A DNA stretch of 64,000 bases from Mesobacillus sp. Lineage in GTDB: Bacteria > Bacillota > Bacilli > Bacillales > Cytobacillaceae. Positions within the stretch are counted from its first letter, which is position 1. Each line of letters opens with the position of its first letter. The notes under the pieces were generated by a model that saw only the letters and a program-made list of their open reading frames with translations, did not search any database and was not told the DNA's origin. The stretch is taken from positions 15,254 to 79,253 of the forward strand of contig NZ_JBIQOE010000218.1 in the NCBI RefSeq assembly GCF_047739415.1, read 5' to 3'. Shown piece after piece: positions 1 to 64,000 of the stretch. The position numbers were made by a program, and so were the translations under genes.

Positions 1-53
1 AGGTTTTCTAATTGCTCGTCGTTTGTCCATGATTGAGTTAAAACCTCAGCCAT
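1..53 (-). CDS. Partial CDS (N-terminus only, continues beyond left window edge), unknown function
   Basis: Minus-strand ATG at 53-51, preceded by GGGAGGAG (61-68) at 7-nt spacing. Reads MAEVLTQSWTNDEQLEN... and stays open to position 1. Confidence 0.3.
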   Translation of the reverse strand, partial: MAEVLTQSWTNDEQLEN

Positions 54-93
54 TTTGTTTCTCCTCCCGATAATTTGATTAGGATAAGCAAAC

Positions 94-158
94 AAAAAAA
101 GAACGACCACAAGACAATACAAATAGATTCAACATCTATTTGTACGCTTGGGTCGTTC
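94..158 (-). terminator. Compound hairpin with a minus-strand U-run (intrinsic terminator or attenuator)
   Basis: Outer stem gaacgacc (101-108) / ggtcgttc (151-158). Inner stem acaaatagat (119-128) / atctatttgt (134-143). The A7 run at 94-100 gives a U-run on the minus strand. Confidence 0.45.
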
Positions 159-281
159 CCATTTTAAAGTATTCGGTTGACGTTCTTGCTATCCTTACCA
201 AAAAGTGTATAACACAATACAGTTTATTTCAACAAAAAATTATGAAAGGCCCGTTAGAGCAAAAAGATAGAAAAACCACCT

Positions 282-310
282 AAAAAAATACAGGGATTAT
301 CTCCCTGTAT
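282..310 (-). terminator. Intrinsic terminator downstream of the coupling-protein gene
   Basis: Stem atacaggga (288-296) / tccctgtat (302-310), followed on the minus strand by a T-run (A-run 282-288 on plus). It begins 4 nt after the stop at 314. Confidence 0.7.
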
Positions 311-313
311 CAA

Positions 314-3058
314 TCAGTTTTCTTCAAAATCACTATAGAGCTTAGCGGCTGCCGCTTCTTTTGAGGAGGGTACTTTATCAACCTCTTTTAAAAGTTCATC
401 CATAAGTTGGAGTTCTTTTTCCCCTAATTCCGATTTACTGGCGCTCTCAGACTTGGCTTCAGGAGTATACTTGTTTTGTTGAAATATAGAGTCAAAACTG
501 AATACTTCTAACTCCTCCGTAATTTCGTCTGTCGTTCCACCTTCAGTAATGCCTAATGATTGTCCCTCTTTGTTATCTTCTAGTTCAGATCCTGCTGTTT
601 CGGAATTTTTTTGTGAGTCCATTTCTTGATGATCTAACAGTTCTGAAATTGCATCCTTCTCATCGTCATGTTCAATAGTGTCATATTCCTTTTCTTCTTT
701 ATAGGGAATAACAACAGGCTTCTTTATTTCTGGATAACCAACGAGCGGCTGGTCCCCCTGTGTTTCAACCTCTTGTTCAATTTCCTCTTCTACATCCTCA
801 ACTATTGATTCTTCCACTTCTTCTATACCTTCTTCTACCAGGAACGATTCAATGTGCATTTCACTTCGATTGGCCATCCAAAGCTTTGCTGCTTCCTCAT
901 CTACTTGGATAATCGCTTCTTTAAACTCAGATTTCGGCACGAAGTTGGCATCGATTTGCTTAACCGGTATTGGCCTGTTATTCGATACGATTTTTACTGC
1001 GCACTGAAATGGCTTCTGGTAAATGATATCAGCGGGTGATAAGATAGCTTCTTTGGTTTTTTGATAGCTGTTCCCCATTCTAAGCATCGGCTTCTCTTGC
1101 AACGGACTAACTGCTTGTTCATTGACACTTTCTTCAAACCGCTCTTTCTCCCCGAATATTTTCGAGAACAGTTGTGCATCAAAATCCGGAATATCACCGT
1201 ATACCATTTTATGACGAAGGGTACCTAGCAAAGTATGCATATAAGTTTCCCCATATTTGTCGGCAAGCTGCGTAACTGTCTGCGCGACTACTGTGACAAT
1301 CGCTTTATATTTCCTGGATTGTGCCGGGAATTCACGGAAGGGTTGATAAATATAGTCAGGGAATTCATCCACCAATATATGGTGAAAGTTCGATATATTA
1401 GGTGGCCTGCGGAATACAGCGTTCTGTAAACTCAATAGAATCAATTTCCCGAGGATGTTAGAAAGTCCTCCTAACTCCCCTTTTGCTGTATTGACGAGTA
1501 AAACGCCACCCATTTCGAGATGTTTATCAAAATCAAAATCAGACTTTCCGAATAGGACCCTCCGAATTAGCGGGCTGGCCCCGATATCATTCAGAACATT
1601 TCGCAACCCTTGAACATACTCAGCCTTGGCATCGTAATAAGCGTCTTCGCCGCGGTACTCTCCATGCGTAACCTTTTCGGGTACATTTGCTCCTCCTACT
1701 CTTGAGGTCTTTGGCAAAAGGTTCATATCGAACCACTCATCAATCTGTTTTACGATTGCCCAGTGATTTCGCTTATCTCGATCTTCAATTTCCTCAATGC
1801 TTTTCGGGAAAGTTTCCTTTAGTTTCAAATGCATCCTGCGGACAAGCTGCGGATTATTATACATATTAAGAAGCATATCGAAAGTAACATCCTGGTCAGG
1901 CTCATGAAGTTTCAGAAGATATATATAATGCTTGAGATGGTTCCTTTCACTTTGTTCAAAGAAGAAGTTACCACCATTACCGCCTTCTGCTAATCCTTGG
2001 ATGACCATCGCAAATGCTTCCGCAACCTTCTCGACCGGTCCCTGCATTGGATTAATGCTCGGAGTGTTTGGATTGGTAGGGTCTATATAAAAAACAGACT
2101 CCTCCGGAATACCATGCGCTTTGACAAGTTGAAATGCTTTTTGACACAAATCATTTGATGGCTCGATGACACTTATCCCGTTCAAATACATTCCCTTGAC
2201 TTCTTCGGAATGGTAATCCTCACGCTTATGAATTTTCGGGTAATCGTTTATAAATCTGCTCATCCAATGAAGGTCCTGATTAAGAATAGGTAAAACCAAA
2301 GCTGCTGTTTTACCAGTACCAATACTACCTACGATGATATTATTAAGGGTTCTATCGCGGCCTGGTTGAATGAGAAGTTCCTTTGTTTCTGATTCGGGAC
2401 CTAAAGCCACGTCTGGCCAATGTTCTTTCACTTCTAACTTAAACCATTTTTGAAGGAAAACATTTTTAAATTCAAACTCGCTGAAGGCTTCCTTCAAATC
2501 TGCGGAATACTGAGAATATTGTCCACTTAACCACAAAAGGAGAGCGGCTGAAACAACAGTTGGGATGAACATGATAGTGATAAGTAAGGTGTTTACATCC
2601 CCTACAGCTATTGCATGCCAAACATTCTCGATTTCCAGTTCATTAATTCTACCGCCCAGGTATGGTAGCAATACGTTATACACGGGAGCGGAAATCAACC
2701 AAAGATAATAAAATATAACTCCGACAAACATATTCCAGAACCATAAATTCCGAAACAGTCGGGTTTGAAACTTTTTAAATTTTGTACTGATCAACCACCC
2801 CACTATCAACCAAATGGATGCAAACATAAAACCCAAGAAAGTAGGTTGGGTAGAATCTCCGAACAGAACAAAACTCGGAATAGCCCCCATAAATTGCCCT
2901 GCCATCAAGAATAGATAATTAAAGCCCGCTTTTAAAGATAGAAACAAAGAAACGATAGCTGTGATTAACATCGAAACCATTGGAAGCTTCGGAACTACTT
3001 TATGTTTCATATAGGGTATCAATTTACTTTTCCAAAATTCCACGAGTTTATCTTCCAT
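314..3058 (-). CDS. Type IV coupling protein (VirD4/TraG/TraD family ATPase) with N-terminal polytopic membrane domain and long acidic C-terminal tail
   Basis: 914 aa. About 170 hydrophobic N-terminal residues forming several TM segments. Walker A GSIGTGKTAALVLP and Walker B HHILVDEFPDY. Asp/Glu-rich C-terminus. Overlaps the relaxase-candidate gene by 11 nt. Confidence 0.8.
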   Translation of the reverse strand: MEDKLVEFWKSKLIPYMKHKVVPKLPMVSMLITAIVSLFLSLKAGFNYLFLMAGQFMGAIPSFVLFGDSTQPTFLGFMFASIWLIVGWLISTKFKKFQTRLFRNLWFWNMFVGVIFYYLWLISAPVYNVLLPYLGGRINELEIENVWHAIAVGDVNTLLITIMFIPTVVSAALLLWLSGQYSQYSADLKEAFSEFEFKNVFLQKWFKLEVKEHWPDVALGPESETKELLIQPGRDRTLNNIIVGSIGTGKTAALVLPILNQDLHWMSRFINDYPKIHKREDYHSEEVKGMYLNGISVIEPSNDLCQKAFQLVKAHGIPEESVFYIDPTNPNTPSINPMQGPVEKVAEAFAMVIQGLAEGGNGGNFFFEQSERNHLKHYIYLLKLHEPDQDVTFDMLLNMYNNPQLVRRMHLKLKETFPKSIEEIEDRDKRNHWAIVKQIDEWFDMNLLPKTSRVGGANVPEKVTHGEYRGEDAYYDAKAEYVQGLRNVLNDIGASPLIRRVLFGKSDFDFDKHLEMGGVLLVNTAKGELGGLSNILGKLILLSLQNAVFRRPPNISNFHHILVDEFPDYIYQPFREFPAQSRKYKAIVTVVAQTVTQLADKYGETYMHTLLGTLRHKMVYGDIPDFDAQLFSKIFGEKERFEESVNEQAVSPLQEKPMLRMGNSYQKTKEAILSPADIIYQKPFQCAVKIVSNNRPIPVKQIDANFVPKSEFKEAIIQVDEEAAKLWMANRSEMHIESFLVEEGIEEVEESIVEDVEEEIEQEVETQGDQPLVGYPEIKKPVVIPYKEEKEYDTIEHDDEKDAISELLDHQEMDSQKNSETAGSELEDNKEGQSLGITEGGTTDEITEELEVFSFDSIFQQNKYTPEAKSESASKSELGEKELQLMDELLKEVDKVPSSKEAAAAKLYSDFEEN

Positions 3059-4337
3059 ACAACAACACTCCCTCTTTCTTAGATGTGTTAACTGTCTTAA
3101 AAAATAGAGGGTGAGTTTCTAAATCAATAGAAAGCTGCTCTTTACTGGTAAAATGAACATTCGGAAGCAATTTGCCCAACACATCGGAATGCAGTTCTTC
3201 ATTGCTTTGATAAATCGCTAAAATCTTATCCACTTTAATCTTGAACCTGTTTTCAGAAGATAGGAGGTTAAGATACTGTATTTGATCCAGACACTTTACA
3301 TCTCCCTCTTCCATGGTTTTAATTAGTACCGTTTCACACTTGTCTTTACCCACAAAGCGGAAATGGCCATCCGCATACAAGGATTCCTTCACTTCCGCTA
3401 GATAAAACTCGCTCGCGTCCATAGGCTCAATCATGTAATTGAAAGTGTCGTTAAGTTCCAAGAGCTTTGTAGCGGCTATGATTGAATTTGAACGCTGGCG
3501 TTCCAGAAGAGGCAATTCTCCCGTCATTATTTTATAAGCAATATTCCCAACTCTACTGATAGTTACAACATAAAAATTTAAATTTGAATGCACATGAGCG
3601 TTTGCCTGAATTATTAATTCCTTAAGGTTAGCCACCCTGCCACTGCGGTCTTTTGAATATTCGTTGTCATATAACAAAGCAGGATCATTCTCATCCAAAA
3701 CCACTAAGAGAACGTGATGGATTTCATTTGGACGTTGTTGAGCGTAATTTACGTATTTTATGACTTTCTCATTGATCTTAAGAAATTTCTCAGTGCCAGT
3801 ATCCAACTCTATATTCAGGAAACCGCAGGAATTAACAAGTACCCAATCAGGAACGACCGAAGGTTTAGAACCTTCGAAACCTGATTCATAATAAGGCATC
3901 TCCGACGGAGAAAACGAGGTGACTTCCCTGTTTTTCTTTTTTAACTCAATGAGAGTTAATAATACAGCGTCCCGGATGGCGAAGAAATGATCATAATTTC
4001 TCCTGCCCGATATATCTTCCAAAAGAACCTTGCTCGAAGGACTTATTAGCCCAGCCTTCTTCAGAACGACCACTCCTTCTGGCCCCACTCTGTAGAAAAC
4101 TTTTGCAGCTGGGGGTTTCGTATACCTTTTCGCCACAAGAACCTCAGCATCCCTCCATCTTCTCAGCTTCATTTCCAAGGAGCCTGGCTTTAAACCGTGC
4201 AGTCTTTCACAATAATACTTAATTTGATATAGCGATAAATATTTAAAGTCCCATATCAATTGTAAAAGTTCAAGATCTTGCTCAGAAAACCAAACAGCGT
4301 TCTTCTTACTAGTTTTCACTTGATGCTTTAGCGTCAT
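3048..4337 (-). CDS. Replication-relaxation (Replic_Relax) / MOB_L-like relaxase candidate
   Basis: 429 aa. The N-terminal pattern FSEQDLELLQLIWDFKYLSLYQIKYY is typical of the winged-helix start of Replic_Relax proteins. A PD-(D/E)xK-like stretch VVPDWVLV...NIELDTGTEK follows. Coupled to the T4CP gene and adjacent to an iteron/palindrome region. Confidence 0.5.
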   Translation of the reverse strand: MTLKHQVKTSKKNAVWFSEQDLELLQLIWDFKYLSLYQIKYYCERLHGLKPGSLEMKLRRWRDAEVLVAKRYTKPPAAKVFYRVGPEGVVVLKKAGLISPSSKVLLEDISGRRNYDHFFAIRDAVLLTLIELKKKNREVTSFSPSEMPYYESGFEGSKPSVVPDWVLVNSCGFLNIELDTGTEKFLKINEKVIKYVNYAQQRPNEIHHVLLVVLDENDPALLYDNEYSKDRSGRVANLKELIIQANAHVHSNLNFYVVTISRVGNIAYKIMTGELPLLERQRSNSIIAATKLLELNDTFNYMIEPMDASEFYLAEVKESLYADGHFRFVGKDKCETVLIKTMEEGDVKCLDQIQYLNLLSSENRFKIKVDKILAIYQSNEELHSDVLGKLLPNVHFTSKEQLSIDLETHPLFFKTVNTSKKEGVLLYGR

Positions 4338-4516
4338 TAACTTATCGCCTCCAAAACAAAAAGCACCCAGGACAAACAGAGCTATAGATTAAGCTCTAGC
4401 ATCCAGGGTGCTTCCCTCTGATATAAAGTTTCTTTCAAAGTATACCATTATTCAATGTTACCCAACAATATGGAATCAACAATAAACCCTGAATAAATAT
4501 AAACTTTATACAAAGA

Positions 4517-4768
4517 AAATTAGGGTACGGATTAGGGATGGAGATTAACTGAGGATAAAAAATACCTCTGTAAATTAGGGTACAAAATGAGTGCCTAGTT
4601 ACTAGTGGTTTTATGGGCATATCCCCCTCCGAACCGGGGGTGCGAAATAGGGTTGAAGTTACCATTCAAAATCAGCCTTTAGTCCTTGATATTATAGGGT
4701 TTATATTGTTCGGTTAATCACACAACCTATATCGAACAGGTTATCTTGTTCGGTAAAAGTTGTTCGGT
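4517..4768. repeat. Iteron cluster: AAATTAGGGTAC x2 plus degenerate TAGGG(T/A) copies; TTGTTCGGT x3 direct plus one partial inverted copy
   Basis: The exact 12-mer aaattagggtac sits at 4517-4528 and 4572-4583 (55-bp spacing). Related attaggga is at 4531-4538, aatagggtt at about 4646 and atagggttt at about 4693. The exact 9-mer ttgttcggt sits at 4707-4715, 4747-4755 and 4760-4768. An inverted cgaacagg is at 4733-4740. Confidence 0.7.
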
Positions 4769-5285
4769 ATACACCTGTTTTTAGCTTCTGCGGACTTATT
4801 GTAAAGAGCTTATTGGAAGAACAAGGACATGTATAGAAAAGTGAATAACAAATTAAGGCAGCTTCGCATAAAAGTACAATTAGACACTTCCTATCGTTGT
4901 TCAGAAAACATTGTTTACAAGGAATTTTACGTTAATTTAAAATCATTCACTTTCAAGATTCAATCTCGTAATTGAATGGCCATTTAAACGATTACCATAC
5001 ATAGCGGTAGTGATTTTTAGCCAGCGCATAAAGAAGAGATCTTATTCCCCTTACCAGTTCCGAAGGGTTAGGAACTATTAACGAAGGAGGCAATCACTTG
5101 GAATGAAAGTCCATTAAAAGAAGAACAAATGCATTGAGCCTTGTATACTGAAAGTGAACATTGGAGAATTATATAATTTTTCATGCAAACGAAATCGCGG
5201 ACCTCAATTGTGTATCTTAAAGGTTTGTAAGTTTAAAACGGAACCCTTGGGTCTTTAGAATGTCAACAATATCAAGGGTTCTTTT

Positions 5286-5307
5286 GTGGTCCGCAATTGC
5301 GGACCAC
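5286..5307. promoter_or_regulatory. Perfect 22-bp palindrome (candidate protein-binding site or oriT inverted repeat)
   Basis: gtggtccgcaattgcggaccac is self-complementary and is followed by a G8 run (5311-5318). A related half-site gcggacctcaattg lies at 5197-5210. Just upstream is the hairpin gaacccttg (5241-5249) / caagggttc (5273-5281) followed by tttt. Confidence 0.5.
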
Positions 5308-5392
5308 ATGGGGGGGGCGTAACAATGAAAACCTATTAAAAATTACACGTTTTTTATCTTTCTGATTGCTATAATTTGCTTATTTAACTATA

Positions 5393-5435
5393 ATGTACCT
5401 TAAAGGTACATATTTATGGGGCGTAAAGGTACATA
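5393..5435 (+). promoter_or_regulatory. Operator-like repeats over the tubR start region
   Basis: Inverted repeat atgtacc-N5-ggtacat (5393-5411). The direct repeat taaaggtaca occurs at 5401-5410 and 5424-5433. TATAAT-like boxes lie at about 5370 and about 5389. Confidence 0.45.
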
Positions 5436-5449
5436 AAGGTGGTGTGAAG

Positions 5450-5803
5450 ATGAATGACAAAACGTCCATAAAGGTTGGTTATAAAGACTTAGACTTGCTT
5501 GAATACGATGAAGACACTCTAAGGTTTTTACGTAAAAAACTAGATGATTTTACTATCGATGTATTCAGAAGAATTATTACGGAAAACAAGTTACATAGAG
5601 GGCTTATTAAAGCCAGGCTTGAGGATTTCCACAGCATGAGGAAAAAGTATGATGCATCATTTCTGATTTTAGAGGCACAAGGATTTATAGAAAAAAAGGA
5701 AGATGGTACAGCTACCCCGTATTTTGTTACAGTTCGGGGTAGGCAACTTGGACAGTTATTAAAAATGGAAAAGTTAGAGCGAGAGGAGCTTGTAAATGAT
5801 TAA
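5450..5803 (+). CDS. tubR: TubR-like winged-helix centromere-binding protein (assigned mainly by position)
   Basis: 117 aa from the ATG at 5450, with RBS AAAGGTGG upstream. The ORF-track start at 5393 lies inside the repeats. A wing-like segment is FIEKKEDGTATPYFVTVRGRQL. The gene overlaps the tubZ start by 8 nt. Confidence 0.55.
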   Translation: MNDKTSIKVGYKDLDLLEYDEDTLRFLRKKLDDFTIDVFRRIITENKLHRGLIKARLEDFHSMRKKYDASFLILEAQGFIEKKEDGTATPYFVTVRGRQLGQLLKMEKLEREELVND

Positions 5804-7154
5804 ACCATTTGCTGAAAATGAAAAACTAGGGGCAATTAAAGCTTTGCTATCCCCACATTTGTTGTCTGATGAAGTTAAAAAGGAAATGAATCGTTTTCCT
5901 TCTCAAGCCATTATTGGCTTAGGACAAGGTGGAGGACGTATTGCAGCAGAATTATCAAGGTTTGGTTTTCCTACATTTTTATTAAATTCCTCAAAGTCTG
6001 ATATGGAAGAACATAAAAATTTGATCCCTGAGAATAGACGGATTGTGACTTCAAGTAAGGACTACCCAGAGCTTGAAGGAACCGACAAAGATGCACGATT
6101 AGGCTTTGAAATCGCAAAGGAAAATAAAGATCTGTACGCTAGTGTTGCTTTAGATGACGCAATTCAAGATGCTGAGTTTGTTTGGGTGTGTGTAAGCCTT
6201 GGTGGCGGGACTGGTAATGGAGCACTAAAAGTCGCATTAACGTATCTTTCGAAGGTAAGGCAGAACAGAGCACTTCCGGGCGGAAAAATCCCTCTTGGTG
6301 TCATCTGTTCACTCCCATCTTCCGATGAAAAGGGGTCAGCTTTTAGAAAAAATGCACTTGCCGGTATCAGTGTCATCCAACAATTAATGAACGAAAGTAA
6401 AATGGGTACTGCCATTGTTATAGACAACGAGAAAATGAATGACTACTATGCTCACAGCCCTCTCAAGACCTACGGAGGAACAGAAATTGATGCGAAGTCA
6501 TATAGTAACATGGTAATTGCAAGTGCGTTGGCAGAAGTTTCTTCTCTTCCTTTACTTGATGGTCGATCCGTTTTTGATAAGACAGAATTGCTGACTACAC
6601 TATCAACTCCAGGATGGCTCTCCATATCGAAGCATAAAGATTTAAAAAATGATGAAGATATTGAATCTGTCATCGGTAATCTTTTTAATAATAACGAGGT
6701 TCTTGCGAATTACAAGGTCCAGAACGCCATAGCTGGAGCTGTCGCAGTATTGTATCCTACAACTAAAAATATATCACCTAAAATTGCTGATGATGTTTAT
6801 CGATATACTTCCAAGCTATTAAATACAAAAGTGAACCTATCAATCTCTAAAAATAGCAAGATGGAGAGCCTAGCTTTGTATGGTTTGGCGGTTTATTTGA
6901 CCCCTTCTATACGTATTCAGCAGTTGAAAGAAGAACTAAAACAATGGGAACAAATCGAAAAAGAACAAGAAGAAGCCAAAAAGCAAGCGGCTTCCAGTAT
7001 AGGTCTTGATGAATTTGAAGATTTCTTCTCTTCTCCTAATATGGCAAAGGGAAGAAAAAAATTAACTCTCACTGATTTGGATGAGGACTTCGAAGAAACT
7101 ATGAAGGAGTCAAAAAAAATTATAGCTGCGGATCTAAATGACATAGATTTTTAA
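5796..7154 (+). CDS. tubZ: TubZ-like tubulin/FtsZ-superfamily GTPase (type III plasmid partition)
   Basis: 452 aa. Tubulin signature motif SLGGGTGNG and T1-loop-like GLGQGGGRIA. Charged, flexible C-terminal tail. Preceded by a small DNA-binding gene. Confidence 0.8.
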   Translation: MIKPFAENEKLGAIKALLSPHLLSDEVKKEMNRFPSQAIIGLGQGGGRIAAELSRFGFPTFLLNSSKSDMEEHKNLIPENRRIVTSSKDYPELEGTDKDARLGFEIAKENKDLYASVALDDAIQDAEFVWVCVSLGGGTGNGALKVALTYLSKVRQNRALPGGKIPLGVICSLPSSDEKGSAFRKNALAGISVIQQLMNESKMGTAIVIDNEKMNDYYAHSPLKTYGGTEIDAKSYSNMVIASALAEVSSLPLLDGRSVFDKTELLTTLSTPGWLSISKHKDLKNDEDIESVIGNLFNNNEVLANYKVQNAIAGAVAVLYPTTKNISPKIADDVYRYTSKLLNTKVNLSISKNSKMESLALYGLAVYLTPSIRIQQLKEELKQWEQIEKEQEEAKKQAASSIGLDEFEDFFSSPNMAKGRKKLTLTDLDEDFEETMKESKKIIAADLNDIDF

Positions 7155-7157
7155 TAG

Positions 7158-7181
7158 GCCAAGCGTTGCTTGGCTTTTTTT
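7158..7181 (+). terminator. Intrinsic terminator after tubZ
   Basis: Stem gccaagc (7158-7164) / gcttggc (7168-7174) followed by T7. Confidence 0.75.
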
Positions 7182-7306
7182 GCGTTCAAGTACACTCAGA
7201 GAAAATCGTCACGCTCCTAAAAAGCGATTTATTGTTATGACAGGCGTTAAAGCACATCGGACGTTCCTGATCGCAATCGTCCGAGAATCATAATTATTTC
7301 AATCAA

Positions 7307-7360
7307 GTTGATTCAATTACATAAAAGAATGATTCAAACTATTTAATGAATCAATTACGT
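7307..7360. repeat. Short repeats (G/A)ATTCAA / ATCAATTAC in the tubZ-downstream intergenic region
   Basis: ttgattcaattac (7308-7320), gattcaaact (7331-7340) and gaatcaattac (7348-7358), followed by gaatggatgaaat. Confidence 0.4.
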
Positions 7361-7549
7361 AAATGAATGGATGAAATGCGATTTTGAAAAAATCAGCTAT
7401 ACATCGTTTGCTTGCCTTAACGCTAACGCTGCACATTGTCCGGATTGAGTTAACGCCTATAAAAACAAAGGATTTTTGTTGATTTGTCTTGATGAGAGAG
7501 GTATGCTTTATTAAAGATTGTAGATTTCTACAATAGGAGGTGAATTCGA

Positions 7550-8464
7550 GTGGAAGAAATCGATATTAGAGAATTGCTCGAAGACGATTTTAAAAATGAT
7601 CCAATTTATCGGTTAATCTTATTGAATGGTTTGCGAAATGACCTCTTTACTGAAGGGATACTTTCTTTACATCCCGATTTAACCTATAGCACCGTAGAAA
7701 CTGGAAGGATCATTGAACGATCGGATTCAACCATAAGGAATCATTTTCGTTCTGATTTGATTGAATACATAGCGCCAGAAAGGTTCGGGAAGTATTATCG
7801 ACTTAATTATCAAAGTGTTTTCCGCTTGCATATGATCTTTCTGTTAATGGAAAAGGCTTCAAAGTCTACGGTTGATCTCCTAGCTGAGCTAGGTATGCAA
7901 CCAGCGATTTCGATGGGGAATTTTAGAAGACAAAATTCTAATAAAGAAGGGGGGGCTAATACTGGACTAATACAACATGATTCCAAGAATGAGGAAAGGT
8001 TTTTAAGTCTTGAAAAATCTATAGCATTACAACGTTTGTTACTAAATATCTATGAGTATGAAAAAGAAATAGCCGATATCAATAGAAAAATCGACTTAAA
8101 CGAGTTTTCGATTAGACAAATTAAATCTGAAACTCATATGAAGTACTTGGAAGAGAAACAATCTCAACTTCTGACAAATTCTCTTAAGAAAACTATAAAA
8201 AAACAATCGTTTCTTGGCTTCTTCAAGAAGAATGAAGAGATCGATATTGAAGAAATCTCTGCTCAAATTGACTCAACATTAAAGGAAAAATATTTGTTAG
8301 AGTCTAACGAAAAGATAAAAGAATACGAGGAACAAAACTCTATTCTAGAAGAAAAAAAGAGGACGCTTTTAGAAACTATAGGCAACCGGAGGGATATGTT
8401 GTCGCAACTCCAATCAGAGAGCAAAAAAGCAACTTTTATCGATTCTAGCAAAATAAATAATTGA
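7550..8464 (+). CDS. MerR-like HTH plus long coiled-coil protein (possible TubY-like partition modulator)
   Basis: 304 aa. GTG start after AGGAGGTG. The N-terminal YSTVETGRIIERSDSTIRNHF...YYRLNYQSVFRL resembles a MerR-type HTH. The C-terminal half is Lys/Glu-rich heptad-like sequence. The gene lies immediately downstream of tubRZ. Confidence 0.4.
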   Translation: MEEIDIRELLEDDFKNDPIYRLILLNGLRNDLFTEGILSLHPDLTYSTVETGRIIERSDSTIRNHFRSDLIEYIAPERFGKYYRLNYQSVFRLHMIFLLMEKASKSTVDLLAELGMQPAISMGNFRRQNSNKEGGANTGLIQHDSKNEERFLSLEKSIALQRLLLNIYEYEKEIADINRKIDLNEFSIRQIKSETHMKYLEEKQSQLLTNSLKKTIKKQSFLGFFKKNEEIDIEEISAQIDSTLKEKYLLESNEKIKEYEEQNSILEEKKRTLLETIGNRRDMLSQLQSESKKATFIDSSKINN

Positions 8465-8519
8465 ATATTACGAACATATGTTTTATAATATAAGAAAACA
8501 TATTTAGGGGTTGATCTAC

Positions 8520-8633
8520 ATGTTCCTTTTGATGAAAGAAAAAACTGAACACGCTTTAAATAACATTATTGTAGGTCTTGCAACAATGGCCCTTCTAACT
8601 GCAATTGTAATTACAATTTTAGATCGCATATAA
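8520..8633 (+). CDS. 37-aa single-TM peptide (candidate type I toxin or small membrane protein)
   Basis: MFLLMKEKTEHALNNIIVGLATMALLTAIVITILDRI. A hairpin plus T-run terminator at about 8634-8668 follows directly. An inverted repeat acatatgtttt/aaaacatat spans a TATAAT box upstream. Confidence 0.4.
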   Translation: MFLLMKEKTEHALNNIIVGLATMALLTAIVITILDRI

Positions 8634-8853
8634 AAATCCTTTCCAATACGGGGAGGATTTTTTATAATTCCTTAGCTGCTATTTTTTGCTTTTTTTTTAA
8701 AAACTTAGGGTATGAATGTACCCTAAGTTTCGGAAGCCAATTATATAGGCAGCTAAGGGAAATTTTAAAACTCTTCCTCATATGATTCAACTTTTTTTGA
8801 AAATACGTTAAAATAATGGTTAATAGTCTTGTGAATAAAGGAGGGGATACACG

Positions 8854-9723
8854 ATGCCATATGGGTTTATACGACACATTGAAAATAAGGGATACAGTGT
8901 TGAAACGGTGCGAAGTTATGAGAAAGTTTTAAATCAGTTTTTCGCTTTTCTCTCAAAAAAGTATAAAAAGCACATAGAGCCATCCGAAATTAACCCCTCC
9001 GATATTAAAGGGTATATGAAAGACCAAAAGGAGCAAGGAAAGAGTAATTCCACTATAAATAAGGAATTAGCAATCTTAAAAACCTTTTTCAATTTTCTCT
9101 GGGAAAGCAGTACGGTCGCCGTAGATCCATCTGTAAAAATCAAAAGGTATAAAGACATAAAAAATCTTACTGTCGGAATATCCTATGAGGAAATTTTAAA
9201 ATTGCGCGACAATGTACTAAACAACGAAACATACTCAAATATTAGGAAAGCAATCTTTATCTTAGCAGCAAGAGGATTAAAAACTTCAGACTTTCGTTTT
9301 AAGAAAGATGACGTTATTGATAATTCTGAAGATGAAACTGTTGAAATAAAGTTAAAAAACCGTAGAATTTTATTACAAGGCCAAGAGGCGGATTGTTTTT
9401 TGGAATACTTTTATGAAACCCTACTTAACGGAAGTGATTATGTATTCCTTACTAAATCCCATGGTGAAGATGTTGGTGAACCTATTCAAGTTATGTCCAT
9501 ACTCACTCATTTAAGGAATATCGCTCAGGATTACTTGCCAGAGGATTCTTCACCACTGACACTTATTTTGATTAGAAGAGCCATTGCATATGATCGGTAT
9601 ACTAACAAGGTCCCTATCCAGAGAATAGCTCAGGAATTAGGAATCGAAGAAGCTTCTGCATCAAACTATATCAAGATACTACTTGAAGGGAATACTCAAA
9701 AAGTTCTTGAAGGAGAAATATAG
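8854..9723 (+). CDS. Tyrosine-recombinase-like protein with divergent catalytic residues
   Basis: 289 aa. RBS AGGAGGGG. SAM-like N-terminal domain (GYSVETVRSYEKVLNQFF...INKELAILKTFFNFL). Arg-I context AARGLKTSDF is present. The HxxR box reads LIRR and the LGH box reads LGI. A candidate Tyr sits in SNYIK. Confidence 0.55.
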   Translation: MPYGFIRHIENKGYSVETVRSYEKVLNQFFAFLSKKYKKHIEPSEINPSDIKGYMKDQKEQGKSNSTINKELAILKTFFNFLWESSTVAVDPSVKIKRYKDIKNLTVGISYEEILKLRDNVLNNETYSNIRKAIFILAARGLKTSDFRFKKDDVIDNSEDETVEIKLKNRRILLQGQEADCFLEYFYETLLNGSDYVFLTKSHGEDVGEPIQVMSILTHLRNIAQDYLPEDSSPLTLILIRRAIAYDRYTNKVPIQRIAQELGIEEASASNYIKILLEGNTQKVLEGEI

Positions 9724-9766
9724 GCTAGTGTATAATTTTATCAATAATGCTTATATCTAATGGGAA

Positions 9767-9818
9767 AAACCCAGGGAGAACTTAACTTTCTATGTTAGGT
9801 TCTTTCTGGGTTTTTGTT
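9767..9818 (+). terminator. Intrinsic terminator after the recombinase-like gene
   Basis: Stem aaacccagggagaac / gttctttctgggttt (includes G-U pairs), followed by tttttgtttt. Confidence 0.6.
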
Positions 9819-9836
9819 TTTGGGGGGAGTACTAAT

Positions 9837-10421
9837 GTGGAAGATAGAAAATTAACTAAAAGTCTTTATAATCTAGCAATCGCAGGACTAATTGGTGAAG
9901 GAGAATTTGATCACCTTGCCAAAGATATACCATTAAAAATACCTTTTTCTAGAAAAAAAGGATTTTACTTAGCGGATTTATTAAAAGATGGGAACCTAAA
10001 CTCTAATTTAAGAATTGATCCCCAAAAAGGACAATTTACTATTCATTCCCATAAAATTTTACAATCCTTAAAAAAGCAATGGTACAAGGATAACACAAAA
10101 ATTTTCAGCAATATACTCGATCCAAAGTTAATTAATCTTGATGCCATTATTATCAGTATTAATTTGTTCGGAAGTCGTAAATTAGAAAGCATTTCTATAC
10201 CAACGAGCATTGATAAAGATTATGTTAAAGCGATTTCTTATTGCATTGAGCAGCATTTAAAAGTTCCTGTTATTCCTGGTGCTAACCAAATTAAAATAAC
10301 AAACATTCCTCAGTTTATTGATTCTGTAATTACCGAGATACCAACTATTCATAGTGCAGAGTTGATCAACTTTTTAACTGTAAAAGAAAAAAAACGCTTA
10401 GTAGAAGGTGTTTCGTTATGA
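9837..10421 (+). CDS. Hypothetical protein with one LAGLIDADG-like motif
   Basis: GTG at 9837 after GGGGGGAG. The ORF-track start at 9792 lies inside the upstream terminator. The motif YNLAIAGLIGEGEF resembles LAGLIDADG; no clear second motif was seen. Confidence 0.4.
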   Translation: MEDRKLTKSLYNLAIAGLIGEGEFDHLAKDIPLKIPFSRKKGFYLADLLKDGNLNSNLRIDPQKGQFTIHSHKILQSLKKQWYKDNTKIFSNILDPKLINLDAIIISINLFGSRKLESISIPTSIDKDYVKAISYCIEQHLKVPVIPGANQIKITNIPQFIDSVITEIPTIHSAELINFLTVKEKKRLVEGVSL

Positions 10422-11110
10422 AGAAAAAATCACGTTTTGTTGTTCCGCTACTAATTGGAGCGCTAATATTAAGCGGGTGTTCCGGAGGGAAGTTTGCTGA
10501 AGAAGCTAAAAAAAATGAAGAAAGAAATGCTGAATTAAAAGACTATCAGAAAAAAAAGGAAGCTGAAGAAGAAAAAGTACAAAAAGAATTTTATGAAAAT
10601 CATAAAAAGCCCTTAAATGAGGTTATCCAAGAAAATGATTTGGATTCTGAACAGATAGTGGACACCATTGAATTTGAACCTCAAGATAGTTACCAGGATG
10701 GAGATCTTTTTTCTAAACACGTTTCTAAAATTTTATTTGAATTCTATACTCTTAAGATCACTGCAGAAGAATATTACAACTTCTTGAGTGCATATGGAAG
10801 TGAAGAAGTTCTAAAGGAGTTACCTACGAAAGAAGATGCCATAACGATTCTCAGCACACTACAAGATATGTATAAAAAACAAAATATTTCAGGAGATAGT
10901 TATACTCTTACTACCGTTACATATGATCGATTGAAAAGAGAAGGAAGGTTCTATAGAAAAGTCTTAACTACGAATGGTGAGGAGTATTTTGTAACGACCA
11001 TAGTAAAAGAAAACGATGTATGGAAATTTAGTGAGGATAGTCCGTCACCACCTTTTATAGACAGCAGCAATGGCAGTCAATTTCAAACGACCGATAAAAA
11101 CGATAATTAA
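10418..11110 (+). CDS. Lipoprotein, unknown function
   Basis: Signal peptide with lipobox LILSGC. The start overlaps the previous stop by 4 nt. Confidence 0.6.
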   Translation: MKKKSRFVVPLLIGALILSGCSGGKFAEEAKKNEERNAELKDYQKKKEAEEEKVQKEFYENHKKPLNEVIQENDLDSEQIVDTIEFEPQDSYQDGDLFSKHVSKILFEFYTLKITAEEYYNFLSAYGSEEVLKELPTKEDAITILSTLQDMYKKQNISGDSYTLTTVTYDRLKREGRFYRKVLTTNGEEYFVTTIVKENDVWKFSEDSPSPPFIDSSNGSQFQTTDKNDN

Positions 11111-11125
11111 AGGAGTTGCATACTG

Positions 11126-11986
11126 ATGGAAACTATTTCAGATGTAAACATTTACGAGTACACAGACCAAAAGCTAAAAGCTCACTTTCAAAATAACGAA
11201 CAGTTTAACTTTGAATTAGCCCAAACTTTCAATTTTTATAAAGAACTTCTCCAGGATCTCATTAATGATTCCGATAGAGAACGGCTGGAAAAAGATCTGT
11301 TTCAAAGCGTAAAGGCTCAAATATTTAACGGATACTATATGGCGCAAGAATTACTTCAAAGTGAAGAAGCTAACTTTAATGATGAATGGTTTAAACAATC
11401 CAAAGGAATGATCGCACAGCAGTTACCGGATATGCTAAGAATGGCTACCAATTATGACATAGACGGAATAATTACTCATGAGCCGCTAAAAGCTCTAGCT
11501 AGTTGGCTTGTAATTGAATACGAAGGGGTTTATCCTCTATTGATGGATATCTCCATAAATACGGCTTGTATGGGGGCAAAATGGGCCTTTATTGATGAAG
11601 GGGAGAAGAGGGGGATACCGACCTATCAATCCCAATATCTTGGCTTATTATCCCACATTGATGATGTATTGTTTATTGACCCTCAAACCTATCTCAGCTG
11701 TGAATACACTAACGATAGCAGTGAAGTTTGGAATGCCATCACATCCAAACATACAGGTCTTGATAAAATCGCTGAAGTAACAATCATTAAAGTTACAAGC
11801 GGCGAAACCACTGAAAATTACTATATGAACCTTAATATCAAGAACAGTCTATCGATTACAGAGCAGCAAATTCTTATTGATAACCTCGCTGTTAGATTGA
11901 TGCTGAACAAAGAGATAGAAAGAAACCAACTGATTCTCGCAGCTGCTTCAGTTGAAGAATTTTATGTGATTAATAATAATCTTTAG
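11126..11986 (+). CDS. Hypothetical protein
   Basis: 286-aa ORF with RBS AAGGAG upstream, co-directional with the two preceding genes. Confidence 0.5.
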   Translation: METISDVNIYEYTDQKLKAHFQNNEQFNFELAQTFNFYKELLQDLINDSDRERLEKDLFQSVKAQIFNGYYMAQELLQSEEANFNDEWFKQSKGMIAQQLPDMLRMATNYDIDGIITHEPLKALASWLVIEYEGVYPLLMDISINTACMGAKWAFIDEGEKRGIPTYQSQYLGLLSHIDDVLFIDPQTYLSCEYTNDSSEVWNAITSKHTGLDKIAEVTIIKVTSGETTENYYMNLNIKNSLSITEQQILIDNLAVRLMLNKEIERNQLILAAASVEEFYVINNNL

Positions 11987-11995
11987 GATAAACAT

Positions 11996-12044
11996 AAAAA
12001 GCCGCTCTCCTAATACTAATACATGTACTAAGAGGGCGGCTTTT
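11996..12044. terminator. Bidirectional terminator between convergent genes
   Basis: Stem gccgctctc (12001-12009) / gagggcggc (12032-12040), flanked by an A-run and a T-run. Confidence 0.6.
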
Positions 12045-12052
12045 ATTCTATT

Positions 12053-12319
12053 CTAGTTACTCAATTCAAAATCATTCATCTCTACTTCGCCTTTTAACCA
12101 TTTAAGGCATAAATCCTCTGTAATGAACTCTTCAACCCAACACTCCCCGGATGAATTGTCAATACCAATGTAATGGCCGTTTTCCTCAACCATGAATAAC
12201 CCTATAGGTTTATAATTATTCATAATATCAGAAGCTTCTCTTTTATCAATCTTTTTTATTTTATTTCTGTTCTCTTTAATATCTGTGGTTTCTGGATTTC
12301 TCTCCGCAATGTTATTCAT
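12053..12319 (-). CDS. Small hypothetical protein, last gene of the E1/E2/JAB array
   Basis: 88 aa. RBS-like AGAGGGA upstream. Lies 38 nt downstream of the E1-like gene on the same strand. Confidence 0.45.
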   Translation of the reverse strand: MNNIAERNPETTDIKENRNKIKKIDKREASDIMNNYKPIGLFMVEENGHYIGIDNSSGECWVEEFITEDLCLKWLKGEVEMNDFELSN

Positions 12320-12357
12320 AATAAGTCCCTCTTTCTCACAAAATTATTATCTCTCTC

Positions 12358-13257
12358 CTAAGATGCAATCGTTAATTTCTCTGATGACTGCACATCAGTC
12401 GAACGCATATAACCTTTCTTCGCATGAAAAAAAGTGATGTGTGAGTTAATATTATAATCCTCAATAAGGATTGTAAGTATGTTTGCAATTGACAAGGCTG
12501 CTAATTTGTTCACTATTAATCTTTGAGGTTCAGAAGCAGTTAGTTCGGTACAAGAAAGCTCACTCGGCCGAATATCGTCTTGGTCCTGAAGAACATCAGG
12601 GAACATTTCAGCCATTGGTGCTTGTTTGAATAAATTCATCCTTACACCAGTGACTACCTGACCGCTCCATCCACTTTCACGGTAATCCCGTAACTCTTCT
12701 TCGGTCCATCTCTCTTTTGGCCTCGTTCTCCAATCATCAGGTACCTTTGTTGACTCATTTCCTGCATCGATATATACTACAGTCTTCATTTTCTTAAACA
12801 GTTCATGAATGACTCGGCGAGTATAGTTATTGTCCACACAGCCCACAATTATCGGCAAAAACAATTTATTACATTGTCGCTCTCCCTCATCATACATGGA
12901 CATGTATTCCATTGAAAAAAGAGCCCGCAAGTCTTTCTCTGATTCGATATAAGAATCGCTAAAAGAGCCAATGTCAATTCCATAAGCAGCCGAATAGCGG
13001 CTTGCCAAAACATCAGCCTTTTTCAAACCTACCTCCTGTGGCAGAAATAACTGATTTCCTAAATTTTTTTCTTCAATAACGTCAGGGTCAGCAATTACAT
13101 ACGCCGCTTTTGTCTTCGTTGTCCCTAATAGTTGAGCGATATGTTGAACAACATAACCACCCGTGCCTCCAGCTCCGACCTGCACAATAAAGGGGAAAAC
13201 ACCTTGATAGTCGTACCAATTATCTTTAGCTGCTTTTAGAATGTTAATTCCGTTCAT
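12358..13257 (-). CDS. ThiF/MoeB/E1-like adenylyltransferase (ubiquitin-activating-enzyme-like)
   Basis: 299 aa. Rossmann motif VQVGAGGTGGYVV, ThiF-type box DPDVIEEKNLGNQLF and the downstream VGCVDNNYTRRVI. Candidate catalytic Cys in LSCTELT. The start overlaps the JAB gene stop (ATGA). Confidence 0.75.
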   Translation of the reverse strand: MNGINILKAAKDNWYDYQGVFPFIVQVGAGGTGGYVVQHIAQLLGTTKTKAAYVIADPDVIEEKNLGNQLFLPQEVGLKKADVLASRYSAAYGIDIGSFSDSYIESEKDLRALFSMEYMSMYDEGERQCNKLFLPIIVGCVDNNYTRRVIHELFKKMKTVVYIDAGNESTKVPDDWRTRPKERWTEEELRDYRESGWSGQVVTGVRMNLFKQAPMAEMFPDVLQDQDDIRPSELSCTELTASEPQRLIVNKLAALSIANILTILIEDYNINSHITFFHAKKGYMRSTDVQSSEKLTIAS

Positions 13258-14195
13258 GCTACCACAACCTCAACTTTTGACATATCAAAGGCTGGAAGCG
13301 ATTTAAACGGATCCTCAAACACCAGATGAAAAGGCACTGGTTTATGGCCTTCATCCTCAGAAATAAAGCAACGAATTGTTATATCCGGCAATGGCTTTTG
13401 CAAACCTCCTACGATAGCATAAATCATCCCAGGAAGCCGTTCTGATTCGTTATCTTGAGTAGAGGGGAGGGGAGCCATACAATGGTGAGAATGAATCTCT
13501 AAAACCTTTATGGCATCTTCAACTCTCTCTGCAATATCGTATGAAGATTCGCTAACTTCACACCAATATTTATGAACCCGCTGTGCCGGAACATCTAAAA
13601 AGAAATGCCCTGTTGCACTTTTGTAAATGTCAGCATGGATTTCTAGAGATTGTTCAGCGTACAAACGGGCCAAGCTTATAAATTGGCTTAATACATTGAA
13701 CGGAACGGGAAAAGAAACGCCTTCTTGCGAAGACGTTTCTCTACAATTCCCTTTCTTTTTTGCTTTCATGACTGGAATGACAATATTCTTGTCCTTCAAA
13801 TAAACCATCTCCGTCATGTCCTTTACAAGTTCAGGAAAATCCTTTTCCATTCTTTTGCGAAGTAATTCTCCATCCAATGGACGTCTTTCTGTTTCTCCGT
13901 CTTTCTTTTTGACTAGCAAGCCTTCAGCTAATTCCTCTGAAGTAAAATAGGAAATGATTTCGATGGATTCACCAAAGTAACGAATCACTGTATCCTGGTT
14001 TACTTCAAAAAGATCTTTTTCCGTCCCCTTATTTTCGGCGCTAGTAGCAGCCTTCTTATTTTCCACCTGTTTACGCAATTCTTCGGCTTTTCGAGCCCTT
14101 TCTTCTTCCTCCTGCTTTTTTTGCTCAGCGTATTCATCAACAATCCCAAACATTGAAAAAATATCTTCCTGCCCTGCGATTACATTCTTAGTCAT
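13254..14195 (-). CDS. JAB/MPN+ (JAMM) metalloprotease with N-terminal coiled-coil and a Ubl-like segment
   Basis: 313 aa. Exact JAMM motif H235-S-H237-x7-S245-x2-D248 (EIHSHHCMAPLPSTQD). Candidate upstream Glu at WCEVSES. Residues about 62-149 (VIRYFGESIEI...DFPELVKDMTEMVYLKDKNIVIPVMKAKKKG) look like a beta-grasp ending in Gly. Confidence 0.75.
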   Translation of the reverse strand: MTKNVIAGQEDIFSMFGIVDEYAEQKKQEEEERARKAEELRKQVENKKAATSAENKGTEKDLFEVNQDTVIRYFGESIEIISYFTSEELAEGLLVKKKDGETERRPLDGELLRKRMEKDFPELVKDMTEMVYLKDKNIVIPVMKAKKKGNCRETSSQEGVSFPVPFNVLSQFISLARLYAEQSLEIHADIYKSATGHFFLDVPAQRVHKYWCEVSESSYDIAERVEDAIKVLEIHSHHCMAPLPSTQDNESERLPGMIYAIVGGLQKPLPDITIRCFISEDEGHKPVPFHLVFEDPFKSLPAFDMSKVEVVVA

Positions 14196-14212
14196 TAAAA
14201 TCCACTCCTAAT

Positions 14213-14932
14213 CTAATTATTTTTTTTGAATAGATCTCCAAACTTATTGTTACTTGGCATAAGCCAGTCATCATCAAAAGGTTGTTCTTTAATTCGCTCG
14301 ATTAAAGCTCGGAATCTGGATATCCCCAAGGTTGTACGCACACCGTGATCTTCGTTAAACGGAGAGGCAACAAACCACCTAAAGGCACGCTCTAGTTCAA
14401 CGATATCCTTAATTTCTAACCTTTGATTCAACCCCCAGCATACGATCCCATTGCTCTTACCGACATTAGGATATGGGAATACAAACAAAGGGGTATCATC
14501 AGTAACTGGACACCCGTTGTCCTGAACTGCATAGATTCTCATTTCAGATATCTTTAATCCCCTATTTCCAAATGGTACAAGAAGATATTGTAAAACCATT
14601 CGAGGAAACCCAATGGTAAAAAAATTTTCTTCTTCTCCATATCGGATTTCCCACATCTTCTTTTCTAATAGCATTGTAACGCGCTGCTTACTACCAGATT
14701 CATTTGAAGAGTAGCGAATGCATCTTGCAGGAAGGGTAGGAGTGCTCTTTTCTTCGTTGCGTTTTGCATCTGCATCGTAAGCATTTTCTGGAGCCTGCTG
14801 TAACGCTTGGATAATATCTTCAACCCGATAATAAAATGGACCTTTCCGCACACCATTGTCACCAATTTGAAAAGCTTCTATTGGGAATTCAGACGATTTT
14901 GGAACATCTGACAGTTCAAATTGCCACCGCAT
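14213..14932 (-). CDS. Prokaryotic E2/UBC-like protein
   Basis: Start taken at the ATG at 14932, which follows AAGGAG at 9-nt spacing; the ORF track begins 20 codons earlier. The E2-like active-site context is FPYPNVGKSNGIVCWG (HPN-like YPN, then Gly-x-x-Cys). Confidence 0.6.
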   Translation of the reverse strand: MRWQFELSDVPKSSEFPIEAFQIGDNGVRKGPFYYRVEDIIQALQQAPENAYDADAKRNEEKSTPTLPARCIRYSSNESGSKQRVTMLLEKKMWEIRYGEEENFFTIGFPRMVLQYLLVPFGNRGLKISEMRIYAVQDNGCPVTDDTPLFVFPYPNVGKSNGIVCWGLNQRLEIKDIVELERAFRWFVASPFNEDHGVRTTLGISRFRALIERIKEQPFDDDWLMPSNNKFGDLFKKNN

Positions 14933-15437
14933 TTGATTCTTGCTCCTTTCTAGTCGGTAATATGTCCAGAAGGACATACAGAACATCAACAAGGTCTATA
15001 GGTCCGTCATCTTCATACCATGTCAAAATTACTCCATTTTCAATTGAAGTAATCTCACCATAGCCACAATAAAAATCCGCGCCTCCACCGATGGTTCCTG
15101 AGCGAATTTTTGTATGGTCAATACGATCATCCAGGATAACAATAATTCCCGTGCCTTCCAGGTCATCATGATGGTGAGAAAGGCCGGCACGTTCGCACCA
15201 ATATGTTTTATCAGGAATCTCTTCTTCACCGCTATGAGGAAACCAATAATCTACGATAGTAAAGACGGAATTCACTGTATGCATGAAAATGTCCCAGTCA
15301 TATTCCTGTCCAAAATCATAATTAACCACATAGTGGGGGAACTTTTTTAAATCCACACCATAGTCAAATGCTAGTTTCATTAGCATAAGATTTTGAACTG
15401 TCCCCTTAAGACTATAGTAATCATCATGTGACTCCAT
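14916..15437 (-). CDS. Acidic hypothetical protein (173 aa) in the Ubl-system array
   Basis: RBS GGAGGGA. Lies 10 nt after the upstream gene and overlaps the E2-like start by 17 nt. No family recognised. Confidence 0.5.
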   Translation of the reverse strand: MESHDDYYSLKGTVQNLMLMKLAFDYGVDLKKFPHYVVNYDFGQEYDWDIFMHTVNSVFTIVDYWFPHSGEEEIPDKTYWCERAGLSHHHDDLEGTGIIVILDDRIDHTKIRSGTIGGGADFYCGYGEITSIENGVILTWYEDDGPIDLVDVLYVLLDILPTRKEQESNAVAI

Positions 15438-15447
15438 AATTTCCCTC

Positions 15448-15786
15448 CTACAGAAATAAGAAAGGGGAAGGTGGCCTCTGTTTCGGCAACTTCCCCAGAC
15501 TGTATATTTTATTAGATAGAGCCATTATCCGCGTATATGGATGATTAGGATCAATGCAAATACGTCCCTCTGTGTCTTCATCAGAAAGAACAGAATCTAA
15601 TCCTTCATACACTTCGATTAGATCCTCGAATTCAAACTTTGAGAAGTTTATATCCTCCGTACATAACTGGTTCTGAATCACCATAAGCACATAGTTTTGT
15701 CCGATTTGCTCTTCAACACTTCCTTGTCCCTTATCGTTAATAAGTTCGGAGAAGGTGGAGAAACTAAATCCATTTCTCATTGTCAT
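15448..15786 (-). CDS. Hypothetical protein (112 aa) in the Ubl-system array
   Basis: RBS GGAGG. Lies 35 nt downstream of dnaN. No family recognised. Confidence 0.5.
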   Translation of the reverse strand: MTMRNGFSFSTFSELINDKGQGSVEEQIGQNYVLMVIQNQLCTEDINFSKFEFEDLIEVYEGLDSVLSDEDTEGRICIDPNHPYTRIMALSNKIYSLGKLPKQRPPSPFLFL

Positions 15787-15821
15787 ACCTCCTTAAAAAC
15801 AGGAAGGAATCCTCCCTGTCT

Positions 15822-16949
15822 TTATGTTGTTCTTACCGGCAACACAAGCTGAAGCTCTTCGTAGGTTGATGAACATGGAGTAACCAGAAAAGGCCTCATG
15901 TTACCCTGGTATTTAAAGTTGATATATTCATCATCTATCGCTTTTAGAGCGTCAATCATGTATTTGGAAGAGAAAGAAATGGTAAAATCGTCTTCACCGC
16001 TCAATTCCTCGTAATCAACCACTTCTACACCTTTACCAATTTGCGATTGGTGAGTGGAGATTGTGGCTGCTCCATTAACGTGAAGTTTTACCACTCCGCC
16101 TTTTCCATTGTCTGCTCCATTGGCCAATCCGCTTATACGATCAAGACTCTCCAAAAATTCTTTGCGACTTATTTTCATTTCCGCTCTGAACTCTGTAGGG
16201 ATAAGACGTGAAGTATCAGGATAATTGCCTTCTAACAAGCGGCTATAAAAGAATAACGCTCCATTTTTAAACACCACTTGATTATCAGATTCACAATATA
16301 GGCTAACATCCTCTTGTAAATCGAAGGTTTTGGCCAGTTTATCTAATGACTTTGCTGGAATAACCAATCTTAAGTCTTTCTTTCCTTCCACCTTTGACTT
16401 AACTTGGCCCAAACGGTGAGAATCCGTACAGACCAGCTGCATACAATCTTCCGTGATAGATAGATTGACGCCTGTTAGGATAGGCCGAATTTCCGAATCT
16501 GATGCAGCGAAAGATGTTTTCTTTACAAAAGAATTGAAATCTGTACCTTTCAATGTGAAGGTAGGTTTTTCAATATCAAAAGTAGGTAGTTTCGGATATT
16601 CTTCCGGATCAAAAGTGTTAAGATTGAATTCTGATTTTTTACCATATTTAATGGTCAAATTAAAGTCGATTAGTTTTAATTCCAAATTCTTCTTCAGCTT
16701 TTTCGAGATATCCGATACTTGCTTCGGTAGAACAGTCTTGCCTGGAACAAACACATCGACATTTTCACCATCAACCGGAATATGATAACGGAAAGATTCC
16801 GTGCTGTCAGAACCAACCAAGATGATCTCTTGTTCATTAACTTCCATAAAGACGCCTTGAAGAATGGGAATACTGTGCTTAGCATTTACCACTTTCTCCA
16901 CCTTTTTTAGTGCTTCAGCAAAAAGTTGACTATCGATTTTAAAATGCAT
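15822..16949 (-). CDS. dnaN: DNA polymerase III beta sliding clamp, extra-chromosomal copy
   Basis: 375 aa. DnaN-like N-terminus MHFKIDSQLFAEALKKVEKVV...IPILQGVFMEV. Typical length and three-domain layout, with C-terminus MRPFLVTP...LVLPVR. Confidence 0.85.
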   Translation of the reverse strand: MHFKIDSQLFAEALKKVEKVVNAKHSIPILQGVFMEVNEQEIILVGSDSTESFRYHIPVDGENVDVFVPGKTVLPKQVSDISKKLKKNLELKLIDFNLTIKYGKKSEFNLNTFDPEEYPKLPTFDIEKPTFTLKGTDFNSFVKKTSFAASDSEIRPILTGVNLSITEDCMQLVCTDSHRLGQVKSKVEGKKDLRLVIPAKSLDKLAKTFDLQEDVSLYCESDNQVVFKNGALFFYSRLLEGNYPDTSRLIPTEFRAEMKISRKEFLESLDRISGLANGADNGKGGVVKLHVNGAATISTHQSQIGKGVEVVDYEELSGEDDFTISFSSKYMIDALKAIDDEYINFKYQGNMRPFLVTPCSSTYEELQLVLPVRTT

Positions 16950-16980
16950 AATAACTGCCCCCTAGAAAGTTTTTTAATAA

Positions 16981-17014
16981 AAAAGTACAAAAGGATTATC
17001 CTTTTGTACTTTTG
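16981..17014 (-). terminator. Hairpin between the Rad52-like gene and dnaN
   Basis: Stem aaaagtacaaaagga (16981-16995) / tccttttgtactttt (17000-17014), about 15 bp, with U-rich sequence after it on the minus strand. Confidence 0.55.
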
Positions 17015-17026
17015 CCCCGCTTAATA

Positions 17027-18025
17027 TTAAGCTATTTGTTTGATATGCCCTTGTTTTAAGTCCTCTTTAACAAATTGAACGATCTCTTTTACCTGTTCCA
17101 AAGTGACATGGGTAAAGCAGGAAAAAAGATTTTCAACTCTGATTTTGGGATTTAAAATCTGCACATAATTTAAGACATCATCCATTGAAATTTTATAATG
17201 ATTAGCAACCACGGTTAAATCATTGACTGGCCGCAACACATTGTAATACTGCCTAAACTCAGCTTCAGATGCTTTTTCAAAGACCTCAGTAATAGTTGTT
17301 TGTTGGATACTCGGATTGATTCGTTTGAACAAAGGCATGATCCAATTAGAATGTTCAGTAAGCCCGGTATTTTTTAGATATTCCGTAATCACTTTAACAG
17401 CTGTACCGCGATTAAATTCGGATTTTTCATCTGACATTTGCGGTTTTTGCTGTTGTTGACTAGATGTTTGATTATTAGGGTTTCTCCTTTGTTCGTTTCC
17501 TTCGGAAAAAGAATGCTTTTTTTCATTTTCAGGTAACGCCCATATCGGTAACTTGGGAGGAAGCCAATAACCATAAACATTATTCTTTTTATCGTTTATT
17601 CGTATTGCTCCATCCCGTTTGTCGTCAAAAACTTCCACAAACATGGATTCAAGCTTATACAGATATCGTCCAATACCCCACTGTACAGCTGCTCTTTTCA
17701 TGGCGCCTGAAAGTCCGCCTTTAAGCGATTCAATCTCTGTCTGTTCAGCACCGTCCGATTTTTCAACCCATTCACCATCTATGAAGCAAGAGATAGTGCA
17801 TAAAATTCCATCTTTGAAATCCTTGTAGCTGTTCTTCCAGCCGGCAGGACCGAAGACTTCATCAAGGCGGTTTTGAATTGCCCTGTTTGTTACATAAGCC
17901 AATACCATTGCCCACTTCTTTCCATTTTTAATACCTGAATGACTGACACGCCATTCGATATCCTTAGATGGAAATGGAGCCTGCAGCTTACTGATAACTT
18001 CTTCCATACTACAATCTTGTTTCAT
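17027..18025 (-). CDS. Rad52/Rad22-family single-strand annealing protein with Q-rich linker and extra C-terminal domain
   Basis: 332 aa. DIEWRV...GLSGAMKRAAVQWGIGRYLY matches the Rad52-like SSAP signature. A TSSQQQQKPQ linker is followed by about 120 aa of unknown domain. Confidence 0.7.
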   Translation of the reverse strand: MKQDCSMEEVISKLQAPFPSKDIEWRVSHSGIKNGKKWAMVLAYVTNRAIQNRLDEVFGPAGWKNSYKDFKDGILCTISCFIDGEWVEKSDGAEQTEIESLKGGLSGAMKRAAVQWGIGRYLYKLESMFVEVFDDKRDGAIRINDKKNNVYGYWLPPKLPIWALPENEKKHSFSEGNEQRRNPNNQTSSQQQQKPQMSDEKSEFNRGTAVKVITEYLKNTGLTEHSNWIMPLFKRINPSIQQTTITEVFEKASEAEFRQYYNVLRPVNDLTVVANHYKISMDDVLNYVQILNPKIRVENLFSCFTHVTLEQVKEIVQFVKEDLKQGHIKQIA

Positions 18026-18441
18026 TGAAAACAGCCCCTCTTAAAGTATTTATAACCTTCCACCTCATTTTTTTGCTGAAAACACAAAAAAACCTTTGAG
18101 ATTTGATATAGGACAGAAAAGCATAGAAATGCTTATCTATCATTCATCAACCTCAAAGGTTGCAGTGTTTGTTAGAAACCGCTAATCCAAAATAGGATTG
18201 CAAAAAAATTAAAAAGAAAAAGGTTATAGGAAAATTATACATTTGATATGAGGAAAGGACAACTGAAAATTTATTGCATAGTTGAATTTAGTTTAAATGG
18301 AGCTTTAATTCGGAATAAATTATGCTATAATTGAAACTAACTAAATTATTTTAAAGCGACGACCGCTAGGCACCCCCCTCATTTTAGGGGGATGTTTAGT
18401 GGTTTTTTTGTTTTCACTAAATAAAAGAAGGAGGAAAGATT

Positions 18442-18678
18442 GTGGTTGAATTTAAGAAGATAAAGCCATTAAACGATGCCGAAAGGCTGATTATTCTACG
18501 AAAAAGATTGAATCTCAGTCAATTTCAATTCGCCCAGGAACTAGGGATTAGTTCAAGTTACTTGGGGCAAGCAGAACGCGGAAACTGCTCATTTAGCCCT
18601 TTCTTAAAAGAGCGAATAAATGAATACCTAAAACGGGAGAAAGAAATTAATGAAAAAGATTTATTTGGCAATAAGTGA
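18442..18678 (+). CDS. XRE-family HTH transcriptional regulator
   Basis: 78 aa with LRKRLNLSQFQFAQELGISSSYLGQAERG. RBS AAGGAGG. Divergent from the Rad52-like gene. Confidence 0.7.
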   Translation: MVEFKKIKPLNDAERLIILRKRLNLSQFQFAQELGISSSYLGQAERGNCSFSPFLKERINEYLKREKEINEKDLFGNK

Positions 18679-20083
18679 AGAGGAATCCCTCGGGATTAAA
18701 CCTGTACTATATAAAAAAATACCCAATAGCGAAATCCTTTTTATATCTGACCAGGAAATAGAAGAGGTCTTATCCTCCTCTTTCCATATGCTTATTGTTC
18801 CGTCACATAAAATTGATTTATCCGAAATAAACACATCTGATTTGGCCGGAACGCTTGTTATATTGGATCCATCTCATACTGAATCTTTTTCTGTAAGTAG
18901 AAATGTTGATACATATAATTCGATAGATAACTTTAAAGTAGCTATCCTTACTAAGGATTTAGAAAATCAGGATTTAAAAATAGAAAACAACACATTGAGT
19001 TTAAAGCAAAACTTTGACCATGGGGAAGAAAAGGCCCAACACAAAGAGCCATCCACTCAAAAAAATGAAGTCAGGACGTTTGAAGGTTCAAAACTTACTA
19101 AAGAAACGCGAAAAGCTATGAACAATGTTAATGAAACGGAAGAGGGGAACCTCAGTAAGCCAGTAAACCTGGAAGTTCTTCCTTCTGCACCATTTTCAAA
19201 GGAAGATCCTATTCTTTCTTTGGAACCAGAACATGAGTTGAAAACAAATAGAGCAAAGTTAATAAGAGAAAATAATTTCAATTTTGGAAAATGGAAAGGA
19301 AATAAAATAATAGGAGTATGGTCGCCTCTTGCGACAAATGGTGTTTCTACTTTTGTAATGAATTACGCTATGTTTCTAAGTGATTTTGATATCGACATAA
19401 TGGTGTTGGAGCCTCTAAAAAAGGACCCTGTTCTAAAAAGCAAATTAACGCGTTATCAATCAGTCCCGGATAACTGGGTATCATTTTTTGAAGCTCTTCA
19501 TAATGAAGAGCTTGATATTAATTTAGTTAAGTGGTTTTTTAGAGGGGTTTACTGGCTTCCACTTCAAAAGAATGACTATCTGGGCGAGAAATGGACAAAT
19601 CGAGATATCAATGAATACATGAAGAACCTAAAGAAGTGCGATATCGGTTTTGTAGACTTACCTTCTAAAGAAATAGAGTCCTTTACTGTAGAAGTATTGA
19701 AGCATTTAGATGAATTATGGATCATCATAGACAATAGATATGATCAAACTCTGGAGGAAATAGAAGAGTTTAATAGGATTAGACAGTATAGTTCAACTTT
19801 TAACTTTGCCACTAAATTGATAGTCACGCGGTGCCCTGATGAGGAATGGGCAAAGGATTTAGCCAAAGAACTTGATTTCCCTTTAATAGGGGTACTACCT
19901 TCCATGGATGCGGAAATACAGATGTCTGAGAGAGGTCACAAGCCGCTCCTAGATTATTTTCGTAGCAGGAAAAAATTAACCCCTATCTTTGAGGTCATTA
20001 CAACTCATTTACTTGGTTCTTATTTCGATAAATATAAACCTACTCCTTGGAAAAGAATGAAAAGAATTCTTTCGAAAGGTTGA
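18650..20083 (+). CDS. Hypothetical protein; C-terminal ParA/MinD/CpaE-like fold with a degenerate Walker A
   Basis: 477 aa. IIGVWSPLATNGVSTFVMNYA occupies the P-loop position, and CDIGFVDLPS is Walker-B-like. The N-terminal approximately 90 aa have receiver-like alternation. Overlaps the XRE gene by 29 nt. Confidence 0.35.
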   Translation: MKKIYLAISEEESLGIKPVLYKKIPNSEILFISDQEIEEVLSSSFHMLIVPSHKIDLSEINTSDLAGTLVILDPSHTESFSVSRNVDTYNSIDNFKVAILTKDLENQDLKIENNTLSLKQNFDHGEEKAQHKEPSTQKNEVRTFEGSKLTKETRKAMNNVNETEEGNLSKPVNLEVLPSAPFSKEDPILSLEPEHELKTNRAKLIRENNFNFGKWKGNKIIGVWSPLATNGVSTFVMNYAMFLSDFDIDIMVLEPLKKDPVLKSKLTRYQSVPDNWVSFFEALHNEELDINLVKWFFRGVYWLPLQKNDYLGEKWTNRDINEYMKNLKKCDIGFVDLPSKEIESFTVEVLKHLDELWIIIDNRYDQTLEEIEEFNRIRQYSSTFNFATKLIVTRCPDEEWAKDLAKELDFPLIGVLPSMDAEIQMSERGHKPLLDYFRSRKKLTPIFEVITTHLLGSYFDKYKPTPWKRMKRILSKG

Positions 20084-20269
20084 TTTGATTTTAATTGAGA
20101 TGCTATGATGATAGTAATCTACTTTATAATTTTTTCGTTTTTTGTGCTATCTTTCGAAGATATGCGGGATTCTATCAAAATAGCGGTCTTTGGATCGTAG
20201 GCAAGGGGTATTTATGCTCTTACTACAATCCATTGGCTGCTTTTTTATTTTCCAATGGAGGTGATTATC

Positions 20270-20563
20270 ATGAATTTAAAAGAGATTAAAAAGGTTCTTA
20301 TGACCGGCAAGGGAAAAATTATTATTGGGGGACACACACAGGGGCGCTTAGCTAAGAGAGGATATTCAAAGGGGGATATTGTCACAGCAATCTTTAATGG
20401 TCAGATAGTCGAACGGCAAGGTGCTCAAAAGATTGCGATAGCCGGCCGCGATATGGATGATAATCCAATCGTAATAGTCATCGCTAAACTTTCAGCATTA
20501 TCTTTCAAAGTCGTTACAGTTATGCCACCTATAGACCATCACCGATTTAAAGACTGCGTATGA
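20270..20563 (+). CDS. DUF4258-like small protein (putative toxin-fold)
   Basis: ATG at 20270 after GGAGGTG. GGHTQGRLAKRGYSKGDIVTAIFNGQIVERQ resembles the DUF4258 signature. Confidence 0.5.
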   Translation: MNLKEIKKVLMTGKGKIIIGGHTQGRLAKRGYSKGDIVTAIFNGQIVERQGAQKIAIAGRDMDDNPIVIVIAKLSALSFKVVTVMPPIDHHRFKDCV

Positions 20564-20587
20564 CAAAAAGTACTTTAAGAGAGGCGG

Positions 20588-21853
20588 ATGCAGATTATGA
20601 AATTTATGCGAAAGACAAGATTATCAGGCTGGTACGAATATTACCGTACCCCATGTCCTATTTGTGGTCATACTGGCGGTTGTATGGCGCATGAAGATGG
20701 TAATGTAGTTGCTTGTATTAGAGTGGAGAGCGAGAAGGTCTTTTCAAAAAATTCAGCCCTACCAAGCTTTTTGCACTTTCTTAATGGAAACAAGAAGCAG
20801 AAAATCAACAAAAGTGAGGTAGAGGAATTTAAAGGAAATCCTAAGCGGGATTCTAACGAATTGAACAAGGTCTTCAGAACATTTCTTGATAATCTTGAAC
20901 TAGAAGATGATCACTATGCTCACCTTACCTCTCCTCAACGACAACTGTCGGATAAACAGGTTATGATTCGGGAGTATCAAAGTTTTCCTGAAAAGCCTTG
21001 GGAGGTAGCAAGAGTAATTAGTGATGAGCTGGATATAGAGGATTTTACCGGCATACCGGGTTTCTATGTTCGTGATAACAAATACTGGACAATAGCAGGC
21101 AATAATGGAATATTAATCCCTTTTCGGAACCATTATAATCAAATTGTCGGATTTCAGTACCGAATCGACAATCCTCCTAATGTTATTGAAATCAAACCAA
21201 ATCGTCCTGGATTGAACGCCCGTATTAAAGAGCAACCAAATTTAGTCCAAGTGACTTTCGAAGGGGAAATCATACTCGAAAAAACTATTGAACTAAACAA
21301 AACATGGACCACCATTACCCATAATGGAGATATCAAGGGGTGGGTGAGAGTTGTAAAAGGTAACCGTTATTACTGGCTAAGTTCAGCAAATAAACCGCAA
21401 GGAACAGGGTCGGGCGATCCCGCTCCTATACACGTTTCAGTGCCATCTTCAAAACTCAAAAAATGGGAATCAGGAACTTTACAAAAAGCTCGTACCGTGT
21501 GGCTATCTGAAGGTCCTCTAAAATGTGATATAGCGTCTGATTGTATCGAGAAACTATATGATCCGCTAGAATTAGAGGATATTGGAACAACCTTCATAGC
21601 CCTTCCAGGAGTCGGTGCGTGGAGATTAGCAATCCCTGTTATGAAAGAGATGGGAGTTGAGCAAGTGAATTTATGCTTTGACGCTGATGCAGTTTCAAAC
21701 GCGCAAGTAAAGAAACATCTTATGGAGTGTGCGAAAGAATTGAAGCAGCATGGGTTCAAAGCAAATTTAATTTTATGGAATGAGGAAGAAGCTAAAGGCC
21801 TTGATGATTTATTGCTAAAAAATAGGTTGCCTCACATAAAAAAATTATTTTAG
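20588..21853 (+). CDS. Zn-ribbon plus Toprim-domain protein (plasmid primase-like, DUF3854-like)
   Basis: 421 aa. N-terminal CPICGHTGGC...VACIR. C-terminal Toprim-like VWLSEGPLKCDI and LCFDADAVSN. Confidence 0.55.
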   Translation: MQIMKFMRKTRLSGWYEYYRTPCPICGHTGGCMAHEDGNVVACIRVESEKVFSKNSALPSFLHFLNGNKKQKINKSEVEEFKGNPKRDSNELNKVFRTFLDNLELEDDHYAHLTSPQRQLSDKQVMIREYQSFPEKPWEVARVISDELDIEDFTGIPGFYVRDNKYWTIAGNNGILIPFRNHYNQIVGFQYRIDNPPNVIEIKPNRPGLNARIKEQPNLVQVTFEGEIILEKTIELNKTWTTITHNGDIKGWVRVVKGNRYYWLSSANKPQGTGSGDPAPIHVSVPSSKLKKWESGTLQKARTVWLSEGPLKCDIASDCIEKLYDPLELEDIGTTFIALPGVGAWRLAIPVMKEMGVEQVNLCFDADAVSNAQVKKHLMECAKELKQHGFKANLILWNEEEAKGLDDLLLKNRLPHIKKLF

Positions 21854-21863
21854 TTTTTTAGCT

Positions 21864-21902
21864 AGTCCTTTGAGAAAACATTCTCGAAGGACTTCTTTTT
21901 TT
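21864..21902 (+). terminator. Intrinsic terminator after the primase-like gene
   Basis: Stem agtcctt-gaga / tctc-aaggact (21864-21893), followed by cttttttttg. Confidence 0.7.
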
Positions 21903-22011
21903 GTTTAAATGCCCCACTAAAAACCAACTAAACAAAATGGATTATATTCCCTTTCAAAAGTAATAGAATTTATTTTAGAATAAAAACGGATACTATTTAC
22001 AGGAGATAAAA

Positions 22012-22041
22012 ATGAGAAAATATACAAAAAAAGTACTATTA
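22012..22041 (+). pseudogene. 5' fragment (10 codons) of the HNH-repeat gene split by the transposon
   Basis: AGGAGA RBS, then ATG at 22012 reading MRKYTKKVLL. Continues in frame at 31513 once the transposon and one TATTA copy are removed. Confidence 0.7.
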
Positions 22042-22079
22042 GGGGTTCCGTCAGGAAAATGCGGATTTACAACGCTAAG
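22042..22079. repeat. Left terminal inverted repeat of the Tn3-family element
   Basis: ggggttccgtcaggaaaatgcggatttacaacgctaag. As I recall it, this closely resembles the Tn1546 IR (GGGGTAGCGTCAGGAAAATGCGGATTTACAACGCTAAG). Confidence 0.9.
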
Positions 22080-22115
22080 CACATTTTCGAGACGGTTCCC
22101 CCTTTTTTAACAACG

Positions 22116-24863
22116 TTAAGAAAGTTTTAGTGGTCTTAAAGAGCCTATAGAGATTACCTTCTCCGGATTAAAGTGATATTCTCCTAGTAAATTAATATGT
22201 TCCCAACCTAGAGGCGACATATGGTGCAATAATTCTTCATTAAAACTACGAGACTGTTTTTGATATTCGACTGCTTTTGTTAGATGTAAGGTATTCCAGA
22301 TACCGCATTAATGATTATATTTAAGGCACTGGCCCTTTGCAATTGATGCTGTATGGTTCGTTCCCTAAGCTCACCTTGTTTTCCAAAGAAAATAGCCCTT
22401 GCCAATCCATTCATGGCTTCTCCTTTATTCAATCCTCGTTGTATTTTTCTTCTTAATGATTCATCCGATATATAATTCAAAATAAAGATCGTTTTTTCTA
22501 TTCGGCCCATCTCACGTAAGGTGGTAGCTAAGCTGTTTTGTCTTGAATAGGAACCTAGTTTCCCCATAATAAGGGATGTTGAAACTGTTCCTTCCTTTAT
22601 AGAATGAGCTAATCGCAAAACATCTTCATAATTTTCTTTAATGACCTTTGTATTTATTTGTCCACGTAAAATGGCTTCTAATTTTGGATATTCACTTGCT
22701 TTATCTATTGTAAATAATTTTGAATCTGATAAATCTCTTATTCTTGGAGCAAATTTAAATCCTAATAAATGAGTAAGCCCAAATATTTGGTCTGTGTAAC
22801 CAGCTGTGTCTGTATAATGCTCTTCTATATTTAGATCCGTCTCATGGTGACAATTGTAATTTATGGAAATTTACTAATATGGCTTGTGCCTTATTCATTG
22901 CATCTTCATACAGACGCCATTGAGATACATTGGCTAGTTGCTTATATGTAAGTCCGGGTGTGGCTTCGGCCATCTTGCTTAAGCCAATATTCATTCCCAT
23001 TCCTAAAAGGGCAGCCATGATAATGATTGTTTCCTCCTTATCTGGTTTTCGATTATTGGAAGCATGAGTGAATTGCTCATGAAATCCTGTTATATGAGCA
23101 ACATCCATAAGTAAATCAGTTAATTTTATTCTTGGTAGCATTTGATAAAGGCTTGCGCTAAATTTTTTTGCTTCTTCTGGAACATCTTTTTCTAAGCGTG
23201 CAAGTGACAGTTTTCCTTTTTCAAGAGAAACCCCATCTAACTTGTTGGAATTGGCAGCTAACCATTTTAACTTTTCATTAAGGCTACTGGTTCTCTTTGT
23301 TATATAATCTTTGAATGATAAACTAACTGATAATCTCGTATTCCCCTTCGATTGATTCCATATATCTTCCGAAAACAAATATTCCTCAAAATCCCTATAT
23401 TGTCTGCTGCCAACAATAGAAACATCTCCTGCCCGAACATGCTCCCGAAGTTCTGTTAAAACAGCCATTTCATAGTAATGACGATTAATTGTTGTACCAT
23501 CATCCTCGTATAAATGCTTTTTCCATCGTTTTGAAATAAAATCCACAGGTGAGTCATCAGGCACTTTTCGCTTTCCGGATTCGTTCATTCCTCGAATAAT
23601 CTCAACAGCCTGTAAAAGTGGCTCATTTGCCTTTGTAGAATGGAATTCCAATACTCTTAATAGCGTTGGCGTATATTTTCTTAGTGAATAAAACCGTTTT
23701 TGCAGTAAGTCCAAATAATCATAGTCGGCAGGACGGGCAAGCTTTTGAGCATCTTCTACTGAAGAGACAAAGGTATCCCATTCAATAATCGATTCTAAAA
23801 CCTTAAAAACGTCTAATTTTTCCTCTCTTGCTTTAATTAATGCTTGTCCGATGTTCGTAAAGTGTATAACTTTCTCATTTAGTTTTTTACCGTTTTGTTT
23901 CTGGATTTCCTCTTGAGCCTTACGACCTTTTGATAACAAACTAAGTATTTGCCTATCATGAATTTCAAACGCATTATCTGTTAGCTCCTGAGTAAGTTGT
24001 AATAAATAGACGGTTAATATCGAATAACGTTTATTTTCTTGAAAGTCACGGAATGCATACGGCTCGTATCTTGAACCTAAGCGAGATAGCTGTAATAGGC
24101 GGTTGCGATGCAAATGGCTAATTTTTACCGTCTCTAATTCTATTCCCCGAATGTATTCGAGTCGTTCTATTACTTTCAGAAATGTTTCGGGTGAAGGATG
24201 ACCCGGTGGTTCCTTTAACCAACCCAATAACGTTTTATTGGATTCGGATGGATGCTGCGAAGTAATGATCTCTTCAAGTTTTACTTTTTGCTCATTTGTT
24301 AGGGACTGACTAACCGTATTAAATAGCTTCTTTTCGGCCATTGCTCTTGCCTCCCACACCATTCTCTCAAGTGTAGTGATAGCAGGTAGTATGATTTTGT
24401 TTTTTCTTAGGAGGTCGATACATTCATGTAGTAGATGAATGGCATCACCATTTTCCAAAGCTAATTGATGAAGATGCTTAAAGGTCATTCGATATTCTTT
24501 TAGGGTAAAAGTTACAAAATCGTATTCACTTCGAATTTCTTTCAAATGATCCCAAAGTGTATTTTCTCTTTGAGGATAAAGACTAAGTGAAGATGGACTA
24601 GCACCGATTTGTTTTGATATATAATGTATGAGCGAATCTGGGATGCTTTTGATATGAGTGTACGGCCAACCAGGGTACCGAAGAACGGCTAATTGAACGG
24701 CGAACCCTAACCGGTTTTCTTCTCTTCTTCGTTTATTTATAATTTCTAAATCTCGTTTGGAAAAAGTGTAGTAGGTTCCTAGCACCCAGTCATCTTCTGG
24801 AATTTGCATAAGAGCCTCTCTCTGTTCGGGTGTAAGCAATTCCCTACCTCTCGCAATTTTCAT
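22116..24863 (-). pseudogene. tnpA: Tn3-family transposase TnpA, disrupted by at least two frameshifts
   Basis: A 673-aa N-terminal ORF (22842-24863), a 112-aa fragment (22280-22618), and a further C-terminal segment in another frame (WNTLHLTKAVEYQK...LRPLKLS, stop at 22116). Together these span about 915 codons. Confidence 0.8.
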
Positions 24864-25010
24864 TCAGCATCATCCCATTTCTATAATTTCTCAATTTATT
24901 ACTTCAATTATATATCAATAGAGTGTACTCTATTGATACAAGTATAGTAGACTGATAAAATCATAGTTAAGAGTGTCTCATAAGACTTGTCTCAATAACG
25001 AGGTGAAATT
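24864..25010. promoter_or_regulatory. res region between tnpA and tnpR
   Basis: Palindrome tatcaatagag-tgta-ctctattgata at 24913-24938. TGTCTCA repeats lie at about 24975-24995. The position is typical for res sites and divergent promoters. Confidence 0.6.
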
Positions 25011-25586
25011 TTGCAGAAAATCGGTTATGTACGCGTCAGTTCGACTAGCCAAAATCCTTCAAGACAATTTCGGCAATTGAACGAAATTGGAATGGATATT
25101 ATTTATGAAGAAAAAACTTCAGGAGCCACAAAAGATCGTGAACAACTTCAAAAAATGTTAGAGGATTTACAGGAAGGTGACATTATTTATGTTACAGATT
25201 TAACTCGGATCACTCGAAGTACGCAAGATTTATTTGAATTGATTGATTTAATACGAAATAAAAAGGCAAGCTTAAAATCACTTAAGGATACATGGCTAGA
25301 TTTATCAGAAGATAATCCATATAGCCAATTCTTAATTACGGTAATGGCTGGTGTTAACCAATTAGAGCGAGACCTTATTCGTATGCGTCAGCGTGAAGGA
25401 ATTGAGCTCGCAAAGAAAGAAGGGAAGTTTAAAGGACGGTTAAAGAAATATCATAAAAATCACGCAGGAATGAATTATGCAGTAAAGCTATATAAAGAAG
25501 GAAATATGACTGTAAATCAAATTTGTGAAATTACAAATGTATCTAGAGCTTCTTTATATAGAAAGCTATCGGAAGGAAAAAAATAA
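25011..25586 (+). CDS. tnpR: Serine recombinase (resolvase)
   Basis: 191 aa. The N-terminus MQKIGYVRVSSTSQNPSRQ carries the catalytic Ser context. C-terminal HTH NQICEITNVSRASLYRKL. Confidence 0.85.
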   Translation: MQKIGYVRVSSTSQNPSRQFRQLNEIGMDIIYEEKTSGATKDREQLQKMLEDLQEGDIIYVTDLTRITRSTQDLFELIDLIRNKKASLKSLKDTWLDLSEDNPYSQFLITVMAGVNQLERDLIRMRQREGIELAKKEGKFKGRLKKYHKNHAGMNYAVKLYKEGNMTVNQICEITNVSRASLYRKLSEGKK

Positions 25587-25840
25587 GCATTCATTACTTA
25601 TATTAAAAATTTCCGGGGATTGTGAAACAACGTACCTAACCAAGCAGGCTATTTCTATAAGGAAGTATCAATATTTGTTTATCTAACTAGGCACGATCAT
25701 CAAAGGGTTCCGAGTACATTTTAACGGAGATATACGCTAAACTCAGATTTAAAGCAAGGCTGTATTTTCCGAGAACACTTTATAAAAAACAACCTTAGTC
25801 AATCACAAACGAAGGTTGTTTTTATAAAGTCATGGTCTAA

Positions 25841-26293
25841 TTAAAACAATTGCTGTCCCAAGAGCATACTTGAGACTGAAAAGGCACCAGCAGGTGGTAA
25901 AACATTAGTATATATGGGAGGTCCCAAACGGGGTGTAAAGGTTGTAGCAATCCAATTTCCATATTCACCAGCCAGCAAAGAGGGAGGTTTCATTATAAAC
26001 CGTCCACTTAAAACGAAATGCCGAATGCTTATAGCGGTCTCATCAAATATTGTCAAGTTGCCAAAAAAGGAGGCATATGGTGAATCGAAACTTATTTGTT
26101 TAGCGCTTTCGTCCCAATACCCATTAATCGGAATAGGTATACCACGAAAATTAACTGTACCTACTACTTTGTTGTCTACAATGGAATCAATGGTAAGTAT
26201 ACCTCTAATAATGGATCTCCCCGCAATAGAAGCATCAATCCCCCATACGGATGGAAAGGGGATACTAACTTTGGCTGTCTTTGGAATTTTCAA
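25841..26293 (-). CDS. Hypothetical protein (transposon cargo)
   Basis: 150 aa. TTG start after AAGGAGAGG. Followed by the hairpin aacaacctt...aaggttgtt at about 25786-25822. Preferred over the overlapping plus-strand ORF. Confidence 0.45.
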   Translation of the reverse strand: MKIPKTAKVSIPFPSVWGIDASIAGRSIIRGILTIDSIVDNKVVGTVNFRGIPIPINGYWDESAKQISFDSPYASFFGNLTIFDETAISIRHFVLSGRFIMKPPSLLAGEYGNWIATTFTPRLGPPIYTNVLPPAGAFSVSSMLLGQQLF

Positions 26294-26657
26294 AATTAAC
26301 CTCTCCTTGATTATTTTATGTATGGATTGAGTTGTATTTAATCATAATCCTGTAGTAATGATACAGTATATGCACAGAGAATCACTTAGGTGTTTTGTTA
26401 AGAAAGAAGCATCAATAATCAATCAGCCTACTGTCTAGATGAACAAGAGTTTGCCTGACCCACGAAAAATATGGAACATTAATTCCTGCTGCTCATACAT
26501 ATGGTCTCGCATTTGGAAAATTTCTTAGCTTTAAAATAAATCATCTGATTCAATGAAATGTAATGCCTATCATCACCTATTTTTATATGTACCTCAGAAG
26601 AATTCCTATACCTCCGTTACTCTTCGATCATATTGCATTTGTACGAGGTGGTGTAAA

Positions 26658-27348
26658 ATGTTTAAATTATATTTAGATCCTGGTCACAGGGGAGTGGACC
26701 CAGGAGCTATTGGCAATGGGATGCAGGAAAAAGAAATTACCTTAAATATTTCCCATAGCATTCGAAATCTCTCGGAAAACCATTATGAAGGCCTGCAAAT
26801 TAAAATGAGTAGAACAGCAGATATTACGCGCAGCTTAAAAGAACGTACAGATGATGCGAATGCTTGGGGTGCAGATTATTTTCTATCCATCCACGTTAAT
26901 GCATTTAACGGTTCAGCTCATGGGTATGAAGATTATATTCATAACAGTTTGTCTGATTCATCGAGAACAGCGTTCATTCGGGACATTAGAAATTGTCAAA
27001 GTAAATAACTTGCATAACCGTGGCAAAAAAAAGGCCAATTTCCATGTACTGCGAGAAACCAGAATGCCCGCTTTATTAACGGAGAACGGATTTATTGATC
27101 ATGCAAGCGATGCCCAAAAATTAAGAGACCCGAATTGGCGGCAAGCGGTTGTCCAAGGGCATGTTAATGGGTTAGCACGCGCGTTTAATTTGAAGAGAAA
27201 ATCGACTAATCTGAAAAGCAATATGGCTATTAAACGTGTAATTGTTGACGGTGTGCAAGTAGGTGCTTACGCAGAAGAAGAAAATGTGTTGAGAACTGTA
27301 CAACGCAACCTGAGAACAGCACAAAGGATTATTATTGAAAATGTGTAG
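26658..27348 (+). pseudogene. N-acetylmuramoyl-L-alanine amidase (Amidase_3 type), frameshifted
   Basis: The N-terminal part reads MFKLYLDPGHRGVDPGAIGNG...LSIHVNAF in one frame. The C-terminal part reads NRGKKKANFHVLRETRMPALLTENGFIDH in another. The switch is near 26960-26990. Confidence 0.7.
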
Positions 27349-27432
27349 TTTCGTTGGGATAACGGTTGCTTGACTGCAAGCACGTTAAAGTTTTATCAAA
27401 ATGGATAACTAGGCTGGATGAACAAAATATAC

Positions 27433-27468
27433 GCTAAGCCTTTGATGTGACGGGCTTAGCATTTTTTT
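27433..27468 (+). terminator. Intrinsic terminator after the amidase gene
   Basis: Stem gctaagcc / gggcttagc followed by T7. Confidence 0.7.
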
Positions 27469-27596
27469 CTTGCTCTAAGTTGGTCCGGCCGATATAAGCC
27501 AGGACTAGCTTAATATCAGATGAATAGAACGAAGTTGTTGAGGGAATTATAGCTCATGATGTTTCTATTTCCAATTGTTGGATTTGAGGTGAGTTT

Positions 27597-28670
27597 TTGC
27601 CTAAGATTACTCCTATTCAGTCATACATGATTATTATGCTTTCGGTTGGATTAATGAACCACGTGATTATTATCCCTTTACTACTCGAAGCATCAAAGCG
27701 AGATGCCTGGCTCGTAGTGCTTCTTGTTTTTGTCGCTTCACCTGTTTGGATTGGTTGCTTGAACTACATCATTCAAAACATGAACAATCAACACATGAAA
27801 AAGTGGCTAGATCAGCACTTTGGAAAGTTTTTATCTGCAATCTTAGTGATTATTTATAGTTTGTTATTATGGCTCATGGGCTTTATTTCCTTAAAAGATA
27901 CTCTAACATGGACAATCGCATCTTACTTGCCGCAAACACCGATACTAGTTCTTGCGGGAACCACACTTGTTGCATGCTTCTTTGCTGCTTTTCAAGGACT
28001 CCGTACAATTGCAATTGTGAGCGGAATATTGTTGCCATTTGTTGTTATTCTAGGTCATCTTGTGGCGATTGCCAATTTTCAGTTTAAAGATTATACCCTG
28101 CTTTTTCCTTTGTTAGAAAACGGGACAGCTCCATTATGGAAAGGTGTTCCTTACGTTGCCGGGGGATTGCTGGAGTTGTCTTTCTTGATGTTGCTGATTC
28201 AGCACAAATTAACAAAAAAACCAGGATTTAAAAGCTTGATGTTGATGTGCTTCATCCTTACAGGACTTACGTTAGGACCATTGATGGGATCGATTGCGAT
28301 ATTTGGCCCTGATGAAGCGGCTAACCAGAGATACCCAGCTTACGCTCAATGGAGAATCGTTAGACTGGGAGAATATGTGGAGCATGTCGATTTTTTTTCG
28401 ATTTACCAGTGGCTATCCGGTACATTCATTCGTGTGTCCCTTTCTATCTATCTCTTGGGAGAATTGTGGAATTTACAAAAACGCAGTTGGTTACCCGTGT
28501 TATTTGGCGCATTGGCCATGCTTGTTGCCATTTTGCTGCCGATGAGCGACATGGCTTTTCTAGACTTGTTAGGAAGGTTTTATTTTCCTTCATTTTGTAT
28601 CTTTACAGTAGGGACCTTGATCCTGTATGTTGGTCGAATGATCATCTCAAGAATTCGCCAAAAGGAGTGA
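27597..28670 (+). CDS. Spore germination protein, GerAB/GerKB-type permease subunit
   Basis: 357 aa, about 10 TM segments. Sits directly upstream of the GerA-family subunit. RBS GAGGTGAG with a TTG start. Confidence 0.75.
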   Translation: MPKITPIQSYMIIMLSVGLMNHVIIIPLLLEASKRDAWLVVLLVFVASPVWIGCLNYIIQNMNNQHMKKWLDQHFGKFLSAILVIIYSLLLWLMGFISLKDTLTWTIASYLPQTPILVLAGTTLVACFFAAFQGLRTIAIVSGILLPFVVILGHLVAIANFQFKDYTLLFPLLENGTAPLWKGVPYVAGGLLELSFLMLLIQHKLTKKPGFKSLMLMCFILTGLTLGPLMGSIAIFGPDEAANQRYPAYAQWRIVRLGEYVEHVDFFSIYQWLSGTFIRVSLSIYLLGELWNLQKRSWLPVLFGALAMLVAILLPMSDMAFLDLLGRFYFPSFCIFTVGTLILYVGRMIISRIRQKE

Positions 28671-28679
28671 CTAGCTAGG

Positions 28680-30221
28680 ATGAATAAACTATTCCGACGA
28701 ATGAAAAGAATATTTGGAAATCAGGGGGCAGAAAGCAAGAGGCCATCGCCTAATACAGAGGCAACAGTCTTGCAACCGCTTAATGAACAATCACTCATCC
28801 AACACTTTAAAATGTGTCAAGATGTTAAGCGCCATGTTTACAAATTAAACCCTGATGATGAACAATCGAGAATCCTATTGCTTTATTGTGAGGGGTTAAG
28901 TGACAACCAAACATTCATTCATGAAACTGTGCTTCCTCATTTGACCCGATTTTATGAAAACAATGGTTTTCACCATCAGGAGGAAATAGTCGAGTCGAGC
29001 CAACTACAATTAGAGTTCGTTACTCTTGAGGAGTGGGAGCAAACGGCCGAAACGGATATTTTTGAAGGCAAACTGCTTTTGTTTATTCCGACCCTACGTT
29101 CCTTGTTCTCCCTCGATATCTCAAAAAAACCGGCGCGAAATCCGGAAGAATCCAGTATTGAGGTCTCGGTACGGGGGCCAAAGGATGGATTTGTGGAAGA
29201 AGTGGGAGTCAATGTGGCGTTAATTCGGAAACGAATCAAATCAACCAGCATGGTTTATGAAACGAAAAAAGTAGGCGTTCGCACGAAAACAACCGTTGCA
29301 ATTCTTTACATGCGTGACATTGTTGATCCTAAGATTGTTCAAGATGTAAAGAATAAATTAGATGATCTTCACATTGACGGAGCGTTTAGCGCCACTCAGC
29401 TAGAAGAATTAATGGAACCGACAAAAGCATTGTTTCCTTTGATGGGGTATACAGGCAGACCAGACTTTACCGCTAACTGTATGCTAAATGGCCGTGTAGC
29501 GTTGATTGTGGATGGTACACCAGCTGCGTTGATTGCGCCTGCCAATTTATTTTTGCTTGTGAAAGCACCCGAAGATATCCACTTTACTGCTTTGTCAGCT
29601 ACATTTGGTCAAACGCTTCGTTTACTTGGTTTGTCCGTATCGCTACTGCTTCCTGCATTTTTTGTTGCCATTCTTTCCTATCATCAAGATCAGCTGCCCT
29701 ATTATCTGCTTGCCACTTTGGGGATTAACCGGTTGGGAATCCCTTTTGATTCGGCAACTGAAATGATTATTGTACTTATCTTTTTAGAAATCCTGCGGGA
29801 ATCTGGTATCCGATTGCCTACTGCGGTCGGCTCCACGATAACGGTTGTAGGCGGACTTATCCTCGGGGATGCGGCCATTCGTGCTGGATTCTTATCCCCA
29901 GGTACCGTTGTCATCGGAGCAATTACACACATCTTTGGTTCAACTTTATCGAGCCTATCATTGGCTGGAACAATTAGTATCTTACGCTTTTTTCATTTCA
30001 TTCTGTCTGCCATGCTTGGCATTTATGGCTTCTTCCTTGGAATATTTATTTTACTCAGCCATTTAGCCTCTTTGCGTTCATGCGGCTTGCCTTACTTAGC
30101 CCCAATATCACCTCCATTTAAAGACTTTTTCAACGCTTTGTTCCGATTACCTTGGCAATGGCGAAACACTCGACCGGACATGTTGAAGACACAAGATTCT
30201 ACAAGGAAGAGGGACAGGTAA
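28680..30221 (+). CDS. Spore germination protein, GerAA/GerKA-type subunit
   Basis: 513 aa. A soluble N-terminal domain plus a C-terminal membrane domain, with the typical SVRGPKDGFVEEVGVNVALIRKRIK box. Confidence 0.8.
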   Translation: MNKLFRRMKRIFGNQGAESKRPSPNTEATVLQPLNEQSLIQHFKMCQDVKRHVYKLNPDDEQSRILLLYCEGLSDNQTFIHETVLPHLTRFYENNGFHHQEEIVESSQLQLEFVTLEEWEQTAETDIFEGKLLLFIPTLRSLFSLDISKKPARNPEESSIEVSVRGPKDGFVEEVGVNVALIRKRIKSTSMVYETKKVGVRTKTTVAILYMRDIVDPKIVQDVKNKLDDLHIDGAFSATQLEELMEPTKALFPLMGYTGRPDFTANCMLNGRVALIVDGTPAALIAPANLFLLVKAPEDIHFTALSATFGQTLRLLGLSVSLLLPAFFVAILSYHQDQLPYYLLATLGINRLGIPFDSATEMIIVLIFLEILRESGIRLPTAVGSTITVVGGLILGDAAIRAGFLSPGTVVIGAITHIFGSTLSSLSLAGTISILRFFHFILSAMLGIYGFFLGIFILLSHLASLRSCGLPYLAPISPPFKDFFNALFRLPWQWRNTRPDMLKTQDSTRKRDR

Positions 30222-30223
30222 AA

Positions 30224-31387
30224 ATGAGGAGATATAAAAGTATCGTTGCATTTTTCCTTCTTCTCACCCTTACCGGTTGCTGGGGCAAAAATGAAGTGCA
30301 AAACACAAACTATGCTACGGCTGTTGGAATAGACTATGTAGATGGCCAATACACCTTATATGTGCAATTGCTTGATTTCTCGACAGTGGCCAAGCTGGAG
30401 GGACAGCAAAAAGCGGAGCAACCCCCAGTTTGGATTGGCAAAGGCGAAGGTTCCTCGTTTACGGAGGCGGCAAATGATATGTACAGTACATCACAACAGC
30501 GCTTATACTGGGGACAAGTCTCAGCCATCTTGTTCAGCGAGAGATTGATGAAGGAAAACAAAGTCGGAGAAGTGCTGGAATTGATCAACCGTTATCGTGA
30601 AATAAGGGAGTTGACCTGGGTGTTTAGCACGAGAGAGCCTCCTGAAGAAATCTTGCTGGCAACCCCATTTTTTAGATTATCGCCAAAGGCATCCATTCTT
30701 CACAATCCCGAGCAAAATTTCAGACAGCTTTCTATCCTTGCTCCGGTCCGCTTGCAACAATTTTTACTGGACTCAAACGAAAAGGCAAGAACCAGTTATA
30801 TACCGGAATTATCGCTTCGTAAAGGTCAATGGCAGGAAAGTCAAAAACCAAAAGAGCTGCTTAGATATTCAGGCGTACAAGTATATGATCTAAACAATTA
30901 TTATGGACGAATGGATCTTAAGGATTTGTCCGGATTGCCTTGGCTAAGTACTCACACGATCCGAGTACCTCTTGATTTATTTACCAAAGAGAAGCTTGCG
31001 GCTGTTCTTGTCATAGAAAAACCCAAATATGAAGTGACTCCTATTGTGAAATTGAACAAGGCGTATTTCGATATTTCAGTAAAAGTGAAGGCAGAAATCA
31101 ATGAATTGCATACGGACCTTACCGAAAAGGAACTCACACAAATGGCTCAGGAAAAAATAGAGGAACAAATTCGTAAAACGTATCAAACTGCTTTTAAAAA
31201 TGAAATAGATATTTACGATTTGGGCGAATCTTTGTATCGCAAACACCCACATCAATGGAAGAGCATTGCCACAGGAAAACAGCAACTCGTTTTAAACCAA
31301 GATTCCCTGCGTCATGTAAAGGTTGAGGTGAATATTGTTTACCCTGGAAGATATAAATTACATGAATATGGGGAATCCACCTCGTGA
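30224..31387 (+). CDS. Spore germination protein, Ger(x)C-type lipoprotein subunit
   Basis: ATG at 30224, 2 nt after the gerA-type stop. Lipobox LTLTGCWG. Typical NYATAVGIDY start of GerxC proteins. Confidence 0.8.
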   Translation: MRRYKSIVAFFLLLTLTGCWGKNEVQNTNYATAVGIDYVDGQYTLYVQLLDFSTVAKLEGQQKAEQPPVWIGKGEGSSFTEAANDMYSTSQQRLYWGQVSAILFSERLMKENKVGEVLELINRYREIRELTWVFSTREPPEEILLATPFFRLSPKASILHNPEQNFRQLSILAPVRLQQFLLDSNEKARTSYIPELSLRKGQWQESQKPKELLRYSGVQVYDLNNYYGRMDLKDLSGLPWLSTHTIRVPLDLFTKEKLAAVLVIEKPKYEVTPIVKLNKAYFDISVKVKAEINELHTDLTEKELTQMAQEKIEEQIRKTYQTAFKNEIDIYDLGESLYRKHPHQWKSIATGKQQLVLNQDSLRHVKVEVNIVYPGRYKLHEYGESTS

Positions 31388-31416
31388 TTCTGGTAAGGGA
31401 AATTATTGCCCTCACC

Positions 31417-31454
31417 CTGCTTCTTCTGCTTAGCGTTGAAGAAGCAGAGTTTTT
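31417..31454 (+). terminator. Intrinsic terminator after the ger operon
   Basis: Stem ctgcttcttc (31417-31426) / gaagaagcag (31438-31447), followed by agttttt. Confidence 0.7.
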
Positions 31455-31469
31455 GTATACAAAAAATAG

Positions 31470-31507
31470 TTTAACGTTGTAAATCCGCATTTTCCTGACG
31501 GAACCCC
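31470..31507. repeat. Right terminal inverted repeat of the Tn3-family element
   Basis: The reverse complement reads ggggttccgtcaggaaaatgcggatttacaacgttaaa, a 36/38 match to the left IR. Confidence 0.9.
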
Positions 31508-31512
31508 TATTA

Positions 31513-32265
31513 GAATTTGCTCAAGAAAATCGTGAATTTTTTACGTCTGCTTCCAAATGGAATGAATACGCTAAAGAATATAGCCTGCCAAGTGTAGGTT
31601 GTTATAAGCGGTACTTTGGCTCGTGGAATAATGCCAAAAAATTAATTGGTTCCCCCATCTCTAATCCAACAAAAATAGAGTATAAATATTCTGAAAACCA
31701 AATAATAGAGGCATTGCAACAAAATGAAGAAATTGCTGTGAAGTCTACTCTTTGGCAGGCATACGCACAAGAAAAGGGCCTTCCATCATTTGAAACAATC
31801 GTCGGAAGATTTGGTTCTTGGAAAGCTGCCTTGTTATCAGCAGGTTTATCAAGTGACAAAGGAATGCCAACTCCACATACACCTGACAAGATGTATTCGA
31901 AGGAAGAATTAATTACCATTGCAAAAAAGCATAAATCTTCCTTTGTAAACAAAACACAATGGGATGAATACTCTAAGCTTCATAAATTGCCCTGCAGTTC
32001 GACATACACTAAACACTTTGGTTCTTGGGGCCTATCTTTGAGAGCTGTTGGAATCAATCCAGTTATAGAGCGAACCAAGAAATACACAAAAAACGACCTG
32101 ATTAAACTTGCTGCTCAAAATCTAGATCTTTTATCAAGTTCCAAGCGTTGGAGAGGATGCGCTGCTTCAAGAAATCTTCCAACCTATAGAACCTATATTA
32201 TCTACTTTGGTTCTTGGAAAAATGTGCAAAAATCCGTTGAATTATATTTACGTAAAGCAAATTAA
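31513..32265 (+). pseudogene. 3' part of the transposon-split gene encoding homing-endonuclease-associated (HNH_repeat-like) repeats
   Basis: Open frame from 31513, in frame with 22012-22041. Repeats of the form W(N/D/Q)EYAK..LPS....(Y/H)FGSW are present. No nuclease domain was seen. Confidence 0.7.
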
Positions 32266-32321
32266 CCATTCAAAAACTTTACATCCCATTTTTCTGAGAG
32301 TAGAAATTTTTCCATTAAGTA

Positions 32322-32350
32322 TTGACCACATAGGAGGATTCCATTAATAT
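32322..32350 (+). promoter_or_regulatory. Candidate sigma-A promoter for the T4SS block
   Basis: TTGACC (32322-32327), a 17-nt spacer, then TAATAT (32345-32350). Confidence 0.45.
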
Positions 32351-32380
32351 AAAGACATACAAATTAATAGTAACGGGACG

Positions 32381-32442
32381 GCCCCGAGGAAACTGTATGA
32401 AACACTATTTATCGTGATTCATACAGTTCTTCGGGGCTTTTT
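32381..32442 (+). terminator. Long hairpin plus T-run in the leader of the T4SS operon (attenuator, or terminator of the upstream gene)
   Basis: gccccgaggaaactgtatgaa / ttcatacagttcttcggggc form a stem of about 20 bp with one bulge and a 15-nt loop, followed by ttttt. The first T4SS gene starts 27 nt further on. Confidence 0.6.
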
Positions 32443-32468
32443 GTGTTGCATTAAAAGGAGGTGAATAC

Positions 32469-32840
32469 ATGAAAAAGCTAAATTCTAAAAAAATCATTTC
32501 TTTCGTCACTATGGCGGCGGTTTTCGCATTTGTGTTTATGGTCTTCTCCCCAGAGGAAGCAGCTGCTGCTTGGAAAAAAGCCGGTATCACTCCTTCAGGG
32601 GATATCAAAAACAGCACTATTTATAAAGATTTAGACACGATTGTTTACCTAGTTATGGCTGTTGGTGGTTTCTGGGTACTGCTATGCTTACTGTTTGCCG
32701 GTATGAAACTAGCTGCTGCTCAAGGGAATCCTCAAGCAAGGACTCAAGGGTTTGTCGGTCTAGCGATGAGCGCACTCGGCTTATTTATTATTGTTAAGGC
32801 ATATGATATTGCAGGTTGGGTAGCAGGTTTCGGAAGCTAA
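32469..32840 (+). CDS. VirB2/TrbC-like small membrane protein (pilin-like topology)
   Basis: 123 aa. Signal peptide ending AAAAW, then two hydrophobic helices separated by AAQGNPQARTQG. RBS AAAGGAGGTG. First gene of the T4SS block. Confidence 0.5.
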   Translation: MKKLNSKKIISFVTMAAVFAFVFMVFSPEEAAAAWKKAGITPSGDIKNSTIYKDLDTIVYLVMAVGGFWVLLCLLFAGMKLAAAQGNPQARTQGFVGLAMSALGLFIIVKAYDIAGWVAGFGS

Positions 32841-32884
32841 TCCAATATCATCTTTTAAAAAGCTGAAAATTCCCCTTACATAAC

Positions 32885-32920
32885 ACCCCTCTAATTTAAT
32901 TTTTAGAGGGGTTATGTTTT
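32885..32920 (+). terminator. Hairpin after the pilin-like gene (partial terminator?)
   Basis: 10-bp stem acccctctaa (32885-32894) / ttagaggggt (32903-32912), followed by tatgtttt. Confidence 0.5.
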
Positions 32921-32945
32921 AAGGTTCGAAAAAGGAGTGGTTTTA

Positions 32946-33287
32946 ATGAGAAAAGTAACCGTGCCGATCGATATGGCCTCCGAGCAAAAAACCATTCTCG
33001 GCGTTCTTTCAAAACGACAAATGATTTACTTAATTGCCGGGGGATCCCTCCTCTACGCATACATTCCTGTCGTCTTCAATTTATTTCCCAATATTGTTTT
33101 AGGATTAATTTTCAGCTTTGTATCTGCTTTACCAACTCTAGGTGCCGTTCTGGTACTAGGGTTTATAAAAAAGAACAAATACCATTTGAATTATGATCAA
33201 TATCTATTAATCAAATTAGGATATAAAAATCAAATTGGCATTTGGAGAAAAGGGACTACACCCAAGGATTGGATGGTGAACAAATAA
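32946..33287 (+). CDS. PrgI-family (VirB3-like) T4SS membrane protein
   Basis: ATG at 32946 after AAGGAG. EQKTILGVLSKRQMIYLIAGG is followed by two TM segments, as in PrgI-type proteins. Confidence 0.55.
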   Translation: MRKVTVPIDMASEQKTILGVLSKRQMIYLIAGGSLLYAYIPVVFNLFPNIVLGLIFSFVSALPTLGAVLVLGFIKKNKYHLNYDQYLLIKLGYKNQIGIWRKGTTPKDWMVNK

Positions 33288-34198
33288 TGAAAGACCTTCT
33301 TATCATGGGAATTTTCGGTATCGCGTTATATGTGTTTTTTAAAGTAATGACAAAGGAACCGATTTTACCCTGGAAAGAAAAAGACACATCTAGTGATACG
33401 AATACGAACGTAAAGCGGAAAAGCAAGAAGAAAAAACATGAAGTTCAAATGGAACAAGAAGCCCAATTATTTGAAGATTTGTTTAAAGATGTAAAAGATA
33501 TATCTAACCATATGATTCGCTTCAACGATAACTCTTTCACCCTCATTGGTGAAGTTGAGCCGGTGAACTACTTCCTAAAAAGTCAAAGTGAACAAGAAGC
33601 GATTGACACAGTGTTCGAAAGCTGGCTTGCTTCACTGAATTATCATGTTGGGTTTTATCTTCAAAATAGATTCATTGATATTTCAGAACCTATTGAGAAT
33701 ATGACCAAAAGCATGAAAGATTCGGAGGACCTGAATGAAGCAGCTCTTAGTTTTGGTCAGTCAATGATTGAAGACCTGGTCAAGTGGCAAACCAGTTCTC
33801 CTAGATACGAAACAAAAAGATATCTGATTTTCACACATAAAGTAAATATTGGCGAAATTAATGCAGATTCAAAAGAAGAATTAGAAGAAAAAATAATCGA
33901 AAAGGCTTTTGCAGAATTAATGAGACGCTTAAACTCCGCAAAAGCTCAATTAAGGAAAGCGGAAATCAATGTAACACTTCTTCCTACCGAAGGTATTTAT
34001 GATTTGCTCTATCACACTTTCAATAGACGTAAAGCAGTGAAGCAACGATTTAAAGATATGGTGGAACAAGAAAAAAATTCACTCTATGTCACAGCTGATC
34101 AATCCGACGAAAGAATTGAAGCAGTCAAGGAGGCTATTGAAGAAAATGAAATTCAAGAAAACCGACAAGAAACAACCCAGCAAGAAAGAGCCAGCTAA
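33287..34198 (+). CDS. T4SS-associated membrane-anchored protein
   Basis: The ATG at 33287 overlaps the previous stop (TAATG). One N-terminal TM, then a domain (IRFNDNSFTLIGEVEPVNYFLKSQSEQEAIDTVFESWL) reminiscent of VirB4 N-terminal regions. Confidence 0.45.
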   Translation: MKDLLIMGIFGIALYVFFKVMTKEPILPWKEKDTSSDTNTNVKRKSKKKKHEVQMEQEAQLFEDLFKDVKDISNHMIRFNDNSFTLIGEVEPVNYFLKSQSEQEAIDTVFESWLASLNYHVGFYLQNRFIDISEPIENMTKSMKDSEDLNEAALSFGQSMIEDLVKWQTSSPRYETKRYLIFTHKVNIGEINADSKEELEEKIIEKAFAELMRRLNSAKAQLRKAEINVTLLPTEGIYDLLYHTFNRRKAVKQRFKDMVEQEKNSLYVTADQSDERIEAVKEAIEENEIQENRQETTQQERAS

Positions 34199-36239
34199 AA
34201 ATGTCAAAAAGTCAAAATCGACAGTTCGTAATAATAATACTGAAGATCCTGATTATCAATTAGATACAAAACCTAATATGTGGGAAATAATCTCGCCAGA
34301 AGGCCTGAAAATCGATTCCGAAGACTTTGGTATCATCAAGCAATCGCTTGGAACCAAAACATATTTCAGACCGGTTTACATACCCAGAGATGGTTATCCA
34401 CGAAAGACAGTAACAAACTGGCTCTACAATATAACATCAAGCGGGGAAGTAGATGTTTTCGTTGATGTTCATAAAGTGGGGAAATCCGATGCAGTACGAA
34501 CCTTGCAAAGGCAAATAACTATGCTTGAATCAAATCTAACCTTCCAGACCAAACGTGGAAATATCGACCAAATAAATGATTTGACAAGCAAAATTAGAGA
34601 TACCGATCAATTAATGTCTGAAATTCAGTTTTCTGAAAATGATATGTATAACGTAGGAACGCTAGCCGTTCTTTATGGTCAAAGCGAAAAGGAATTGAAT
34701 CGGTACAGCGAAGCATTAGAGGATGAAATGACGAGTATGTTTTTCTCGCTAACCTCTACATGGGGAAGAGTAAAAAAAGGCTTCCGCAGCGTCCTACCTT
34801 TCGGTAAGAACGAAATCACTGATTCCCTTAGAAATATTGACCGACGAGCCCTTTCTACTTTCTCGCCTTTCATCAGCGGCAGCGGTAAATATATGGGTGG
34901 TGTCCCTCTCGGTGTTAATAAAATTACTGGCCAGCTTGAATTTATCAATTCATTCGGCAATGAAGAATACAGACCGCAAAACTACAATATGTTCGTTGTC
35001 GGTATTTCAGGTAGCGGTAAGTCCGTAACTCTTAAACTTCTAATAGCCCGGGAGCTTACAGGGGCAAATATTTACTCTAGATTAATAGATCCAGAAGGTG
35101 AATTTGTTAGGATCACTAAGCGCCTTGGCGGCATCAACTTAAATATCAGTGAAGAGGAAGACATTTGCATTAATCCTCTTGCCATCAATTACACAGACAT
35201 TCCTCTTGATGAGAATGATGAAGAATTGGAACAACTGGAAGATTCGGATGAAAAAGAAATCGTTGAAAAAGAAGGAAAGAAATATATTCGCTTTGTTCCG
35301 CTCCGTGAAAAAATGAATGACATTTTAGATTTCTTTGACATAATCTGTCGCGGAAAAAATGCCGAAGATCGCGGGCTTGATGTTTTTGAACGAAACTTCT
35401 TAGAAGAAGCGGTACAGTTTATTTTTAATGAAAAGCTTGCGCTAACTTCCCATCCTGAATCTTTATTTGAAAATAAGGTTGTTCAAATTGACAACCAATT
35501 AATCCAATCCAGAGTGAGGAAGCCAGAGCCCACTATCTCCGATATCTTTGAGTATTTAAAAACGCACTATGAAAAAGAACCAAAGGCACTCCGTTTAATT
35601 GCAGCTATCCGTCCTTTCCTAAGAGATGGCTCAAAACCTATTTTTGATGGCCAAACATATTTAGGTAAGGGTGTTACACAATCTTTGGAAGATGCTCGTC
35701 TTGTAAATTTTAACATCAGTCAAATGGAAGAAGGGTTTTTGCGGCCAATTGCTTATCACGTTATTCTCAACTATTTATGGGAGCATTTTGTTAAAAACCT
35801 CGATAATGCGACCAAAAAGAAATTTGTATACGCTGATGAAGCTTGGACCCTGGTAGACAGTGATCAAACTGTAAGCTTCTTAGAAAAGATGGCAAGACGT
35901 GCACGCAAACGGAATGCTGGTTTACGACTGGCTTCTCAAGACTTTGTTCGATTTGTAACTAACGATAAGGCTCGAGGAATTTTACAGAACACTCACTCTT
36001 ATTTATTCCTTCAACAGAATAAGATCGATTTAAAAGCCATCAAAGAAAACTTCGATCTTAGTGCCGGTGAAATTGATATTTTGTTTGGAATGCCTGATAA
36101 GGGTGAGGGAATCCTCCGGATTGGTAAAAGCTCTGTTTGGCTTCAAACCAATCCGAGTGATGAAGAATTATTCTTTATTGAATCGAACCAGGCTGTATAT
36201 GAAGAGAAAATGCGGCAGAAACAACTTATGCAGCATTGA
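34146..36239 (+). CDS. VirB4-family T4SS ATPase
   Basis: Walker A GISGSGKSVTLK and Walker B FVYADEAW. AAGGAGG lies at 34127-34133, before the ATG at 34146. The ORF track allows 34086. Confidence 0.8.
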   Translation: MKFKKTDKKQPSKKEPAKNVKKSKSTVRNNNTEDPDYQLDTKPNMWEIISPEGLKIDSEDFGIIKQSLGTKTYFRPVYIPRDGYPRKTVTNWLYNITSSGEVDVFVDVHKVGKSDAVRTLQRQITMLESNLTFQTKRGNIDQINDLTSKIRDTDQLMSEIQFSENDMYNVGTLAVLYGQSEKELNRYSEALEDEMTSMFFSLTSTWGRVKKGFRSVLPFGKNEITDSLRNIDRRALSTFSPFISGSGKYMGGVPLGVNKITGQLEFINSFGNEEYRPQNYNMFVVGISGSGKSVTLKLLIARELTGANIYSRLIDPEGEFVRITKRLGGINLNISEEEDICINPLAINYTDIPLDENDEELEQLEDSDEKEIVEKEGKKYIRFVPLREKMNDILDFFDIICRGKNAEDRGLDVFERNFLEEAVQFIFNEKLALTSHPESLFENKVVQIDNQLIQSRVRKPEPTISDIFEYLKTHYEKEPKALRLIAAIRPFLRDGSKPIFDGQTYLGKGVTQSLEDARLVNFNISQMEEGFLRPIAYHVILNYLWEHFVKNLDNATKKKFVYADEAWTLVDSDQTVSFLEKMARRARKRNAGLRLASQDFVRFVTNDKARGILQNTHSYLFLQQNKIDLKAIKENFDLSAGEIDILFGMPDKGEGILRIGKSSVWLQTNPSDEELFFIESNQAVYEEKMRQKQLMQH

Positions 36240-36254
36240 TAGAAGGGTGGGCTT

Positions 36255-39200
36255 TTGTTGTTAAACGACAAAATAATGGACTTATTCCAGGCTCTGTTCG
36301 GGAAGATTTGGGAATGGCTTCTAGGTCCATTTAAAGACTTAAGAGGCTTTAAAGAATTAATCTATGGAAAGGATGGTGATACGAACCTTGCATACGGCAT
36401 TTTCACTTCTGATGAAATATCAAAAATATATACACCTGGGCTAAATGCTTTTGTTGCCTTAGCGGTAACAGCCATTTTAGTCGGAATTGTTATAGCGGGT
36501 ATGCGAATTTCATCTTCAGGTATAAATCCATCAAATCGTACCTATGTAATTGAATTTTTTAAAGACTTACTGATTGTTGGAATCTTGCTTTTCAATCTAT
36601 CTACCCTGTATCACGTTATCTTTGGATTAAACTACACTATTGTCAATCTTTTTGCAGGTGTTGATAAAGAGTTAATTGATATGAAAGATAGCTTAGATAC
36701 TTCCAAAGGAGTTCTTGGTGAACTCATCATACAACTTTCACTTTTAGGATTAGCAATTTGGGCTAACTTCTACTACATGATGAGAAGACTGACCCTTTTA
36801 CTACTTATGATAATGGGACCGCTTATGCTCGCCCTATATCTCATTCCTCAGACTAAAGGGATTACAATGGGGTGGTTAAAGGAACTAACCGGTACTGTGT
36901 TTGTTCAGGCGGTTCATGCGGCTTTATATTGGATGGTTGCATTAATGTCTGCAACCACTTCGGGAATAGAAGGAGTAATTCTCTACATTATTTTCATTCC
37001 TGTTGCCGAATCAATTCGAGCCTTGCTAGGGCTTGGTGGGCAAATGAATGACCGTCTAACTAAATCGGCTGCAATGTTTGGTGGGGCAGCATTAGCTGGT
37101 ATGTACGGTTCTGTTCGTGGAGCCTTAGGAGGTAAGTCTGTAACTGAAGCTCTTCGGAATGTAGCTGGAAAAGCGACTAAGGCGGTATCGGGAAAAGGCG
37201 GTTCCGGAGAAGAAGAAGATGGAGCAAAAGGTTTACTCTCTAACGCAGGCACTGATATTGGTTCAACTTCCCGCGCTGAGCGAATGCTTAAAGCTGGAGA
37301 AATTCTATCCAAGAGTGGTAAAGCAGTTTTCGGCGCTGCAGGCGCAATTGCCGGTTCCCCAATGGGCCCTATGGGGGCAATCGCAGGTTCTACTATAGGT
37401 TTTAATGCCGGTGGCGTTGTTGGCGGAGTAGCAGGACGAGCCGGTATGGCAATCGCAGAGGGTGGCGGCAAAAGGATAGCCGCGGGAGTTAAGGCTGGTG
37501 TTGATAAATTCAAGGGGATCAAAAATGCTGAATCTGCAGCTGATGAGAAATTGGCCAAATCAATAGCTGAAGATGACACCACGAAATGGGCTAGTGAAAA
37601 TCAGGAAAGTTTCATGAAAGATTTAAAAGAACGTTTCCCGGATGCTCATCAATCTTCACTAAATAAAATGTGGGACAACGAGGTTTCAGCTAAACATGGA
37701 GAATACCTGGAAAAAGCAAGAGCAACGGTTGGACAAATAAAGAAAACAAATGGACAACATGCTAAAGCTTCTGATCTCGTTAATTCCACCGTTGATAATT
37801 TGACAAATGATTGGGCTAAAAATAATAAAGACCAGTTCATAAAGGATTATGATACTAAGAATCCGCTTCCAGCAAATCCAACTGAAGGAGACATTTTAAA
37901 ACATAACCAAAACCGGGAAGCCGCTTGGCAGACGGCTGTTGCAGGGAAAAGAGCAGCTATAAGTACAGCTGCTGCTGCAACTGCTGTGAAATTGGGGCAA
38001 AGCGGTGCAGCGTTAGTCAATAACCTTACAAATGATTGGGCTAAGACCAACAAAGACCAGTTCATGAAGGATTACGATTCTAAGAATCCGCTCCCTTCAA
38101 ATGCAACGCAAGAGGATATTCAAAAGCACAATCAAAATAAGGAAGCCGCTTGGCAAGCAACTGTGGCAGATAAGAAACAAGCGATTAGTAATATCACTTC
38201 TTTAAGCCCGTCAAGTTTAAGTAAAGGGGTTTCCTCTGTAGTTAGTAATTTAACCAATGAGTGGGCAAACAAGAACAAAGATCAATTTATGAAAGACTAC
38301 GATGCAAACCATCCGCTTCCGGCCAACGCAACAAAAGGAGAAGTTACTAAACACAACCAGAACAAGGAAGCAGCCTGGCAGAATGCTGTTTCTAGTAAAA
38401 AGGATTCTATTGGCAATACCGTTTCATCTGTATTACCTAAAATTAACAATGCTGAATCTATGAATCTTTCCTATATAAATAAAGAGGATTTCGCTAACAC
38501 TGTAGGACAAGAAGTGAGTTCGGTGGTGGGCACGGGAGGAAGAGAAGCAGTTACAGCCGTAAAAGCTGCAACTGCCAATGTTAAAAATGCATCTTTGTAT
38601 TCAGGAAAATCCGTAAATACACCATACCTCGCTAATCAGTTAGCTAGTATAAAAACCGCCGCGGGTAAAGCTCAGTTCATTAAAAATGGCCTTAATTCAG
38701 GAGAGTTTGCCTCTGAACATGAAGCTACCCAGCAATGGAATCAAGTAGAGGCTCCAAAGAGGTATGCTCAAAATATGAGCCAGGTATCTCAAAGCATGCC
38801 GCGGCATATACCATTAGACCATGCTGTCATTGGCAATAAGGTACTAAGGGCTGGTGGAGCAGTTGCGGGCAGTGTTTCTTCATTTGTCACAGGCACAGCT
38901 GGCGTAAAAGAAGTTGGACAATTTTTATCCGATACTAAAATCGGACAGGGTGCGATTGGTGCGGCAATGGGGCTTAAACAAGGAGCCAATTTCGACCTGT
39001 CGCAGGGTGTTATCACGGGTACTGTATCCGGTGTAGGTTCAGCATTAAAAACTGCTGGCACAACCGCTGTATCAAACTTTAAAAATCATGTTCCTTCAAA
39101 TGTTGTTGAAAAACAGGCAGGTTTCAAAAATTCAGCTGCCTATGCATCTGGAATCGTTGGTGGCGTAGGTGGATATAAAGCTGGAGCGAATTTTGGAGCC

Positions 39201-39992
39201 AAATATAACCCTTATAATAATGCCGCGAATCAGCAAATAGCAGAAATTGCGGAAATTGCACATATGGCCCAAACCATTACTGGACCAAATGGGGAAAGTA
39301 TAGTCGCTAATGGAGCGGTTCGCATGGTAACAACCGCCAACCAAACCGTTCTTCAAGTAAAAGATAAGGCTGGTCAAGTACAAACAGTGTCCCGAATAGC
39401 CTCCGGCGATTCGAGCTTGCAAAAAGGGCAAACCGTATACCAAGACCTAACCATTCAAGACGGTCAACTTATAACTGCTTCTAATGCATATAAGGAAGAT
39501 AGCGGCGGCGGCAGGGTTGCGCTTAATCGAAATATAAATGTGAATCCTAATAAGCTTGTCGCAAACCGAAATACACCTCAATCACCGCGGGTAGTCCAAG
39601 AAGTTCAAAGCTACAACCAAAAGGTTGATAGTGGGCAATACTACTTGAAAGATGCTATGAATGAAATGACAAATATTCATATGGTGGTGGATCGGAATAG
39701 AAGTTATTTGGTTGGGAATAAAGGTGGAAAAGAATATCGCATTTCTCAATATGGTCCGGGTGACGCACGCTTAAATACTGACGAAATTGTATACAGGAAA
39801 ACAGAAGTCCGTAATAAGAGTCTGGTTGTTACAACAGCACACCGCAATGAAATTGGCGGGGAAGAAATTGAATATCATAATTCCGCGCGTCCCGAAGATC
39901 TCGCTCCAAAAATTCCACCTAATAAGCGGAGTATTGCAAGGAAACAAAATGAAAAATTTAGAAATAAATCTTTCACAGAGCCTTTGAGGTGA
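36255..39992 (+). CDS. Large polytopic T4SS membrane protein (VirB6-like N-terminus) with Gly/Ala-rich region, three 75-aa repeats and a long C-terminal domain
   Basis: 1245 aa. At least 6 TM segments in the first approximately 260 aa. Residues about 270-420 are Gly/Ala-rich. The position matches VirB6-type proteins of Gram-positive T4SS. Confidence 0.55.
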   Translation: MLLNDKIMDLFQALFGKIWEWLLGPFKDLRGFKELIYGKDGDTNLAYGIFTSDEISKIYTPGLNAFVALAVTAILVGIVIAGMRISSSGINPSNRTYVIEFFKDLLIVGILLFNLSTLYHVIFGLNYTIVNLFAGVDKELIDMKDSLDTSKGVLGELIIQLSLLGLAIWANFYYMMRRLTLLLLMIMGPLMLALYLIPQTKGITMGWLKELTGTVFVQAVHAALYWMVALMSATTSGIEGVILYIIFIPVAESIRALLGLGGQMNDRLTKSAAMFGGAALAGMYGSVRGALGGKSVTEALRNVAGKATKAVSGKGGSGEEEDGAKGLLSNAGTDIGSTSRAERMLKAGEILSKSGKAVFGAAGAIAGSPMGPMGAIAGSTIGFNAGGVVGGVAGRAGMAIAEGGGKRIAAGVKAGVDKFKGIKNAESAADEKLAKSIAEDDTTKWASENQESFMKDLKERFPDAHQSSLNKMWDNEVSAKHGEYLEKARATVGQIKKTNGQHAKASDLVNSTVDNLTNDWAKNNKDQFIKDYDTKNPLPANPTEGDILKHNQNREAAWQTAVAGKRAAISTAAAATAVKLGQSGAALVNNLTNDWAKTNKDQFMKDYDSKNPLPSNATQEDIQKHNQNKEAAWQATVADKKQAISNITSLSPSSLSKGVSSVVSNLTNEWANKNKDQFMKDYDANHPLPANATKGEVTKHNQNKEAAWQNAVSSKKDSIGNTVSSVLPKINNAESMNLSYINKEDFANTVGQEVSSVVGTGGREAVTAVKAATANVKNASLYSGKSVNTPYLANQLASIKTAAGKAQFIKNGLNSGEFASEHEATQQWNQVEAPKRYAQNMSQVSQSMPRHIPLDHAVIGNKVLRAGGAVAGSVSSFVTGTAGVKEVGQFLSDTKIGQGAIGAAMGLKQGANFDLSQGVITGTVSGVGSALKTAGTTAVSNFKNHVPSNVVEKQAGFKNSAAYASGIVGGVGGYKAGANFGAKYNPYNNAANQQIAEIAEIAHMAQTITGPNGESIVANGAVRMVTTANQTVLQVKDKAGQVQTVSRIASGDSSLQKGQTVYQDLTIQDGQLITASNAYKEDSGGGRVALNRNINVNPNKLVANRNTPQSPRVVQEVQSYNQKVDSGQYYLKDAMNEMTNIHMVVDRNRSYLVGNKGGKEYRISQYGPGDARLNTDEIVYRKTEVRNKSLVVTTAHRNEIGGEEIEYHNSARPEDLAPKIPPNKRSIARKQNEKFRNKSFTEPLR
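37791..38465 (+). repeat. Three tandem 225-bp (75-aa) in-frame repeats
   Basis: Units start at 37791, 38016 and 38241. Each encodes LTN(D/E)WA(K/N).NKDQF(I/M)KDYD..(N/H)PLP.N.T.....KHNQN(R/K)EAAWQ. A weaker fourth copy lies upstream at about 37570. Confidence 0.85.
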
Positions 39993-39997
39993 TATAG

Positions 39998-42112
39998 ATG
40001 CTACCTCAACCTGAACAGAGAGAGAAGTCCGCTATTAGGAACTATGCAGAAAAAAAGGCTCAACAACAAGGGAGAAAATTAACAAAGAAACTAGCAAAAA
40101 AAGGAGCCAAGGTTGCTCTAAAATTGATCAAGGCGGCAGCGATGAAGTTCGTTGCCCTCTTGTCCAAACTCCTAATATGGTTAGCCGGAACAATAGGATT
40201 ACCAGTAATCGGCATTGGCCTTTTGATAATTGTAGCTTTAATTGTAATCTCGTTGTCCTGGTCCTTCCTTTTTGGTACAGGAGAAGGGTTGGAAGGGGAT
40301 GATAAAGCCACGCATGAGTACATTATTCAACAAGCAAATGGCACAGTGGACATGAACAGTTCCCTGGAACGTCCTTACCGTGTACCCGAAAAATTAATTG
40401 CAGCAACAATACAGCTAGAAGCATTTCAAAAAAATGATGATATAAAAGAAATCATCCGTAAAATGGCTAATTCCTTAGCTCCTCGATTCGATTACGGGAA
40501 ATACAACGAATGGAAAGAAAAACAAGTCTTAGTTTACGAAGATGGAAAACTTGTGAAGGAAGGAAAAGTCCAGCATACCGATAACTATGTTTCAAAATTA
40601 GATCATGTTGAATACTGGAATGGCTCTACAACATTCAAGTATACACCAAAAATTACACCATGGAAGACCACTGAAAAAATCACTTATAGAGAAGAAAAGT
40701 ATACGGAAACAGTTCAACAATCCTATACAGAAACAGTTAAAGAAAATTACACAGTATATGAAACAAATCCTGTCTATAAAACAACTAAGGTGCCTTATCA
40801 AGAAAGACGATTGGTAAAGTCAGTGGATGAGAATGGAAGAAGGATTCTCACCTGGGTAACCGAAACAAAATATCGGGAAGAAACAGTCGTGGAATATGTA
40901 AAGGTTCCAGTAGTTCAAACACGCGACAAACAAATTACCAAAGTTAGAGATGTGGAAGTAGAAAAAACCCGAAAAATTAAAGTCAGAACTGTGACAAAAA
41001 CCCGTCAGCAATACTTCGAATCTTCTAAATCTACAACAACAGATTATGCTACTTTTGATAATGTCTTAAATTCATATTCTCTTGGGATAAAAGACAAACA
41101 GCTTATTGAGGCAAACTATCTATTTTTAGGCGGTAACATCGCTTATACAGACTGGCTAAAAACTATGGGCGGGGGCGATTTAGGTTTCATTTCTTTCGAT
41201 GGAAATATTATTCCAGGATCTGGGGTGCCGCCTCAATTCATGCCTTTTTATCGTTCTGCCGAAAAAAAATATGGAGTTCATTGGTATGTGCTTGCTGCTA
41301 TTCACTTTGTAGAAACTGGTTTTTCAACTCACCCTACTATGATGTCATCAGTTGGAGCGGTTGGCCACATGCAATTTATGCCTGCAACATGGGTGGGTTG
41401 GTCATATAACATTGGTGGAGGATTAGTGTCGTCTAGTACAGATATTACAAGTGTAGCAGTAATATCTCAAGGGAGAGGGTATGGAAGAGATGCCAACGGT
41501 GATGGAAAAGCAGATCCGTGGGATGTCGAGGATGCTGTACATACAGCCGCTTATTATTTATCCAAGAATGGTTATGCATCTGATCCGCGGGGTGCAGTAT
41601 GGCAATACAATCATGCTGATTGGTATGTAAACAAGGTTCTTTCTAATGCTGAGAAGTTTAAAAACGAGGCGACTTATGAAGGCGGAGGTCAAACTCCCCA
41701 ATTGCAACCAGGAGGATTCATGCGTCCCGCTGTAGGTCCAGTTAACTCCCCATTCGGCTCCCGCAGTGGAGGAATGCATTTCGGGATAGACATCGGACAT
41801 GGCGGGAAGACGAACGTACCTATCGTTGCTGCGGCAGACGGGGTTGTAAACCGCTCATATTACTCTTCCTCGTATGGGAATGTGGTTTATATTAAGCACA
41901 ATATAAACGGTCAAGCCTTTGAAACAGTCTATGCCCATATGCAAAACCGAGCTGTTGCCGCTGGAACCGCTGTAAAGCAGGGACAATTTTTAGGCTATAT
42001 GGGTACCACAGGTGATTCTACTGGTGTCCATCTACATTTTGAGGTTCACAGAAATCAATGGACGTCAAATAAGGGGAATGCTTTAAACCCCGCTTTATTA
42101 ATACCATTCTAA
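39998..42112 (+). CDS. Bifunctional cell-wall hydrolase (lytic transglycosylase SLT domain plus M23 peptidase), VirB1 analogue
   Basis: 704 aa. N-terminal TM. SLT-like IHFVETGFS...GAVGHMQFMPATW. M23 motifs GMHFGIDIG and GVHLHFEV. Confidence 0.8.
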   Translation: MLPQPEQREKSAIRNYAEKKAQQQGRKLTKKLAKKGAKVALKLIKAAAMKFVALLSKLLIWLAGTIGLPVIGIGLLIIVALIVISLSWSFLFGTGEGLEGDDKATHEYIIQQANGTVDMNSSLERPYRVPEKLIAATIQLEAFQKNDDIKEIIRKMANSLAPRFDYGKYNEWKEKQVLVYEDGKLVKEGKVQHTDNYVSKLDHVEYWNGSTTFKYTPKITPWKTTEKITYREEKYTETVQQSYTETVKENYTVYETNPVYKTTKVPYQERRLVKSVDENGRRILTWVTETKYREETVVEYVKVPVVQTRDKQITKVRDVEVEKTRKIKVRTVTKTRQQYFESSKSTTTDYATFDNVLNSYSLGIKDKQLIEANYLFLGGNIAYTDWLKTMGGGDLGFISFDGNIIPGSGVPPQFMPFYRSAEKKYGVHWYVLAAIHFVETGFSTHPTMMSSVGAVGHMQFMPATWVGWSYNIGGGLVSSSTDITSVAVISQGRGYGRDANGDGKADPWDVEDAVHTAAYYLSKNGYASDPRGAVWQYNHADWYVNKVLSNAEKFKNEATYEGGGQTPQLQPGGFMRPAVGPVNSPFGSRSGGMHFGIDIGHGGKTNVPIVAAADGVVNRSYYSSSYGNVVYIKHNINGQAFETVYAHMQNRAVAAGTAVKQGQFLGYMGTTGDSTGVHLHFEVHRNQWTSNKGNALNPALLIPF

Positions 42113-42153
42113 CAACCGGGGGTACGCCCCCCAAAAAAAAGGAGGAATTATTT

Positions 42154-42699
42154 ATGAAAAAGTGGTTCGTACTCTTAACATTGGTATTGAGCATGACCTT
42201 GTTGGGTGCTTGTTCTTCGAAAGAAAAAACCACATCTGCTGAAAGTAAAATAAAAGTTACTGAAGAAAATAAATCCTATTTAGAAGTCTATGATAAATCA
42301 TTACAAGGGTTTATTAACGAAATGACAAGCATTTTAAAAACGTTTAACGACTCCCTGGATGGAATCTATACTCAGGAGTATAGCAAGGATCAATTTGCTC
42401 AGGCTATCACCTCAAGTATCGAAAAGTCAAATAAGCTTGTTACTGATGTGGAATCAGTCGATGTCAAACCTGAATTATTTGAAGCTCACCAAAATCTTAT
42501 CGTGCTTATAAATCGATCTCATCAACTTTTGCTGGACGCTGTTGATATGGCCAAATCAGAAGATCGGGAAATAGAAAAAGACGTACTTCGAATGGAGTTT
42601 ATTGAAATTAAAACAGAACAGGCGAAAATCGCTAACCAGTGGAAAATCCTAAGAGAAGAACTAGAAGCATCTGAACAGGAAGCAAAAAGCAATGGATAA
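42154..42699 (+). CDS. Lipoprotein, unknown function
   Basis: Lipobox TLLGAC. RBS AAGGAGG. Confidence 0.6.
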   Translation: MKKWFVLLTLVLSMTLLGACSSKEKTTSAESKIKVTEENKSYLEVYDKSLQGFINEMTSILKTFNDSLDGIYTQEYSKDQFAQAITSSIEKSNKLVTDVESVDVKPELFEAHQNLIVLINRSHQLLLDAVDMAKSEDREIEKDVLRMEFIEIKTEQAKIANQWKILREELEASEQEAKSNG

Positions 42700-43321
42700 A
42701 AAAAAGATTTCGGCTATTGCTTTACTATTGTTTTTAATCGGGCTCCTCTTCTATTTAATTGTTGCCCCAGAAGGGGAGCAGGAAGATATGGATTTAGACA
42801 AGACAAAAGAAGAGGTATTGAAGGAAATCAATTCTTCCGAAGAATATGTGAAAAACACAGTAGATTGGGCAGACAAGGATACTGAAATTGCTTATTTTAA
42901 CCCTCCACACGTGGAAGAATCAAACTATGATCCAAAAAAAGATGTGGCTAAATACTTTATTGCTGGATTGCTGACAAACGACATAGATATCTTTCTCTCC
43001 AGTTTTTATGTGCAAACTATATCTGAGGATTTATTTAGAAGTAAAGAACCTGATAAAATGTTAGTAACTAAAGAAATTATGCGACAAATCACCCGGGATA
43101 ATCAATTAAAGGAAATTAAATACTCTGATAAAAAAGGAGTATTTAATACAGAAACCAATAAGCTTTCCCTTACTCTAATCTATAAAGATAATAAAGAGGC
43201 CAGAATTAATTTACAAGCCATTCTACTCGAGGACGCTCATGGAGATCATGAAGAAAAAGTCTATGTTATTACGACATCAGTTTGGGATATTATAGAACAA
43301 ATAAAGACCCGCATTCAGTAA
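42692..43321 (+). CDS. Membrane-anchored hypothetical protein
   Basis: 209 aa with one N-terminal TM. Overlaps the previous gene by 8 nt. Confidence 0.5.
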   Translation: MDKKKISAIALLLFLIGLLFYLIVAPEGEQEDMDLDKTKEEVLKEINSSEEYVKNTVDWADKDTEIAYFNPPHVEESNYDPKKDVAKYFIAGLLTNDIDIFLSSFYVQTISEDLFRSKEPDKMLVTKEIMRQITRDNQLKEIKYSDKKGVFNTETNKLSLTLIYKDNKEARINLQAILLEDAHGDHEEKVYVITTSVWDIIEQIKTRIQ

Positions 43322-43331
43322 AATGCGGGTC
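43307..43331. terminator. Bidirectional terminator at the end of the T4SS block
   Basis: Stem gacccgcatt (43307-43316) / aatgcgggtc (43322-43331). It sits between convergent genes. Confidence 0.65.
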
Positions 43332-43332
43332 T

Positions 43333-44052
43333 TTATGTGCGTAAAGTAATTTCATTTTTTGCCTTATTCCAAGAACCAAATACTCTAAAATATACTTGAC
43401 TAGAGGGTAAGTGGTTTTCAGAAGCATAGTCATCCCATCGAGTCATACTACTGTGCAGGAAACGCTCTTTATGGCACTTAGTGAGATTGATTAACTCTTC
43501 TTTTGTTATTACATACCTATTTCTCTTATTGACGATAGAAAGGATATCATTATAATCAAAATGCTTTTTTATAGTTTTATAAGTCGGCAGTTTATTCTCC
43601 TTTGCATATTCATCCCATTGTTTACGGTTTTCATAATGTTCAGCATGAGTTGTCAATATTTTCTCGATATCTTCTCTAGAGTATAGATCGTCCTTCCTCT
43701 TTTCATCCCCTAAACCAATATGCACTTTGAGTTTTTGCCAACTACCAAAAGCTTTTATAAAAGTCGCGGAAGCAGGCAATCCATTTTTTTTAGAATATTC
43801 ATCCCATATTGATTTTCTGCGAAATTTATCCTTATGAAGAAAGGCGATTTCCTCCAATTCCGAAAACTTATAGCTTCTATACTTATTAGGCACCCCCAAA
43901 GTTCTTTTTACGTTAGACCAGGATTTAAAGTGATAAATCAAGGTGACAGAAGGGGGAAGCCCCTGATTTTTCGCGTACGCGTCCCAAGCCTTTATTGTCG
44001 TAATATGTTCTTTATGTGGTTCCAGAATCTCTAAAAATGCTTTTTTATTCAT
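43333..44052 (-). CDS. Protein built of four homing-endonuclease-associated (HNH_repeat-like) repeats, no nuclease domain seen
   Basis: 239 aa. Repeats WDAYAKNQGLPPSVTLIYHFKSW, WDEYSKKNGLPASATFIKAFGSW, WDEYAKENKLPTYKTIKKHF and WDDYASENHLPSSQVYFRVFGSW. Paralogue of the split gene at 31513-32265. Confidence 0.65.
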   Translation of the reverse strand: MNKKAFLEILEPHKEHITTIKAWDAYAKNQGLPPSVTLIYHFKSWSNVKRTLGVPNKYRSYKFSELEEIAFLHKDKFRRKSIWDEYSKKNGLPASATFIKAFGSWQKLKVHIGLGDEKRKDDLYSREDIEKILTTHAEHYENRKQWDEYAKENKLPTYKTIKKHFDYNDILSIVNKRNRYVITKEELINLTKCHKERFLHSSMTRWDDYASENHLPSSQVYFRVFGSWNKAKNEITLRT

Positions 44053-45086
44053 TCATGCTCCTTCATTTCCTTTTCTGAATCAAGCATCATTTTTACAACA
44101 TCTTCGTTATTCGCATCGAACATTTTCATTCGATTTACAAGATTGTTGAAAATACGCTTCTCGGTTGTTTTTTTTAGGTTGTTTAGAATAGTTTCTTTAG
44201 TGCTGAAATATTCGGTTTGAGTATCCTTTACATAGTTCGCATATTCTATGGTATGCCTGTAATTCTTAAAACTCCGTTTTACGTCCTCACTGTTCGAATG
44301 AAGAAATTTTTTTATTTTTACAGAAGGTGCAACAATCCTGTCGTGTTTATTAAATCGAACGATAAATTGACTAGGTAAGATTTCAAACATGGATGTTTTT
44401 TTATATTTTTGTGGTTCATACCCCTCTACAAAAAGTGGTATCATCTCGATATCCCCAGCATCATATTTTCCTGTTTCGAAATTAATTGGCCTTGGCAACA
44501 ACATATAAAGGTGATTTTCTTCAGTTAAGCCAAGTAGAAATAAATCATCCCCTAATGTCGGAATGCGATTCAGCCGACCTAACGCTTGCTCTCTTGGAAC
44601 TTCAAGAGTGTACTCCCTTAATAATTGGTCTTGGGGATTCCCGAGTAACATTCTCCTTTCCGCTTCTTCCCCGTGCTTTTTACGGTTAAAGATTAACTGG
44701 TAAAGGCCATACAACAGAGCAATAGGAAAGCCCACTATATAGATAATAGGCATCATAATCGCCAAGGCTGTCTTTTCGTTTGTAAAAACAAAAGTTAAGA
44801 TTAAGGTGATAAACATTAACAGGATCAACGTGGCAATGAACAGGATAGACAATTTGAAAACAAACATGAATACAGCTAAACCCGTTAATCCAGCTTCTCC
44901 TTCATACACCAATCCAGCATTCCTGAAAAAATCCACTATTCCCATAGCATCCAAAAAAGGGGAAATTCGTTCCCATTGGTATGCTACCAAAAGGGCAACT
45001 GCTATCCCAAATAGTCCAGCAAGCCCTGTTTGCTTGCCTCTGTGATATTGAAGGGCTCCGTTTGCTATACTTAGCAATGTGTTCAT
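44049..45086 (-). CDS. Membrane protein, unknown function
   Basis: 345 aa. About 4 TM segments in the N-terminal 130 aa, then a soluble domain. The stop overlaps the start of the downstream gene (ATGA). Confidence 0.5.
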   Translation of the reverse strand: MNTLLSIANGALQYHRGKQTGLAGLFGIAVALLVAYQWERISPFLDAMGIVDFFRNAGLVYEGEAGLTGLAVFMFVFKLSILFIATLILLMFITLILTFVFTNEKTALAIMMPIIYIVGFPIALLYGLYQLIFNRKKHGEEAERRMLLGNPQDQLLREYTLEVPREQALGRLNRIPTLGDDLFLLGLTEENHLYMLLPRPINFETGKYDAGDIEMIPLFVEGYEPQKYKKTSMFEILPSQFIVRFNKHDRIVAPSVKIKKFLHSNSEDVKRSFKNYRHTIEYANYVKDTQTEYFSTKETILNNLKKTTEKRIFNNLVNRMKMFDANNEDVVKMMLDSEKEMKEHE

Positions 45087-45247
45087 AAATTCTCACCGCC
45101 AGATTATAAAATCAATACTAAATATTACACTTTATATTATCATTATAATACCTGAATTTGGTAAGGTCAATATGCTTTATACTATATAACGGGTTCATAT
45201 TTATTAGCAATATGCGCAAGTTTCCAGGAAGGGAGTTTTAGGGTTCA

Positions 45248-45481
45248 ATGGCTATATTGATTACAATTAAATACGATTCCCCAGCGGGTTTGGTTACCCA
45301 GCAAGGAATATTCCAGACAAAAGGAAAAAGGCCAGAAGAACTCGCATTCAATTGGTGGCAAGAAATTAAACGAACGGTATTCTTCGACAGGCTGATTAAA
45401 GTGGAATTGAATGAGTCTGAGAACATCACTGAAACAATTTTACAAATGGAAAAAGCCCCGGGGGCAGCAGGGCTTAATTAG
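45248..45481 (+). CDS. Small hypothetical protein
   Basis: 77-aa ORF with a weak GGGAG RBS. Confidence 0.3.
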   Translation: MAILITIKYDSPAGLVTQQGIFQTKGKRPEELAFNWWQEIKRTVFFDRLIKVELNESENITETILQMEKAPGAAGLN

Positions 45482-46887
45482 TATCCGAATATGAACTTCT
45501 TGGAAAGACCACGGGCAACAGCAAAAATAATGCTCTCCCTATTTTTCGGAGAACATTCAACTTCACATGGCGATTGGACATTAAGACTGTTTCCTTTCGG
45601 AAGTAACAGTCCTGATCCAGCGTGTATATGCCAATTAGAATCATCCAGAAAAAAGTAAAAATCATCACAGTAATCTAGATACTGGGTCCATTTCTTGTCG
45701 GATAAATAATCTCTGCGCGAAGCCTTTACCTCTACTGCAATTATATGGCCATGTTCGTTGTAGCCAATTACATCTATTCTTTTACCGCTATCGAGCGTAA
45801 ACTCCGTTAAACATGCATACCCTTGGTGGAATAACCATTTAAGGGCAATATCCTGTAATTCGCCATGTCTTTTAATTTCCCTCATAGAAAGTTTATTACT
45901 TGCTTCCACTTGTTCAAAGAACGATTTGGGGGAATTTTTTCTGAGAGAACTCATTTCTTCTTGTATTTCTTCTCTCTCTAATTGAATAGCTCTAATACCC
46001 TCCTTCAACTGAGCAATTTCGTCTTCATAGTCACTTAATAATCCTCTTACTCCTTTGTAGCCTGGATTTCTTGGAATATCCCAATTTCTTGTGAATTCGT
46101 TATTTTCACCCCTTCGAGATTCCTTTTCATAATTCCAGGAGCAATCCCATCCTCGTTTCCACCGCTTCAGCAGATCTGCTGCGATCATATCTAGGTCCTT
46201 GATTAGAAAGATGTATTGGGCATTAGCATTCTCGTTCATCCAATCATCATAATGAGGATTCATTATTGATGGTGGCTTGTTAAAAAAAATGGCGCCCTTT
46301 TCCTGTAGGTTCTTTTGCCATCTGTAATCCAATCTTTTTGCTAAACAGAGTCTGCCGTCTTTGGTGACTCCTAAGTGTTCCAGTAAAAAATCTCTGACTG
46401 ACTTTTCGTATTTATTAAGATAGCTTTCTTTATTAGCGATTTCATTCTGCATTTGACTTAACTCTTCTTGCTTTTTTAGCAAGATTTTTTCGTTATGGTC
46501 CAGCCTGGAAAGTTTTAAATCGACCTCATTTTGAAATTTATTAATCCTTGCCATCTTTTCCCTCAATGCCGGAATATGTTTGCTTAATTCATCTCTCGTT
46601 ATAGAAGGGGAAACGGAATGAAGAATTTCATTTAACCCCGGCCAATCCTTTTCCTTAGCTAGAGAGGTAAGAACTAATGCCTTTGTCCCCAGCTTAGTTA
46701 AAAGAACCCAGGCTTCTTCACTAACTTTTCCATTGGTTAAAGAAAGCAAGTTTTTATATCTGGACAGCCGCTTGGCCTGATCTAAAGATATTCCGAACAT
46801 CTTAGGGATTTCTTTTACTTTCACACCGTTTTTTAGTGCTTCTAAGACTTTAAGACTAAGAGGATCCATACCATTAATCCCAACCAC
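45478..46887 (-). CDS. HTH / coiled-coil / MmcB-like PD-(D/E)xK nuclease-fold fusion protein
   Basis: Probable GTG start at 46887 after GGGGAG; the ORF track begins at 46902. The N-terminal LKVLEALKNGVKVKEIPKMFGISLDQAKRL is HTH-like. A long coiled coil occupies the middle. The C-terminal RIDVIGYNEHGHIIAVEVKASRRDYLSDKKWTQYLDYCDDFYFF matches the MmcB-family pattern. Confidence 0.55.
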   Translation of the reverse strand: MVGINGMDPLSLKVLEALKNGVKVKEIPKMFGISLDQAKRLSRYKNLLSLTNGKVSEEAWVLLTKLGTKALVLTSLAKEKDWPGLNEILHSVSPSITRDELSKHIPALREKMARINKFQNEVDLKLSRLDHNEKILLKKQEELSQMQNEIANKESYLNKYEKSVRDFLLEHLGVTKDGRLCLAKRLDYRWQKNLQEKGAIFFNKPPSIMNPHYDDWMNENANAQYIFLIKDLDMIAADLLKRWKRGWDCSWNYEKESRRGENNEFTRNWDIPRNPGYKGVRGLLSDYEDEIAQLKEGIRAIQLEREEIQEEMSSLRKNSPKSFFEQVEASNKLSMREIKRHGELQDIALKWLFHQGYACLTEFTLDSGKRIDVIGYNEHGHIIAVEVKASRRDYLSDKKWTQYLDYCDDFYFFLDDSNWHIHAGSGLLLPKGNSLNVQSPCEVECSPKNRESIIFAVARGLSKKFIFGY

Positions 46888-47030
46888 AAAATCACTCCCC
46901 AAAAAGTGTACCGTACACTACACTTATTATAGCTAACCAGCTGGAAAAAGTCCAAGCAAAATAGAGCTATTTTGTCCTGTTTAAGGGAGCATGGATAAAT
47001 CTATATACCAGGAATTAAAGAATATACATA

Positions 47031-47135
47031 TTATTTTACTCTGACTTTTACAACCTTAAAGCCTGCTTTTTTAGCTTTTTCAGACGCTTCTTTCATTGCT
47101 TTCAATTCTTTCTCCTGTCGTTTCTTCTTTAGCAT
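47031..47135 (-). CDS. Small Lys-rich peptide (34 aa)
   Basis: AAGGAGG lies 7 nt before the ATG. Reads MLKKKRQEKELKAMKEASEKAKKAGFKVVKVRVK. The longer ORF-track start has no RBS. Confidence 0.3.
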   Translation of the reverse strand: MLKKKRQEKELKAMKEASEKAKKAGFKVVKVRVK

Positions 47136-47306
47136 CATGCATCCTCCTTCGTACAACTTTCTTAGCTGCATTATTAACCAAATCACTATTAAATATACAA
47201 GAATAAGTTCTAACCTTGTCCTCCCCTGATTATATATATCGTAAGAATGGAAATGTGGAAAAGTGACCATGGAATACAACAAAAAAATGAAGAGGTGGGG
47301 GAGAGG

Positions 47307-47780
47307 ATGGGGTACATCAACCCTTTATTTGAAAATAATAAAATAGTAAAAAATGAAACTCAAACCAAGATTGATAAGCCGGAACCAATAATACCGAGAT
47401 CCATTCGCAAAGACAAAACCCATTCGATAAAGTTTCCCGTAACCCCTTTAATGCAAATGAAACTAAAGAGTCAATTTAAACAAGCTAAACGACTAGGGAT
47501 GTCAGGAAAGAGAGGCGAACTTACTCAAACGAAATTCAACACTTACCTGCTACACTTCGGTCTGCAGCATCCGCACATCATTTGGTGGAAGGATAAATAC
47601 AGTGATACCAAGACTTATATGCATACAAATATCCTGGAAACAATATATGAAGCAGAAATAGGGGGGCCTCATGGTTTAGCAATACAAAAAAACCTCTCGG
47701 AGCGAAAGGTGGTATACCACATTATTAACTCGGTTTTAAAATGGCTGGAAGGAGAGGGGAGTATTGAAAAGATCTTATAG
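47307..47780 (+). CDS. Hypothetical protein
   Basis: ATG at 47307 after GAGGTGGGGGAGAGG. 157 aa. Confidence 0.45.
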   Translation: MGYINPLFENNKIVKNETQTKIDKPEPIIPRSIRKDKTHSIKFPVTPLMQMKLKSQFKQAKRLGMSGKRGELTQTKFNTYLLHFGLQHPHIIWWKDKYSDTKTYMHTNILETIYEAEIGGPHGLAIQKNLSERKVVYHIINSVLKWLEGEGSIEKIL

Positions 47781-48390
47781 CCAGTTAAATATGTTGCAGA
47801 ATCATTTGTCAAACACCATGGAATCGCCTCGGTTCTTTAAGCGACTCTTTTTGAGCGATAGACAGCTTATAACTGTTGAAATTCCGTATTATGACTTTAT
47901 CCGCGGGAAAGTCTTTATTGATGATTTAAGGGATAACTTCACCGAAGACGTACCATTCCAGTTTGGGATAAGCGAGTTACTCTATATGTTATATGACGAC
48001 TTCCTTAATCAAGTGAAAAGGGGAGCTAAAAACGACCAAATTGCCGGCTACCTTAAATCCGGAATCCAGCGCCATTTTACAAGCAAAAAAAGAGAGAAAC
48101 GAATCTTAAAACCTTTAACTAACCACGTTTTTGAATTTGAAACTATCGAAGAAGATGATTCGCCATCCCAGAAGGTGAAAACGGCTTATCTAGACATCCG
48201 AATGAAAGAATCTGAGGTTTTACGTGCGGAAGTGCTTTTATTCGATTTAGAGCCATTTCTGGGCGATACAGAACTGTCCATAGAACAAATGATTGCTATT
48301 GTATATTTAGACTTTATTGACAATGTAAAGGCGGAAGGGAACTCTTTGAAAGTCCAAAAGTCAATCCTTGCACATCTGAAAAAGCTTTAA
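47764..48390 (+). CDS. Hypothetical protein
   Basis: 208 aa. Overlaps the previous gene by 17 nt. Confidence 0.45.
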   Translation: MKRSYSQLNMLQNHLSNTMESPRFFKRLFLSDRQLITVEIPYYDFIRGKVFIDDLRDNFTEDVPFQFGISELLYMLYDDFLNQVKRGAKNDQIAGYLKSGIQRHFTSKKREKRILKPLTNHVFEFETIEEDDSPSQKVKTAYLDIRMKESEVLRAEVLLFDLEPFLGDTELSIEQMIAIVYLDFIDNVKAEGNSLKVQKSILAHLKKL

Positions 48391-48440
48391 AGACATCCTA
48401 ATCCCAAAGAAAGCCGCTTTTCACACGAAAAGTGGCTTCA

Positions 48441-48776
48441 CTAGTTAATCGTAATATCAACTATTTCAGTCAACTTAATTTCAATCCATTCCCCAAACTT
48501 ATCGACAATTTTAAGCGTTCTTTTCATTTCATTGTAATAGTGAAAATGGCCAATGATCAATTTGTATTGCCGCTTCGTATAGTAAGTGACGGCCGCGGTT
48601 TGGTTGAATTCCATGCTTTTATAAATAATTTCATTAAGTTGTTCAAGCTGTTGTTCATCTAATAGTGGTTTTTTTACCTCTTCTAGCTCTTCGTACATTC
48701 GATTAAGTTTAGATGAAAGGTCTGGTTGAAAGGAAACCATCCTGAACTTCATTTTTCCTCGATCTTTGATTGACAT
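48441..48776 (-). CDS. YolD-like protein
   Basis: 111 aa. The pattern KKPLLDEQQLEQLNEII...AVTYYTKRQYKLIIGHFHYYNEMKRTLKIVD...IKLTEIVDI is typical of YolD-like proteins. No Y-family polymerase gene lies adjacent. Confidence 0.5.
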   Translation of the reverse strand: MSIKDRGKMKFRMVSFQPDLSSKLNRMYEELEEVKKPLLDEQQLEQLNEIIYKSMEFNQTAAVTYYTKRQYKLIIGHFHYYNEMKRTLKIVDKFGEWIEIKLTEIVDITIN

Positions 48777-48951
48777 TAGTACTCACCCTTCGGAACGTTT
48801 GTTCTAATTTTACCCATTCAGTGACAATATAACAACAGATTTTAAACTTAAACCGGTGTTAAGGCCTATCTCTCAATAAACCGATGGAGGATATGGCTTC
48901 CTATACAACTTAAGTGTTTTTAAGTAAGATGAAAGAGGGGGGCGATTTTGT

Positions 48952-49119
48952 ATGAACAACAAGGAATTTATTGACTTTTTGCACAGCTTAGAGAAAAAAG
49001 AATTGACTGAGTTGACTATTTATCTTACTGGTTATTACGAGAAACAGGGATTCAAAGAGGTAGCATTAGATTTTCTTAGTCGAACAAAAGATATCGAAGA
49101 AAGAACAATGAAGAAATGA
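48952..49119 (+). CDS. Small hypothetical protein (55 aa)
   Basis: ATG after AAAGAGGGGGG. Reads MNNKEFIDFLHSLEKKELTELTIYLTGYYEKQGF... Below the ORF-track size cutoff. Confidence 0.3.
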   Translation: MNNKEFIDFLHSLEKKELTELTIYLTGYYEKQGFKEVALDFLSRTKDIEERTMKK

Positions 49120-49224
49120 AAAGGAAAACTATTGCGTACTACTTATTTTGCCTGAGGATTGCACTTTTTCTCTGACTCAAAAGAAACTTGCACAATATAA
49201 GAACTGAGGCCTCGAGTTAAAGCC

Positions 49225-50352
49225 TCAGTTTTTATTTCTGGATTTATCCATCCTGTCTATGACTTTCTTACTTTCCGCTGCTGATAAGTTTGTATATTTG
49301 CTTGTCGCTTCCATAGAACTGTGACCTAATTGATCTCTTAGCAAAACCAGATTTCCGCCTGTGCGAATCCACTCACTTGCGAAAGTGTGACGGAATTTAT
49401 GTGGACTTAGCGCTTGACCTGTTGAGTCACCTTGTGAGTTAAAAGCGACTGTATATTTCGCGACAAGGTTTTGTATGGCCCGTACCGATATAGGATGAGC
49501 ATTACCCTTATAGCGAGTAACAAAGACATAAGGTACGCTATTAGCGCTCTTATAACGCTCTTCTCTAACCTGAAGGTAACTTTTTAATGCTTTAAGAGCA
49601 GAAGGGAGGACCAGTACCGTATCTTCTTTGTTTCCCTTACGTATGATGTCGATCTGTTCTTTTTTGAAGTTGATATCATGAATCAGTAGATTAGCAATTT
49701 CACTTACGCGAACTCCGCTGCCTAGCAAGACGCTTATAATGGCAATATCCCGTTCTTTGTCCCGCAAAAATAAGGACAGCTGGTGTTTGCTGAGGTTCTT
49801 TTCATACTCAACTTCTAAAAAATACAAAAAATCATCAATTTCCTGGTCCGAAAGAATAATTGAACTTATTTTTTTTGCGCGCCGGTTGGCCGTAATCTTT
49901 TCTTTACTCAACTTGATTTTGCTGAAAACATTTCGATAAAAGTAGCACTCACCGTCCTGATTTTCGGTTTCTTGAGTGAGATAGTTAAACAGCGATTTAA
50001 GTGCATTAATGTTTCTCAACACAGCATCATTTGATCTTTTCTTAGGGACTCCATTCCTCTCCTGAATGACTTCTTCTTCTAAGTGCTCTTTATAATACTC
50101 CACATTCTCTTTACTGAGCTTTTCCAGTGTTTCAAGAGAAGTTTCCCTAATAAGTTCTACATTTGAAATCCCCTCTTGCCGAAGCCATTGAAAGAACTTA
50201 TAGAAATCATGCACATATCCAAGAAGGGTAGAAGCGGAATATTTACTTCGTTTTTTTGCCCTTATATATTCCACAACATAAGGCGGCATATCAGCTAATT
50301 TAGCTTCTAGCCGCTTTTCGTGTACCATCTTTTCTCTTGATGGAGCAGGCAT
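49225..50352 (-). CDS. Tyrosine recombinase/integrase (XerC/XerD-like)
   Basis: 375 aa with the full catalytic set: GSGVRVSEI, HKFRHTFAS and LGHSSMEATSKYT. Confidence 0.85.
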   Translation of the reverse strand: MPAPSREKMVHEKRLEAKLADMPPYVVEYIRAKKRSKYSASTLLGYVHDFYKFFQWLRQEGISNVELIRETSLETLEKLSKENVEYYKEHLEEEVIQERNGVPKKRSNDAVLRNINALKSLFNYLTQETENQDGECYFYRNVFSKIKLSKEKITANRRAKKISSIILSDQEIDDFLYFLEVEYEKNLSKHQLSLFLRDKERDIAIISVLLGSGVRVSEIANLLIHDINFKKEQIDIIRKGNKEDTVLVLPSALKALKSYLQVREERYKSANSVPYVFVTRYKGNAHPISVRAIQNLVAKYTVAFNSQGDSTGQALSPHKFRHTFASEWIRTGGNLVLLRDQLGHSSMEATSKYTNLSAAESKKVIDRMDKSRNKN

Positions 50353-50379
50353 CGCATACCATCCTTTCTAAGATAGATT

Positions 50380-51099
50380 TTAAACTGACCGCTTGTAATC
50401 GCCATATAAATTCGGATAAATTTCTTCTTTGACCCTCTTGAAATTCTTAGTGATTGTATACTGATAATAAGAAACTATAAGCATTAATAATAAAAGCAAT
50501 CCATAAATAGAAAAGAAAATACTATGTATCTCTGTTATGTTTAAAACCATGAATCCGGTCCCAACCGATAGTAAGAAAGAAAGAGCTCTAGAAACGAAAA
50601 AGATTATCTTCAAACGATTTTCTAAACAAAAGTAAACCTCAAAAGAGGAATATGCATTTTTAGCCTGCAGACGCCAGGAATCTTTAGCCTTTTCCATTCG
50701 CTCCTTGAACTCAGTTAAAAGCTTATCTTCGCGGCTTTTTATTGGTTCTATTGCTCGATCAAACAAAATTTGCTTTTGAATCATTTGAAATTCATCCTTG
50801 TGTGCTTCCAGTACAGTTTTTTTCCAACTATTATTTTCAGAGGTAATCACTTTTTTATTAATGCCTGTAAGCGCAGTAAAGAGGGCTGCTGCATTAGTAA
50901 AACAGAACAAGGCAATTAGCAGGGATACATTGTTGCTAATGTAATTAGGATATAGAAGTCGGTTTAAAAAAAGGAGCCCGGAAGCAAAAGCTATCCAGGT
51001 CATTATCAGAATAAACCACCTAAAGCTGAAGTAGTGGGACATTAAAGTAACACTTCCATTCTTTTTGTCGATTTTTGTCGAATTGTGCGTGAAATACAA
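50380..51099 (-). CDS. Four-TM membrane protein with central helical cytoplasmic segment, unknown function
   Basis: 239 aa (or about 220 aa from Met20). Two N-terminal and two C-terminal TM helices. Lies 26 nt downstream of the MmeI-like gene and 27 nt upstream of the recombinase gene, all on the same strand. Confidence 0.5.
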   Translation of the reverse strand: MYFTHNSTKIDKKNGSVTLMSHYFSFRWFILIMTWIAFASGLLFLNRLLYPNYISNNVSLLIALFCFTNAAALFTALTGINKKVITSENNSWKKTVLEAHKDEFQMIQKQILFDRAIEPIKSREDKLLTEFKERMEKAKDSWRLQAKNAYSSFEVYFCLENRLKIIFFVSRALSFLLSVGTGFMVLNITEIHSIFFSIYGLLLLLMLIVSYYQYTITKNFKRVKEEIYPNLYGDYKRSV

Positions 51100-51125
51100 T
51101 TTTAATGAACATTTATTTCAGTTTA

Positions 51126-53834
51126 TTATTTTCTTGCCTTTTGAACATATAGATCGAAAAGGTGGGCAACTCGCTCTTCATCAGTTTTGAAGGTCTTACC
51201 ATAGGCTTTTTCTACCGCTTTATCTAATTCATAGTGAGCTTTCAACAAATCTGGGGGAGTGGACAAAGGATCATATAAATCTGCTAGTGTACTATCAGGA
51301 TACTTACTCCGTACATCCAAAATCCTTTTTGCCTTTTTCACTATTTCATCTTTCTGCTTCTCTGTTGGCTCTGGAAATACAAAGTTGTTGTAAACCAGTG
51401 TATTGGAATATCTATATCGACTTTCTAAGCGTCCGCAAACTGTCCGCATCCAAGCCATATGCATGGAAGAATTCAAAATGCCAAACAAAAACAAATCCGC
51501 ATTAGCAACTTGAATAGCTGAATCACCGCAGATTGTAGGGGATTTGAAATAACCAATTGGAATAATTTTTCGATTTTCAGAAGTGTGTCTAGGAATAATT
51601 AAAATATCTTCATCGGTGGTTCTATCTTCTGTCAATCGAGTAGGAAAATCCGCCCATTTTCTTGTGGCAGCTTTTTTACTTAATGACCGCATTCTTTTTA
51701 CGTTCTCAACCCGCTCTAACACATGGGGCATTTTTCTTAATTCTTCTGGTGGGCAATCCGCTAGATATAAACAATAACGTTGATAACCGTTGATCAATTC
51801 ATGACTTCCCACCCAGGGTCTAAAATATTTTTCTGACAAAGGCTCCTTGACAATAAACTCCTTCATTTCCTCTTCCTTGAATAAGTAGTTACCACCATCG
51901 GTAGGTTGGCTACCTTTAGTCATTGATGGTGCATTACTGATGGGTTCTCTTCGTTTTTCTATAAATACAACGGGTGCTTCCAATAAGTATTGATTAATCA
52001 TCTCCACCGATTTGGAAGTGGGTTCTCCAATGATACTAGGATAAGAAAATAAAGTTTTCGGAAGGCCTCTCATGCTGCTAAAGCCAATAATCACGCAGTA
52101 AACCGCCGCTTTCCCCTTGGCCTCGTTATTCCATCTAAAAGTTTGGTGGGCAAAGTGAATCTCCACGTCTTTTTGTAACATTAAATATCTCCAAAGAATA
52201 ATCGCTTGCTCGCCCTGAACCACCGAGTTAGTGGATACCAGGCCAACTTTTATTTTTGTTCCTCTAATGTAATCTGCTGCTTTAACATACCATCCTGTTA
52301 CAAAGTCGAGCGAACCAGCCTTCGGTATCACTTTCGTAACTTGTTTCAAATCCTCTTTTTGCTCTGATGTCATCAAACTTGAGCCTATAAAGGGTGGATT
52401 CCCCAAAATGTAATTTAGTTGATTCTTGGCAATAACATCACTCCAATCAAGATGGAGGGCGTTACCATGCACAATATGAGGTCGTTTCCTTAACGGCAAA
52501 CGGACAAAATATTCTCCAAATTCATTGCTCACCTTCATGTTCATTTGATGGTCAATGAGCCATAAGGCCACTTGAGCAATTTGTGAGGCAAATTCATCAA
52601 TTTCAATGCCGTAAAATTGATCTACGTCTACTTTTACCCACAAATCAATATTTAGAGTCATTTGTCCTCGGAGTAATTCTCGTATGACTTCTAGTTCCAA
52701 GATTCGAATTTCACGATATGAAATAATCAGGAAATTTCCACAACCACAAGCAGGATCCAAAAATTTCAGTAATGCCAACTTATCGTGGAATTCATGAAGT
52801 CTTTCCTCTCGGCGCGTCTTAATGTTTTTGATTTTCTCAAACTCTTCCCAAAGCTCATCCAAAAAAAGAGGCTTAATCACTTTTAAGATGTTTTCTTCAC
52901 TTGTATAATGAGCACCTAAGGTTCGGCGCTGCCCTGCATCCATCACACTTTGAAATAAAGATCCAAAAACGGCAGGGGAGATAAGCCCCCAATCTAACGC
53001 AGCACTTTCAAGTAGTAATTCTCTCATTTCAGAATCAAAGGTAGCTATTCCTAGCCTTTCCGCAAATAAACTGCCGTTTACATATGGAAATTTATTAAGT
53101 ATTTCATCAATGTTTTTTGCCCGGTTTTCAACTGGTGTGTTAAGCGTTTCATATAGACCGGCAAGGTATAGACCGAGGTCGTGACCATCCTCCGAAGTTT
53201 CATGTTCTATGTAATCACGGAAGAGATTTTTTTCAAAAATACCGGTATCATCAGCAAATAAGCAGAATAAAAGCCTAACTAGGAATACTTCTAAATCGTG
53301 GCCAGCATAACCTACGGATTTTAACTTATCATGCAGTTCTCCCATTTTTTCCGCTGCTTTAATATTAACAGGATCTTGTTCCTTTATTTCTTGCTTTTGG
53401 TATCCGGCAATGAATCCAAATAATTCAATATTTTGAGCAAACTGATTTAACTTAAACCGTCTGTCTCCACCTTGTTCCAAATCATATAAAACAAAGTTTT
53501 CAAAGTCAGACACCAATATGTACTTTGGCAACTCTGATTCTTTTAATCCAGGAAAGTAATCTGTGGCTTGTTTATATGCCCGCTCAAGATCTTTTCCTTT
53601 TGATTTGTGTTCAATCAGAAGGACACCTTTCCAAAGCAAGTCAATGAACCCTTGGCCATTTAAGGTTTTTACGTGTTTTTCGAAAGCGGCAACTCGGCGG
53701 CGAGAAATGCCAAAAACATCAAAAAAGTCATCCCAAAAACTTTTAGCTTCAGCATGTTCCCGGGTTTCATCTTTCCACTCATTTTGAAACCGAATGGCCC
53801 TCGTTCGGATTTCCTGCCATGAAAGATTAGCCAT
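51126..53834 (-). CDS. MmeI-family Type IIL restriction-modification enzyme (fused endonuclease / N6-adenine methyltransferase / TRD)
   Basis: Start taken at MANLSWQEIRTRAIRF. The N-terminal FWDDFFDVFGISRRRVAAFEKHV...GFIDLLWKGVLLIEHKSKGKDLERAYKQATDYF closely parallels the MmeI N-terminal PD-ExK region as I recall it. SAM motif LDPACGCGNFL. Catalytic motif GNPPFIG. Confidence 0.8.
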   Translation of the reverse strand: MANLSWQEIRTRAIRFQNEWKDETREHAEAKSFWDDFFDVFGISRRRVAAFEKHVKTLNGQGFIDLLWKGVLLIEHKSKGKDLERAYKQATDYFPGLKESELPKYILVSDFENFVLYDLEQGGDRRFKLNQFAQNIELFGFIAGYQKQEIKEQDPVNIKAAEKMGELHDKLKSVGYAGHDLEVFLVRLLFCLFADDTGIFEKNLFRDYIEHETSEDGHDLGLYLAGLYETLNTPVENRAKNIDEILNKFPYVNGSLFAERLGIATFDSEMRELLLESAALDWGLISPAVFGSLFQSVMDAGQRRTLGAHYTSEENILKVIKPLFLDELWEEFEKIKNIKTRREERLHEFHDKLALLKFLDPACGCGNFLIISYREIRILELEVIRELLRGQMTLNIDLWVKVDVDQFYGIEIDEFASQIAQVALWLIDHQMNMKVSNEFGEYFVRLPLRKRPHIVHGNALHLDWSDVIAKNQLNYILGNPPFIGSSLMTSEQKEDLKQVTKVIPKAGSLDFVTGWYVKAADYIRGTKIKVGLVSTNSVVQGEQAIILWRYLMLQKDVEIHFAHQTFRWNNEAKGKAAVYCVIIGFSSMRGLPKTLFSYPSIIGEPTSKSVEMINQYLLEAPVVFIEKRREPISNAPSMTKGSQPTDGGNYLFKEEEMKEFIVKEPLSEKYFRPWVGSHELINGYQRYCLYLADCPPEELRKMPHVLERVENVKRMRSLSKKAATRKWADFPTRLTEDRTTDEDILIIPRHTSENRKIIPIGYFKSPTICGDSAIQVANADLFLFGILNSSMHMAWMRTVCGRLESRYRYSNTLVYNNFVFPEPTEKQKDEIVKKAKRILDVRSKYPDSTLADLYDPLSTPPDLLKAHYELDKAVEKAYGKTFKTDEERVAHLFDLYVQKARK

Positions 53835-53876
53835 TTTTTCAACTCCATTCAATACAAGATGGTTTTTATCAGATGC

Positions 53877-54158
53877 TTAATAACTTTTTCTTTTACCCCC
53901 ATTGAGATAAATTATAGCAACTACAACACCGGTCATACTCAAAAAATAGCTGGCAATATTGAAGTTTGAGAAATTGAAATATGGAGAAAGAATTGTAGAA
54001 AGTTCCTCACTATAAACAGTTAATAGCATCGCCAGAAAAATTAAAGAAAATGATCTTATAACTCTTTTATTTACTCCTTTTGTAATTGCCAAGAACCCTG
54101 TGAATACCATAGATAACCCCATGGTTACAGAGGTTAAAATTTTTAAAGTTTCTATCAT
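53877..54158 (-). CDS. Small three-TM membrane protein
   Basis: 93 aa, hydrophobic. RBS AAGGAGG. First gene of the minus-strand array that ends with the recombinase. Confidence 0.45.
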   Translation of the reverse strand: MIETLKILTSVTMGLSMVFTGFLAITKGVNKRVIRSFSLIFLAMLLTVYSEELSTILSPYFNFSNFNIASYFLSMTGVVVAIIYLNGGKRKSY

Positions 54159-54651
54159 TACACAACCGCCTCCTTTAAATAATGATGTACGTTGAAGAAA
54201 ATCGTCCTACATTCAAATATTAGAAAATCGCCTAAATAACAGGCTTTATTTATTAATGTAGGTATATTCTCTTCAAAAAATAAATGAAAAGAATACGCCT
54301 ACATAATGTTAAAATGAAGAAAAACAACCAACATAACTAACATAACCTTAGCATTAATCCATTTGGTATGTATAGTACACACGAATAACAGTATTTGTCA
54401 TCGATAAATAACATTTTCTTTGTTATTAACTAATGACCTTAAGATACTTCTCTTACTGACTTCTATATTTAATAGTTCCCGAATTTTTCTGTGGTTGATA
54501 AAAAAATTGCCTCCTTTGTATTTCCCTCTAATTAGTAAAATAAATTCAAATTATGCCTTGCCTCTTAAACAAAATAATTCAATAAATAGCAGGAAAATTT
54601 ACTTTTTGTAAAGAATTGTATTTTTATGTATATGTATAGGAGGTGATTTCT

Positions 54652-55731
54652 TTGGTATTTTCAAAATTTGCTGAAGATGTTTTCTCAAAAAATCCAGTGT
54701 TTGTAGTTGGTAGTGGGACTTCTTCCGGAGCCGGAATATCAGGAATGTGGTCACTTGGTAATTATCTGGTTGGAAATGTAAAAACCAACGATTTTGAAGC
54801 TGAGGACCTACGTCATTGGGAGGTTTTCATAGAAAAAATATCTGAAGGAATTGGATTAGAGGAAGCATTACAGAGTCTCGGTGATATTTCAGAAAAGTTT
54901 ACTGATTCCATTGTTCAAGCTACTTGGAATTGCATTCTTATGGATGAAATGACACCTTTTTTGAAAATTTCAAGTGGGGAAGATATAACAGGCTTTAGTC
55001 GATTATTTAAAAGGTTTAGAAGCACAAACATTGATAGCATAAATATTATTACCACTAATTATGACCACCTAATTGAAGTATCAGCTGCATTCGAAAATTG
55101 GGAAGTATGGGATGGGTTTGGTAATGGAGTATTATCTCGACCAATGAATTCAGTCTTATTTAAAAGTAAAATGAGGAAATTAATAAGACCTGGAAGTAAG
55201 CCAATATTTGAAACTACTAAGCATGTCAAAATCTATAAACCTCATGGGTCATTGTCATGGTTTAAGCTTGAAAACAATTCCTTTATTAAGATACCTTCAA
55301 TTTCTTCCCAGCAAATTGAAAATCTCAAGAATCTAGGTATAAAGCCAGTAATTGTTACACCAGGTATAGGTAAATACCTTGAAACTCATTATGAACCCTA
55401 TAATAATGTTATGGCTGAAATGCAACAAAGCATACATGATGCAAAGGCAATGATATTTTTAGGTTTTGGATTTAATGATATACATATTCAAGCTAGTTTT
55501 CAATCTATATTAAGAAACGAAAATATCCCCAAGTTGATTGCAACTAGAACGTTAACTCCTAGTTTTTTTTCCTTAATTCAAAGAAATGAATTGAAAAACT
55601 TTTATGCAATAGAAAAATTTGAGGATAGCTCTAGAGTCATTTCTGATCTCCAAGATGAGCAGGTGTTTTCTACCTCTAATGAGGCTTGGAGTTTACATGG
55701 GTTATTAAATATGATTTGGGGAGAAGAATAA
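54652..55731 (+). CDS. SIR2-family (SIR2_2-like) protein, partner of HerA
   Basis: PVFVVGSGTSSGAGISGMW is the Rossmann / SIR2-like start, and IFLGFGFNDIHI is the C-terminal box. The probable TTG start at 54652 lies 8 nt after AGGAGG; the ORF track has GTG at 54643. Confidence 0.7.
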   Translation: MVFSKFAEDVFSKNPVFVVGSGTSSGAGISGMWSLGNYLVGNVKTNDFEAEDLRHWEVFIEKISEGIGLEEALQSLGDISEKFTDSIVQATWNCILMDEMTPFLKISSGEDITGFSRLFKRFRSTNIDSINIITTNYDHLIEVSAAFENWEVWDGFGNGVLSRPMNSVLFKSKMRKLIRPGSKPIFETTKHVKIYKPHGSLSWFKLENNSFIKIPSISSQQIENLKNLGIKPVIVTPGIGKYLETHYEPYNNVMAEMQQSIHDAKAMIFLGFGFNDIHIQASFQSILRNENIPKLIATRTLTPSFFSLIQRNELKNFYAIEKFEDSSRVISDLQDEQVFSTSNEAWSLHGLLNMIWGEE

Positions 55732-55734
55732 TAA

Positions 55735-57492
55735 ATGACTAACGAGATATTGTTTACAATTGATGGAGAAGAGAGTATTGGGCAAGTTACAAAAGTTGAT
55801 AGTTATAGTGTTTCCGTTTCTGTTATTGAGGAAAATAAGTTAGAACAAGTAAATGTAAATGGTTTTGTTATTCTATTTACTTCTAATCCAAATATAAGAC
55901 TCATAGGAAGAATTGACAGGGTATTGCAATCTGGAGTAGATTATTTTCAAAATGATGATGGAATAGAAGAAGTATTTAATAACGCAGAGGTATACATTAA
56001 TGTATTAGGAACCTTAAAAGGTGTGGGAGCAGGTAGGGAATTTACAACGTTTAATAGATCAGTGGATACACTGCCTGCAATTGGGTCACGGTGCTTTTTA
56101 TTGAACAGTGAGCGTCTAACTGCTTTTACAAGACTTATAGGAGATGAAACAACAGCTCAGGGAACTCCTTTGACAATCGGTTCATTTACCATGGCAAATG
56201 ATGCTGACGCAATATTGGATGGGAATGCTTTTTTTCAAAGACATGCTATGATTGTTGGGTCAACTGGATCAGGAAAGTCTTGGACCACTGCAACTATAAT
56301 TGAACAGGTAGCAGATTTACCAAATGCTAATATGATCGTCTTTGATCTACACTCCGAATACAGCCCATTAAGCGGCCATGAAAATATTAAAGTTTATCGG
56401 ATTGCAGGACCAGGTGACCTAAATAACCCGGGTGATGACGTTATTTTTCTTCCTTATTGGCTGTTAGGATATGAGGATATGTTAGCTTTAATCTTAGATA
56501 GAACAGATGAAAATGCACCTAATCAAGCAATGGCTTTCTCGAACATAGTGGTTGAAGCAAAGAGACGCATTTTGGTAGCCGAGGGATTGAATGAAGAACT
56601 AGAGACCTTTACAATTGACAGTCCTGTTCCTTATGATCTAACCTTTGTCATTGATGAATTAACCCGATTAAATAACGAAAGAGTTATAAACCCTGGAACA
56701 AATAGGGAAATAAATGGCCCATTTAATGGGAAGTTCAGTAGGTTTCTACCTCGTCTTTATGCCAAAAAAAGTGATAGAAGATACGGTTTCTTATTTAATC
56801 TAAATGAAGAACATCTACATACAAGCTATCTTTTATCTTTGGTAAATAAGCTAATGAGAATGGCAGATCATGAATCGACTGGGGTCAAGATTATTGACTT
56901 TTCAGAAGTCCCCTCTGATATTTTACCGATTGTAATTAGTTTGGTGGCCAGATTGGTGTTTCAAGTCCAACAGTGGTCTCCATATGACCAAAGGCATCCA
57001 ATAGCATTAATATGCGATGAAGCTCATTTATACTTACCATCAAGGCAAAATGCAGACGCTTCAGAAGGTCGGGCTTTATCGCATTTCGAAAGAATTGCTA
57101 AGGAAGGTAGGAAATATGGTGTAAGTTTATTAATAATAAGCCAAAGACCTTCTGAGCTAAATACAACTATTATGAGCCAATGTAATAATGTAATTTCATT
57201 GAGATTATCAAATCAATCCGATAAAACAGCAGTATGTAATCTTTTGCCAGAAAATCTTGGGGGAATACAAGATTTACTTCCAACGCTTGGAATAGGAGAA
57301 GCAATAGTAGTTGGGGATTCGTGCTTACTACCGAGTAGGATTAGAATTAAAGAACCTATATTTAAACCTAATTCCAATTCTGTGAAGTTCTGGAATGAAT
57401 GGTGTAACAGTATTAACGAACAAAACTTAAATAACTCTGTTCAAAATATGAGGAGACAAACAATGGAGGAAGCTTTAGTTGTCCAAGATTAA
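55735..57492 (+). CDS. HerA-like (DUF87) FtsK/HerA-superfamily ATPase
   Basis: 585 aa. Walker A GSTGSGKSW and Walker B ALICDEAHLY. LLIISQRPSEL box. The start is 3 nt after the SIR2 stop. Confidence 0.8.
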   Translation: MTNEILFTIDGEESIGQVTKVDSYSVSVSVIEENKLEQVNVNGFVILFTSNPNIRLIGRIDRVLQSGVDYFQNDDGIEEVFNNAEVYINVLGTLKGVGAGREFTTFNRSVDTLPAIGSRCFLLNSERLTAFTRLIGDETTAQGTPLTIGSFTMANDADAILDGNAFFQRHAMIVGSTGSGKSWTTATIIEQVADLPNANMIVFDLHSEYSPLSGHENIKVYRIAGPGDLNNPGDDVIFLPYWLLGYEDMLALILDRTDENAPNQAMAFSNIVVEAKRRILVAEGLNEELETFTIDSPVPYDLTFVIDELTRLNNERVINPGTNREINGPFNGKFSRFLPRLYAKKSDRRYGFLFNLNEEHLHTSYLLSLVNKLMRMADHESTGVKIIDFSEVPSDILPIVISLVARLVFQVQQWSPYDQRHPIALICDEAHLYLPSRQNADASEGRALSHFERIAKEGRKYGVSLLIISQRPSELNTTIMSQCNNVISLRLSNQSDKTAVCNLLPENLGGIQDLLPTLGIGEAIVVGDSCLLPSRIRIKEPIFKPNSNSVKFWNEWCNSINEQNLNNSVQNMRRQTMEEALVVQD

Positions 57493-57720
57493 AAATAATT
57501 ATATTGTAAGTTAGTTTTCACCATCATGGTTTTAAAAGTTGCAATAATATTAAAGGATTCTTGGTAGAAAGCCCCCGCATATTGTTTAAAAAAAGTAAAA
57601 AGTTATGTCTTTTGCATTGCTCGATAAAACTTGAAATTACTTTTTTAAAACGGCAATTTTACCTATTTCTTTTTTTAAAAGGAATAGATCAATAAATATA
57701 AATTTTTAAGTGGTTTATCT

Positions 57721-57744
57721 CAACGTCTACATTTGTAGACGTTT
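57721..57744. repeat. Left copy of the 24-bp palindromic direct repeat flanking the IS
   Basis: caacgtctacatttgtagacgttt is identical to 59485-59508. It contains the hairpin aacgtctaca/tgtagacgtt. Confidence 0.85.
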
Positions 57745-57804
57745 CAGACTGTAGACAAACTCGATGAAAATCGTGTTTGTTTACAGTCTTTTTTTGGTTG
57801 GTGG

Positions 57805-57960
57805 TTGAATGTGGCTGTTGATTTCCGTTCCAGGCGCTTCGCTTTCCGCGGGGCCGGCGCTGAGCCTCCTCGTCGCCGCTGGCGCCTGCGGGGTCTCACC
57901 TGTCCAGCTGATCCCGCAGGAGTCTACGCGCCTTCCACTACAATCAACAGGACTTCAAAA
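57805..57960. other. GC-rich module (about 150 bp) inside the IS left end
   Basis: Visibly GC-rich (cgcttcgctttccgcggggccggcgctgagcctcctcgtcgccgctggcgcctgcgggg...) against an AT-rich background. Contains the hairpin ctgcgggg...tcccgcag at about 57886-57921. Confidence 0.6.
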
Positions 57961-58025
57961 TTTATTGTGGAGTGGTACGGACGTTTATTTTAAAATGGAC
58001 TTATATAACGCATGAGGTGATGGAG

Positions 58026-59384
58026 ATGTTGTCAAAAAAGAGTTTGGCCGCACGATATCAAGTAGAGATGGCCGCCGTTGATGAACTTGTTCCCCAGGAT
58101 CATTTGGTCCGGAAGTTGGAGGCTGCCATCGACTTCTCTTTCATCTATGATCGAGTAAGGGATCTCTATTCTGAAGTGGGCCGCCCAAGTATCGATGCGG
58201 TTATGTTAATCAAACTTCCATTCATTCAATATATTTTCGGCATCCGCTCCATGCGCCAGACTATCAAGGAAACACAAACCAATATGGCTTATCGCTGGTT
58301 TCTGGGATTGGGCTTCCATGATCCGATTCCTCACTTCTCCACCTTCGGGAAGAATTACGAACGTCGCTTTGAGGAAAGCACACTGTTTGAGGAAATCTTC
58401 ATGGAAATTCTTGAGATAGCGATTGAAAAGAAACTGCTCAATGCCGACCACGTCTTCATTGATTCTACACATGTAAAAGCCAGTGCCAATAAGCATAAAT
58501 TCGAAAAGAAAATGGTTGAAAAGGAGACTCGAGCTTATCAGGAACAGCTCCAGAAAGAAATCAACCAGGATCGCGAAGAACATGGGAAGAAGCCAATTCC
58601 ACCAGAAAAGTTTGAAAAGGAAGAAACAAAGGAGATCAAGGAGAGCACTACCGATCCTGAGAGCGGGTACTATGTGAAGGATGAACGGACGAAACAGTTC
58701 GCCTATTCCTTTCATGCGGCATCTGACCGAAATGGGTTCGTACTTGGAACTATTGTGACTCCTGGAAATACTCATGACAGTCTCATCTTGGAGCCATTGG
58801 TAAAGCGAGTAACCGAGAATGTAGGGAAGCCAAAGGCCGTCGCAGCTGATGCAGCGTATAAGACTCCCGCTATTGCGAAGTATTTATTTGATCAGGAGAT
58901 AACGCCGGTCCTTCCATATACCAGGCCGCGGACCAAGGATGGTTTCTTCCGGAAACATGAGTATGTGTATGATGAGTATTACGACTGTTATCTATGTCCT
59001 GCAGGCGAGGTTCTCAAGTATTCGACCACCACCAAGGAAGGGTACCGTGAATATAAATCACCAAAGCACGTTTGTGCCCATTGCCCGTTTTTAGCCCAAT
59101 GCACAGAAAGCAAGGACCATCAAAAAGTGATTACCCGTCATATCTGGCAAGAGTACCTAGAAGAAGCAGAGCATCTCAGGCATAAGCCAGAGATCAAAGA
59201 GATTTATTCAAAGCGAAAGGAAACCATCGAGCGGGTATTCGCAGATGCAAAAGAAAAGCATGGCATGCGCTGGACAACCCTTAGGGGGCTGAAAAAATTG
59301 TCCATGCAGGCGATGCTTACTTTCGCTGCCTTGAATCTTAAAAAGATCGCCAACTGGACTTGGAAGGGTCCGATTAAAGCCTAA
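58026..59384 (+). CDS. IS1182-family DDE transposase
   Basis: ATG at 58026, 6 nt after GAGGTG. N-terminal LVPQDHLVRKLEAAIDFSFIYDRVRDLYSEVGRPSID. Cys-rich YDCYLCPAGE...CAHCPFLAQC. C-terminal ERVFADAKEKHGMRW. Confidence 0.8.
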   Translation: MLSKKSLAARYQVEMAAVDELVPQDHLVRKLEAAIDFSFIYDRVRDLYSEVGRPSIDAVMLIKLPFIQYIFGIRSMRQTIKETQTNMAYRWFLGLGFHDPIPHFSTFGKNYERRFEESTLFEEIFMEILEIAIEKKLLNADHVFIDSTHVKASANKHKFEKKMVEKETRAYQEQLQKEINQDREEHGKKPIPPEKFEKEETKEIKESTTDPESGYYVKDERTKQFAYSFHAASDRNGFVLGTIVTPGNTHDSLILEPLVKRVTENVGKPKAVAADAAYKTPAIAKYLFDQEITPVLPYTRPRTKDGFFRKHEYVYDEYYDCYLCPAGEVLKYSTTTKEGYREYKSPKHVCAHCPFLAQCTESKDHQKVITRHIWQEYLEEAEHLRHKPEIKEIYSKRKETIERVFADAKEKHGMRWTTLRGLKKLSMQAMLTFAALNLKKIANWTWKGPIKA

Positions 59385-59484
59385 AAAGATTAGTTAAGTG
59401 GAGTCTGTCCACTTGAGAAATGCAATAAAAAGACAAAAAAGGTTCGGAATGAGAGAATTCCGAACCCTATTTGTCGACAAACTG

Positions 59485-59508
59485 CAACGTCTACATTTGT
59501 AGACGTTT
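59485..59508. repeat. Right copy of the 24-bp palindromic direct repeat flanking the IS
   Basis: caacgtctacatttgtagacgttt followed by a T-run. Without the IS it would read as a single hairpin terminator downstream of herA. Confidence 0.85.
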
Positions 59509-59590
59509 TTCTTTTTTTAATCTAGTACAGAGAGTATAAATATCTAAATATTGGAGAACATAAAAATATAAAAATATGAGGTGATAAATT

Positions 59591-59776
59591 ATGAAATTCA
59601 TAGAAATCAAGCTAACTAAACATTCTATTTTTCTTACAGAAAAAGAAATCCGTACGTTATTATCTCATCATCCTGAAGTGTACATTGAAGGAATCAATAG
59701 AGGTAAAGCTTTCAAGAGAAGCGGCCAAATGAAGGAGAGAATCAAAAATAAAGTTAACAATGAGGAAATAAATTGA
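59591..59776 (+). CDS. Small hypothetical protein upstream of tnsA
   Basis: 61 aa. RBS GAGGTGA at good spacing. Confidence 0.4.
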   Translation: MKFIEIKLTKHSIFLTEKEIRTLLSHHPEVYIEGINRGKAFKRSGQMKERIKNKVNNEEIN

Positions 59777-59857
59777 GATTTTCCCATTACTTTATATATT
59801 CATAGATATTTAAAATTAGAGTAAGCTATATGTAATTTATGAATTGAGGTGTGACAC

Positions 59858-60532
59858 TTGTATGAACCGCATCCGATAAAGAGGAACAGCTCTTTTTATA
59901 AGAATTATTGGGAGGCCTATAGTCCTAAATTAAAACGTGATGTCTGCTACCTTGGACAAGCCAATTATGAAGTATGGCTGCTGATAGAACTAAATCATGA
60001 AATAATATCATTTTGTGAACGTCCTTTAGTAATATCGGGTGTTTTTAATAAGAAAAAAATCGAAGTTATTCCTAACTTCTGGCTAAAATACAAAAATGGC
60101 CAGGAAAGCCTTGTAATAATTGAAGCAAGCAAAAGTGATAAACAAAAAAGAGAAATTACCTTTTTAGCAGAATGGTGCAAGAATAATAACAGACAATTAG
60201 AGGTAAAAGATTATTCTTATCTATTACAAAATCAATTATCAATAAATAATGCAAAAAGGTTAATTCCTTATCTTTCTAATTCTAATCCCTTAGATTTAGA
60301 TATACATAAAGTTAGTAAATGTATATTTTTTGAGAAAAGGACAATTAAAACGATCCTGACTGAATTAAAAGGTTCAATCACTGAGCAAAGAATCATTGTA
60401 GCTCTTTATAACTTAATATTCAACAACAAAATAGCATCCAATATACACTTAAAACCATTAAATATAAATACGGAGGTGTGGCTCCATTGTCCAGAAGGCG
60501 AATCACAGAATCATTCGACAACGAATTATTAA
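59858..60532 (+). CDS. tnsA: TnsA-like endonuclease (Tn7-like transposition protein A)
   Basis: 224 aa. Restriction-endonuclease-like core (E)...IPNFWLKYKNGQESLVIIEASKS. The gene sits immediately upstream of, and overlaps, a TnsB-like gene. Confidence 0.55.
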   Translation: MYEPHPIKRNSSFYKNYWEAYSPKLKRDVCYLGQANYEVWLLIELNHEIISFCERPLVISGVFNKKKIEVIPNFWLKYKNGQESLVIIEASKSDKQKREITFLAEWCKNNNRQLEVKDYSYLLQNQLSINNAKRLIPYLSNSNPLDLDIHKVSKCIFFEKRTIKTILTELKGSITEQRIIVALYNLIFNNKIASNIHLKPLNINTEVWLHCPEGESQNHSTTNY

Positions 60533-62316
60533 ATACAGCCAATTGGCCAAGGGCAAATTTAAATGTCATGACCGATCAAGATTTGGAGACTTATAAAAAA
60601 AGAAAAAAAGCTGTAGAGATGTTTATAAGAGGCGATTCTCTTAATGAAATAAAGATAGAAACTGGCATAGATAGGAAAGAAATTAATAATTTTTTCAAGA
60701 AGTGCTTATTTGAAGATAAGTTTGGAATGATTTATGGATTTAATGCATTAATACCTGGAAAGACAATTAAACAATATAACAGAAAAGAGTTACCAAACTC
60801 TACTTCAAAGAAGCACTACAATCAGCAGACTGGGGCATTTACACTTTTGTTAAAAACCTATCCTGTATTACAAGAATTGATCGATACTTTATTTTTCAAA
60901 AATAAAAATAAGTCTCTAACCGACCCTGTTATGAAAAAAAACAGAATACATAAAAGGTTTATTGAGAAATGTAGAGAGTTAGGAATAAAAGCGCCTTTTG
61001 ATTACCCCTTTAACACTAAAGAGTTAGCAAGAAGATCTTTATATAGATATCTTCAAAAATTAGAAGAAGATAAAATGTCTGATGCAAGCTATAGATACAA
61101 CAGTGAAAATGAAAATCTTGATAACATAAATACTCACTTTAACGAACAAGCACCTACCTACTTAAAACCATACGAGAGGGTACAATTCGATGGACACAAA
61201 ATTGACCTTTCCCTCTCATTAACTTTCGAAACACCTTCTGGAGATGAAGTTACTAAGGTTTTAGATCGAATTTGGTTATTAGTGATCATAGATGTAGCAT
61301 CAAGAGCAGTTCTCGGATATCACATTTCGTTAAATAAAGAGTACAATTCAAACGATGTTCTGCAATGTGTGAAAAAATCAATAGAACCTTGGAAGCCTCT
61401 TAACTTGACTATTCCAGGTTTAAAATATCCACCAAATGGAGGAATACCTTCCGGACTTATAAAAGAATCAAAGTGGGCTTTATGGGATGAATTTTATTAT
61501 GACAATGCAAAAGCCAATTTATCCATCATAGTAAGGGACAGAGTAAAAAGAATCATAAACTGCAGAGTAAACGCTGGTCCAGTTAAATCCCCAACAAAAA
61601 GGTCTTTAATAGAGAGATTTTTTGGATTACTTGAGGAAAATGGGTTCCACCGACTAATAAATACAACAGGCAGCAATCCAAAGGATCCTAGAAGAAATAA
61701 CCCAGAAAAACAAGCTCTTAAATTCAAGATGAATATAAACGACCTTGAAGAATTAACAGATGTGTTAATTGCCGATTATAATTCTACGCCTAATGAAGGA
61801 ACCAGTTTTTCAACCCCATTAGAAGCATTACAACACAGAATAAATAAAGACCCAATTATTCGCCAACTTCAGGAAGAGGAGCGAGACAATATTCCATTTT
61901 TATGTGTTGAAGCTAAACGGGAAGTTAAGGGAAGTATAGAGCAGGGAAGAAGACCGTATATTCAGTTTGAAAACGTACGATATACAAATGAACTTTTACT
62001 TAGGTCCCCAGGCTTAATAGGAAAAACACTTGATTTAGTTATAAATATTGATGATGTAAGGTTTTTAACTGCATATTTACCAGATGGATCAGAACTTGGA
62101 AAATTAGTAGGGAGCGGTTATTGGGGTAAAACAAAGCATAGCCTGGCTTTAAGAAAAGAGATTTTTAGTTTGAGAAATAAAAAACTCATTCACTTTACCA
62201 CAAAAGATGACCCGATTAAGGCTTTTCAACAGTATTTAAAAGAAAAAGCGATCACACATAAAAGATATAGAAATAAATTAAATTCGTTAGAAAAAACTTT
62301 AGCAAATGAACAGTGA
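60487..62316 (+). CDS. tnsB: TnsB-like DDE (rve/Mu-type) transposase
   Basis: VQFDGHKIDL...LLVIIDVASRAVLGYHIS...YYDNAKANLS is a DDE integrase core. The probable TTG start at 60487 lies 10 nt after GGAGG; the ORF track has 60478. Confidence 0.65.
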   Translation: MSRRRITESFDNELLNTANWPRANLNVMTDQDLETYKKRKKAVEMFIRGDSLNEIKIETGIDRKEINNFFKKCLFEDKFGMIYGFNALIPGKTIKQYNRKELPNSTSKKHYNQQTGAFTLLLKTYPVLQELIDTLFFKNKNKSLTDPVMKKNRIHKRFIEKCRELGIKAPFDYPFNTKELARRSLYRYLQKLEEDKMSDASYRYNSENENLDNINTHFNEQAPTYLKPYERVQFDGHKIDLSLSLTFETPSGDEVTKVLDRIWLLVIIDVASRAVLGYHISLNKEYNSNDVLQCVKKSIEPWKPLNLTIPGLKYPPNGGIPSGLIKESKWALWDEFYYDNAKANLSIIVRDRVKRIINCRVNAGPVKSPTKRSLIERFFGLLEENGFHRLINTTGSNPKDPRRNNPEKQALKFKMNINDLEELTDVLIADYNSTPNEGTSFSTPLEALQHRINKDPIIRQLQEEERDNIPFLCVEAKREVKGSIEQGRRPYIQFENVRYTNELLLRSPGLIGKTLDLVINIDDVRFLTAYLPDGSELGKLVGSGYWGKTKHSLALRKEIFSLRNKKLIHFTTKDDPIKAFQQYLKEKAITHKRYRNKLNSLEKTLANEQ

Positions 62317-62420
62317 TTACGGCCATAGGATCTTACCACCTCTGCCATCTTTTTTACCACTCAATGACAGAGAATTTACCGGCAAGTGCCAAGTTGTTTA
62401 CCAACTTAAATTTAATTAGA

Positions 62421-62454
62421 ATACCCCTGCCTATTCGACCAATGGCAGGGGTAT
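62421..62454. terminator. Bidirectional hairpin terminator
   Basis: Stem atacccctgcc (62421-62431) / ggcaggggtat (62444-62454). It lies 20 nt beyond the stop of the minus-strand 99-aa gene. Confidence 0.65.
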
Positions 62455-62473
62455 TCTTTAACCTAATGGTGCT

Positions 62474-62773
62474 TTACTTCATCGAGGATAACTTTTGACT
62501 TAGTTTTTTGTTTTCCTTCTCTAACTGTTTGTTTTCCTGAATGAGCCTACTTATTTTTGTTTCATCACTTATTCCAATTTCATATGATGTGCCTTTCCAA
62601 AGTAATTCGAGGAATTCATAAACATCATCTTGATCCATTTTGTAAACTCTATTTTCGTGTTTAGCTTTTATTTTCCCCTCTACTGCCCATTTCTTAACAT
62701 CATGCCAATGACATTCTATTCCATAAGATTGTAAGAGTGCGGCAGCTTCCTGAATCGTTAATAAATCCCTCAT
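62474..62773 (-). CDS. Excisionase/MerR-like HTH protein translationally coupled to istB
   Basis: 99 aa. LLTIQEAAALLQSYGI is an HTH start, and the C-terminus is a coiled coil. The start overlaps the istB stop (ATGA at 62770-62773). Confidence 0.6.
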   Translation of the reverse strand: MRDLLTIQEAAALLQSYGIECHWHDVKKWAVEGKIKAKHENRVYKMDQDDVYEFLELLWKGTSYEIGISDETKISRLIQENKQLEKENKKLSQKLSSMK

Positions 62774-63531
62774 TCCTCAACCTCTCTGCCCAATCCATGA
62801 CGTTCCCTCATGGAAATGTCCCCATCTAATAATAACTGGTAGGAGTCATGGACAATGCGGTCTAAAATGGCTTCTGCCATCGTACCGTTCCCCAATTTGA
62901 TATGCCAACCGCTCGGATCAATTTGGGAACAATAAATGGTGGAAACAGTTTTGTGCCGGGCTTCTGTAATCTCCAACAGGATATTTGCTTCTTCCTTCGA
63001 AAGATCCGTAAGGAGCCACTCGTCAAGAATGAGTAGATCTGTTTTTGTGTATTTTTTGATTATCTTTCGATAGCTGCCGTCGGCAGCCAATTTAGCCAGT
63101 GACAGTTCATCCAGTAATTCCGGAAGGCGGACATATTTCACTTTATACTGCTGACGGCAAGCGGAAACACCAAGCGCACACGCCATAAAGGTTTTGCCTG
63201 AGCCAGTAGGGCCTTTTAAAATGATGTTATGATGATCTTGGATATAAAGGCCGCTGCCCAATTTTAAAATGAGTTCCTTCTTAAGTCTTCGATCCTCATG
63301 ATACTCAATATCCTCAATGCTGGCTTTGGAGTCTGAAAATGTGGCATTTTTAATTAATCGATTTAAATGATTGCTTTTCCGACGTGAATATTCCAGGTCG
63401 ACAAGCAAGGAGAACCGATCTTCAAATCTCATGGACTGGTATTCTCTGTTTAAGGATTGTTCTTTGAATGCTTCAGCCATCCCTCCTAAATTCATCTCCT
63501 GCAGCTTGGATAACACATGCTCGTTTAACAT
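62770..63531 (-). CDS. istB: IS21-family helper ATPase IstB
   Basis: 253 aa. Walker A GPTGSGKTF and Walker B LLILDEWL. Typical IstB N-terminus. Confidence 0.85.
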   Translation of the reverse strand: MLNEHVLSKLQEMNLGGMAEAFKEQSLNREYQSMRFEDRFSLLVDLEYSRRKSNHLNRLIKNATFSDSKASIEDIEYHEDRRLKKELILKLGSGLYIQDHHNIILKGPTGSGKTFMACALGVSACRQQYKVKYVRLPELLDELSLAKLAADGSYRKIIKKYTKTDLLILDEWLLTDLSKEEANILLEITEARHKTVSTIYCSQIDPSGWHIKLGNGTMAEAILDRIVHDSYQLLLDGDISMRERHGLGREVEE

Positions 63532-64000
63532 TATTCTTTTCCTCCATAATATGAAGCTCCACGGGTGAAGCCGAAATTAGTCTCGTTTACTTCTGTATTT
63601 TGTTTTAATTCTTGTTCAGCGTCTTTTTTCTTGTTGCTTTTCAATATGGTCTGAATGCTTTTTACCGTCGGTCTTCCTGTCATGGAAAGCACCATTTTAC
63701 AAGCGATTTCTATCTCATATTTGGTATAACGATGCTCGAGTTTCTTTAAAGAAAAGATAGATTGCAATGCTTGTCTTTCAGATTGATAGGAATCTAAAAG
63801 GTATTTCACCACAATGGAAGTGGAAGAGCCAATGCTGCTGGCCCACTCAATCGCCACTTCTGGCGTGTGCTCTATATATAACTTATGATTATCTGGCATA
63901 TGTTCCGGAAGGGTTGATGGCTGACCGAATCTCCCATATAATCGTTTGTGTGAAGTTAGCCACATATGCTTAAAATAGACAACAACCATATCATCGGAAA
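63531..64000 (-). CDS. istA: IS21-family transposase IstA, C-terminal part (truncated by the window edge)
   Basis: The frame stays open to position 64000 (...SDDMVVVYFKHMWLTSHKRLYG...). The stop overlaps the istB start. Confidence 0.75.
   Translation of the reverse strand, partial: SDDMVVVYFKHMWLTSHKRLYGRFGQPSTLPEHMPDNHKLYIEHTPEVAIEWASSIGSSTSIVVKYLLDSYQSERQALQSIFSLKKLEHRYTKYEIEIACKMVLSMTGRPTVKSIQTILKSNKKKDAEQELKQNTEVNETNFGFTRGASYYGGKE

Follow-up and report, generated by a model that had tools for sequence, protein, structure and literature searches.

A putative ubiquitin-like conjugation cassette linked to a sliding clamp gene on a Mesobacillus plasmid

Gene organisation of the locus

The window, which is the whole stretch of Mesobacillus sp. 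DNA analysed here (64,000 nucleotides), carries on its minus strand a co-oriented gene array containing a putative ubiquitin-like (Ubl) conjugation cassette. The genes of the locus are as follows.

18442..18678, plus strand: Xre-type HTH protein, 78 aa, divergent from the array (Pfam HTH_3 and HTH_31)
17027..18025, minus strand: Rad52/Rad22-family single-strand annealing protein (SSAP), 332 aa, heading the array (Pfam Rad52_Rad22, 72.4 bits)
15822..16949, minus strand: plasmid beta sliding clamp DnaN, 375 aa (TIGR00663, 256 bits)
15448..15786, minus strand: p112, acidic protein of 112 aa, without a family match
14916..15437, minus strand: p173, acidic protein of 173 aa with an unknown fold, without a family match
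14213..14932, minus strand: E2-like carrier enzyme of Prok-E2 family D, 239 aa (PF14460, 36.3 bits)
13254..14195, minus strand: putative modifier–JAB fusion protein, 313 aa (AF2 model and alignment)
12358..13257, minus strand: E1-like adenylating enzyme of the ThiF family, 299 aa (PF00899, 33.5 bits)
12053..12319, minus strand: lineage-specific ORF of 88 aa, without a family match

The original prediction described seven minus-strand genes led by dnaN, with gaps of 35, 10, −17, 17, −4 and 38 nt. The recomputed gaps are the same (the value of −17 nt assumes the 239-aa start of the E2), and all the quoted motifs are present in the translations: the E2 has YPNVGKSNGIVC, the JAB protein has HSHHCMAPLPSTQD, of the form HxHx7SxxD, and the E1 contains both GAGGTGG and DPDVIEEKNLGNQ. 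Both ends of the array had to be corrected. Its true first gene is the Rad52-like gene, one gene upstream of dnaN, and the 88-aa gene, taken for the seventh member, lies outside the conserved unit. In a comparison of 37 loci, no homologue of the latter was found at this position in other loci apart from the near-identical contig L043, and it has no family match in Pfam, NCBIfam or PADLOC. The E1 and JAB genes overlap by 4 nt, the E1 start running into the JAB stop codon; an overlap of −4 or −8 nt is seen in most loci. An HTH gene is likewise found at this divergent site in plasmids of Priestia, Virgibacillus and Cytobacillus, and the HTH protein of the window may regulate the operon.

Conserved synteny and plasmid context

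The order SSAP–DnaN–p112–p173–E2–JAB–E1 is kept in about 30 of the 37 independent genome loci, although protein identity is only 20–70%; such recurrence makes the arrangement far beyond chance. The E2, JAB and E1 genes thus occur together, as predicted, and their link to dnaN and the SSAP gene is strongly conserved, a Rad52-type gene being found upstream of dnaN in 30 of the 37 loci. The only exception named to this context, L012, is an IS-disrupted remnant; copies interrupted by a group II intron also exist. In the high-GC, actinobacterial-like locus L048, a RecT-like SSAP stands in place of the Rad52-type protein. On Nostoc plasmids, the same triad lies inside a plasmid replisome cluster (helicase, prim-pol, dnaN, dnaX, exonuclease and holA). 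The enzymes are the slowest-evolving parts of the cassette: median identity to the window proteins is 47% for the E1, 19% for p112 and 17% for p173.

The E2 was found on approximately 146 PLSDB plasmids; these are large plasmids of Bacillales, B. cereus pCER270 among them. It was detected in 0 phage records and 0 viral contigs. Genes for a coupling protein, a relaxase, a TubZ-like protein and VirB4/VirB6-like proteins in the window confirm the proposed conjugative-plasmid setting. The cassette neighbours TubZ-type partition and other plasmid backbone genes and lies about 8 kb from the relaxase gene and a repeat-rich candidate oriT region. It was correctly described as standing apart from the defence island, which is located approximately 37 kb away and contains the following systems.

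51126–53852: MmeI-type RM
54643–57492: SIR2-HerA

The E2 and E1 enzymes

Profile matches and invariant catalytic residues indicate that the triad is a genuine E2/JAB/E1 set. The E2 ORF at 14213–14992 would give 259 aa from TTG and 239 aa from the ATG at 14932. The shorter start is confirmed by the homologues (235–244 aa) and by the public gene call (239 aa). The protein matches Prok-E2_D (PF14460) with 36.3 bits against a gathering threshold (GA) of 25, and this domain is present in all 60 E2 homologues. The motif read earlier as HPN is in fact YPN. Cys165, Pro153 and Gly167 are invariant in all 37 sequences compared, and Cys165 is the predicted catalytic cysteine. The E1 assignment also held, with 33.5 bits for ThiF (PF00899; GA 28.1), and residues G28, G30, G33, D57, D59, R87, D142 and C236 are invariant in 37/37 sequences. 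When compared with solved E1 structures, the protein matches only over residues 25–89 (E ~1e-3), and models of ThiF and MoeB are matched weakly. No recognisable E3 was found in the system.

The putative modifier–JAB fusion protein

The 313-aa protein can be divided into five regions.

14148..14171, minus strand: QEDIFSMF, residues 9–16, peptide of the beta-clamp-binding type (consensus match)
14010..14147, minus strand: E/R/K-rich spacer, residues 17–62, predicted long single helix (AF2 helix 13–50)
13749..14009, minus strand: putative modifier core (bb-a-bb-a-bb), residues 63–149, ending A-K-K-K-G149 (alignment, AF2, hhalign)
13707..13748, minus strand: variable disordered linker, residues 150–163, after the predicted cleavage site (pLDDT <50 at 147–159; non-conserved columns)
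13254..13706, minus strand: JAB/MPN+ metalloprotease domain, residues 164–313, JAMM site E185, H235, H237, S245, D248

The AF2 model of the whole protein (mean pLDDT 82) has two folded domains with a disordered stretch (147–159) between them. In this model, the KKKG tail is not docked in the JAB active site, and pLDDT there is below 50. An alignment of 48 sequences shows no variation in the JAMM residues. A Prok-JAB domain had been expected; the window protein itself scores 18.7 bits, below the GA of 25, while family members reach E 5e-8. Prok-JAB matches 48 of 48 members, and PRTRC_A 44 of 48. In a Foldseek search, the top match of the JAB domain was BilC (8tyx_B, E 3e-6), followed by AMSH, Sst2 and Rpn11.

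The N-terminal half of the protein appears to be the modifier. In other lineages, this half is an ORF of its own that ends exactly at the Gly corresponding to Gly149 or 2–4 residues later. The split ORFs of P0282 and P0286 stop exactly at the Gly, as verified in the DNA (GGA-TAA and GGA-TGA), and those of P0283, P0277, P0289 and P0308 carry 2–4 extra residues. In Brevibacillus, the fused proteins read ARKKG-SG-MILE... and the split JAB proteins begin with MILE..., so that the junction falls exactly at the predicted site. Residues T69, I71, E88, G92, R113, E117, A145, K148 and G149 of the core are invariant, whereas the spacer varies in length and sequence across the alignment. Matches of the spacer to DUF6465 and TolA were rejected as low-complexity artefacts.

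A stand-alone AF2 model of the core has a pLDDT of 85. The core is collinear with PRTRC-C/Prok_Ub, and after removal of an insertion of ~25 aa, hhalign matched it to the PRTRC-C family with a probability of 67% and E 5e-5 (controls, 0.1–1.2%). Probably, it is a Prok_Ub/PRTRC-C homologue with an insertion of this size. Ubl family HMMs gave zero matches among 48 members, and a Foldseek search with the core revealed no significant ubiquitin or beta-grasp match (lowest E-values: PDB, 0.48; BFVD, 0.22). The earlier Ubl–JAB reading is right about function, in that the N-terminal half can stand apart as a putative modifier with an invariant Gly at its end; the beta-grasp fold was not confirmed by Foldseek, and the moderate profile match to Prok_Ub/PRTRC-C is what speaks for it.

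Clamp-type peptide, sliding clamp and small acidic proteins

The beta-clamp-binding consensus is QL[S/D]LF or QxxLF (PMC12309361). A motif of the type Q.[DN..][ILM]F was found within the first 45 residues in 67 of the 87 family representatives and in 5 of 780 background ORFs; the remaining 20 representatives have an xxx[ILF]F variant. In the split variants, the motif goes with the modifier ORF. The modifier may therefore bind the clamp through its QxDIF-type peptide, a suggestion based on a motif of five residues, the Gln of which is absent in about a quarter of members. In one lineage, L048, the motif is retained although no plasmid dnaN lies next to the cassette; the motif could therefore bind the host clamp or another partner. 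The plasmid DnaN matches all three Pfam clamp domains in a profile search, and in the PDB it is matched best by DnaN of B. subtilis (4tr6, E 2.5e-67). When 37 plasmid DnaNs are aligned, the residues of the peptide-binding cleft (T175–L180, Y243–P244, R248 and L368–R373) rank with the best-conserved columns.

Both small acidic proteins evolve fast, and neither belongs to a Pfam, NCBIfam or PADLOC family. The p112 protein (pI 4.5) is found at the same position in 35 loci and has a conserved hydrophobic C-terminal tip, usually [DE][DE]D[DE]-F-[IL]-COOH; F111 is kept in 34 of 36 sequences, and the last residue is I or L in 31 of 36. The window p112 ends with PSPFLFL. The p173 protein (pI 4.4) is syntenic in 34 loci, its recognisable conservation being limited to the N-terminal ~35 aa; hhalign comparisons with the E2, the JAB protein and PRTRC E/F revealed no relationship.

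Relationship to PRTRC systems

As predicted, the order of the triad is that of PRTRC B–A–ThiF, which was verified on a canonical PRTRC plasmid, and PRTRC A, B and ThiF are the best NCBIfam matches of its proteins. However, all three models score far below their cutoffs (PRTRC_ThiF gives 82 bits for the E1 against 144.75, and PRTRC_B gives 28 bits for the E2, also below cutoff); strictly speaking, therefore, the cassette does not belong to PRTRC. PRTRC-C/Prok_Ub proteins end with GTKG-COOH. The window modifier would end with KKKG, and the PRTRC-C of pHG1 has a 5-residue extension past its Gly. We see the cassette as a distant relative of PRTRC-type systems, which are themselves uncharacterised, and as a variant of them linked to DnaN and an SSAP. 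A literature search found no characterised system of this composition, in line with the original prediction.

Proposed mechanism and alternative explanations

We give about an even chance to the interpretation that this is a complete Ubl conjugation system of the PRTRC/Prok-E2_D lineage, placed in the plasmid replication and maintenance backbone and wired to the plasmid's own clamp. The JAB domain would cut the 313-aa polyprotein after the invariant Gly149 (KAKKKG|), as suggested by the natural split genes ending at this Gly and by the precedent of BilC, which was shown in experiments to cut BilA, and also a BilA-GFP fusion, behind the conserved Gly (PMC10557695). In the freed modifier of ~149 aa, a stiff E/R/K helix would act as spacer between the N-terminal QxDIF clamp-type peptide and a small Prok_Ub-like domain with Gly as its last residue. 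From the invariant catalytic residues and family membership, the ThiF-type E1 would adenylate Gly149 and load it onto Cys236, and Cys165 of the E2 would receive the modifier and transfer it to target lysines; the JAB domain may also reverse the mark. The N-terminal peptide would dock into the hydrophobic cleft of the DnaN encoded alongside it, which is the least certain step, suggested by the motif match. Tagging would then either have the clamp and its clients as targets or equip tagged proteins with a clamp-binding handle, and the acidic proteins could be adaptors, substrates or SSB-tail-like competitors. The role might be control of plasmid DNA replication or, together with the SSAP, recombination-dependent establishment. 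A tag with a clamp-type peptide suggests a bacterial counterpart of clamp-linked ubiquitin signalling.

Judging from the conserved synteny, the cassette probably serves plasmid DNA replication or establishment and not phage defence. Related bacterial Ubl systems are defensive (PMC11601603; PMC10557695), and a cargo in which E1 and E2 attach the modifier to phage structural proteins and block virion assembly, as BilABCD does, would fit the E2–JAB–E1 order, which is that of BilB–BilC–BilD, and the closeness of the JAB domain to BilC. The likeness noted earlier extends to this domain but not to the E1, which is a single adenylation domain of 299 aa, unlike BilD with its IAD, AAD and CYS parts (PMC10557695). 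In PADLOC-DB (2023 release, which may not include Bil models), the E1 N-terminus weakly matches Cap2-type E1–E2 models, and nothing was found for the E2. In addition, the cassette is fixed in the conserved backbone by replication and partition genes, far from the variable defence island, it has zero occurrences in phages or prophage-like contigs, and its partners DnaN and SSAP play no part in Bil; the anti-phage explanation is thus decidedly improbable. Sulfur-carrier and microcin pathways also use E1-like enzymes, and the weak ThiF and MoeB matches would suit ThiF/MoeB-like sulfur transfer or MccB-like modification of a peptide C-terminus, with the "E2" and JAB as accessories. We regard this as hardly credible, given an E2 with an invariant active-site Cys next to a DUB-type JAMM peptidase, the invariance of Cys236 in the E1, and the lack of thiamine, molybdopterin or microcin genes nearby. 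It is also very doubtful that conjugation by E1/E2 and deconjugation by JAB of an essential host protein create plasmid dependence. Such addiction modules were explicitly proposed, as a speculation, for mobile E1/E2/JAB clusters (Iyer et al. 2006), and the cassette has been kept on large plasmids of low copy number; however, a toxin-like component is absent, IS-disrupted and intron-interrupted copies persist, and the system, with seven genes that co-evolve and among them those for a clamp and a recombinase, is far larger than an addiction module needs to be.

Synteny with replication genes may also be compatible with counter-defence during plasmid entry, and the clamp-binding-type motif and the cyanobacterial replisome context strengthen the case for replication, establishment or counter-defence as a whole. 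Under host manipulation proper, which we consider unlikely, the modifier would tag host proteins early in the recipient, inactivating or redirecting them; restriction or other defence factors, RecA/SSB partners and the host replisome are the proposed targets, and the acidic proteins would be mimics of DNA or SSB tails. Small, very acidic proteins (pI ~4.5) with a median identity of 17–19% are expected in an arms race, and the acidic-hydrophobic tip of p112 is SSB-tail-like. Confinement of the cassette to mobile elements, its proximity to the relaxase gene and candidate oriT, and the antirestriction gene and orphan N6-methylase gene that adjoin the canonical PRTRC cluster point in the same direction. 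This explanation does not account for why the cassette is so strictly tied to a plasmid clamp and an SSAP, for the clamp-type motif of the modifier or for the place of the Nostoc version among replisome genes, and it sits poorly with enzymes that evolve the slowest.

Gene Array and Its Replicon

The original prediction described seven minus-strand ORFs at 12053-16949 as a dnaN-led array containing E2-like, JAB, and E1-like genes. All seven ORFs are present at these positions, and the spacings of 35, 10, -17, 17, -4, and 38 nt were reproduced when the E2 gene was counted from its ATG. This start is an internal ATG at 14932, which gives a protein of 239 aa; the 259-aa ORF with a TTG start is an over-extension. 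The 239-aa form is confirmed by the homologues, which are 235–244 aa in length, and by the public gene call on a near-identical contig. The motifs quoted for the E2, JAB, and E1 proteins were all found in the translations. The co-orientation of the array is correct; however, dnaN is not its first gene, and the 88-aa ORF at its end is not conserved elsewhere. The true first gene lies upstream:

17027-18025, minus strand: Rad52/Rad22-family annealing protein (72 bits), first gene of the co-oriented array

In profile searches, the product of dnaN matches TIGR00663 with 256 bits over three clamp domains, the E2-like protein matches Prok-E2_D (PF14460) with 36.3 bits against a GA of 25, and the E1-like protein matches Pfam ThiF with 33.5 bits against a GA of 28.1. 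The JAB assignment is less direct: the window protein scores 18.7 bits with the Prok-JAB profile, below the GA of 25, whereas all 48 family members match it, the best E-value being 5e-8. Searches of Pfam, NCBIfam, and PADLOC gave no family for the 112-, 173-, and 88-aa proteins. When the operon was scanned for promoters and terminators, the counts did not differ from those in shuffled sequence.

The replicon is a conjugative plasmid-type element of spore-forming Bacillota, as had been proposed. Among the products encoded in the window are a type IV coupling protein, a relaxase (Replic_Relax), a TubZ-like GTPase, a cell-wall hydrolase, and proteins resembling VirB4 and VirB6. The window also carries a gerA operon, and no tRNA genes were found in it. 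The separate defence island is also real and lies about 37–40 kb from the cassette. It consists of an MmeI-type IIG enzyme and a SIR2-HerA pair and is flanked by mobile elements:

49225-50352: tyrosine integrase, flanking the defence island (51126-57492)
51126-53852: MmeI-type IIG restriction-modification enzyme (PADLOC, 1221 bits)
within 54643-57492: SIR2-HerA pair (PADLOC, 558 and 730 bits)
57972-59384: DDE transposase, flanking the defence island
60478-63531: IstB-like ATPase gene and an upstream weak rve-domain ORF, flanking the defence island

Distribution and Conserved Gene Order

No near-identical DNA was found in PLSDB or in phage records, the replicon itself being outside those collections. 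In protein-level searches, the E2 was found on 146 PLSDB plasmids, 121 of them from Bacillus and including B. cereus pCER270; the E1 was found on 252 plasmids and a DnaN on 212. Phage genomes and IMG/VR contigs contain no relatives of the cassette, and a viral origin was rejected on this basis.

The order Rad52 – dnaN – ~110 aa – ~175 aa – E2 – JAB – ThiF is present on annotated plasmids of Planococcus, Priestia, Virgibacillus, Cytobacillus, and B. cereus. The flanks are also kept there: an HTH protein, a ~480-aa protein, DUF4258, and DUF3854 lie to one side of the array, and Phage_int_SAM lies to the other. Scanning one genome per species gave 37 loci from Bacillaceae, Planococcaceae, Brevibacillus, and Paenibacillus. 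After two rounds of profile assignment, the full gene order was detected in about 30 of them, and the linkage to Rad52 and dnaN, for which the original prediction had suggested a neighbourhood survey, is thus conserved. Some of the loci departing from the full order are contig ends, and three others are interrupted by group II introns; the departures are apparent exceptions only and do not contradict it. The Rad52-like gene upstream of dnaN could not be detected in the Brevibacillus and Paenibacillus loci. One locus (L012) considered as a dnaN-less counter-example is instead an IS4-disrupted remnant with a truncated E2.

The median identity to the window proteins is 47% for E1, 41% for JAB, 40% for DnaN, 38% for Rad52, 31% for E2, and 17–19% for p112 and p173 (the 112- and 173-aa proteins). 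In most loci, the JAB and E1 genes share 4 or 8 nt, at the stop of the former and the start of the latter. Group II introns are inserted between the E2 and JAB genes in three loci (L014, L027, and L028), and a group II intron reverse transcriptase/maturase gene is also located upstream of dnaN in the B. cereus-group locus L002. Repeated insertion of such introns in or near the cassette is consistent with a transcribed operon.

The plasmids of the B. cereus group (L002 and L036-L041; for example, pCER270) carry two additional ~270-aa paralogues, x269 and x273, between p173 and E2, which match each other in hhalign at 99.9%. Other additions in these loci are ORFs of 66 and 123 aa, a 133-aa ORF between JAB and E1, and, downstream, a nucleotidyltransferase/HEPN pair. 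In this version, the modifier part of the JAB protein ends with GAKG.

Catalytic Components

The E2 Cys165 is invariant in all 37 sequences and lies within the motif F-P-x3-V-x7-C-x-G. In precomputed assignments, PF14460 is given to all 60 E2 homologues, while a search against PDB sequences gave no match at E <= 1. The E1 (299 aa) has one ThiF domain, spanning residues 27-264; its G28-x-G30-x-x-G33 loop, D57, D59, R87, D142, and Cys236 are invariant in 37 sequences, and it matches solved E1 structures only over residues 25-89.

The JAMM residues E185, H235, H237, S245, and D248 are invariant in 48 JAB-protein sequences. The AlphaFold2 model of the 313-aa protein has a pLDDT of 82, exceeding 90 across the JAB domain (residues 164-313). 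In Foldseek, this domain is closest in the PDB to BilC of the Bil Ubl-deubiquitinase complex (8tyx_B, E 3e-6); AMSH, Sst2, and Rpn11 come next. The short JAB homologues P0146, P0148, and P0150 were considered as split variants and proved to be truncations or frameshifts. Since the catalytic residues are invariant and the JAB model matches BilC, the triad, judged from sequences and models, appears to be fully equipped for adenylation, thioester transfer, and (iso)peptide cleavage.

The Putative Modifier Half of the JAB Protein

The alignment of the JAB proteins divides the N-terminal half into four parts: a conserved peptide (residues 9-16); a variable E/R/K-rich segment, predicted to be a single long helix; a conserved module of ~85 aa ending with the invariant A-K-K-K-G149; and a variable linker, which is disordered in the model (pLDDT < 50, residues 147-159). 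The K-K-G ending is near-universal over 42 loci. Matches to DUF6465, TolA, and Jag fall on the low-complexity E/R/K spacer and were discarded. An exhaustive HMM search of 1.84 billion representatives yielded 81 relatives at E <= 1e-30.

The identity of the modifier is indicated by natural split genes, which this search recovered. In two forms (P0282 and P0286), the ORF ends exactly with ...ARKRG and ...ARKKG, the stops being verified in the DNA as GGA TAA and GGA TGA, and in four others (P0283, P0277, P0289, and P0308), it ends 2–4 residues beyond the Gly. In one locus (L056), a separate 213-aa JAB gene with intact JAMM begins 5 nt downstream of the modifier gene. In another (L055, metagenomic contig Ga0618274_000286), the modifier and JAB genes are separated by a gene (5498-6256) for a Fic-domain (AMPylase-type) protein; an IS605 (TnpA/TnpB) element breaks the L055 cassette in its upstream part. 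The fused proteins of Brevibacillus read ARKKG-SG-MILE..., and the split JAB proteins start with MILE..., so the fusion junction is the predicted cleavage site. At the level of sequence, we consider the natural split forms decisive evidence for the identity of the modifier.

There is a precedent for such maturation: BilA has a universally conserved Gly followed by a non-conserved tail, which is cut off by the JAB peptidase BilC, even from BilA-GFP (PMC10557695). Because the split genes end at the Gly, the junction matches the start of the split JAB proteins, and BilA/BilC provide this precedent, we conclude that the N-terminal 149 residues are the putative conjugated modifier, which the JAB domain would mature by the predicted cleavage.

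The fold of the modifier is less clear. Structural comparison with AlphaFold2 and Foldseek, which the original prediction had suggested for the MPN fold, succeeded for the JAB domain, as described; the core module gave no beta-grasp match. Modelled alone (residues 63-149, pLDDT 85), the module has no significant Foldseek match in the PDB (best E 0.48) or BFVD, and the HMMs of Prok_Ub, ThiS, ubiquitin, and PRTRC_C match none of the 48 members. Profile-profile comparison points to protein C (Pfam Prok_Ub, 68 aa) of the PRTRC (ParB-Related, ThiF-Related Cassette) system, which ends with GTKG-COOH in 42 of 47 homologues. In hhalign, the module compared with PRTRC-C gives Prob 38% (E 3e-4), and the core columns, those common to the minimal homologue P0151, give Prob 67% (E 5e-5) against 0.1–1.2% for controls. 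The alignment of the core with PRTRC-C is collinear from the first hairpin to the [FY]PEL helix, and both termini coincide in global mode. A Prok_Ub/beta-grasp fold of the modifier is probable rather than shown. The PRTRC-C of Cupriavidus pHG1 has five residues past its Gly and is thus a precursor.

Putative Clamp-Binding Peptide and Small Acidic Proteins

The N-terminal peptide of the JAB protein reads QTDIF in 34 representatives and QEDIF in 13, and close variants occur in others. The pattern Q-x-[D/N]-[I/L/M]-F occurs within the first 45 residues of 67 of the 87 family members and of 5 of the 780 other ORFs of the same loci; the remaining 20 members have xxx[I/L/F]F at the equivalent place. 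Clamp-binding pentapeptides follow the consensus QL[S/D]LF or QxxLF and depend critically on positions 1, 4, and 5 (PMC12309361). In the window protein, QEDIF (residues 9-13) sits in the low-pLDDT N-terminus and matches this consensus, and where the gene is split, the motif remains part of the modifier, as in P0283 (QASLF). The N-terminus of the modifier carries a canonical-looking, putative peptide of the clamp-binding type. The plasmid-encoded clamp is full-length and most similar to DnaN of B. subtilis (4tr6). The residues of its cleft rank with the best-conserved columns of the protein; this conservation is only permissive for the predicted docking of the modifier.

Both p112 and p173 are acidic (pI ~4.5) and fast-evolving. 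The sole strong constraint in p112 is its C-terminal tip, which is usually [DE][DE]D[DE]-F-I/L-COOH (34 of 36 homologues in L001-L046) and is reminiscent, as a sequence pattern, of the C-terminal tails of SSB. The PRTRC-E proteins of Proteobacteria have clamp-motif-like ends, ...DDLQLF or ...DLASLL, after a low-complexity acidic linker, and the p112 tip seems to resemble them. The two proteins could be adaptors, substrates, or mimics. Several assignments were rejected by hhalign: that of p173 to inactive E2/UEV proteins or to the x269/x273 paralogues (Prob <= 4.6% in both cases) and that of either protein to PRTRC E or F (Prob <= 0.3%). An equivalence between the PRTRC-E N-terminus and the N-terminal motif of the modifier was rejected as well, as other PRTRC-E proteins begin differently.

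Comparison with Known Systems

In the classification of Iyer, Burroughs and Aravind 2006, class 6d corresponds to the PRTRC system (TIGR03734-03742), which is found on plasmids and ICEs of Proteobacteria and has the canonical order ParB-E-C-F-B-A-ThiF. The original prediction had pointed to the order B-A-ThiF, and this likeness holds against a canonical PRTRC plasmid: the cassette has the same 3' order E2 (B) – JAB (A) – ThiF. Moreover, PRTRC_ThiF, PRTRC_A, and PRTRC_B are the best NCBIfam matches of its three enzymes, its modifier core is collinear with protein C, its probable homologue, both ending with [KR]-K-G, and both systems are found only on mobile elements, adjoining a DNA-handling backbone gene. 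Strict membership, however, does not hold, because all three models score far below their cutoffs (ThiF 82 bits vs. 144.75 for TIGR03736; JAB 19.6 vs. 101.8 bits and E2 28 vs. 131.45 bits for TIGR03735 and TIGR03737), and ParB, E, and F are absent. No ParB-family protein was found among the cassette neighbours, the upstream genes being those of the Rad52-like protein and DnaN, and no PRTRC proteins E and F were found in the cassette. Its partners are instead a Rad52-type single-strand annealing protein (SSAP), DnaN, and two unrelated acidic proteins. Unlike PRTRC-C, the modifier has a ~60-aa N-terminal extension (the clamp-type motif and spacer), a ~25-aa insertion, and the fusion with JAB. 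The hosts also differ, being Bacillota for the cassette and Proteobacteria for PRTRC.

The cassette shares with BilABCD the separate genes of E2, JAB deubiquitinase, and E1 in a common order, as well as the closest structural relative of its JAB domain (BilC, 8tyx_B), with an intact active site. Both modifiers have a conserved Gly with a non-conserved tail; removal of this tail by the deubiquitinase, demonstrated for BilA/BilC, is predicted for the cassette. BilD is a large E1 composed of inactive and active adenylation domains and a CYS domain (PMC10557695), whereas the cassette E1 has a single ThiF domain in 299 aa. BilA is a clear beta-grasp Ubl with its own gene, while the cassette modifier is usually fused with JAB and has no beta-grasp match.

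Type II CBASS with Cap2/Cap3 likewise pairs E1/E2 chemistry with a JAB peptidase, whose role is to trim the mark or to reverse it. The conjugated moiety of CBASS need not be a beta-grasp protein, since the CD-NTase C-terminus is the substrate (PMC11601603). However, Cap2 is an E2-E1 fusion, while the E2 and E1 of the cassette are separate and are accompanied by neither a CD-NTase nor an effector; the PADLOC E1-E2 matches of the cassette are weak (best E 1.2e-5). The cassette contains no DUF6527 component. It shares the ThiF domain with the ThiF/MoeB sulfur-carrier pathways, but has E2 and JAB and lacks ThiS, MoaD, and biosynthesis genes.

A Prok-E2_D – MPN – ThiF triad is also present in Nostoc PCC 7120 (pCC7120beta) and Nostoc sp. 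C052 (pC052_E). With a PRTRC_ThiF score of 135 bits, just under the cutoff, it is intermediate between the cassette and canonical PRTRC. The Nostoc triads belong to a cluster of co-directional plasmid replication genes, along with a DEAD helicase, prim-pol, dnaN, dnaX, 3'-5' exonuclease, and holA. In contrast to the cassette, where dnaN is immediately upstream, dnaN is located 4–7 kb downstream together with dnaX, holA, the exonuclease, and prim-pol; the JAB protein is only 198 aa, without a fused modifier, and a modifier was not found there; SSAP, p112, and p173 are missing.

In a metagenomic contig with 69% GC, a RecT-like SSAP precedes the cassette in place of the Rad52-like protein, dnaN being absent in between. 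This looks like a non-orthologous replacement in the same position. In this contig, the p112-like protein has ...REFI at its C-terminus, and GLDLF and GHRKG are the first and last residues of the minimal modifier. The Clostridioides sp. plasmid pESS17301a (L051) has a Prok-E2_D and ThiF pair and no recognisable JAMM protein. A 122-aa ORF between its E2 and ThiF starts with MNFTELF and ends with FKNKG-stop, and an upstream 95-aa ORF ends with ...EEEEIY. The 122-aa ORF was considered as a split modifier, the pattern of which it fits; hhalign revealed no homology, and this candidate, now no more than a lead, has been superseded by the DNA-verified split variants.

Based on these comparisons, the cassette is a deeply diverged new variant of the PRTRC type, an uncharacterised lineage, with enzymology like that of Bil. 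Its distinctive features are a strong linkage to a plasmid sliding clamp and SSAP, a putatively self-processed modifier-JAB polyprotein whose predicted cleavage site is supported by the natural split genes, and the apparent clamp-binding-type peptide on the modifier.

Possible Function

Since the Bacillota cassette, the Nostoc clusters, and canonical PRTRC all show it, the E2-JAB-E1 triad appears, by gene content, to travel with replication, partition, or recombination genes of mobile elements in three phyla, and not with defence genes. The original identification was essentially right, and its suggestion of a role in plasmid replication or establishment has been strengthened, yet is unproven. 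The reading with the best support, at about an even chance, takes the cassette for a ubiquitin-like tagging system that is tethered to the clamp and serves the replication, recombination, or establishment of the plasmid. In such a system, the modifier would carry its own clamp-binding peptide on a rigid spacer, and the JAB domain would both mature the modifier and erase the mark.

A narrower version likens the cassette to the ubiquitylation and SUMOylation of eukaryotic PCNA (Rad6-Rad18, Ubc9): the E1 and E2 would attach the peptide-bearing modifier to the plasmid beta clamp or to clamp-bound proteins, which may be the polymerase, SSAP, p112, or p173, and tagging would thereby switch between replication and recombination modes in plasmid establishment or copy-number control. 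The analogy is functional only. In its favour, a clamp is genetically coupled to E1, E2, deubiquitinase, and a Rad52-family protein, and the modifier bears what seems to be a clamp-interaction peptide, QTDIFSMF fitting the PIP-box-like Qxx[ILM]xx[FYM]F. On the other hand, homology is only at the superfamily level, the cassette clamp is a bacterial beta dimer and not PCNA, and the clamp as a substrate is hypothetical. We regard this version as rather unlikely. The main rivals are counter-defence on plasmid entry and a Bil-like role. Counter-defence, which would leave the linkage to the clamp and SSAP unexplained, seems comparably improbable. A Bil-like role in anti-phage defence, to which the gene order and the BilC-like JAB domain might point, is still harder to credit: Bil is a defence system, whereas the cassette is a plasmid-backbone operon with DnaN and SSAP, placed in conserved backbone ~37 kb from the RM and SIR2-HerA island and not in a defence island.

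To our knowledge, anti-phage immunity is the one process in which bacterial E1/E2/deubiquitinase systems have been shown to act to date (CBASS and Bil), with Bub still being worked out. Plasmids and ICEs also carry the PRTRC-type systems, whose prediction dates back about 20 years and for which a function has never been established. In the literature, we found no paper that joins ThiF, JAB, E2, and DnaN on plasmids and no functional work on PRTRC, which is mentioned as an annotation label only. Mobile clusters of E1/E2/JAB/Ubl genes were predicted by Iyer et al. 2006, who raised addiction or defence as speculative roles. The cassette gives this orphan class a concrete, testable hypothesis. If it is true, eukaryotes would not be alone in having invented ubiquitin-like control of the replication clamp, and a new layer of replication and establishment control would exist in the medically and industrially relevant pCER270-type plasmids of B. 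cereus and megaplasmids of B. thuringiensis. As tractable hosts (B. cereus/thuringiensis and Nostoc PCC 7120) carry the system, these predictions are directly testable.

Other Elements of the Replicon

A 1-kb intergenic stretch (4338-5392) separates the relaxase gene from the TubR/TubZ-like pair. Within it, a perfect 24-bp palindrome, TGTGGTCCGCAATTGCGGACCACA, occupies 5285-5308, and a related copy lies at 5190-5207. Several short direct repeats are also present, and the stretch is a candidate oriT and/or tubC centromere. The 289-aa protein encoded at 8854-9723 matches only the N-terminal SAM-like domain of phage integrases, a match to the catalytic domain being absent; its synteny is kept on related plasmids, where it has the same annotation. 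A Tn3-family transposase ORF and a resolvase are located at 22842-25586, the DDE match of the transposase spanning the first 86 of 389 profile positions. The gerA-type spore-germination operon (27597-31387) adjoins them, which suggests that the germination genes are transposon-associated cargo.

Follow-up and report, generated by a model that had tools for sequence, protein, structure and literature searches.

The window that we analysed, a 64,000-nucleotide stretch of Mesobacillus DNA, encodes a 313-aa protein that is probably a precursor, in which a modifier of the Prok_Ub/PRTRC_C family is made in one chain with the JAB/JAMM peptidase of its own system. Most likely, this protein belongs to the Iyer "6d"/PRTRC-like type as a pro-Ubl-JAB fusion. 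The strongest evidence is comparative: in other elements, the same domain has its own gene, and the product ends at the glycine equivalent to Gly149 or 1-4 residues past it. The domain limits, the family membership, the conserved catalytic residues, and the split and fused forms described below were computed.

Since 2006, sequences have shown that bacteria possess operons of E1, E2, JAB, and Ubl genes. To our knowledge, biochemistry has been demonstrated only for the CBASS, Bil, and Bub branches, and the literature that we searched yielded no functional work on the PRTRC/6d branch or on the Ubl-JAB fusions of this system. If our reading is right, the modifier of a large plasmid-borne Gram-positive branch of the PRTRC/6d class is concealed within the gene for the peptidase. 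Although the Ubl-JAB layout is common on such plasmids, it has no annotation in the databases that we examined. Where the related proteins have names, these are hypothetical protein, TolA, or Mov34/MPN/PAD-1, so that a Ubl seems to be missing from the systems. Nature supplies split, fused, and peptidase-less versions, which offer a clear, testable maturation site (Gly149) and ready constructs.

Architecture of the probable precursor

The gene and its parts are:

13254..14195, minus strand: ORF of 313 aa (from the ORF list), with an N-terminal tail, a K/E-rich helix, a Prok_Ub-like modifier domain, a linker, and a JAB/JAMM peptidase
14157..14171, minus strand: QEDIF (residues 9-13) in the low-confidence tail, a motif like those that bind the beta sliding clamp (family motif counts; putative function)
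14049..14144, minus strand: Lys/Glu-rich helix, a possible coiled coil, residues 18-49 (AlphaFold2 pLDDT 80-85)
13749..14012, minus strand: modifier domain, probably of the Prok_Ub/PRTRC_C family, residues 62-149, with the invariant K148-G149 at its end (conservation, profile search, HHalign)
13746..13751, minus strand: predicted scissile bond Gly149/Asn150 (limit of conservation and ends of stand-alone homologues; putative cleavage)
13710..13748, minus strand: variable linker, probably flexible, residues 150-162 (low pLDDT; sequence and length vary)
13257..13709, minus strand: JAB/JAMM (MPN+) metallopeptidase domain, residues 163-313 (Pfam Prok-JAB, PRTRC_A, Foldseek, motif)
13641-13643 and 13452-13493, minus strand: the JAMM residues E185 and H235-x-H237-x7-S245-xx-D248, respectively

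The first-pass annotation had placed a possible ubiquitin-like segment, ending in Gly149, upstream of the JAB domain. Translation confirms the segment: positions 13749-14012 (minus strand) encode LFEVNQDTVIRYFGESIEIISYFTSEELAEGLLVKKKDGETERRPLDGELLRKRMEKDFPELVKDMTEMVYLKDKNIVIPVMKAKKKG, which terminates in ...KAKKKG149 and is followed by N150. The stretch ahead of the MPN core is about 160 residues long. In the AlphaFold2 model of the full-length protein (mean pLDDT 84.9), a helix at residues 18-49 precedes a compact domain at residues 70-143 (pLDDT of about 90), and the pLDDT is 48 for residues 1-10 and 38 for residues ~150-160. The K/E-rich helix differs in length and sequence among homologues (36-sequence alignment), and the modifier domain carries a Bacillales-specific insert of ~25 residues (about aa 83-107).

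There are 91 full-length homologues of this protein in Bacillales. All 91 share K148 and G149 without exception, and the residues past G149 vary both in identity and in length; conservation halts right there. The pattern ending at K148-G149 exceeds chance. The evidence supports Gly149 as the predicted functional C-terminus of the modifier, and if so, the modifier needs to be cut from the JAB domain before it can be used.

Split and fused forms

A search of 1.84 billion proteins with a profile of the modifier domain alone returned 167 relatives (E <= 1e-3). Among the 142 relatives that were parsed, 83 have a JAMM motif downstream of the modifier domain, 11 are stand-alone proteins that end exactly at the equivalent Gly, and another 17 end 1-4 residues past it. 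The same operon occurs with the two domains either split or fused. In two related loci (L007 and L008), the order is E2 (Prok-E2_D), a 104-aa Ubl that ends in ...GGKKG, a 227-aa JAB protein, and ThiF. The stop codon in L007 can be read directly after ...KKG, and the TGA of the Ubl gene overlaps the next ATG. In L006, a 141-aa Ubl (...QARKKG-stop) is followed by Fic, JAB, and ThiF. Finally, L009 encodes E2, a 54-aa ORF, a 134-aa Ubl (...GAKKG-stop), and ThiF, and it has no JAB, as would be expected if the peptidase serves mainly in maturation.

These comparisons support the view that the segment is the modifier (the Ubl equivalent) of the adjoining E2/JAB/E1 set. It had also been claimed that the array has no separate small protein ending in Gly-Gly, and a six-frame scan of the window indeed found no Prok_Ub-like or modifier-like small protein. 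We considered the neighbouring 112-aa, 173-aa, and 88-aa proteins as Ubls and rejected them, as none of them shows a Ubl or Prok_Ub signal or ends in Gly. One relative of the modifier domain (P0175) is 104 aa long and free of the insert.

Relationship to PRTRC protein C

The annotation had described a yPEL...KG pattern at the C-terminus of PRTRC protein C and had likened the segment to it. The pattern is real: PRTRC_C proteins read ...QYPELTTA...FVRAAGAKG and then continue for 0-13 more residues (several end at the Gly and others have 3-13 residues beyond it). The PEL motif and the terminal Gly lie equally far apart in the two families (29 versus 30 residues). The likeness was borne out by HHalign, in which the insert-free subfamily (A6) matched PRTRC_C (A7) with 93% probability (E = 3.4e-7, 35 columns). 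Built without the window's sequence, the A6 profile still matches the window's ORF (59.6 bits, E = 1.3e-17). When A4 was compared to A7 directly, the probability was only 24%. Also, the window's own domain did not match the PF14454 Prok_Ub or TIGR03738 PRTRC_C models even at E <= 10, so its link to PRTRC_C is transitive, via the insert-free relatives.

Among 70 of the relatives, eight matched Pfam Prok_Ub at E < 0.01 (best 1.8e-4), and one relative (P0091) matched both Prok_Ub (0.0048) and TIGR03738 (0.0056); the relatives' matches to these models (E = 1.8e-4 to 5e-3) are all under the 25-bit cut-off. Scans of the modifier domain against Pfam, NCBIfam, and PDB sequences returned nothing meaningful (we dismissed matches to calbindin, uS19, and NDUFA2 as chance matches to the helix). 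Overall, the profile comparisons support membership of the modifier domain in the PRTRC protein C (Pfam Prok_Ub) family. As in that family, the xKG end is encoded together with an E2, a JAB, and an E1 (the E2 and E1 genes adjoin the precursor gene).

Fold of the modifier domain

AlphaFold2 produced a confident model of residues 58-149 (pLDDT 86.6, pTM 0.72) with the element order bb-a-bb-a-bb. This order would fit a bb-a-bb beta-grasp core with the Bacillales-specific insert added. The beta-grasp claim of the first-pass annotation stood only this far: Foldseek found no significant neighbour of the model, beta-grasp or other, in the PDB (best match ribosomal eL22, E = 0.09, TM 0.28) or in BFVD, no match exceeded a TM of 0.34, and the fold is not confirmed. 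(The full-length model returned JAB-domain matches only.) Because the model has no significant neighbour, the label of ubiquitin-like fold rests on the homology to Prok_Ub.

It is possible, although we consider it unlikely, that the domain is a modifier that does not have a ubiquitin or beta-grasp fold at all, and that it is ubiquitin-like by function rather than by structure, as Pup is. A model this confident that has such low TM scores speaks for this alternative, and neither the domain nor Prok_Ub (compared to solved structures by sequence profile) has a sequence link to any solved Ubl. However, in our assessment, Foldseek performs poorly on small domains that carry inserts. Also, the order inferred for the insert-free relatives (strand-strand-helix-strand-strand-tail) is that of a minimal beta-grasp core, and the 6d Ubl was called beta-grasp by threading, which recovered ThiS (Iyer 2006). 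Covariation adds a hint in the same direction: mean-field DCA of 180 aligned core sequences (Meff ~110) was dominated by gap and subfamily artefacts, and its weak pairs (11-58 and 6-54), which are not significant, would place strand 1 parallel to and beside the last strand.

The JAB domain and the proposed release of the modifier

The motif E185...H235-S-H237-x7-S245-xx-D248 is invariant in the 36-sequence alignment. The domain matches Pfam Prok-JAB at E = 0.0017 (18.7 bits, under the cut-off of 25) and TIGR03735 PRTRC_A at E = 5e-4 (19.6 bits versus a cut-off of 101.8). Its best Foldseek match is a bacterial Ubl-deubiquitinase complex (8tyx_B, E = 1.8e-6), and Rpn11, AMSH, and PfJAMM1 were also found (range E = 1e-6 to 1e-4). 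Given the motif and the predicted MPN fold, we classify the domain as a JAB/JAMM (MPN+) metallopeptidase.

An alpha+beta domain, JAB-N, precedes the JAB domains of 6d operons (Iyer 2006), which raises the question of whether the N-terminal domain of the 313-aa protein is likewise a permanent accessory of the peptidase that binds a substrate or partner and is never released, so that Lys-Gly is structural. The absence of a recognisable beta-grasp neighbour in Foldseek would suit such a role, as would the lack of any report of cleavage in the literature that we searched. We nevertheless think that this is improbable. A separate protein ends at exactly that Gly, even in an operon without JAB, and conservation ends abruptly at the Gly and gives way to a variable, poorly modelled linker. 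Furthermore, the relative of the domain is PRTRC_C and not the N-terminus of PRTRC_A: positions 74-184 of the PRTRC_A model match residues 163-278 only, and its N-terminal part (JAB-N) is unmatched. No Arg/Trp signature of JAB-N stands out on general inspection of the alignments.

E2 and E1

Two further enzymes flank the precursor gene:

14213..14932, minus strand: E2-like protein, 239 aa from the ATG at 14932, Prok-E2_D and weakly PRTRC_B-like (Pfam)
14438-14440, minus strand: candidate catalytic Cys165 of the E2
12358..13257, minus strand: E1-like adenylyltransferase, 299 aa, ThiF family and weakly PRTRC_ThiF-like (ThiF HMM)

The E2 matches Prok-E2_D above its cut-off (E = 6.1e-9, 36.3 bits, cut-off 25) and PRTRC_B far more weakly (28 bits versus 131.5). 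The start of the E1 gene overlaps the JAB stop. The E1 has GxGxxG at residues 28-34 and a conserved Cys236 (kept in 44/44 loci), and it matches ThiF (33.5 bits, cut-off 28.1) and PRTRC_ThiF (E = 3.9e-23, 82 bits versus a cut-off of 144.8).

The single C-terminal Gly and the ThiF-family E1 would also suit a sulfur carrier of the ThiS/MoaD type, whose Gly is adenylated and thiocarboxylated and which never tags a protein; JAMM-processed MoaD-MoaE fusions of Deinococcus are described (PMC8832034). For this operon, though, we regard a sulfur carrier as very improbable. An E2-fold protein is always present, with its Cys kept in 39 of 39 related loci, and the setting is a plasmid replication/recombination block. 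Nor did any of the 9 cluster ORFs and 10 large ORFs match rhodanese, cysteine desulfurase, ThiG/MoaE, or other sulfur-metabolism proteins. Lastly, although split versions of the gene with overlapping stop and start codons exist, there is practically no chance that the fusion arose artificially from a frameshift error in sequencing or assembly. We reject this because 91 close homologues, 83 more representative clusters, and 39 genome loci spread over many genera all retain an unbroken fused frame.

Proposed mechanism

We infer cleavage, a thioester relay, conjugation to proteins, and the nature of the targets as follows. The JAB domain, acting in cis or from a second molecule, would cut after Gly149 and release residues 1-149 (17.3 kDa) with a free C-terminal Lys-Gly. 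The ThiF-type E1 would adenylate Gly149 and then probably load the modifier onto Cys236. The Prok-E2_D-type E2 would accept the modifier on Cys165 and hand it over to lysines of the targets. Once released, the 18.5-kDa JAB domain may, in addition, strip the tag from targets. As the operon lies within the replication/recombination block of a conjugative megaplasmid, the targets are probably plasmid or host proteins of DNA transactions, or proteins of invading elements. The literature that we searched reports no cleavage, adenylation, or conjugation by any member of this class.

Comparison with known systems

The closest known systems are PRTRC and class 6d. The order E2-JAB-E1 is that of PRTRC B-A-ThiF, the modifier appears to be of the same family (...yPEL...xKG end), and both are carried by plasmids; B. 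cereus and B. thuringiensis were already among the holders of 6d (Iyer 2006). The core of class 6d (a Gly-ended Ubl, a JAB, an E1 without rhodanese, and a Cys-containing E2 in one neighbourhood) is present in the window, with the Ubl as a fused domain. In contrast to those systems, where the modifier is a separate gene of ~72 aa, here it is fused before JAB; it is extended by an N-terminal tail and a helix and interrupted by an insert; and the operon is linked to dnaN and an Erf-type recombinase. The window does not contain the full PRTRC set (ParB, ThiF, A-F) at equivalog scores: A, B, and ThiF are far under their cut-offs, and the ParB and protein D/E/F models matched none of the neighbouring ORFs that were scanned. 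Further features of 6d are a JAB-N in which an Arg and a Trp are conserved, a His that follows the Cys of the E2 and is absolutely conserved, and an alpha-helical protein whose charged residues are conserved (Iyer 2006). We rejected the His as a shared feature, as a His aligned with His196 of the window's E2 was found in only 6 of 39 loci.

In Type I Bub, the JAB of BubCD matures the Ubl-E2 fusion BubAB with a cut immediately behind a conserved Gly (PMC11601596). As we propose here, an N-terminal Ubl is fused to an enzyme of its own pathway and is released after the Gly by a JAB/JAMM peptidase. However, in Bub it is the E2 that carries the Ubl, and the E1 that carries the peptidase. Bub also uses Ser/Tyr oxyester intermediates, whereas the window's E1 and E2 keep a conserved Cys, and the two Ubl families are not detectably related. 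BilABCD (bacterial ISG15-like) shares all four activities (Ubl, E2, JAB, and E1), and the best structural match of our JAB domain is the BilC-type peptidase with its Ubl (8tyx_B). Some Bil and Bub Ubls start with a coiled coil and then have just one beta-grasp domain (PMC11601603). On the other hand, the window's E1 is of the short, single-domain ThiF type, its Ubl is fused to JAB, its proteins have no sequence-level match to defence models save for generic similarity of the E1, and its context is plasmid replication/recombination and not a defence island.

Other modifiers that are translated as precursors, with a Gly that is freed by a dedicated peptidase, are eukaryotic ubiquitin precursor fusions, the Deinococcus MoaD-MoaE that is cut by DR-JAMM, and a phage lambda-type TAPI Ubl-JAB fusion from one E. 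coli prophage, which belongs to phage tail assembly (Iyer 2006). None of these unites a fused Ubl and peptidase with an E1 and a Cys-containing E2 in one operon.

Gene neighbourhood and a clamp-binding-like motif

Upstream of the E2 gene, the array continues with:

14916..15437, minus strand: 173-aa protein (no family matches)
15448..15786, minus strand: 112-aa acidic protein (no family matches)
15822..16949, minus strand: plasmid-borne dnaN paralogue (beta sliding clamp), directly upstream (annotated synteny, tblastn)
17027..18025, minus strand: Erf/Rad52-type single-strand annealing protein, at the head of the array (phrog_1097 Erf-like, E = 2.6e-76)

The element is a conjugative megaplasmid, with the Ubl operon within its replication/recombination block (Erf, DnaN). 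According to tblastn, dnaN lies 2.7-5.5 kb upstream of the Ubl-JAB gene and on the same strand in 33 of 39 genome loci (it is annotated at the syntenic place in L001 and L003), and the Erf-type gene is syntenic in most loci.

The family consensus of the N-terminal motif is Q-x-[DNS]-[ILMF]-F, which is QEDIF in the window. The full motif occurs within the first 45 aa of 105/233 family members versus 4/807 background ORFs, and a short form occurs there in 203/233 versus 123/807. The published beta-clamp-binding consensus is QL[S/D]LF or QxxLF (bioRxiv 10.1101/2025.03.10.642433), and the QxDIF of the tag may be a motif of this kind.

The motif, the near-constant linkage to dnaN, and the single-strand annealing recombinase lead us to a tentative and rather doubtful proposal: the system could be a bacterial counterpart of PCNA ubiquitylation/SUMOylation, in which a plasmid Ubl system is recruited to the beta clamp, or tags the clamp or clamp-bound proteins, and so controls plasmid replication, recombination, or establishment after conjugation. 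We found no study of this system that links clamp binding to a Ubl. If they are real, the dnaN link and the clamp-binding-like motif would point to the first target class for a bacterial Ubl outside of phage defence.

Two other readings were considered and rejected. A phage origin does not fit, as tblastn against phage genomes gave no match and the window is a conjugative plasmid. Similarly, we rejected a known defence system, as PADLOC-DB 2.0 has no match for the E2, JAB, or neighbours, and the E1 is only weakly and generically similar to CBASS E1-E2 models (E = 1e-5 and weaker).

The two small proteins between E2 and dnaN have no family matches in Pfam, NCBIfam, phage-family, or PADLOC scans. 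In L001, L003, L004, L006, L007, and L009, there is a gene of ~140-215 aa at the position of the 173-aa protein and one of ~100-140 aa at that of the 112-aa protein, although the tblastn matches of the latter are close relatives only. The 88-aa ORF resembles phage families of unknown function and has no counterpart in related loci (tblastn). In the actinobacterial-type locus L004, the ORF at the Erf-equivalent position looks RecT-like by eye. Homologues of the E1 are found on 307 PLSDB plasmids, 163 of which are from Bacillus, including pCER270 of B. cereus.

A probable modifier domain encoded upstream of a JAB peptidase

The Ubl-JAB gene lies in a cluster of minus-strand genes, with an E2 on one side and an E1 on the other.

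Genes and features of the Ubl-JAB locus
12358-13257, minus: ThiF-type E1 (33.5 bits against a cut-off of 28.1); its start overlaps the JAB stop
13254-14195, minus: Ubl-JAB ORF, 313 aa (ORF listing)
13749-14012, minus: modifier domain, residues 62-149, translated as LFEVNQDTVIRYFGESIEIISYF...DFPELVKDMTEMVYLKDKNIVIPVMKAKKKG; Asn150 is next
14157-14171, minus: QEDIF, residues 9-13 of the Ubl-JAB protein (family consensus Q-x-D/N/S-I/L-F)
14213-14932, minus: E2-fold protein (Pfam Prok-E2_D, 36.3 bits against a cut-off of 25)
14916-15437, minus: 173-aa protein upstream of E2, no family match
15448-15786, minus: 112-aa protein upstream of E2, no family match
15822-16949, minus: dnaN paralogue

The C-terminal half of the 313-aa protein is a JAB/JAMM peptidase by profiles, motif, and structure match. 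Pfam Prok-JAB (E = 0.0017) and TIGR03735 (PRTRC_A; E = 5e-4, residues 163-278) both match under the cut-off, and the JAMM motif E185...H235-S-H237-x7-S245-xx-D248 is invariant in a 36-sequence family alignment. Structurally, the AlphaFold2 model is closest to 8tyx_B, the peptidase from a bacterial Ubl-deubiquitinase complex (E = 1.8e-6), followed by Rpn11, AMSH, and archaeal JAMM1. The translation, ORF, and JAMM motif bear out the first-pass annotation in its residue numbers (H235, H237, and G149) and in its overall description.

The AlphaFold2 model (91-sequence alignment, mean pLDDT 84.9) begins with a low-confidence tail (residues 1-10, pLDDT 48) and a long Lys/Glu-rich helix (residues 18-49). 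Residues 70-143 form a compact domain (pLDDT about 90) with the order strand-strand-(short helix)-strand-strand-helix-strand-strand. Residues 150-159 are poorly modelled (pLDDT 38), and the MPN domain follows. Among 91 homologues, which are from Bacillales throughout, K148 and G149 never vary, and A145 and K146 hardly do. Directly after Gly149, any of several residues occurs (N, S, C, A, I, T, and others); the 10-15 residues past that position also differ in sequence and length, and conservation returns at I164-P165. An abrupt stop in conservation at a Gly, with a flexible linker after it, is what a maturation site would look like.

We propose that the protein is a precursor whose JAMM domain cleaves it after Gly149, acting either in cis or in trans. 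Residues 1-149 (17.3 kDa) would then be adenylated at Gly149 by the ThiF-type E1, which has GxGxxG at residues 28-34 and a conserved Cys236 (44/44 loci). The E2 would take over the tag at Cys165 (conserved in 39/39 loci) and hand it on to targets, and the freed JAB domain may also undo the modification. Type I Bub pathways produce their Ubl as an E2 fusion, which the BubCD JAB domain cleaves immediately C-terminal to a conserved Gly (PMC11601596). This is a direct precedent for a Ubl fused to a pathway enzyme and for a JAB cut at Gly, which we infer here, but the fusion partner is the E2 in Bub and the peptidase itself in the window. The 173-aa and 112-aa proteins may be targets or adaptors, or may correspond to the "alpha-helical protein" of 6d operons (the class with Ubl, JAB, E1, and E2); genes of similar size occupy these positions in the distant relatives L003, L004, L007, and L009.

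Relationship to PRTRC_C

In the canonical PRTRC locus of a Cupriavidus plasmid (L002), the order is ParB - E - C - F - B (E2) - A (JAB) - ThiF, and protein C reads ...REFSYNGMTLPDVSPQFSPDQVRDVYAAQYPELTTAAVDGPEVKDGVARFTFVRAAGAKG followed by AACVNLTS. The "yPEL...KG" C-terminus given for PRTRC_C in the first-pass annotation is correct: 100 PRTRC_C homologues, all Pfam Prok_Ub, have in common ...QYPELTTA...FVRAAG[AT]KG, with 0-13 residues after it. The window's own domain has no direct match to the PRTRC_C or Prok_Ub models, and direct profile comparison with PRTRC_C is weak (24%). Many relatives have no counterpart of the roughly 25-residue insert seen in the window (YFTSEELAEGLLVKKKDGETE) and typically read ...RFVSYAGHRIEIPRRNMKLEEVRQMIEEQFPELSKERTEMLYDEELGLVIPVLKGHRKG. 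One of these, P0091, is on a contig of 69% G+C with the same gene order as the window, and its segment matches Prok_Ub (E = 0.0048) and TIGR03738 (E = 0.0056); overall, 8 of 70 diverse members match Prok_Ub at E < 0.01. The profile of the insert-free subfamily aligns with that of PRTRC_C at an HHalign probability of 93% (E = 3.4e-7), and PEL and the terminal Gly are spaced almost alike in the two families (29 and 30 residues). The insert-free profile was built without the window sequence and scores the window ORF at 59.6 bits. We consider the chain from the window domain through its insert-free relatives to PRTRC_C to be sound.

Split, fused, and peptidase-less relatives

A profile of the domain only (90 positions) was scored against 1.84 billion representative proteins and gave 167 relatives at E <= 1e-3, of which the 142 new ones were sorted into classes.

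Classes among the 142 parsed relatives
With a JAMM motif after the conserved Gly (the fused form, as in the window): 83
Last residue is the conserved Gly: 11
Ends 1-4 residues past the Gly (tails such as GR, CC, CR, AKQ, AGR): 17
Ends 5-15 residues past the Gly: 2
Apparently partial: 29

The gene order around four stand-alone forms was read from their contigs. The L007/L008 protein is present on 19 contigs, in the order hyp141 - hyp150 - E2 (Prok-E2_D) - Ubl104 - JAB227 - ThiF. Its Ubl gene ends ...GGG AAG AAA GGA TGA, the stop is overlapped by the ATG of the JAB gene, and the product of the latter matches Prok-JAB. L009 (Logan SRR29904084 contig, genes 4118-6357) reads hyp111 - hyp186 - E2 - hyp54 - Ubl134 (...GAKKG-stop) - ThiF, and no JAB gene was found in the 10.4 kb examined, a stretch reaching about 5 kb in both directions from the Ubl gene. 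Where the tag is encoded already mature, the system can apparently do without the peptidase. (SNF2 helicase and RecA-like genes are close by.) L006 (JGI 3300077723 contig, 6001-8847) reads dnaN - hyp97 - [IS605] - hyp173 - Ubl141 (...QARKKG-stop) - Fic - JAB222 - ThiF, and tblastn found no E2 homologue there. The 252-aa Fic-domain gene separates the Ubl from the JAB, and an IS605-family element is inserted upstream. L010/L011 reads dnaN - hyp179 - 217-aa protein - Ubl93 (...AARAG, then CC) - a gene cut by the contig end. Because split, fused, and peptidase-less versions of the operon exist, the modifier domain appears to be an independent functional unit of the E2/JAB/E1 system, with its functional end at the Gly equivalent to Gly149 (the classic gene-fusion/gene-fission argument).

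In a Planococcus lenghuensis plasmid (NZ_CP019641, 9875-11686), the E2 and JAB genes are separated by a group II intron reverse transcriptase/maturase. The JAB protein annotated there (P0078, 271 aa) is missing its N-terminal portion, which would fit an intron insertion into the 5' end of the Ubl-JAB gene.

The fold

The domain is a Ubl by family and predicted function; the beta-grasp label is probable, though short of firm. The isolated domain (residues 58-149) is modelled confidently (pLDDT 86.6, pTM 0.72), yet the fold check proposed in the first-pass annotation gave no significant Foldseek match, beta-grasp or otherwise: the best in the PDB is ribosomal eL22 (E = 0.09, TM 0.28), and nothing in BFVD is better than E = 0.14. 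None of the window-domain, insert-free, and PRTRC_C profiles matches the sequence of a solved structure, and covariation is too noisy to show whether the first and last strands pair in parallel, which would be diagnostic. Removing the Bacillales insert would leave strand-strand-helix-strand-strand-tail, the smallest arrangement that makes up a beta-grasp core; for the 6d Ubl, threading by Iyer et al. returned ThiS. The functional core of the original reading is supported, namely a PRTRC_C-family modifier fused to a peptidase with a putative maturation site at Gly149, while the fold and the self-cleavage are unproven.

A motif resembling clamp-binding sequences

The extreme N-terminus is otherwise unconserved in this highly divergent family, yet a short motif is kept (QEDIF in the window; QTDIF, QLDLF, QLNIF, QMSLF, or QASLF in other members). 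Within the first 45 residues, the full pattern Q-x-[DSN]-[ILMFV]-F occurs in 105/233 members versus 4/807 background ORFs, an enrichment of about 90-fold, and the short form in 203/233 versus 123/807. The motif fits the bacterial sliding-clamp-binding consensus QL[S/D]LF / QxxLF, in which positions 1, 4, and 5 weigh most and Asp or Ser is favoured at position 3 (bioRxiv 10.1101/2025.03.10.642433). Also, 33/39 related genome loci have a dnaN paralogue on the same strand, 2.7-5.5 kb upstream of the Ubl-JAB gene. The motif match and this near-constant linkage to a plasmid dnaN paralogue suggest the hypothesis that the tag is recruited to the sliding clamp. The E2 C-terminus (14213-14260, minus) ends ...SNNKFGDLFKKNN and includes GDLF, loosely like a C-terminal clamp-binding motif; GDLF is not in the two other E2 sequences compared (pCER270 and PRTRC_B).

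Plasmid context and distribution

The window comes from a conjugative megaplasmid that has no near-identical record in PLSDB. A Tn3 transposase is also present.

Other genes in the window
314-4337, minus: type IV coupling protein and relaxase
5796-7154, plus: TubZ/FtsZ-like GTPase
28680-30221, plus: GerA spore germination receptor gene
34086-42112, plus: VirB4-like ATPase, 1245-aa protein without family match, and M23/SLT cell-wall hydrolase
51126-53852, minus: MmeI-type restriction-modification enzyme

Homologues of the E1 are found on 307 plasmids (163 from Bacillus). B. cereus pCER270 encodes a 321-aa homologue with the window's architecture (...LTVGAKG, then ASIVE...HSHH). The order Erf/Rad52-type recombinase - DnaN - two small genes - E2 - Ubl-JAB - E1 occurs in 39 genome loci from Bacillaceae, Planococcaceae, Brevibacillus, and Paenibacillus, and a RecT-like gene heads the array in a high-G+C relative (translation read by eye). 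B. cereus and B. thuringiensis are among the holders of 6d operons listed by Iyer et al. (2006), but we found no mention of a Ubl-JAB fusion of 6d operons there or elsewhere in the literature searched; source annotations call the homologues hypothetical, TolA, or Mov34/MPN/PAD-1. PADLOC models of known defence systems gave no match. The system is most likely a variant of 6d/PRTRC-like Ubl systems in which the modifier is fused to the peptidase.

Downstream of E1, an 88-aa ORF (12053-12319, minus) matches phage families of unassigned function (phrog_37721, E = 6e-15). As tblastn found no counterpart in any related locus, it is probably not part of the E2/Ubl-JAB/E1 system. Finally, some Ubl-JAB proteins are elaborated at the N-terminus. 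Members of a 550-600-aa subfamily (P0199-P0205, P0211, P0226, P0229, and P0232) have about 300 additional residues between an N-terminal DLF-type motif and the Ubl-JAB module, with Pfam matching the JAB domain only. In P0091 and three others, the N-terminal region contains a peripheral-subunit (E3_binding) domain.

Follow-up and report, generated by a model that had tools for sequence, protein, structure and literature searches.

Operons that combine a ThiF E1-like protein, a Prok-E2_D E2-like protein, a JAB protein and small accessory proteins on plasmids and ICEs were predicted in 2006 as type 6d operons, which equal the PRTRC system of TIGR03734-03742 (Iyer, Burroughs and Aravind 2006; PMC1779556). 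Table 1 of that paper lists B. cereus and B. thuringiensis under 6d, and neither a sliding clamp nor Rad52 is mentioned in it. In the literature searched, we found no experimental test of, or function for, type 6d/PRTRC cassettes, no paper joining Rad52, a sliding clamp, a plasmid and ThiF, and nothing relevant on pCER270/pPER272 and plasmid-encoded dnaN.

The window analyzed here, a 64,000-nucleotide stretch of Mesobacillus sp. DNA, carries a relative of these cassettes on its minus strand, where it is headed by the genes of an ssDNA annealing protein (SSAP) and a beta clamp. The surrounding genes are those of a plasmid and include a T4SS coupling protein, a relaxase, TubZ and VirB4. At a probability of roughly 0.55, the best overall explanation is that positions 12053-18262 form one backbone operon, conserved in a large conjugative plasmid family of Bacillales, in which SSAP and clamp head the Ubl genes and the Ubl cascade acts at the clamp/ssDNA site. 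Ahead of the SSAP gene, in the stretch that parts it from a divergent operon led by an XRE gene, a sigma-70-type promoter-like site was found at 18234..18262 by consensus match alone (TTGTCC, 17 nt, TATAAT; 10/12 matches). The leader also contains, as read from the sequence, an inverted repeat, AACCTTTGAG ... CTCAAAGGTT, with a T-run behind it (18085..18161), possibly a leader attenuator. A search of Rfam with 11500-19000 gave no match, and no DNA near-identical to the operon was present in PLSDB.

The five genes from S1 to E1 represent, judged by sequence, the type 6d/PRTRC cassette in a variant form of Firmicutes. As in type 6d, Prok-E2_D, JAB and E1-like proteins are encoded in one operon of a mobile element, with a weak match for JAB, and the order of the E2-like gene (14213..14992), the JAB-like protease gene (13254..14195) and the ThiF/E1-like adenylyltransferase gene (12358..13257) is the canonical PRTRC order of B, A and ThiF. 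The E2-like protein, whose ORF is given from the first possible start and probably begins further in, scored 36.3 bits against Pfam Prok-E2_D (cut-off 25) and 28 bits against TIGR03737 (cut-off 131.45). The E1-like protein scored 33.5 bits against Pfam ThiF (cut-off 28.1) and 82 bits against TIGR03736 (cut-off 144.75), and the JAB-like protein remained below both cut-offs, with E-values of 0.0017 for Prok-JAB and 5e-4 for TIGR03735 (19.6 bits vs a cut-off of 101.8). The models for ParB and for PRTRC proteins E, C and F matched none of the eight operon proteins; TIGR03741 had no match genome-wide at E<=10, and the sole genome match of TIGR03742 lay outside the operon (E 0.43). The locus is thus not a PRTRC system in the sense of TIGR03734-03742, as ThiF, B and A, like all NCBIfam PRTRC models, stayed below their cut-offs and ParB, E, C and F were unmatched. 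ThiF, E2 and JAB are related to the PRTRC proteins without being equivalogs. In contrast to the described cassettes, ParB is missing here and the SSAP and beta clamp occupy its place, as that place is defined in Proteobacteria; E, C and F were undetected, and the two small proteins S1 and S2 have no family.

S1 (15448..15786) is a small acidic protein without a match in Pfam, NCBIfam or PHROG. No fold match was obtained for it either (VIA-align gave tied hits at low Z, Foldseek none at E<=0.001), and profile comparison with hhalign showed no detectable homology to PRTRC protein E (probability 0.1). Its conserved C-terminal tail, which is disordered in the model, reads ...SPFLFL here; in most relatives it consists of acidic residues followed by F-I, and nearly all homologues end in F/L then I/L/F, mostly behind an acidic run. 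S2 (14916..15437; 173 aa), compared with Pfam, NCBIfam and the loci of relatives, is likewise acidic, lacks a family match and is fast-evolving. The last ORF in line on this strand (12053..12319; 88 aa) matched PHROG 37721, a family of unknown function, with an E-value of 6e-15; it is missing from the matching position in most relatives, and its membership of the operon is uncertain.

The first gene of the operon (17027..18025) encodes an SSAP of 332 aa, composed of a Rad52/Sak-type core, a Q/N-rich linker and a C-terminal domain. Pfam Rad52_Rad22 (PF04098) matched aa 8-137 with an E-value of 5e-20 (72.4 bits vs a cut-off of 20.3), and PHROG 1097 matched aa 10-201 with an E-value of 3e-76. Both this ORF and that of dnaN lie on the minus strand at the coordinates given in an earlier note on this DNA, which had been made from the sequence alone. 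That note had described a Rad52-like SSAP with the signature GAMKRAAVQWGIGRYLY and a Q-rich linker; the signature is present, and the linker corresponds to residues ~175-200, which are rich in Q and N. The note had further regarded the C-terminal domain as an extra of this protein. A domain of 135 aa does exist (aa 197-332; 17030..17437), but it is a defining part of a plasmid SSAP family rather than an oddity of one gene. In the AF2 model it folds into seven helices with a mean pLDDT of 93. An HMM of the domain, searched against 1.84 billion representatives, returned 63 matches, almost all of them proteins of ~320 aa with the domain at the C-terminus, and a Rad52 N-domain was present in 8/9 sampled proteins carrying it. 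No phage record covered the domain, or at least 80% of the SSAP query. As far as these searches reach, the domain is restricted to the plasmid SSAP family. One Ruminiclostridium locus (query P0197) matched the N-domain only, and the clamp was absent there by HMM.

The annealing core is shared with phage Rad52-like SSAPs, such as Sak of lactococcal phage ul36 and the Sf6 gp28/mEp235-type proteins of PHROG 1097, with 55% identity to the Sf6 gp28-type over aa 11-178. The phage proteins differ in having no 135-aa C-terminal domain, and the plasmid SSAP adjoins a clamp and not SSB, Abc2 or an exonuclease. No nuclease or SSB domain was found in the operon, the neighbors of the SSAP gene being dnaN downstream and the divergent XRE unit upstream. 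Assignment to the phage-type recombination modules, in which an SSAP is accompanied by an exonuclease or an SSB/Abc2 partner, was rejected, as no such partner nuclease or SSB gene adjoins the SSAP gene. The C-terminal domain of lambda Red-beta serves as the docking site for the exonuclease and for the C-terminal tail of SSB. Like the domain described here, it is a small helical domain that stands behind a linker at the C-terminus of an SSAP (8tfu, 6m9k); the plasmid domain, however, is twice as long and shows no sequence similarity to it. With VIA-align, the Red-beta structures matched residues 10-80 of the domain model at Z 5.5 for 8tfu (chain A; rmsd 2.9, 63/70 residues) and 4.9 for 6m9k, values that are tied with unrelated helical proteins and lie in the chance range for helical bundles. 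Foldseek gave a probability of 0.23 for the Red-beta C-terminal domain fold and nothing at E<=0.001, and the protein atlas contained no usable lead for this domain or for S1.

The dnaN gene (15822..16949) was claimed in the earlier note to be a full-length paralogue. Its 375-aa product is a complete beta clamp, with the three DNA_pol3_beta domains PF00712, PF02767 and PF02768 all above cut-off (E-values 7e-32, 8e-32 and 4e-21) and a score of 256 bits against TIGR00663 (cut-off 137.65), and its aa 1-374 align over the full length to B. subtilis DnaN (4tr6). The supposition that dnaN is uncommon on mobile elements was right for plasmids overall, with 132 of 72,556 PLSDB records positive at E<=1e-40, but not for Bacillaceae megaplasmids, which account for 107 of the 132. 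The gene did not arise by recent duplication of the host dnaN, because the two products are 41.6% identical and fall into separate groups. The DnaN phylogeny foreseen in the note resolved a plasmid group distinct from chromosomal DnaN: a branch with SH-aLRT 89 divides the 32 clamps linked to the module from the rest of the tree, which consists of 17 chromosomal clamps and 4 others. A clamp encoded within an NRPS cluster of another plasmid and the host's second chromosomal paralogue both fall outside the module group. Tree and alignment indicate that the module clamps are a fast-evolving plasmid group. Residues invariant among 29 members of the clamp family include R155, L158, T175, D176, H178, R179, P244, L370, P371 and R373, and the TDSHRL loop and the C-terminal LPVR motif, also invariant, align with those of 4tr6 in the form TDxHRL and LPxR. 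These residues make up what we take, from the solved clamps of E. coli and B. subtilis, to be the protein-binding cleft, and the plasmid clamp is predicted to keep an intact peptide-binding cleft.

Between the SSAP stop codon and the ribosome-binding site of dnaN lies a terminator-like hairpin with a U-run (16972..17014). The hairpin of about 15 bp that the note had placed at 16981-17014 proved to have a stem of 15 bp without mismatches and a loop of 3 nt; the U-run comes directly behind it, and the fold energy is -18.8 kcal/mol (z = -3.1 vs shuffles). In all relatives examined it is followed by UUUUUUAUU, and compensatory changes were observed in 11/11 consensus pairs. A stable stem-loop with a U-run, conserved in relatives, has the sequence features of an intrinsic terminator; a simple terminator scanner missed it, probably owing to the inclusion of part of the T-run in the maximal stem. 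One contig from a putative metatranscriptome run, whose RNA nature is a guess, covers 16488-17975 and hence spans the hairpin. We regard the hairpin as most likely a partial terminator, on the strength of its sequence and covariation. The possibility raised by the note that it ends all transcription and leaves dnaN to unrelated regulation found no support, because the hairpin lies only ~35 nt ahead of the dnaN start, with a ribosome-binding site in the interval, and every relative shows this layout.

The order SSAP, hairpin, dnaN, S1, S2, E2-like, JAB and E1-like is kept in ~30 loci spanning Bacillaceae, Planococcus, Lysinibacillus and B. cereus-group plasmids, with clamp identity falling to ~30%. 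Eight out of eight annotated plasmids from seven genera encode Rad52, dnaN, two small ORFs, E2/JAB (mostly annotated as hypothetical) and ThiF in this arrangement; one of them, from B. cereus, has other flanks and encodes a clamp that is just 32% identical. When 22 further loci were fetched via ThiF, dnaN was present in all of them, and SSAP followed by dnaN lay directly upstream in 21. The linkage of dnaN with the SSAP and Ubl genes, which the note had seen at a single locus as dnaN heading a Ubl array, is therefore conserved over plasmid lineages with differing flanks. Among plasmids bearing more distant Firmicutes cassettes, dnaN was present on 4/4. In pBsph, ThiF overlaps dnaX, behind which come delta-prime and an ORF resembling DnaN; in a C. 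perfringens plasmid dnaX and SSB are found 6-8 kb upstream of the cassette. The persistence of the SSAP-to-E1 gene string on dozens of related plasmids suggests, without proving it, that the Ubl system operates at the replication clamp.

The operon is a mosaic. In the gene trees, the breakpoint of recombination falls behind dnaN and ahead of S1: the DnaN data reject the grouping seen for ThiF (p-AU 4e-5), and the ThiF data that seen for DnaN (p-AU 8e-44). S1, S2, E2, JAB and E1 travel together, and the type of S1 tail tracks the Ubl half and not the clamp. According to these trees, the SSAP-dnaN half and the S1-to-E1 half have been exchanged by recombination. The SXT/R391 ICEs carry a Bet/Exo module whose element-encoded SSAP, as Garriss, Waldor and Burrus reportedly found in 2009, promotes recombination among related elements. 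These are likewise conjugative elements with their own SSAP, and the mosaic seen here is the kind of product expected of such an activity, but theirs belongs to another SSAP family, is partnered by an exonuclease and occurs without a clamp or Ubl system.

We propose the following working model for an operon acting at the clamp/ssDNA site. The hairpin would terminate part of the transcripts, with read-through supplying dnaN and the Ubl genes, so that the SSAP would be made in excess of the downstream proteins. The SSAP would coat and anneal plasmid single strands arising from conjugative transfer or replication, and its C-terminal domain might dock a partner as that of Red-beta does. The host clamp loader would load the plasmid clamp, which would in turn tether a host polymerase for complementary-strand synthesis, and the Ubl cascade would act at the shared clamp/ssDNA site, with the conserved tail of S1 as the foremost candidate docking peptide. 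We infer that the clamp is the target of the Ubl system or the place at which it works. A fuller version, which we consider rather doubtful, is that of a bacterial Ubl cascade sited at a sliding clamp, in which plasmid clamp and SSAP form the platform or substrate, E1, E2 and JAB tag proteins there, and the copying or recombination of incoming or gapped plasmid DNA is thereby controlled, as a prokaryotic counterpart of PCNA ubiquitylation/SUMOylation. The common ground with the eukaryotic case, where a sliding clamp likewise shares its functional context with an E1/E2 cascade, is one of analogy alone, and the proteins differ in not being orthologous.

The breakpoint bears directly on another reading, according to which two independent modules merely share a transcript: SSAP and clamp would serve plasmid recombination or replication, and S1 to E1 an unrelated task, such as defense or counter-defense in the manner of Bil or CBASS Cap2/Cap3, neither touching nor needing the clamp or SSAP. 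The differing histories of the dnaN and Ubl halves, with the five Ubl-half genes moving as a unit, fit with separable functions. Thermobacillus has S1, S2, E2, JAB and ThiF without an adjoining SSAP or dnaN; E2-JAB-ThiF occurs alone in Cohnella, in one Anaerolineales MAG and in a second B. cereus-group type; and dnaN is absent from three canonical proteobacterial PRTRC plasmids (Ralstonia, Pelobacter and Alteromonas). This reading also gains from the regex scan of six families (SSAP, S1, S2, E2, JAB and E1) for the QL[SD]LF-type clamp-binding motif that the note had looked to in the array proteins, since no conserved Q-type motif was found in any of them. A QW.I.Y stretch in 10/24 E2 proteins was the sole motif cluster and was taken to be structural. 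On the other hand, adjacency and order persist to ~30% clamp identity across differing plasmid backbones, the 35-nt gap between dnaN and S1 is too short to accommodate a separate promoter for the second half, and independent Firmicutes cassette lineages adjoin clamp-loader genes or share a plasmid with dnaN. We hold full independence of the two halves to be a possible but somewhat unlikely explanation.

Less probable still is the analogy of the note taken at its word, by which the plasmid clamp or the SSAP is itself the covalent Ubl substrate, with modification switching what the clamp recruits. PCNA is a substrate of both ubiquitin and SUMO in eukaryotes, and it is this precedent, together with the genomic association alone, that speaks for such a role here. 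The free recombination of the halves argues against it, as a tightly co-adapted pair of enzyme and substrate would resist exchange, and S1 and S2, both of which evolve rapidly, would be no less suitable as candidate substrates. Extra clamps can also have protective roles, as in griselimycin self-resistance, and the NRPS-linked clamp of another plasmid recalls this. That the present clamp acts as a decoy, or as a spare copy resistant to attack, against clamp-targeting toxins, phage proteins or antibiotics is nonetheless very improbable: the NRPS-linked clamp and the host's second paralogue stand outside the module group, the canonical cleft is unchanged, and the fixed partner of the module clamp is an SSAP and not a toxin or biosynthetic cluster.

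What is new is the conserved order of SSAP, hairpin, dnaN and Ubl genes, the separate clamp group, the covarying hairpin, the family-specific SSAP domain, the mosaic structure of the operon and the occurrence of dnaN on all four Firmicutes plasmids with more distant cassettes, as against three proteobacterial PRTRC plasmids without it. A 6d/PRTRC variant tied to an SSAP and a clamp provides a concrete place to seek bacterial Ubl targets. The operon is found on dozens of plasmids from culturable Bacillus relatives, B. cereus-group plasmids included (carriers are, for instance, Bacillus sp. S3, Cytobacillus firmus CK19, B. cereus 03BB108 with pBFI_2 and the B. methanolicus plasmid), and offers a natural swap experiment because its halves have recombined. 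Should the coupling prove untrue, the SSAP-clamp pair would still mark a backbone function that is missed by annotation, in recombination or strand synthesis, and that involves an SSAP domain specific to plasmids. Should it prove true, the tagging of proteins around a clamp would not have been invented by eukaryotes.

The window is part of an 82-kb contig with a GC content of 0.38, compared with 0.42 for the 4.9-Mb genome. Because it encodes a type IV coupling protein, a Replic_Relax relaxase, TubZ, a VirB4-like ATPase and a VirB6-like protein, this contig is identified as a large conjugative plasmid, or an element resembling one, from a Bacillaceae host. Eight minus-strand ORFs, separated by short gaps or overlapping, run in series from position 18025 down to 12053. 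The series begins with a Rad52/Sak-type single-strand annealing protein (SSAP; 17027–18025, 332 aa, Pfam Rad52_Rad22 over aa 8–137) and a dnaN paralogue (15822–16949, 375 aa) with all three clamp domains (TIGR00663, 256 bits). The third and fourth ORFs encode the small acidic proteins S1 (15448–15786, 112 aa) and S2 (14916–15437, 173 aa), and are followed by genes for an E2-like protein (Prok-E2_D), a JAB-like protein (weak Prok-JAB match) and a ThiF/E1-like protein (ThiF, with PRTRC models matching below threshold). Pfam and NCBIfam thereby bore out the assignment of SSAP, clamp and ubiquitin-like (Ubl) array made in the earlier note. After the E1 gene, an 88-aa ORF (12053–12319) matches PHROG 37721, phage families of unknown function (E 6e-15); it is missing at that position in most related plasmids. 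At position 14478 a single base is absent from the E2-like gene in one contig of the sequencing run X9, a possible frameshift variant or assembly error. Upstream and divergent from the operon, an XRE-led unit runs into a Toprim/DUF3854 gene and transfer genes, an arrangement compatible with co-regulation with conjugation, without being evidence for it.

The linkage of dnaN to the SSAP gene and the Ubl array proved to be conserved. Rad52, dnaN, two small ORFs, the E2 and JAB genes (mostly annotated as hypothetical) and ThiF occur in the same order on 8/8 annotated plasmids, from Bacillus sp. S3, C. firmus, Niallia circulans, Halobacillus (pLDW-31), Rossellomorea (p25), Terribacillus (pDMT04), Planococcus and B. 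cereus 03BB108 (pBFI_2). Flanking backbone genes are common to all but pBFI_2, which has other flanks, additional genes within the array and a clamp of only 32% identity. Further loci were gathered by ThiF alignment and scored with purpose-built HMMs; 22 of them had sufficient upstream sequence. Near-identical loci recur among them, and the distinct lineages number about 20. SSAP and then dnaN stood directly upstream of S1 in 21 of the 22, the lone exception being a Brevibacillus locus that has kept dnaN, followed by an IS element, with no recognisable SSAP. More distant E2-JAB-ThiF cassettes lacking the SSAP-dnaN pair were found in Cohnella (where a SNF2 helicase and an SMC-hinge protein take its place), an Anaerolineales MAG and a second B. 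cereus-group type. On Thermobacillus composti pTHECO01 (L051:5701–10260), S1-S2-E2-JAB-ThiF follows two helicase genes plus an HTH gene and has no adjacent SSAP or dnaN, the plasmid's dnaN being about 28 kb off. In a 2006 survey (PMC1779556), type 6d includes B. cereus and B. thuringiensis and the SSAP and clamp genes go unmentioned, and our literature search found no paper describing the SSAP-clamp-Ubl operon.

The host genome holds three dnaN genes, including the plasmid copy. The possibility that the latter is a recent duplicate of the host gene was refuted, because the main chromosomal dnaN (422 bits) and a second chromosomal paralogue are only 41.6% and 29% identical to it. A database search with the plasmid DnaN returned graded clusters at 44–83% identity, several labelled plasmid-borne, from Neobacillus, Cytobacillus, Fictibacillus, Mesobacillus, Metabacillus, Sutcliffiella, Halobacillus and Rossellomorea, with chromosomal clamps below these at about 42%. 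In a maximum-likelihood tree of 53 rows, a branch with SH-aLRT 89 set apart the 32 clamps of this operon type, and the 17 chromosomal clamps grouped separately (SH-aLRT 91), in support of the distinct plasmid group that the earlier note had proposed to look for. Compared with the chromosomal clamps, the module clamps sit on much longer branches. Their TDSHRL loop, R155, L158, P244 and C-terminal LPVR are nevertheless invariant and align with the equivalent motifs of B. subtilis DnaN; from solved clamps, we take these residues to line the protein-binding cleft. Outside the module group, plasmid clamps stand beside a primase gene and two SSB genes (Peribacillus asahii, L042), beside holB and genes for a 5'-3' exonuclease and a cytosine methyltransferase (Virgibacillus, L043), and in an NRPS cluster (Bacillus sp. 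ZJS3, L044). Since the first two clamps, both from Bacillaceae megaplasmids, occupy differing replication-type contexts, recruitment of plasmid clamps has taken place more than once. The second host dnaN (contig C43:57869–58984; L053:6959–8122) lies between methyltransferase, NUDIX and SelB genes and pairs in the tree with the NRPS-cluster clamp; both branches are long and the pairing may be false.

The SSAP core (aa 11–178) is 55% identical to the Sf6 gp28/mEp235-type Rad52-like annealases of enterobacterial phages, and the protein matches PHROG 1097 (E 3e-76). A Q/N-rich linker of varying length joins the core to a C-terminal domain that is kept in every module SSAP, the B. cereus group included, and absent from all phage records in a phage protein search. 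A profile search with this domain across 1.84 billion representatives recovered only 63 proteins, nearly all of about 320 aa and carrying it at the C-terminus; a Rad52 N-domain was present in 8/9 of those sampled, and we take the few long multi-hit proteins to be spurious matches to TPR repeats. The domain was modelled as seven helices (mean pLDDT 93), for which Foldseek found no significant relative. Exhaustive structural comparison placed the Red-beta C-terminal domain (8tfu, Z 5.5; 6m9k, Z 4.9) among the tied top rows; this is likewise an SSAP docking domain that follows a linker, and it is bound to the SSB tail in 8tfu and to lambda exonuclease in 6m9k. This modelled likeness is biologically apt and is treated as a lead only, because those rows were statistically no better than the unrelated folds beside them. 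Sense-strand group II introns (Rfam RF02004, RF00029) interrupt the SSAP gene at one shared spot, directly after the GIGRYL motif, on a Cytobacillus-type plasmid and B. cereus-group plasmids (L021:2653–5411, L028:574–3340, L033:7376–10000). A second intron in L033 interrupts ThiF, and L031, L034 and L039 show similar gaps; the operon is a recurrent target of homing.

The hairpin described earlier between SSAP and dnaN (16981–17014) is a real 15-bp stem with a U-run after it. In every relative examined, a stem-loop followed by UUUUUUAUU lies after the SSAP stop codon and ahead of the dnaN ribosome-binding site, and an alignment of 23 non-identical loci showed compensatory changes in 11/11 consensus pairs, which marks it as a selected RNA element with intrinsic-terminator anatomy. 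Only about 35 nt separate it from the dnaN start codon, leaving little room for a separate dnaN promoter. On the simplest reading, it is a predicted partial terminator that would keep SSAP output high relative to that of the downstream proteins. Alternatively, termination may be regulated: the leader of about 200 nt 5' of the SSAP gene contains a long inverted repeat ending in a T-run (18085–18161, minus strand), and with two terminator-like elements on one transcript, the operon as a whole could conceivably be controlled by antitermination. A contig that covers 16488–17975, and so crosses the hairpin, comes from a run with a metatranscriptomic label; as the RNA nature of that run is a guess, the support it gives is weak.

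A search for clamp-binding motifs, as the earlier note had proposed, returned no Q-type motif conserved in any array protein. Only one short linear motif is conserved, at the very end of the S1 C-terminal tail. This tail is disordered in the model; it ends in an acidic run then F-I in most homologues (DDFI, EIFI, DLFI), in SPFLFL or similar in the window and in the relatives with the closest Ubl halves, and in EVQFF in Thermobacillus. In style it is reminiscent of both SSB tails and clamp-binding peptides. On canonical PRTRC plasmids the genes run ParB, E, C, F, B, A, ThiF; in the window, SSAP and clamp stand at the ParB position and S1 at that of protein E. Profile comparison of S1 with protein E detected no similarity. 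Three PRTRC E proteins end in QPDDLQLF, SLADLLG and LNDIDLED, suggestive of a clamp-binding peptide in one case of three, and no dnaN was found on any of their three plasmids, which are from Ralstonia, Pelobacter and Alteromonas. In contrast, each of the four Firmicutes plasmids bearing a distant ThiF cassette has a dnaN of its own. On L. sphaericus pBsph (L049:7901–13962), JAB-like, ThiF, dnaX, delta-prime and a divergent DnaN-like ORF form one co-directional string in which ThiF overlaps dnaX; here a Ubl cassette is linked to the clamp-loader set of a plasmid. On a C. perfringens plasmid dnaX and SSB are close by, and on a B. licheniformis plasmid SSB, RecA and UDG lie upstream. Given these contexts, the association of such cassettes with clamp or replisome genes recurs in independent arrangements within Firmicutes.

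The two halves of the operon differ in their nearest relatives. These are Bacillus sp. S3 and Neobacillus for SSAP (62% and 56%) and DnaN (70% and 71%), and lineage L012 for S1, S2, E2, JAB and ThiF (47, 34, 62, 59 and 69%), whose SSAP and DnaN are only 30% and 37% identical to those of the window. Tree tests agree: the ThiF-type grouping was rejected by DnaN data (p-AU 4e-5) and the DnaN-type grouping by ThiF data (p-AU 8e-44), while the L012-type grouping was not rejected by ThiF data (p 0.07). The recombination breakpoint is therefore placed between dnaN and S1, and S1 and its tail type move with the Ubl enzymes, not with the clamp. This mosaic shows the halves to be separable, which favours the view that the SSAP-clamp pair and the Ubl half are independent modules that merely share a transcript. 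Against it, the identical architecture was retained after exchange, and an invariant clamp cleft could tolerate such swaps.

The description itself is solid: the SSAP is real and has a C-terminal domain specific to its family, the clamp is real and belongs to the plasmid group, and both the attenuator-like hairpin and the seven-gene operon are conserved. That the clamp or the SSAP is covalently modified seems unlikely. Functional coupling of the Ubl system to one or the other is the more probable of the two and a reasonable reading of gene context, because the association recurs; we put its probability at roughly 0.35–0.4.
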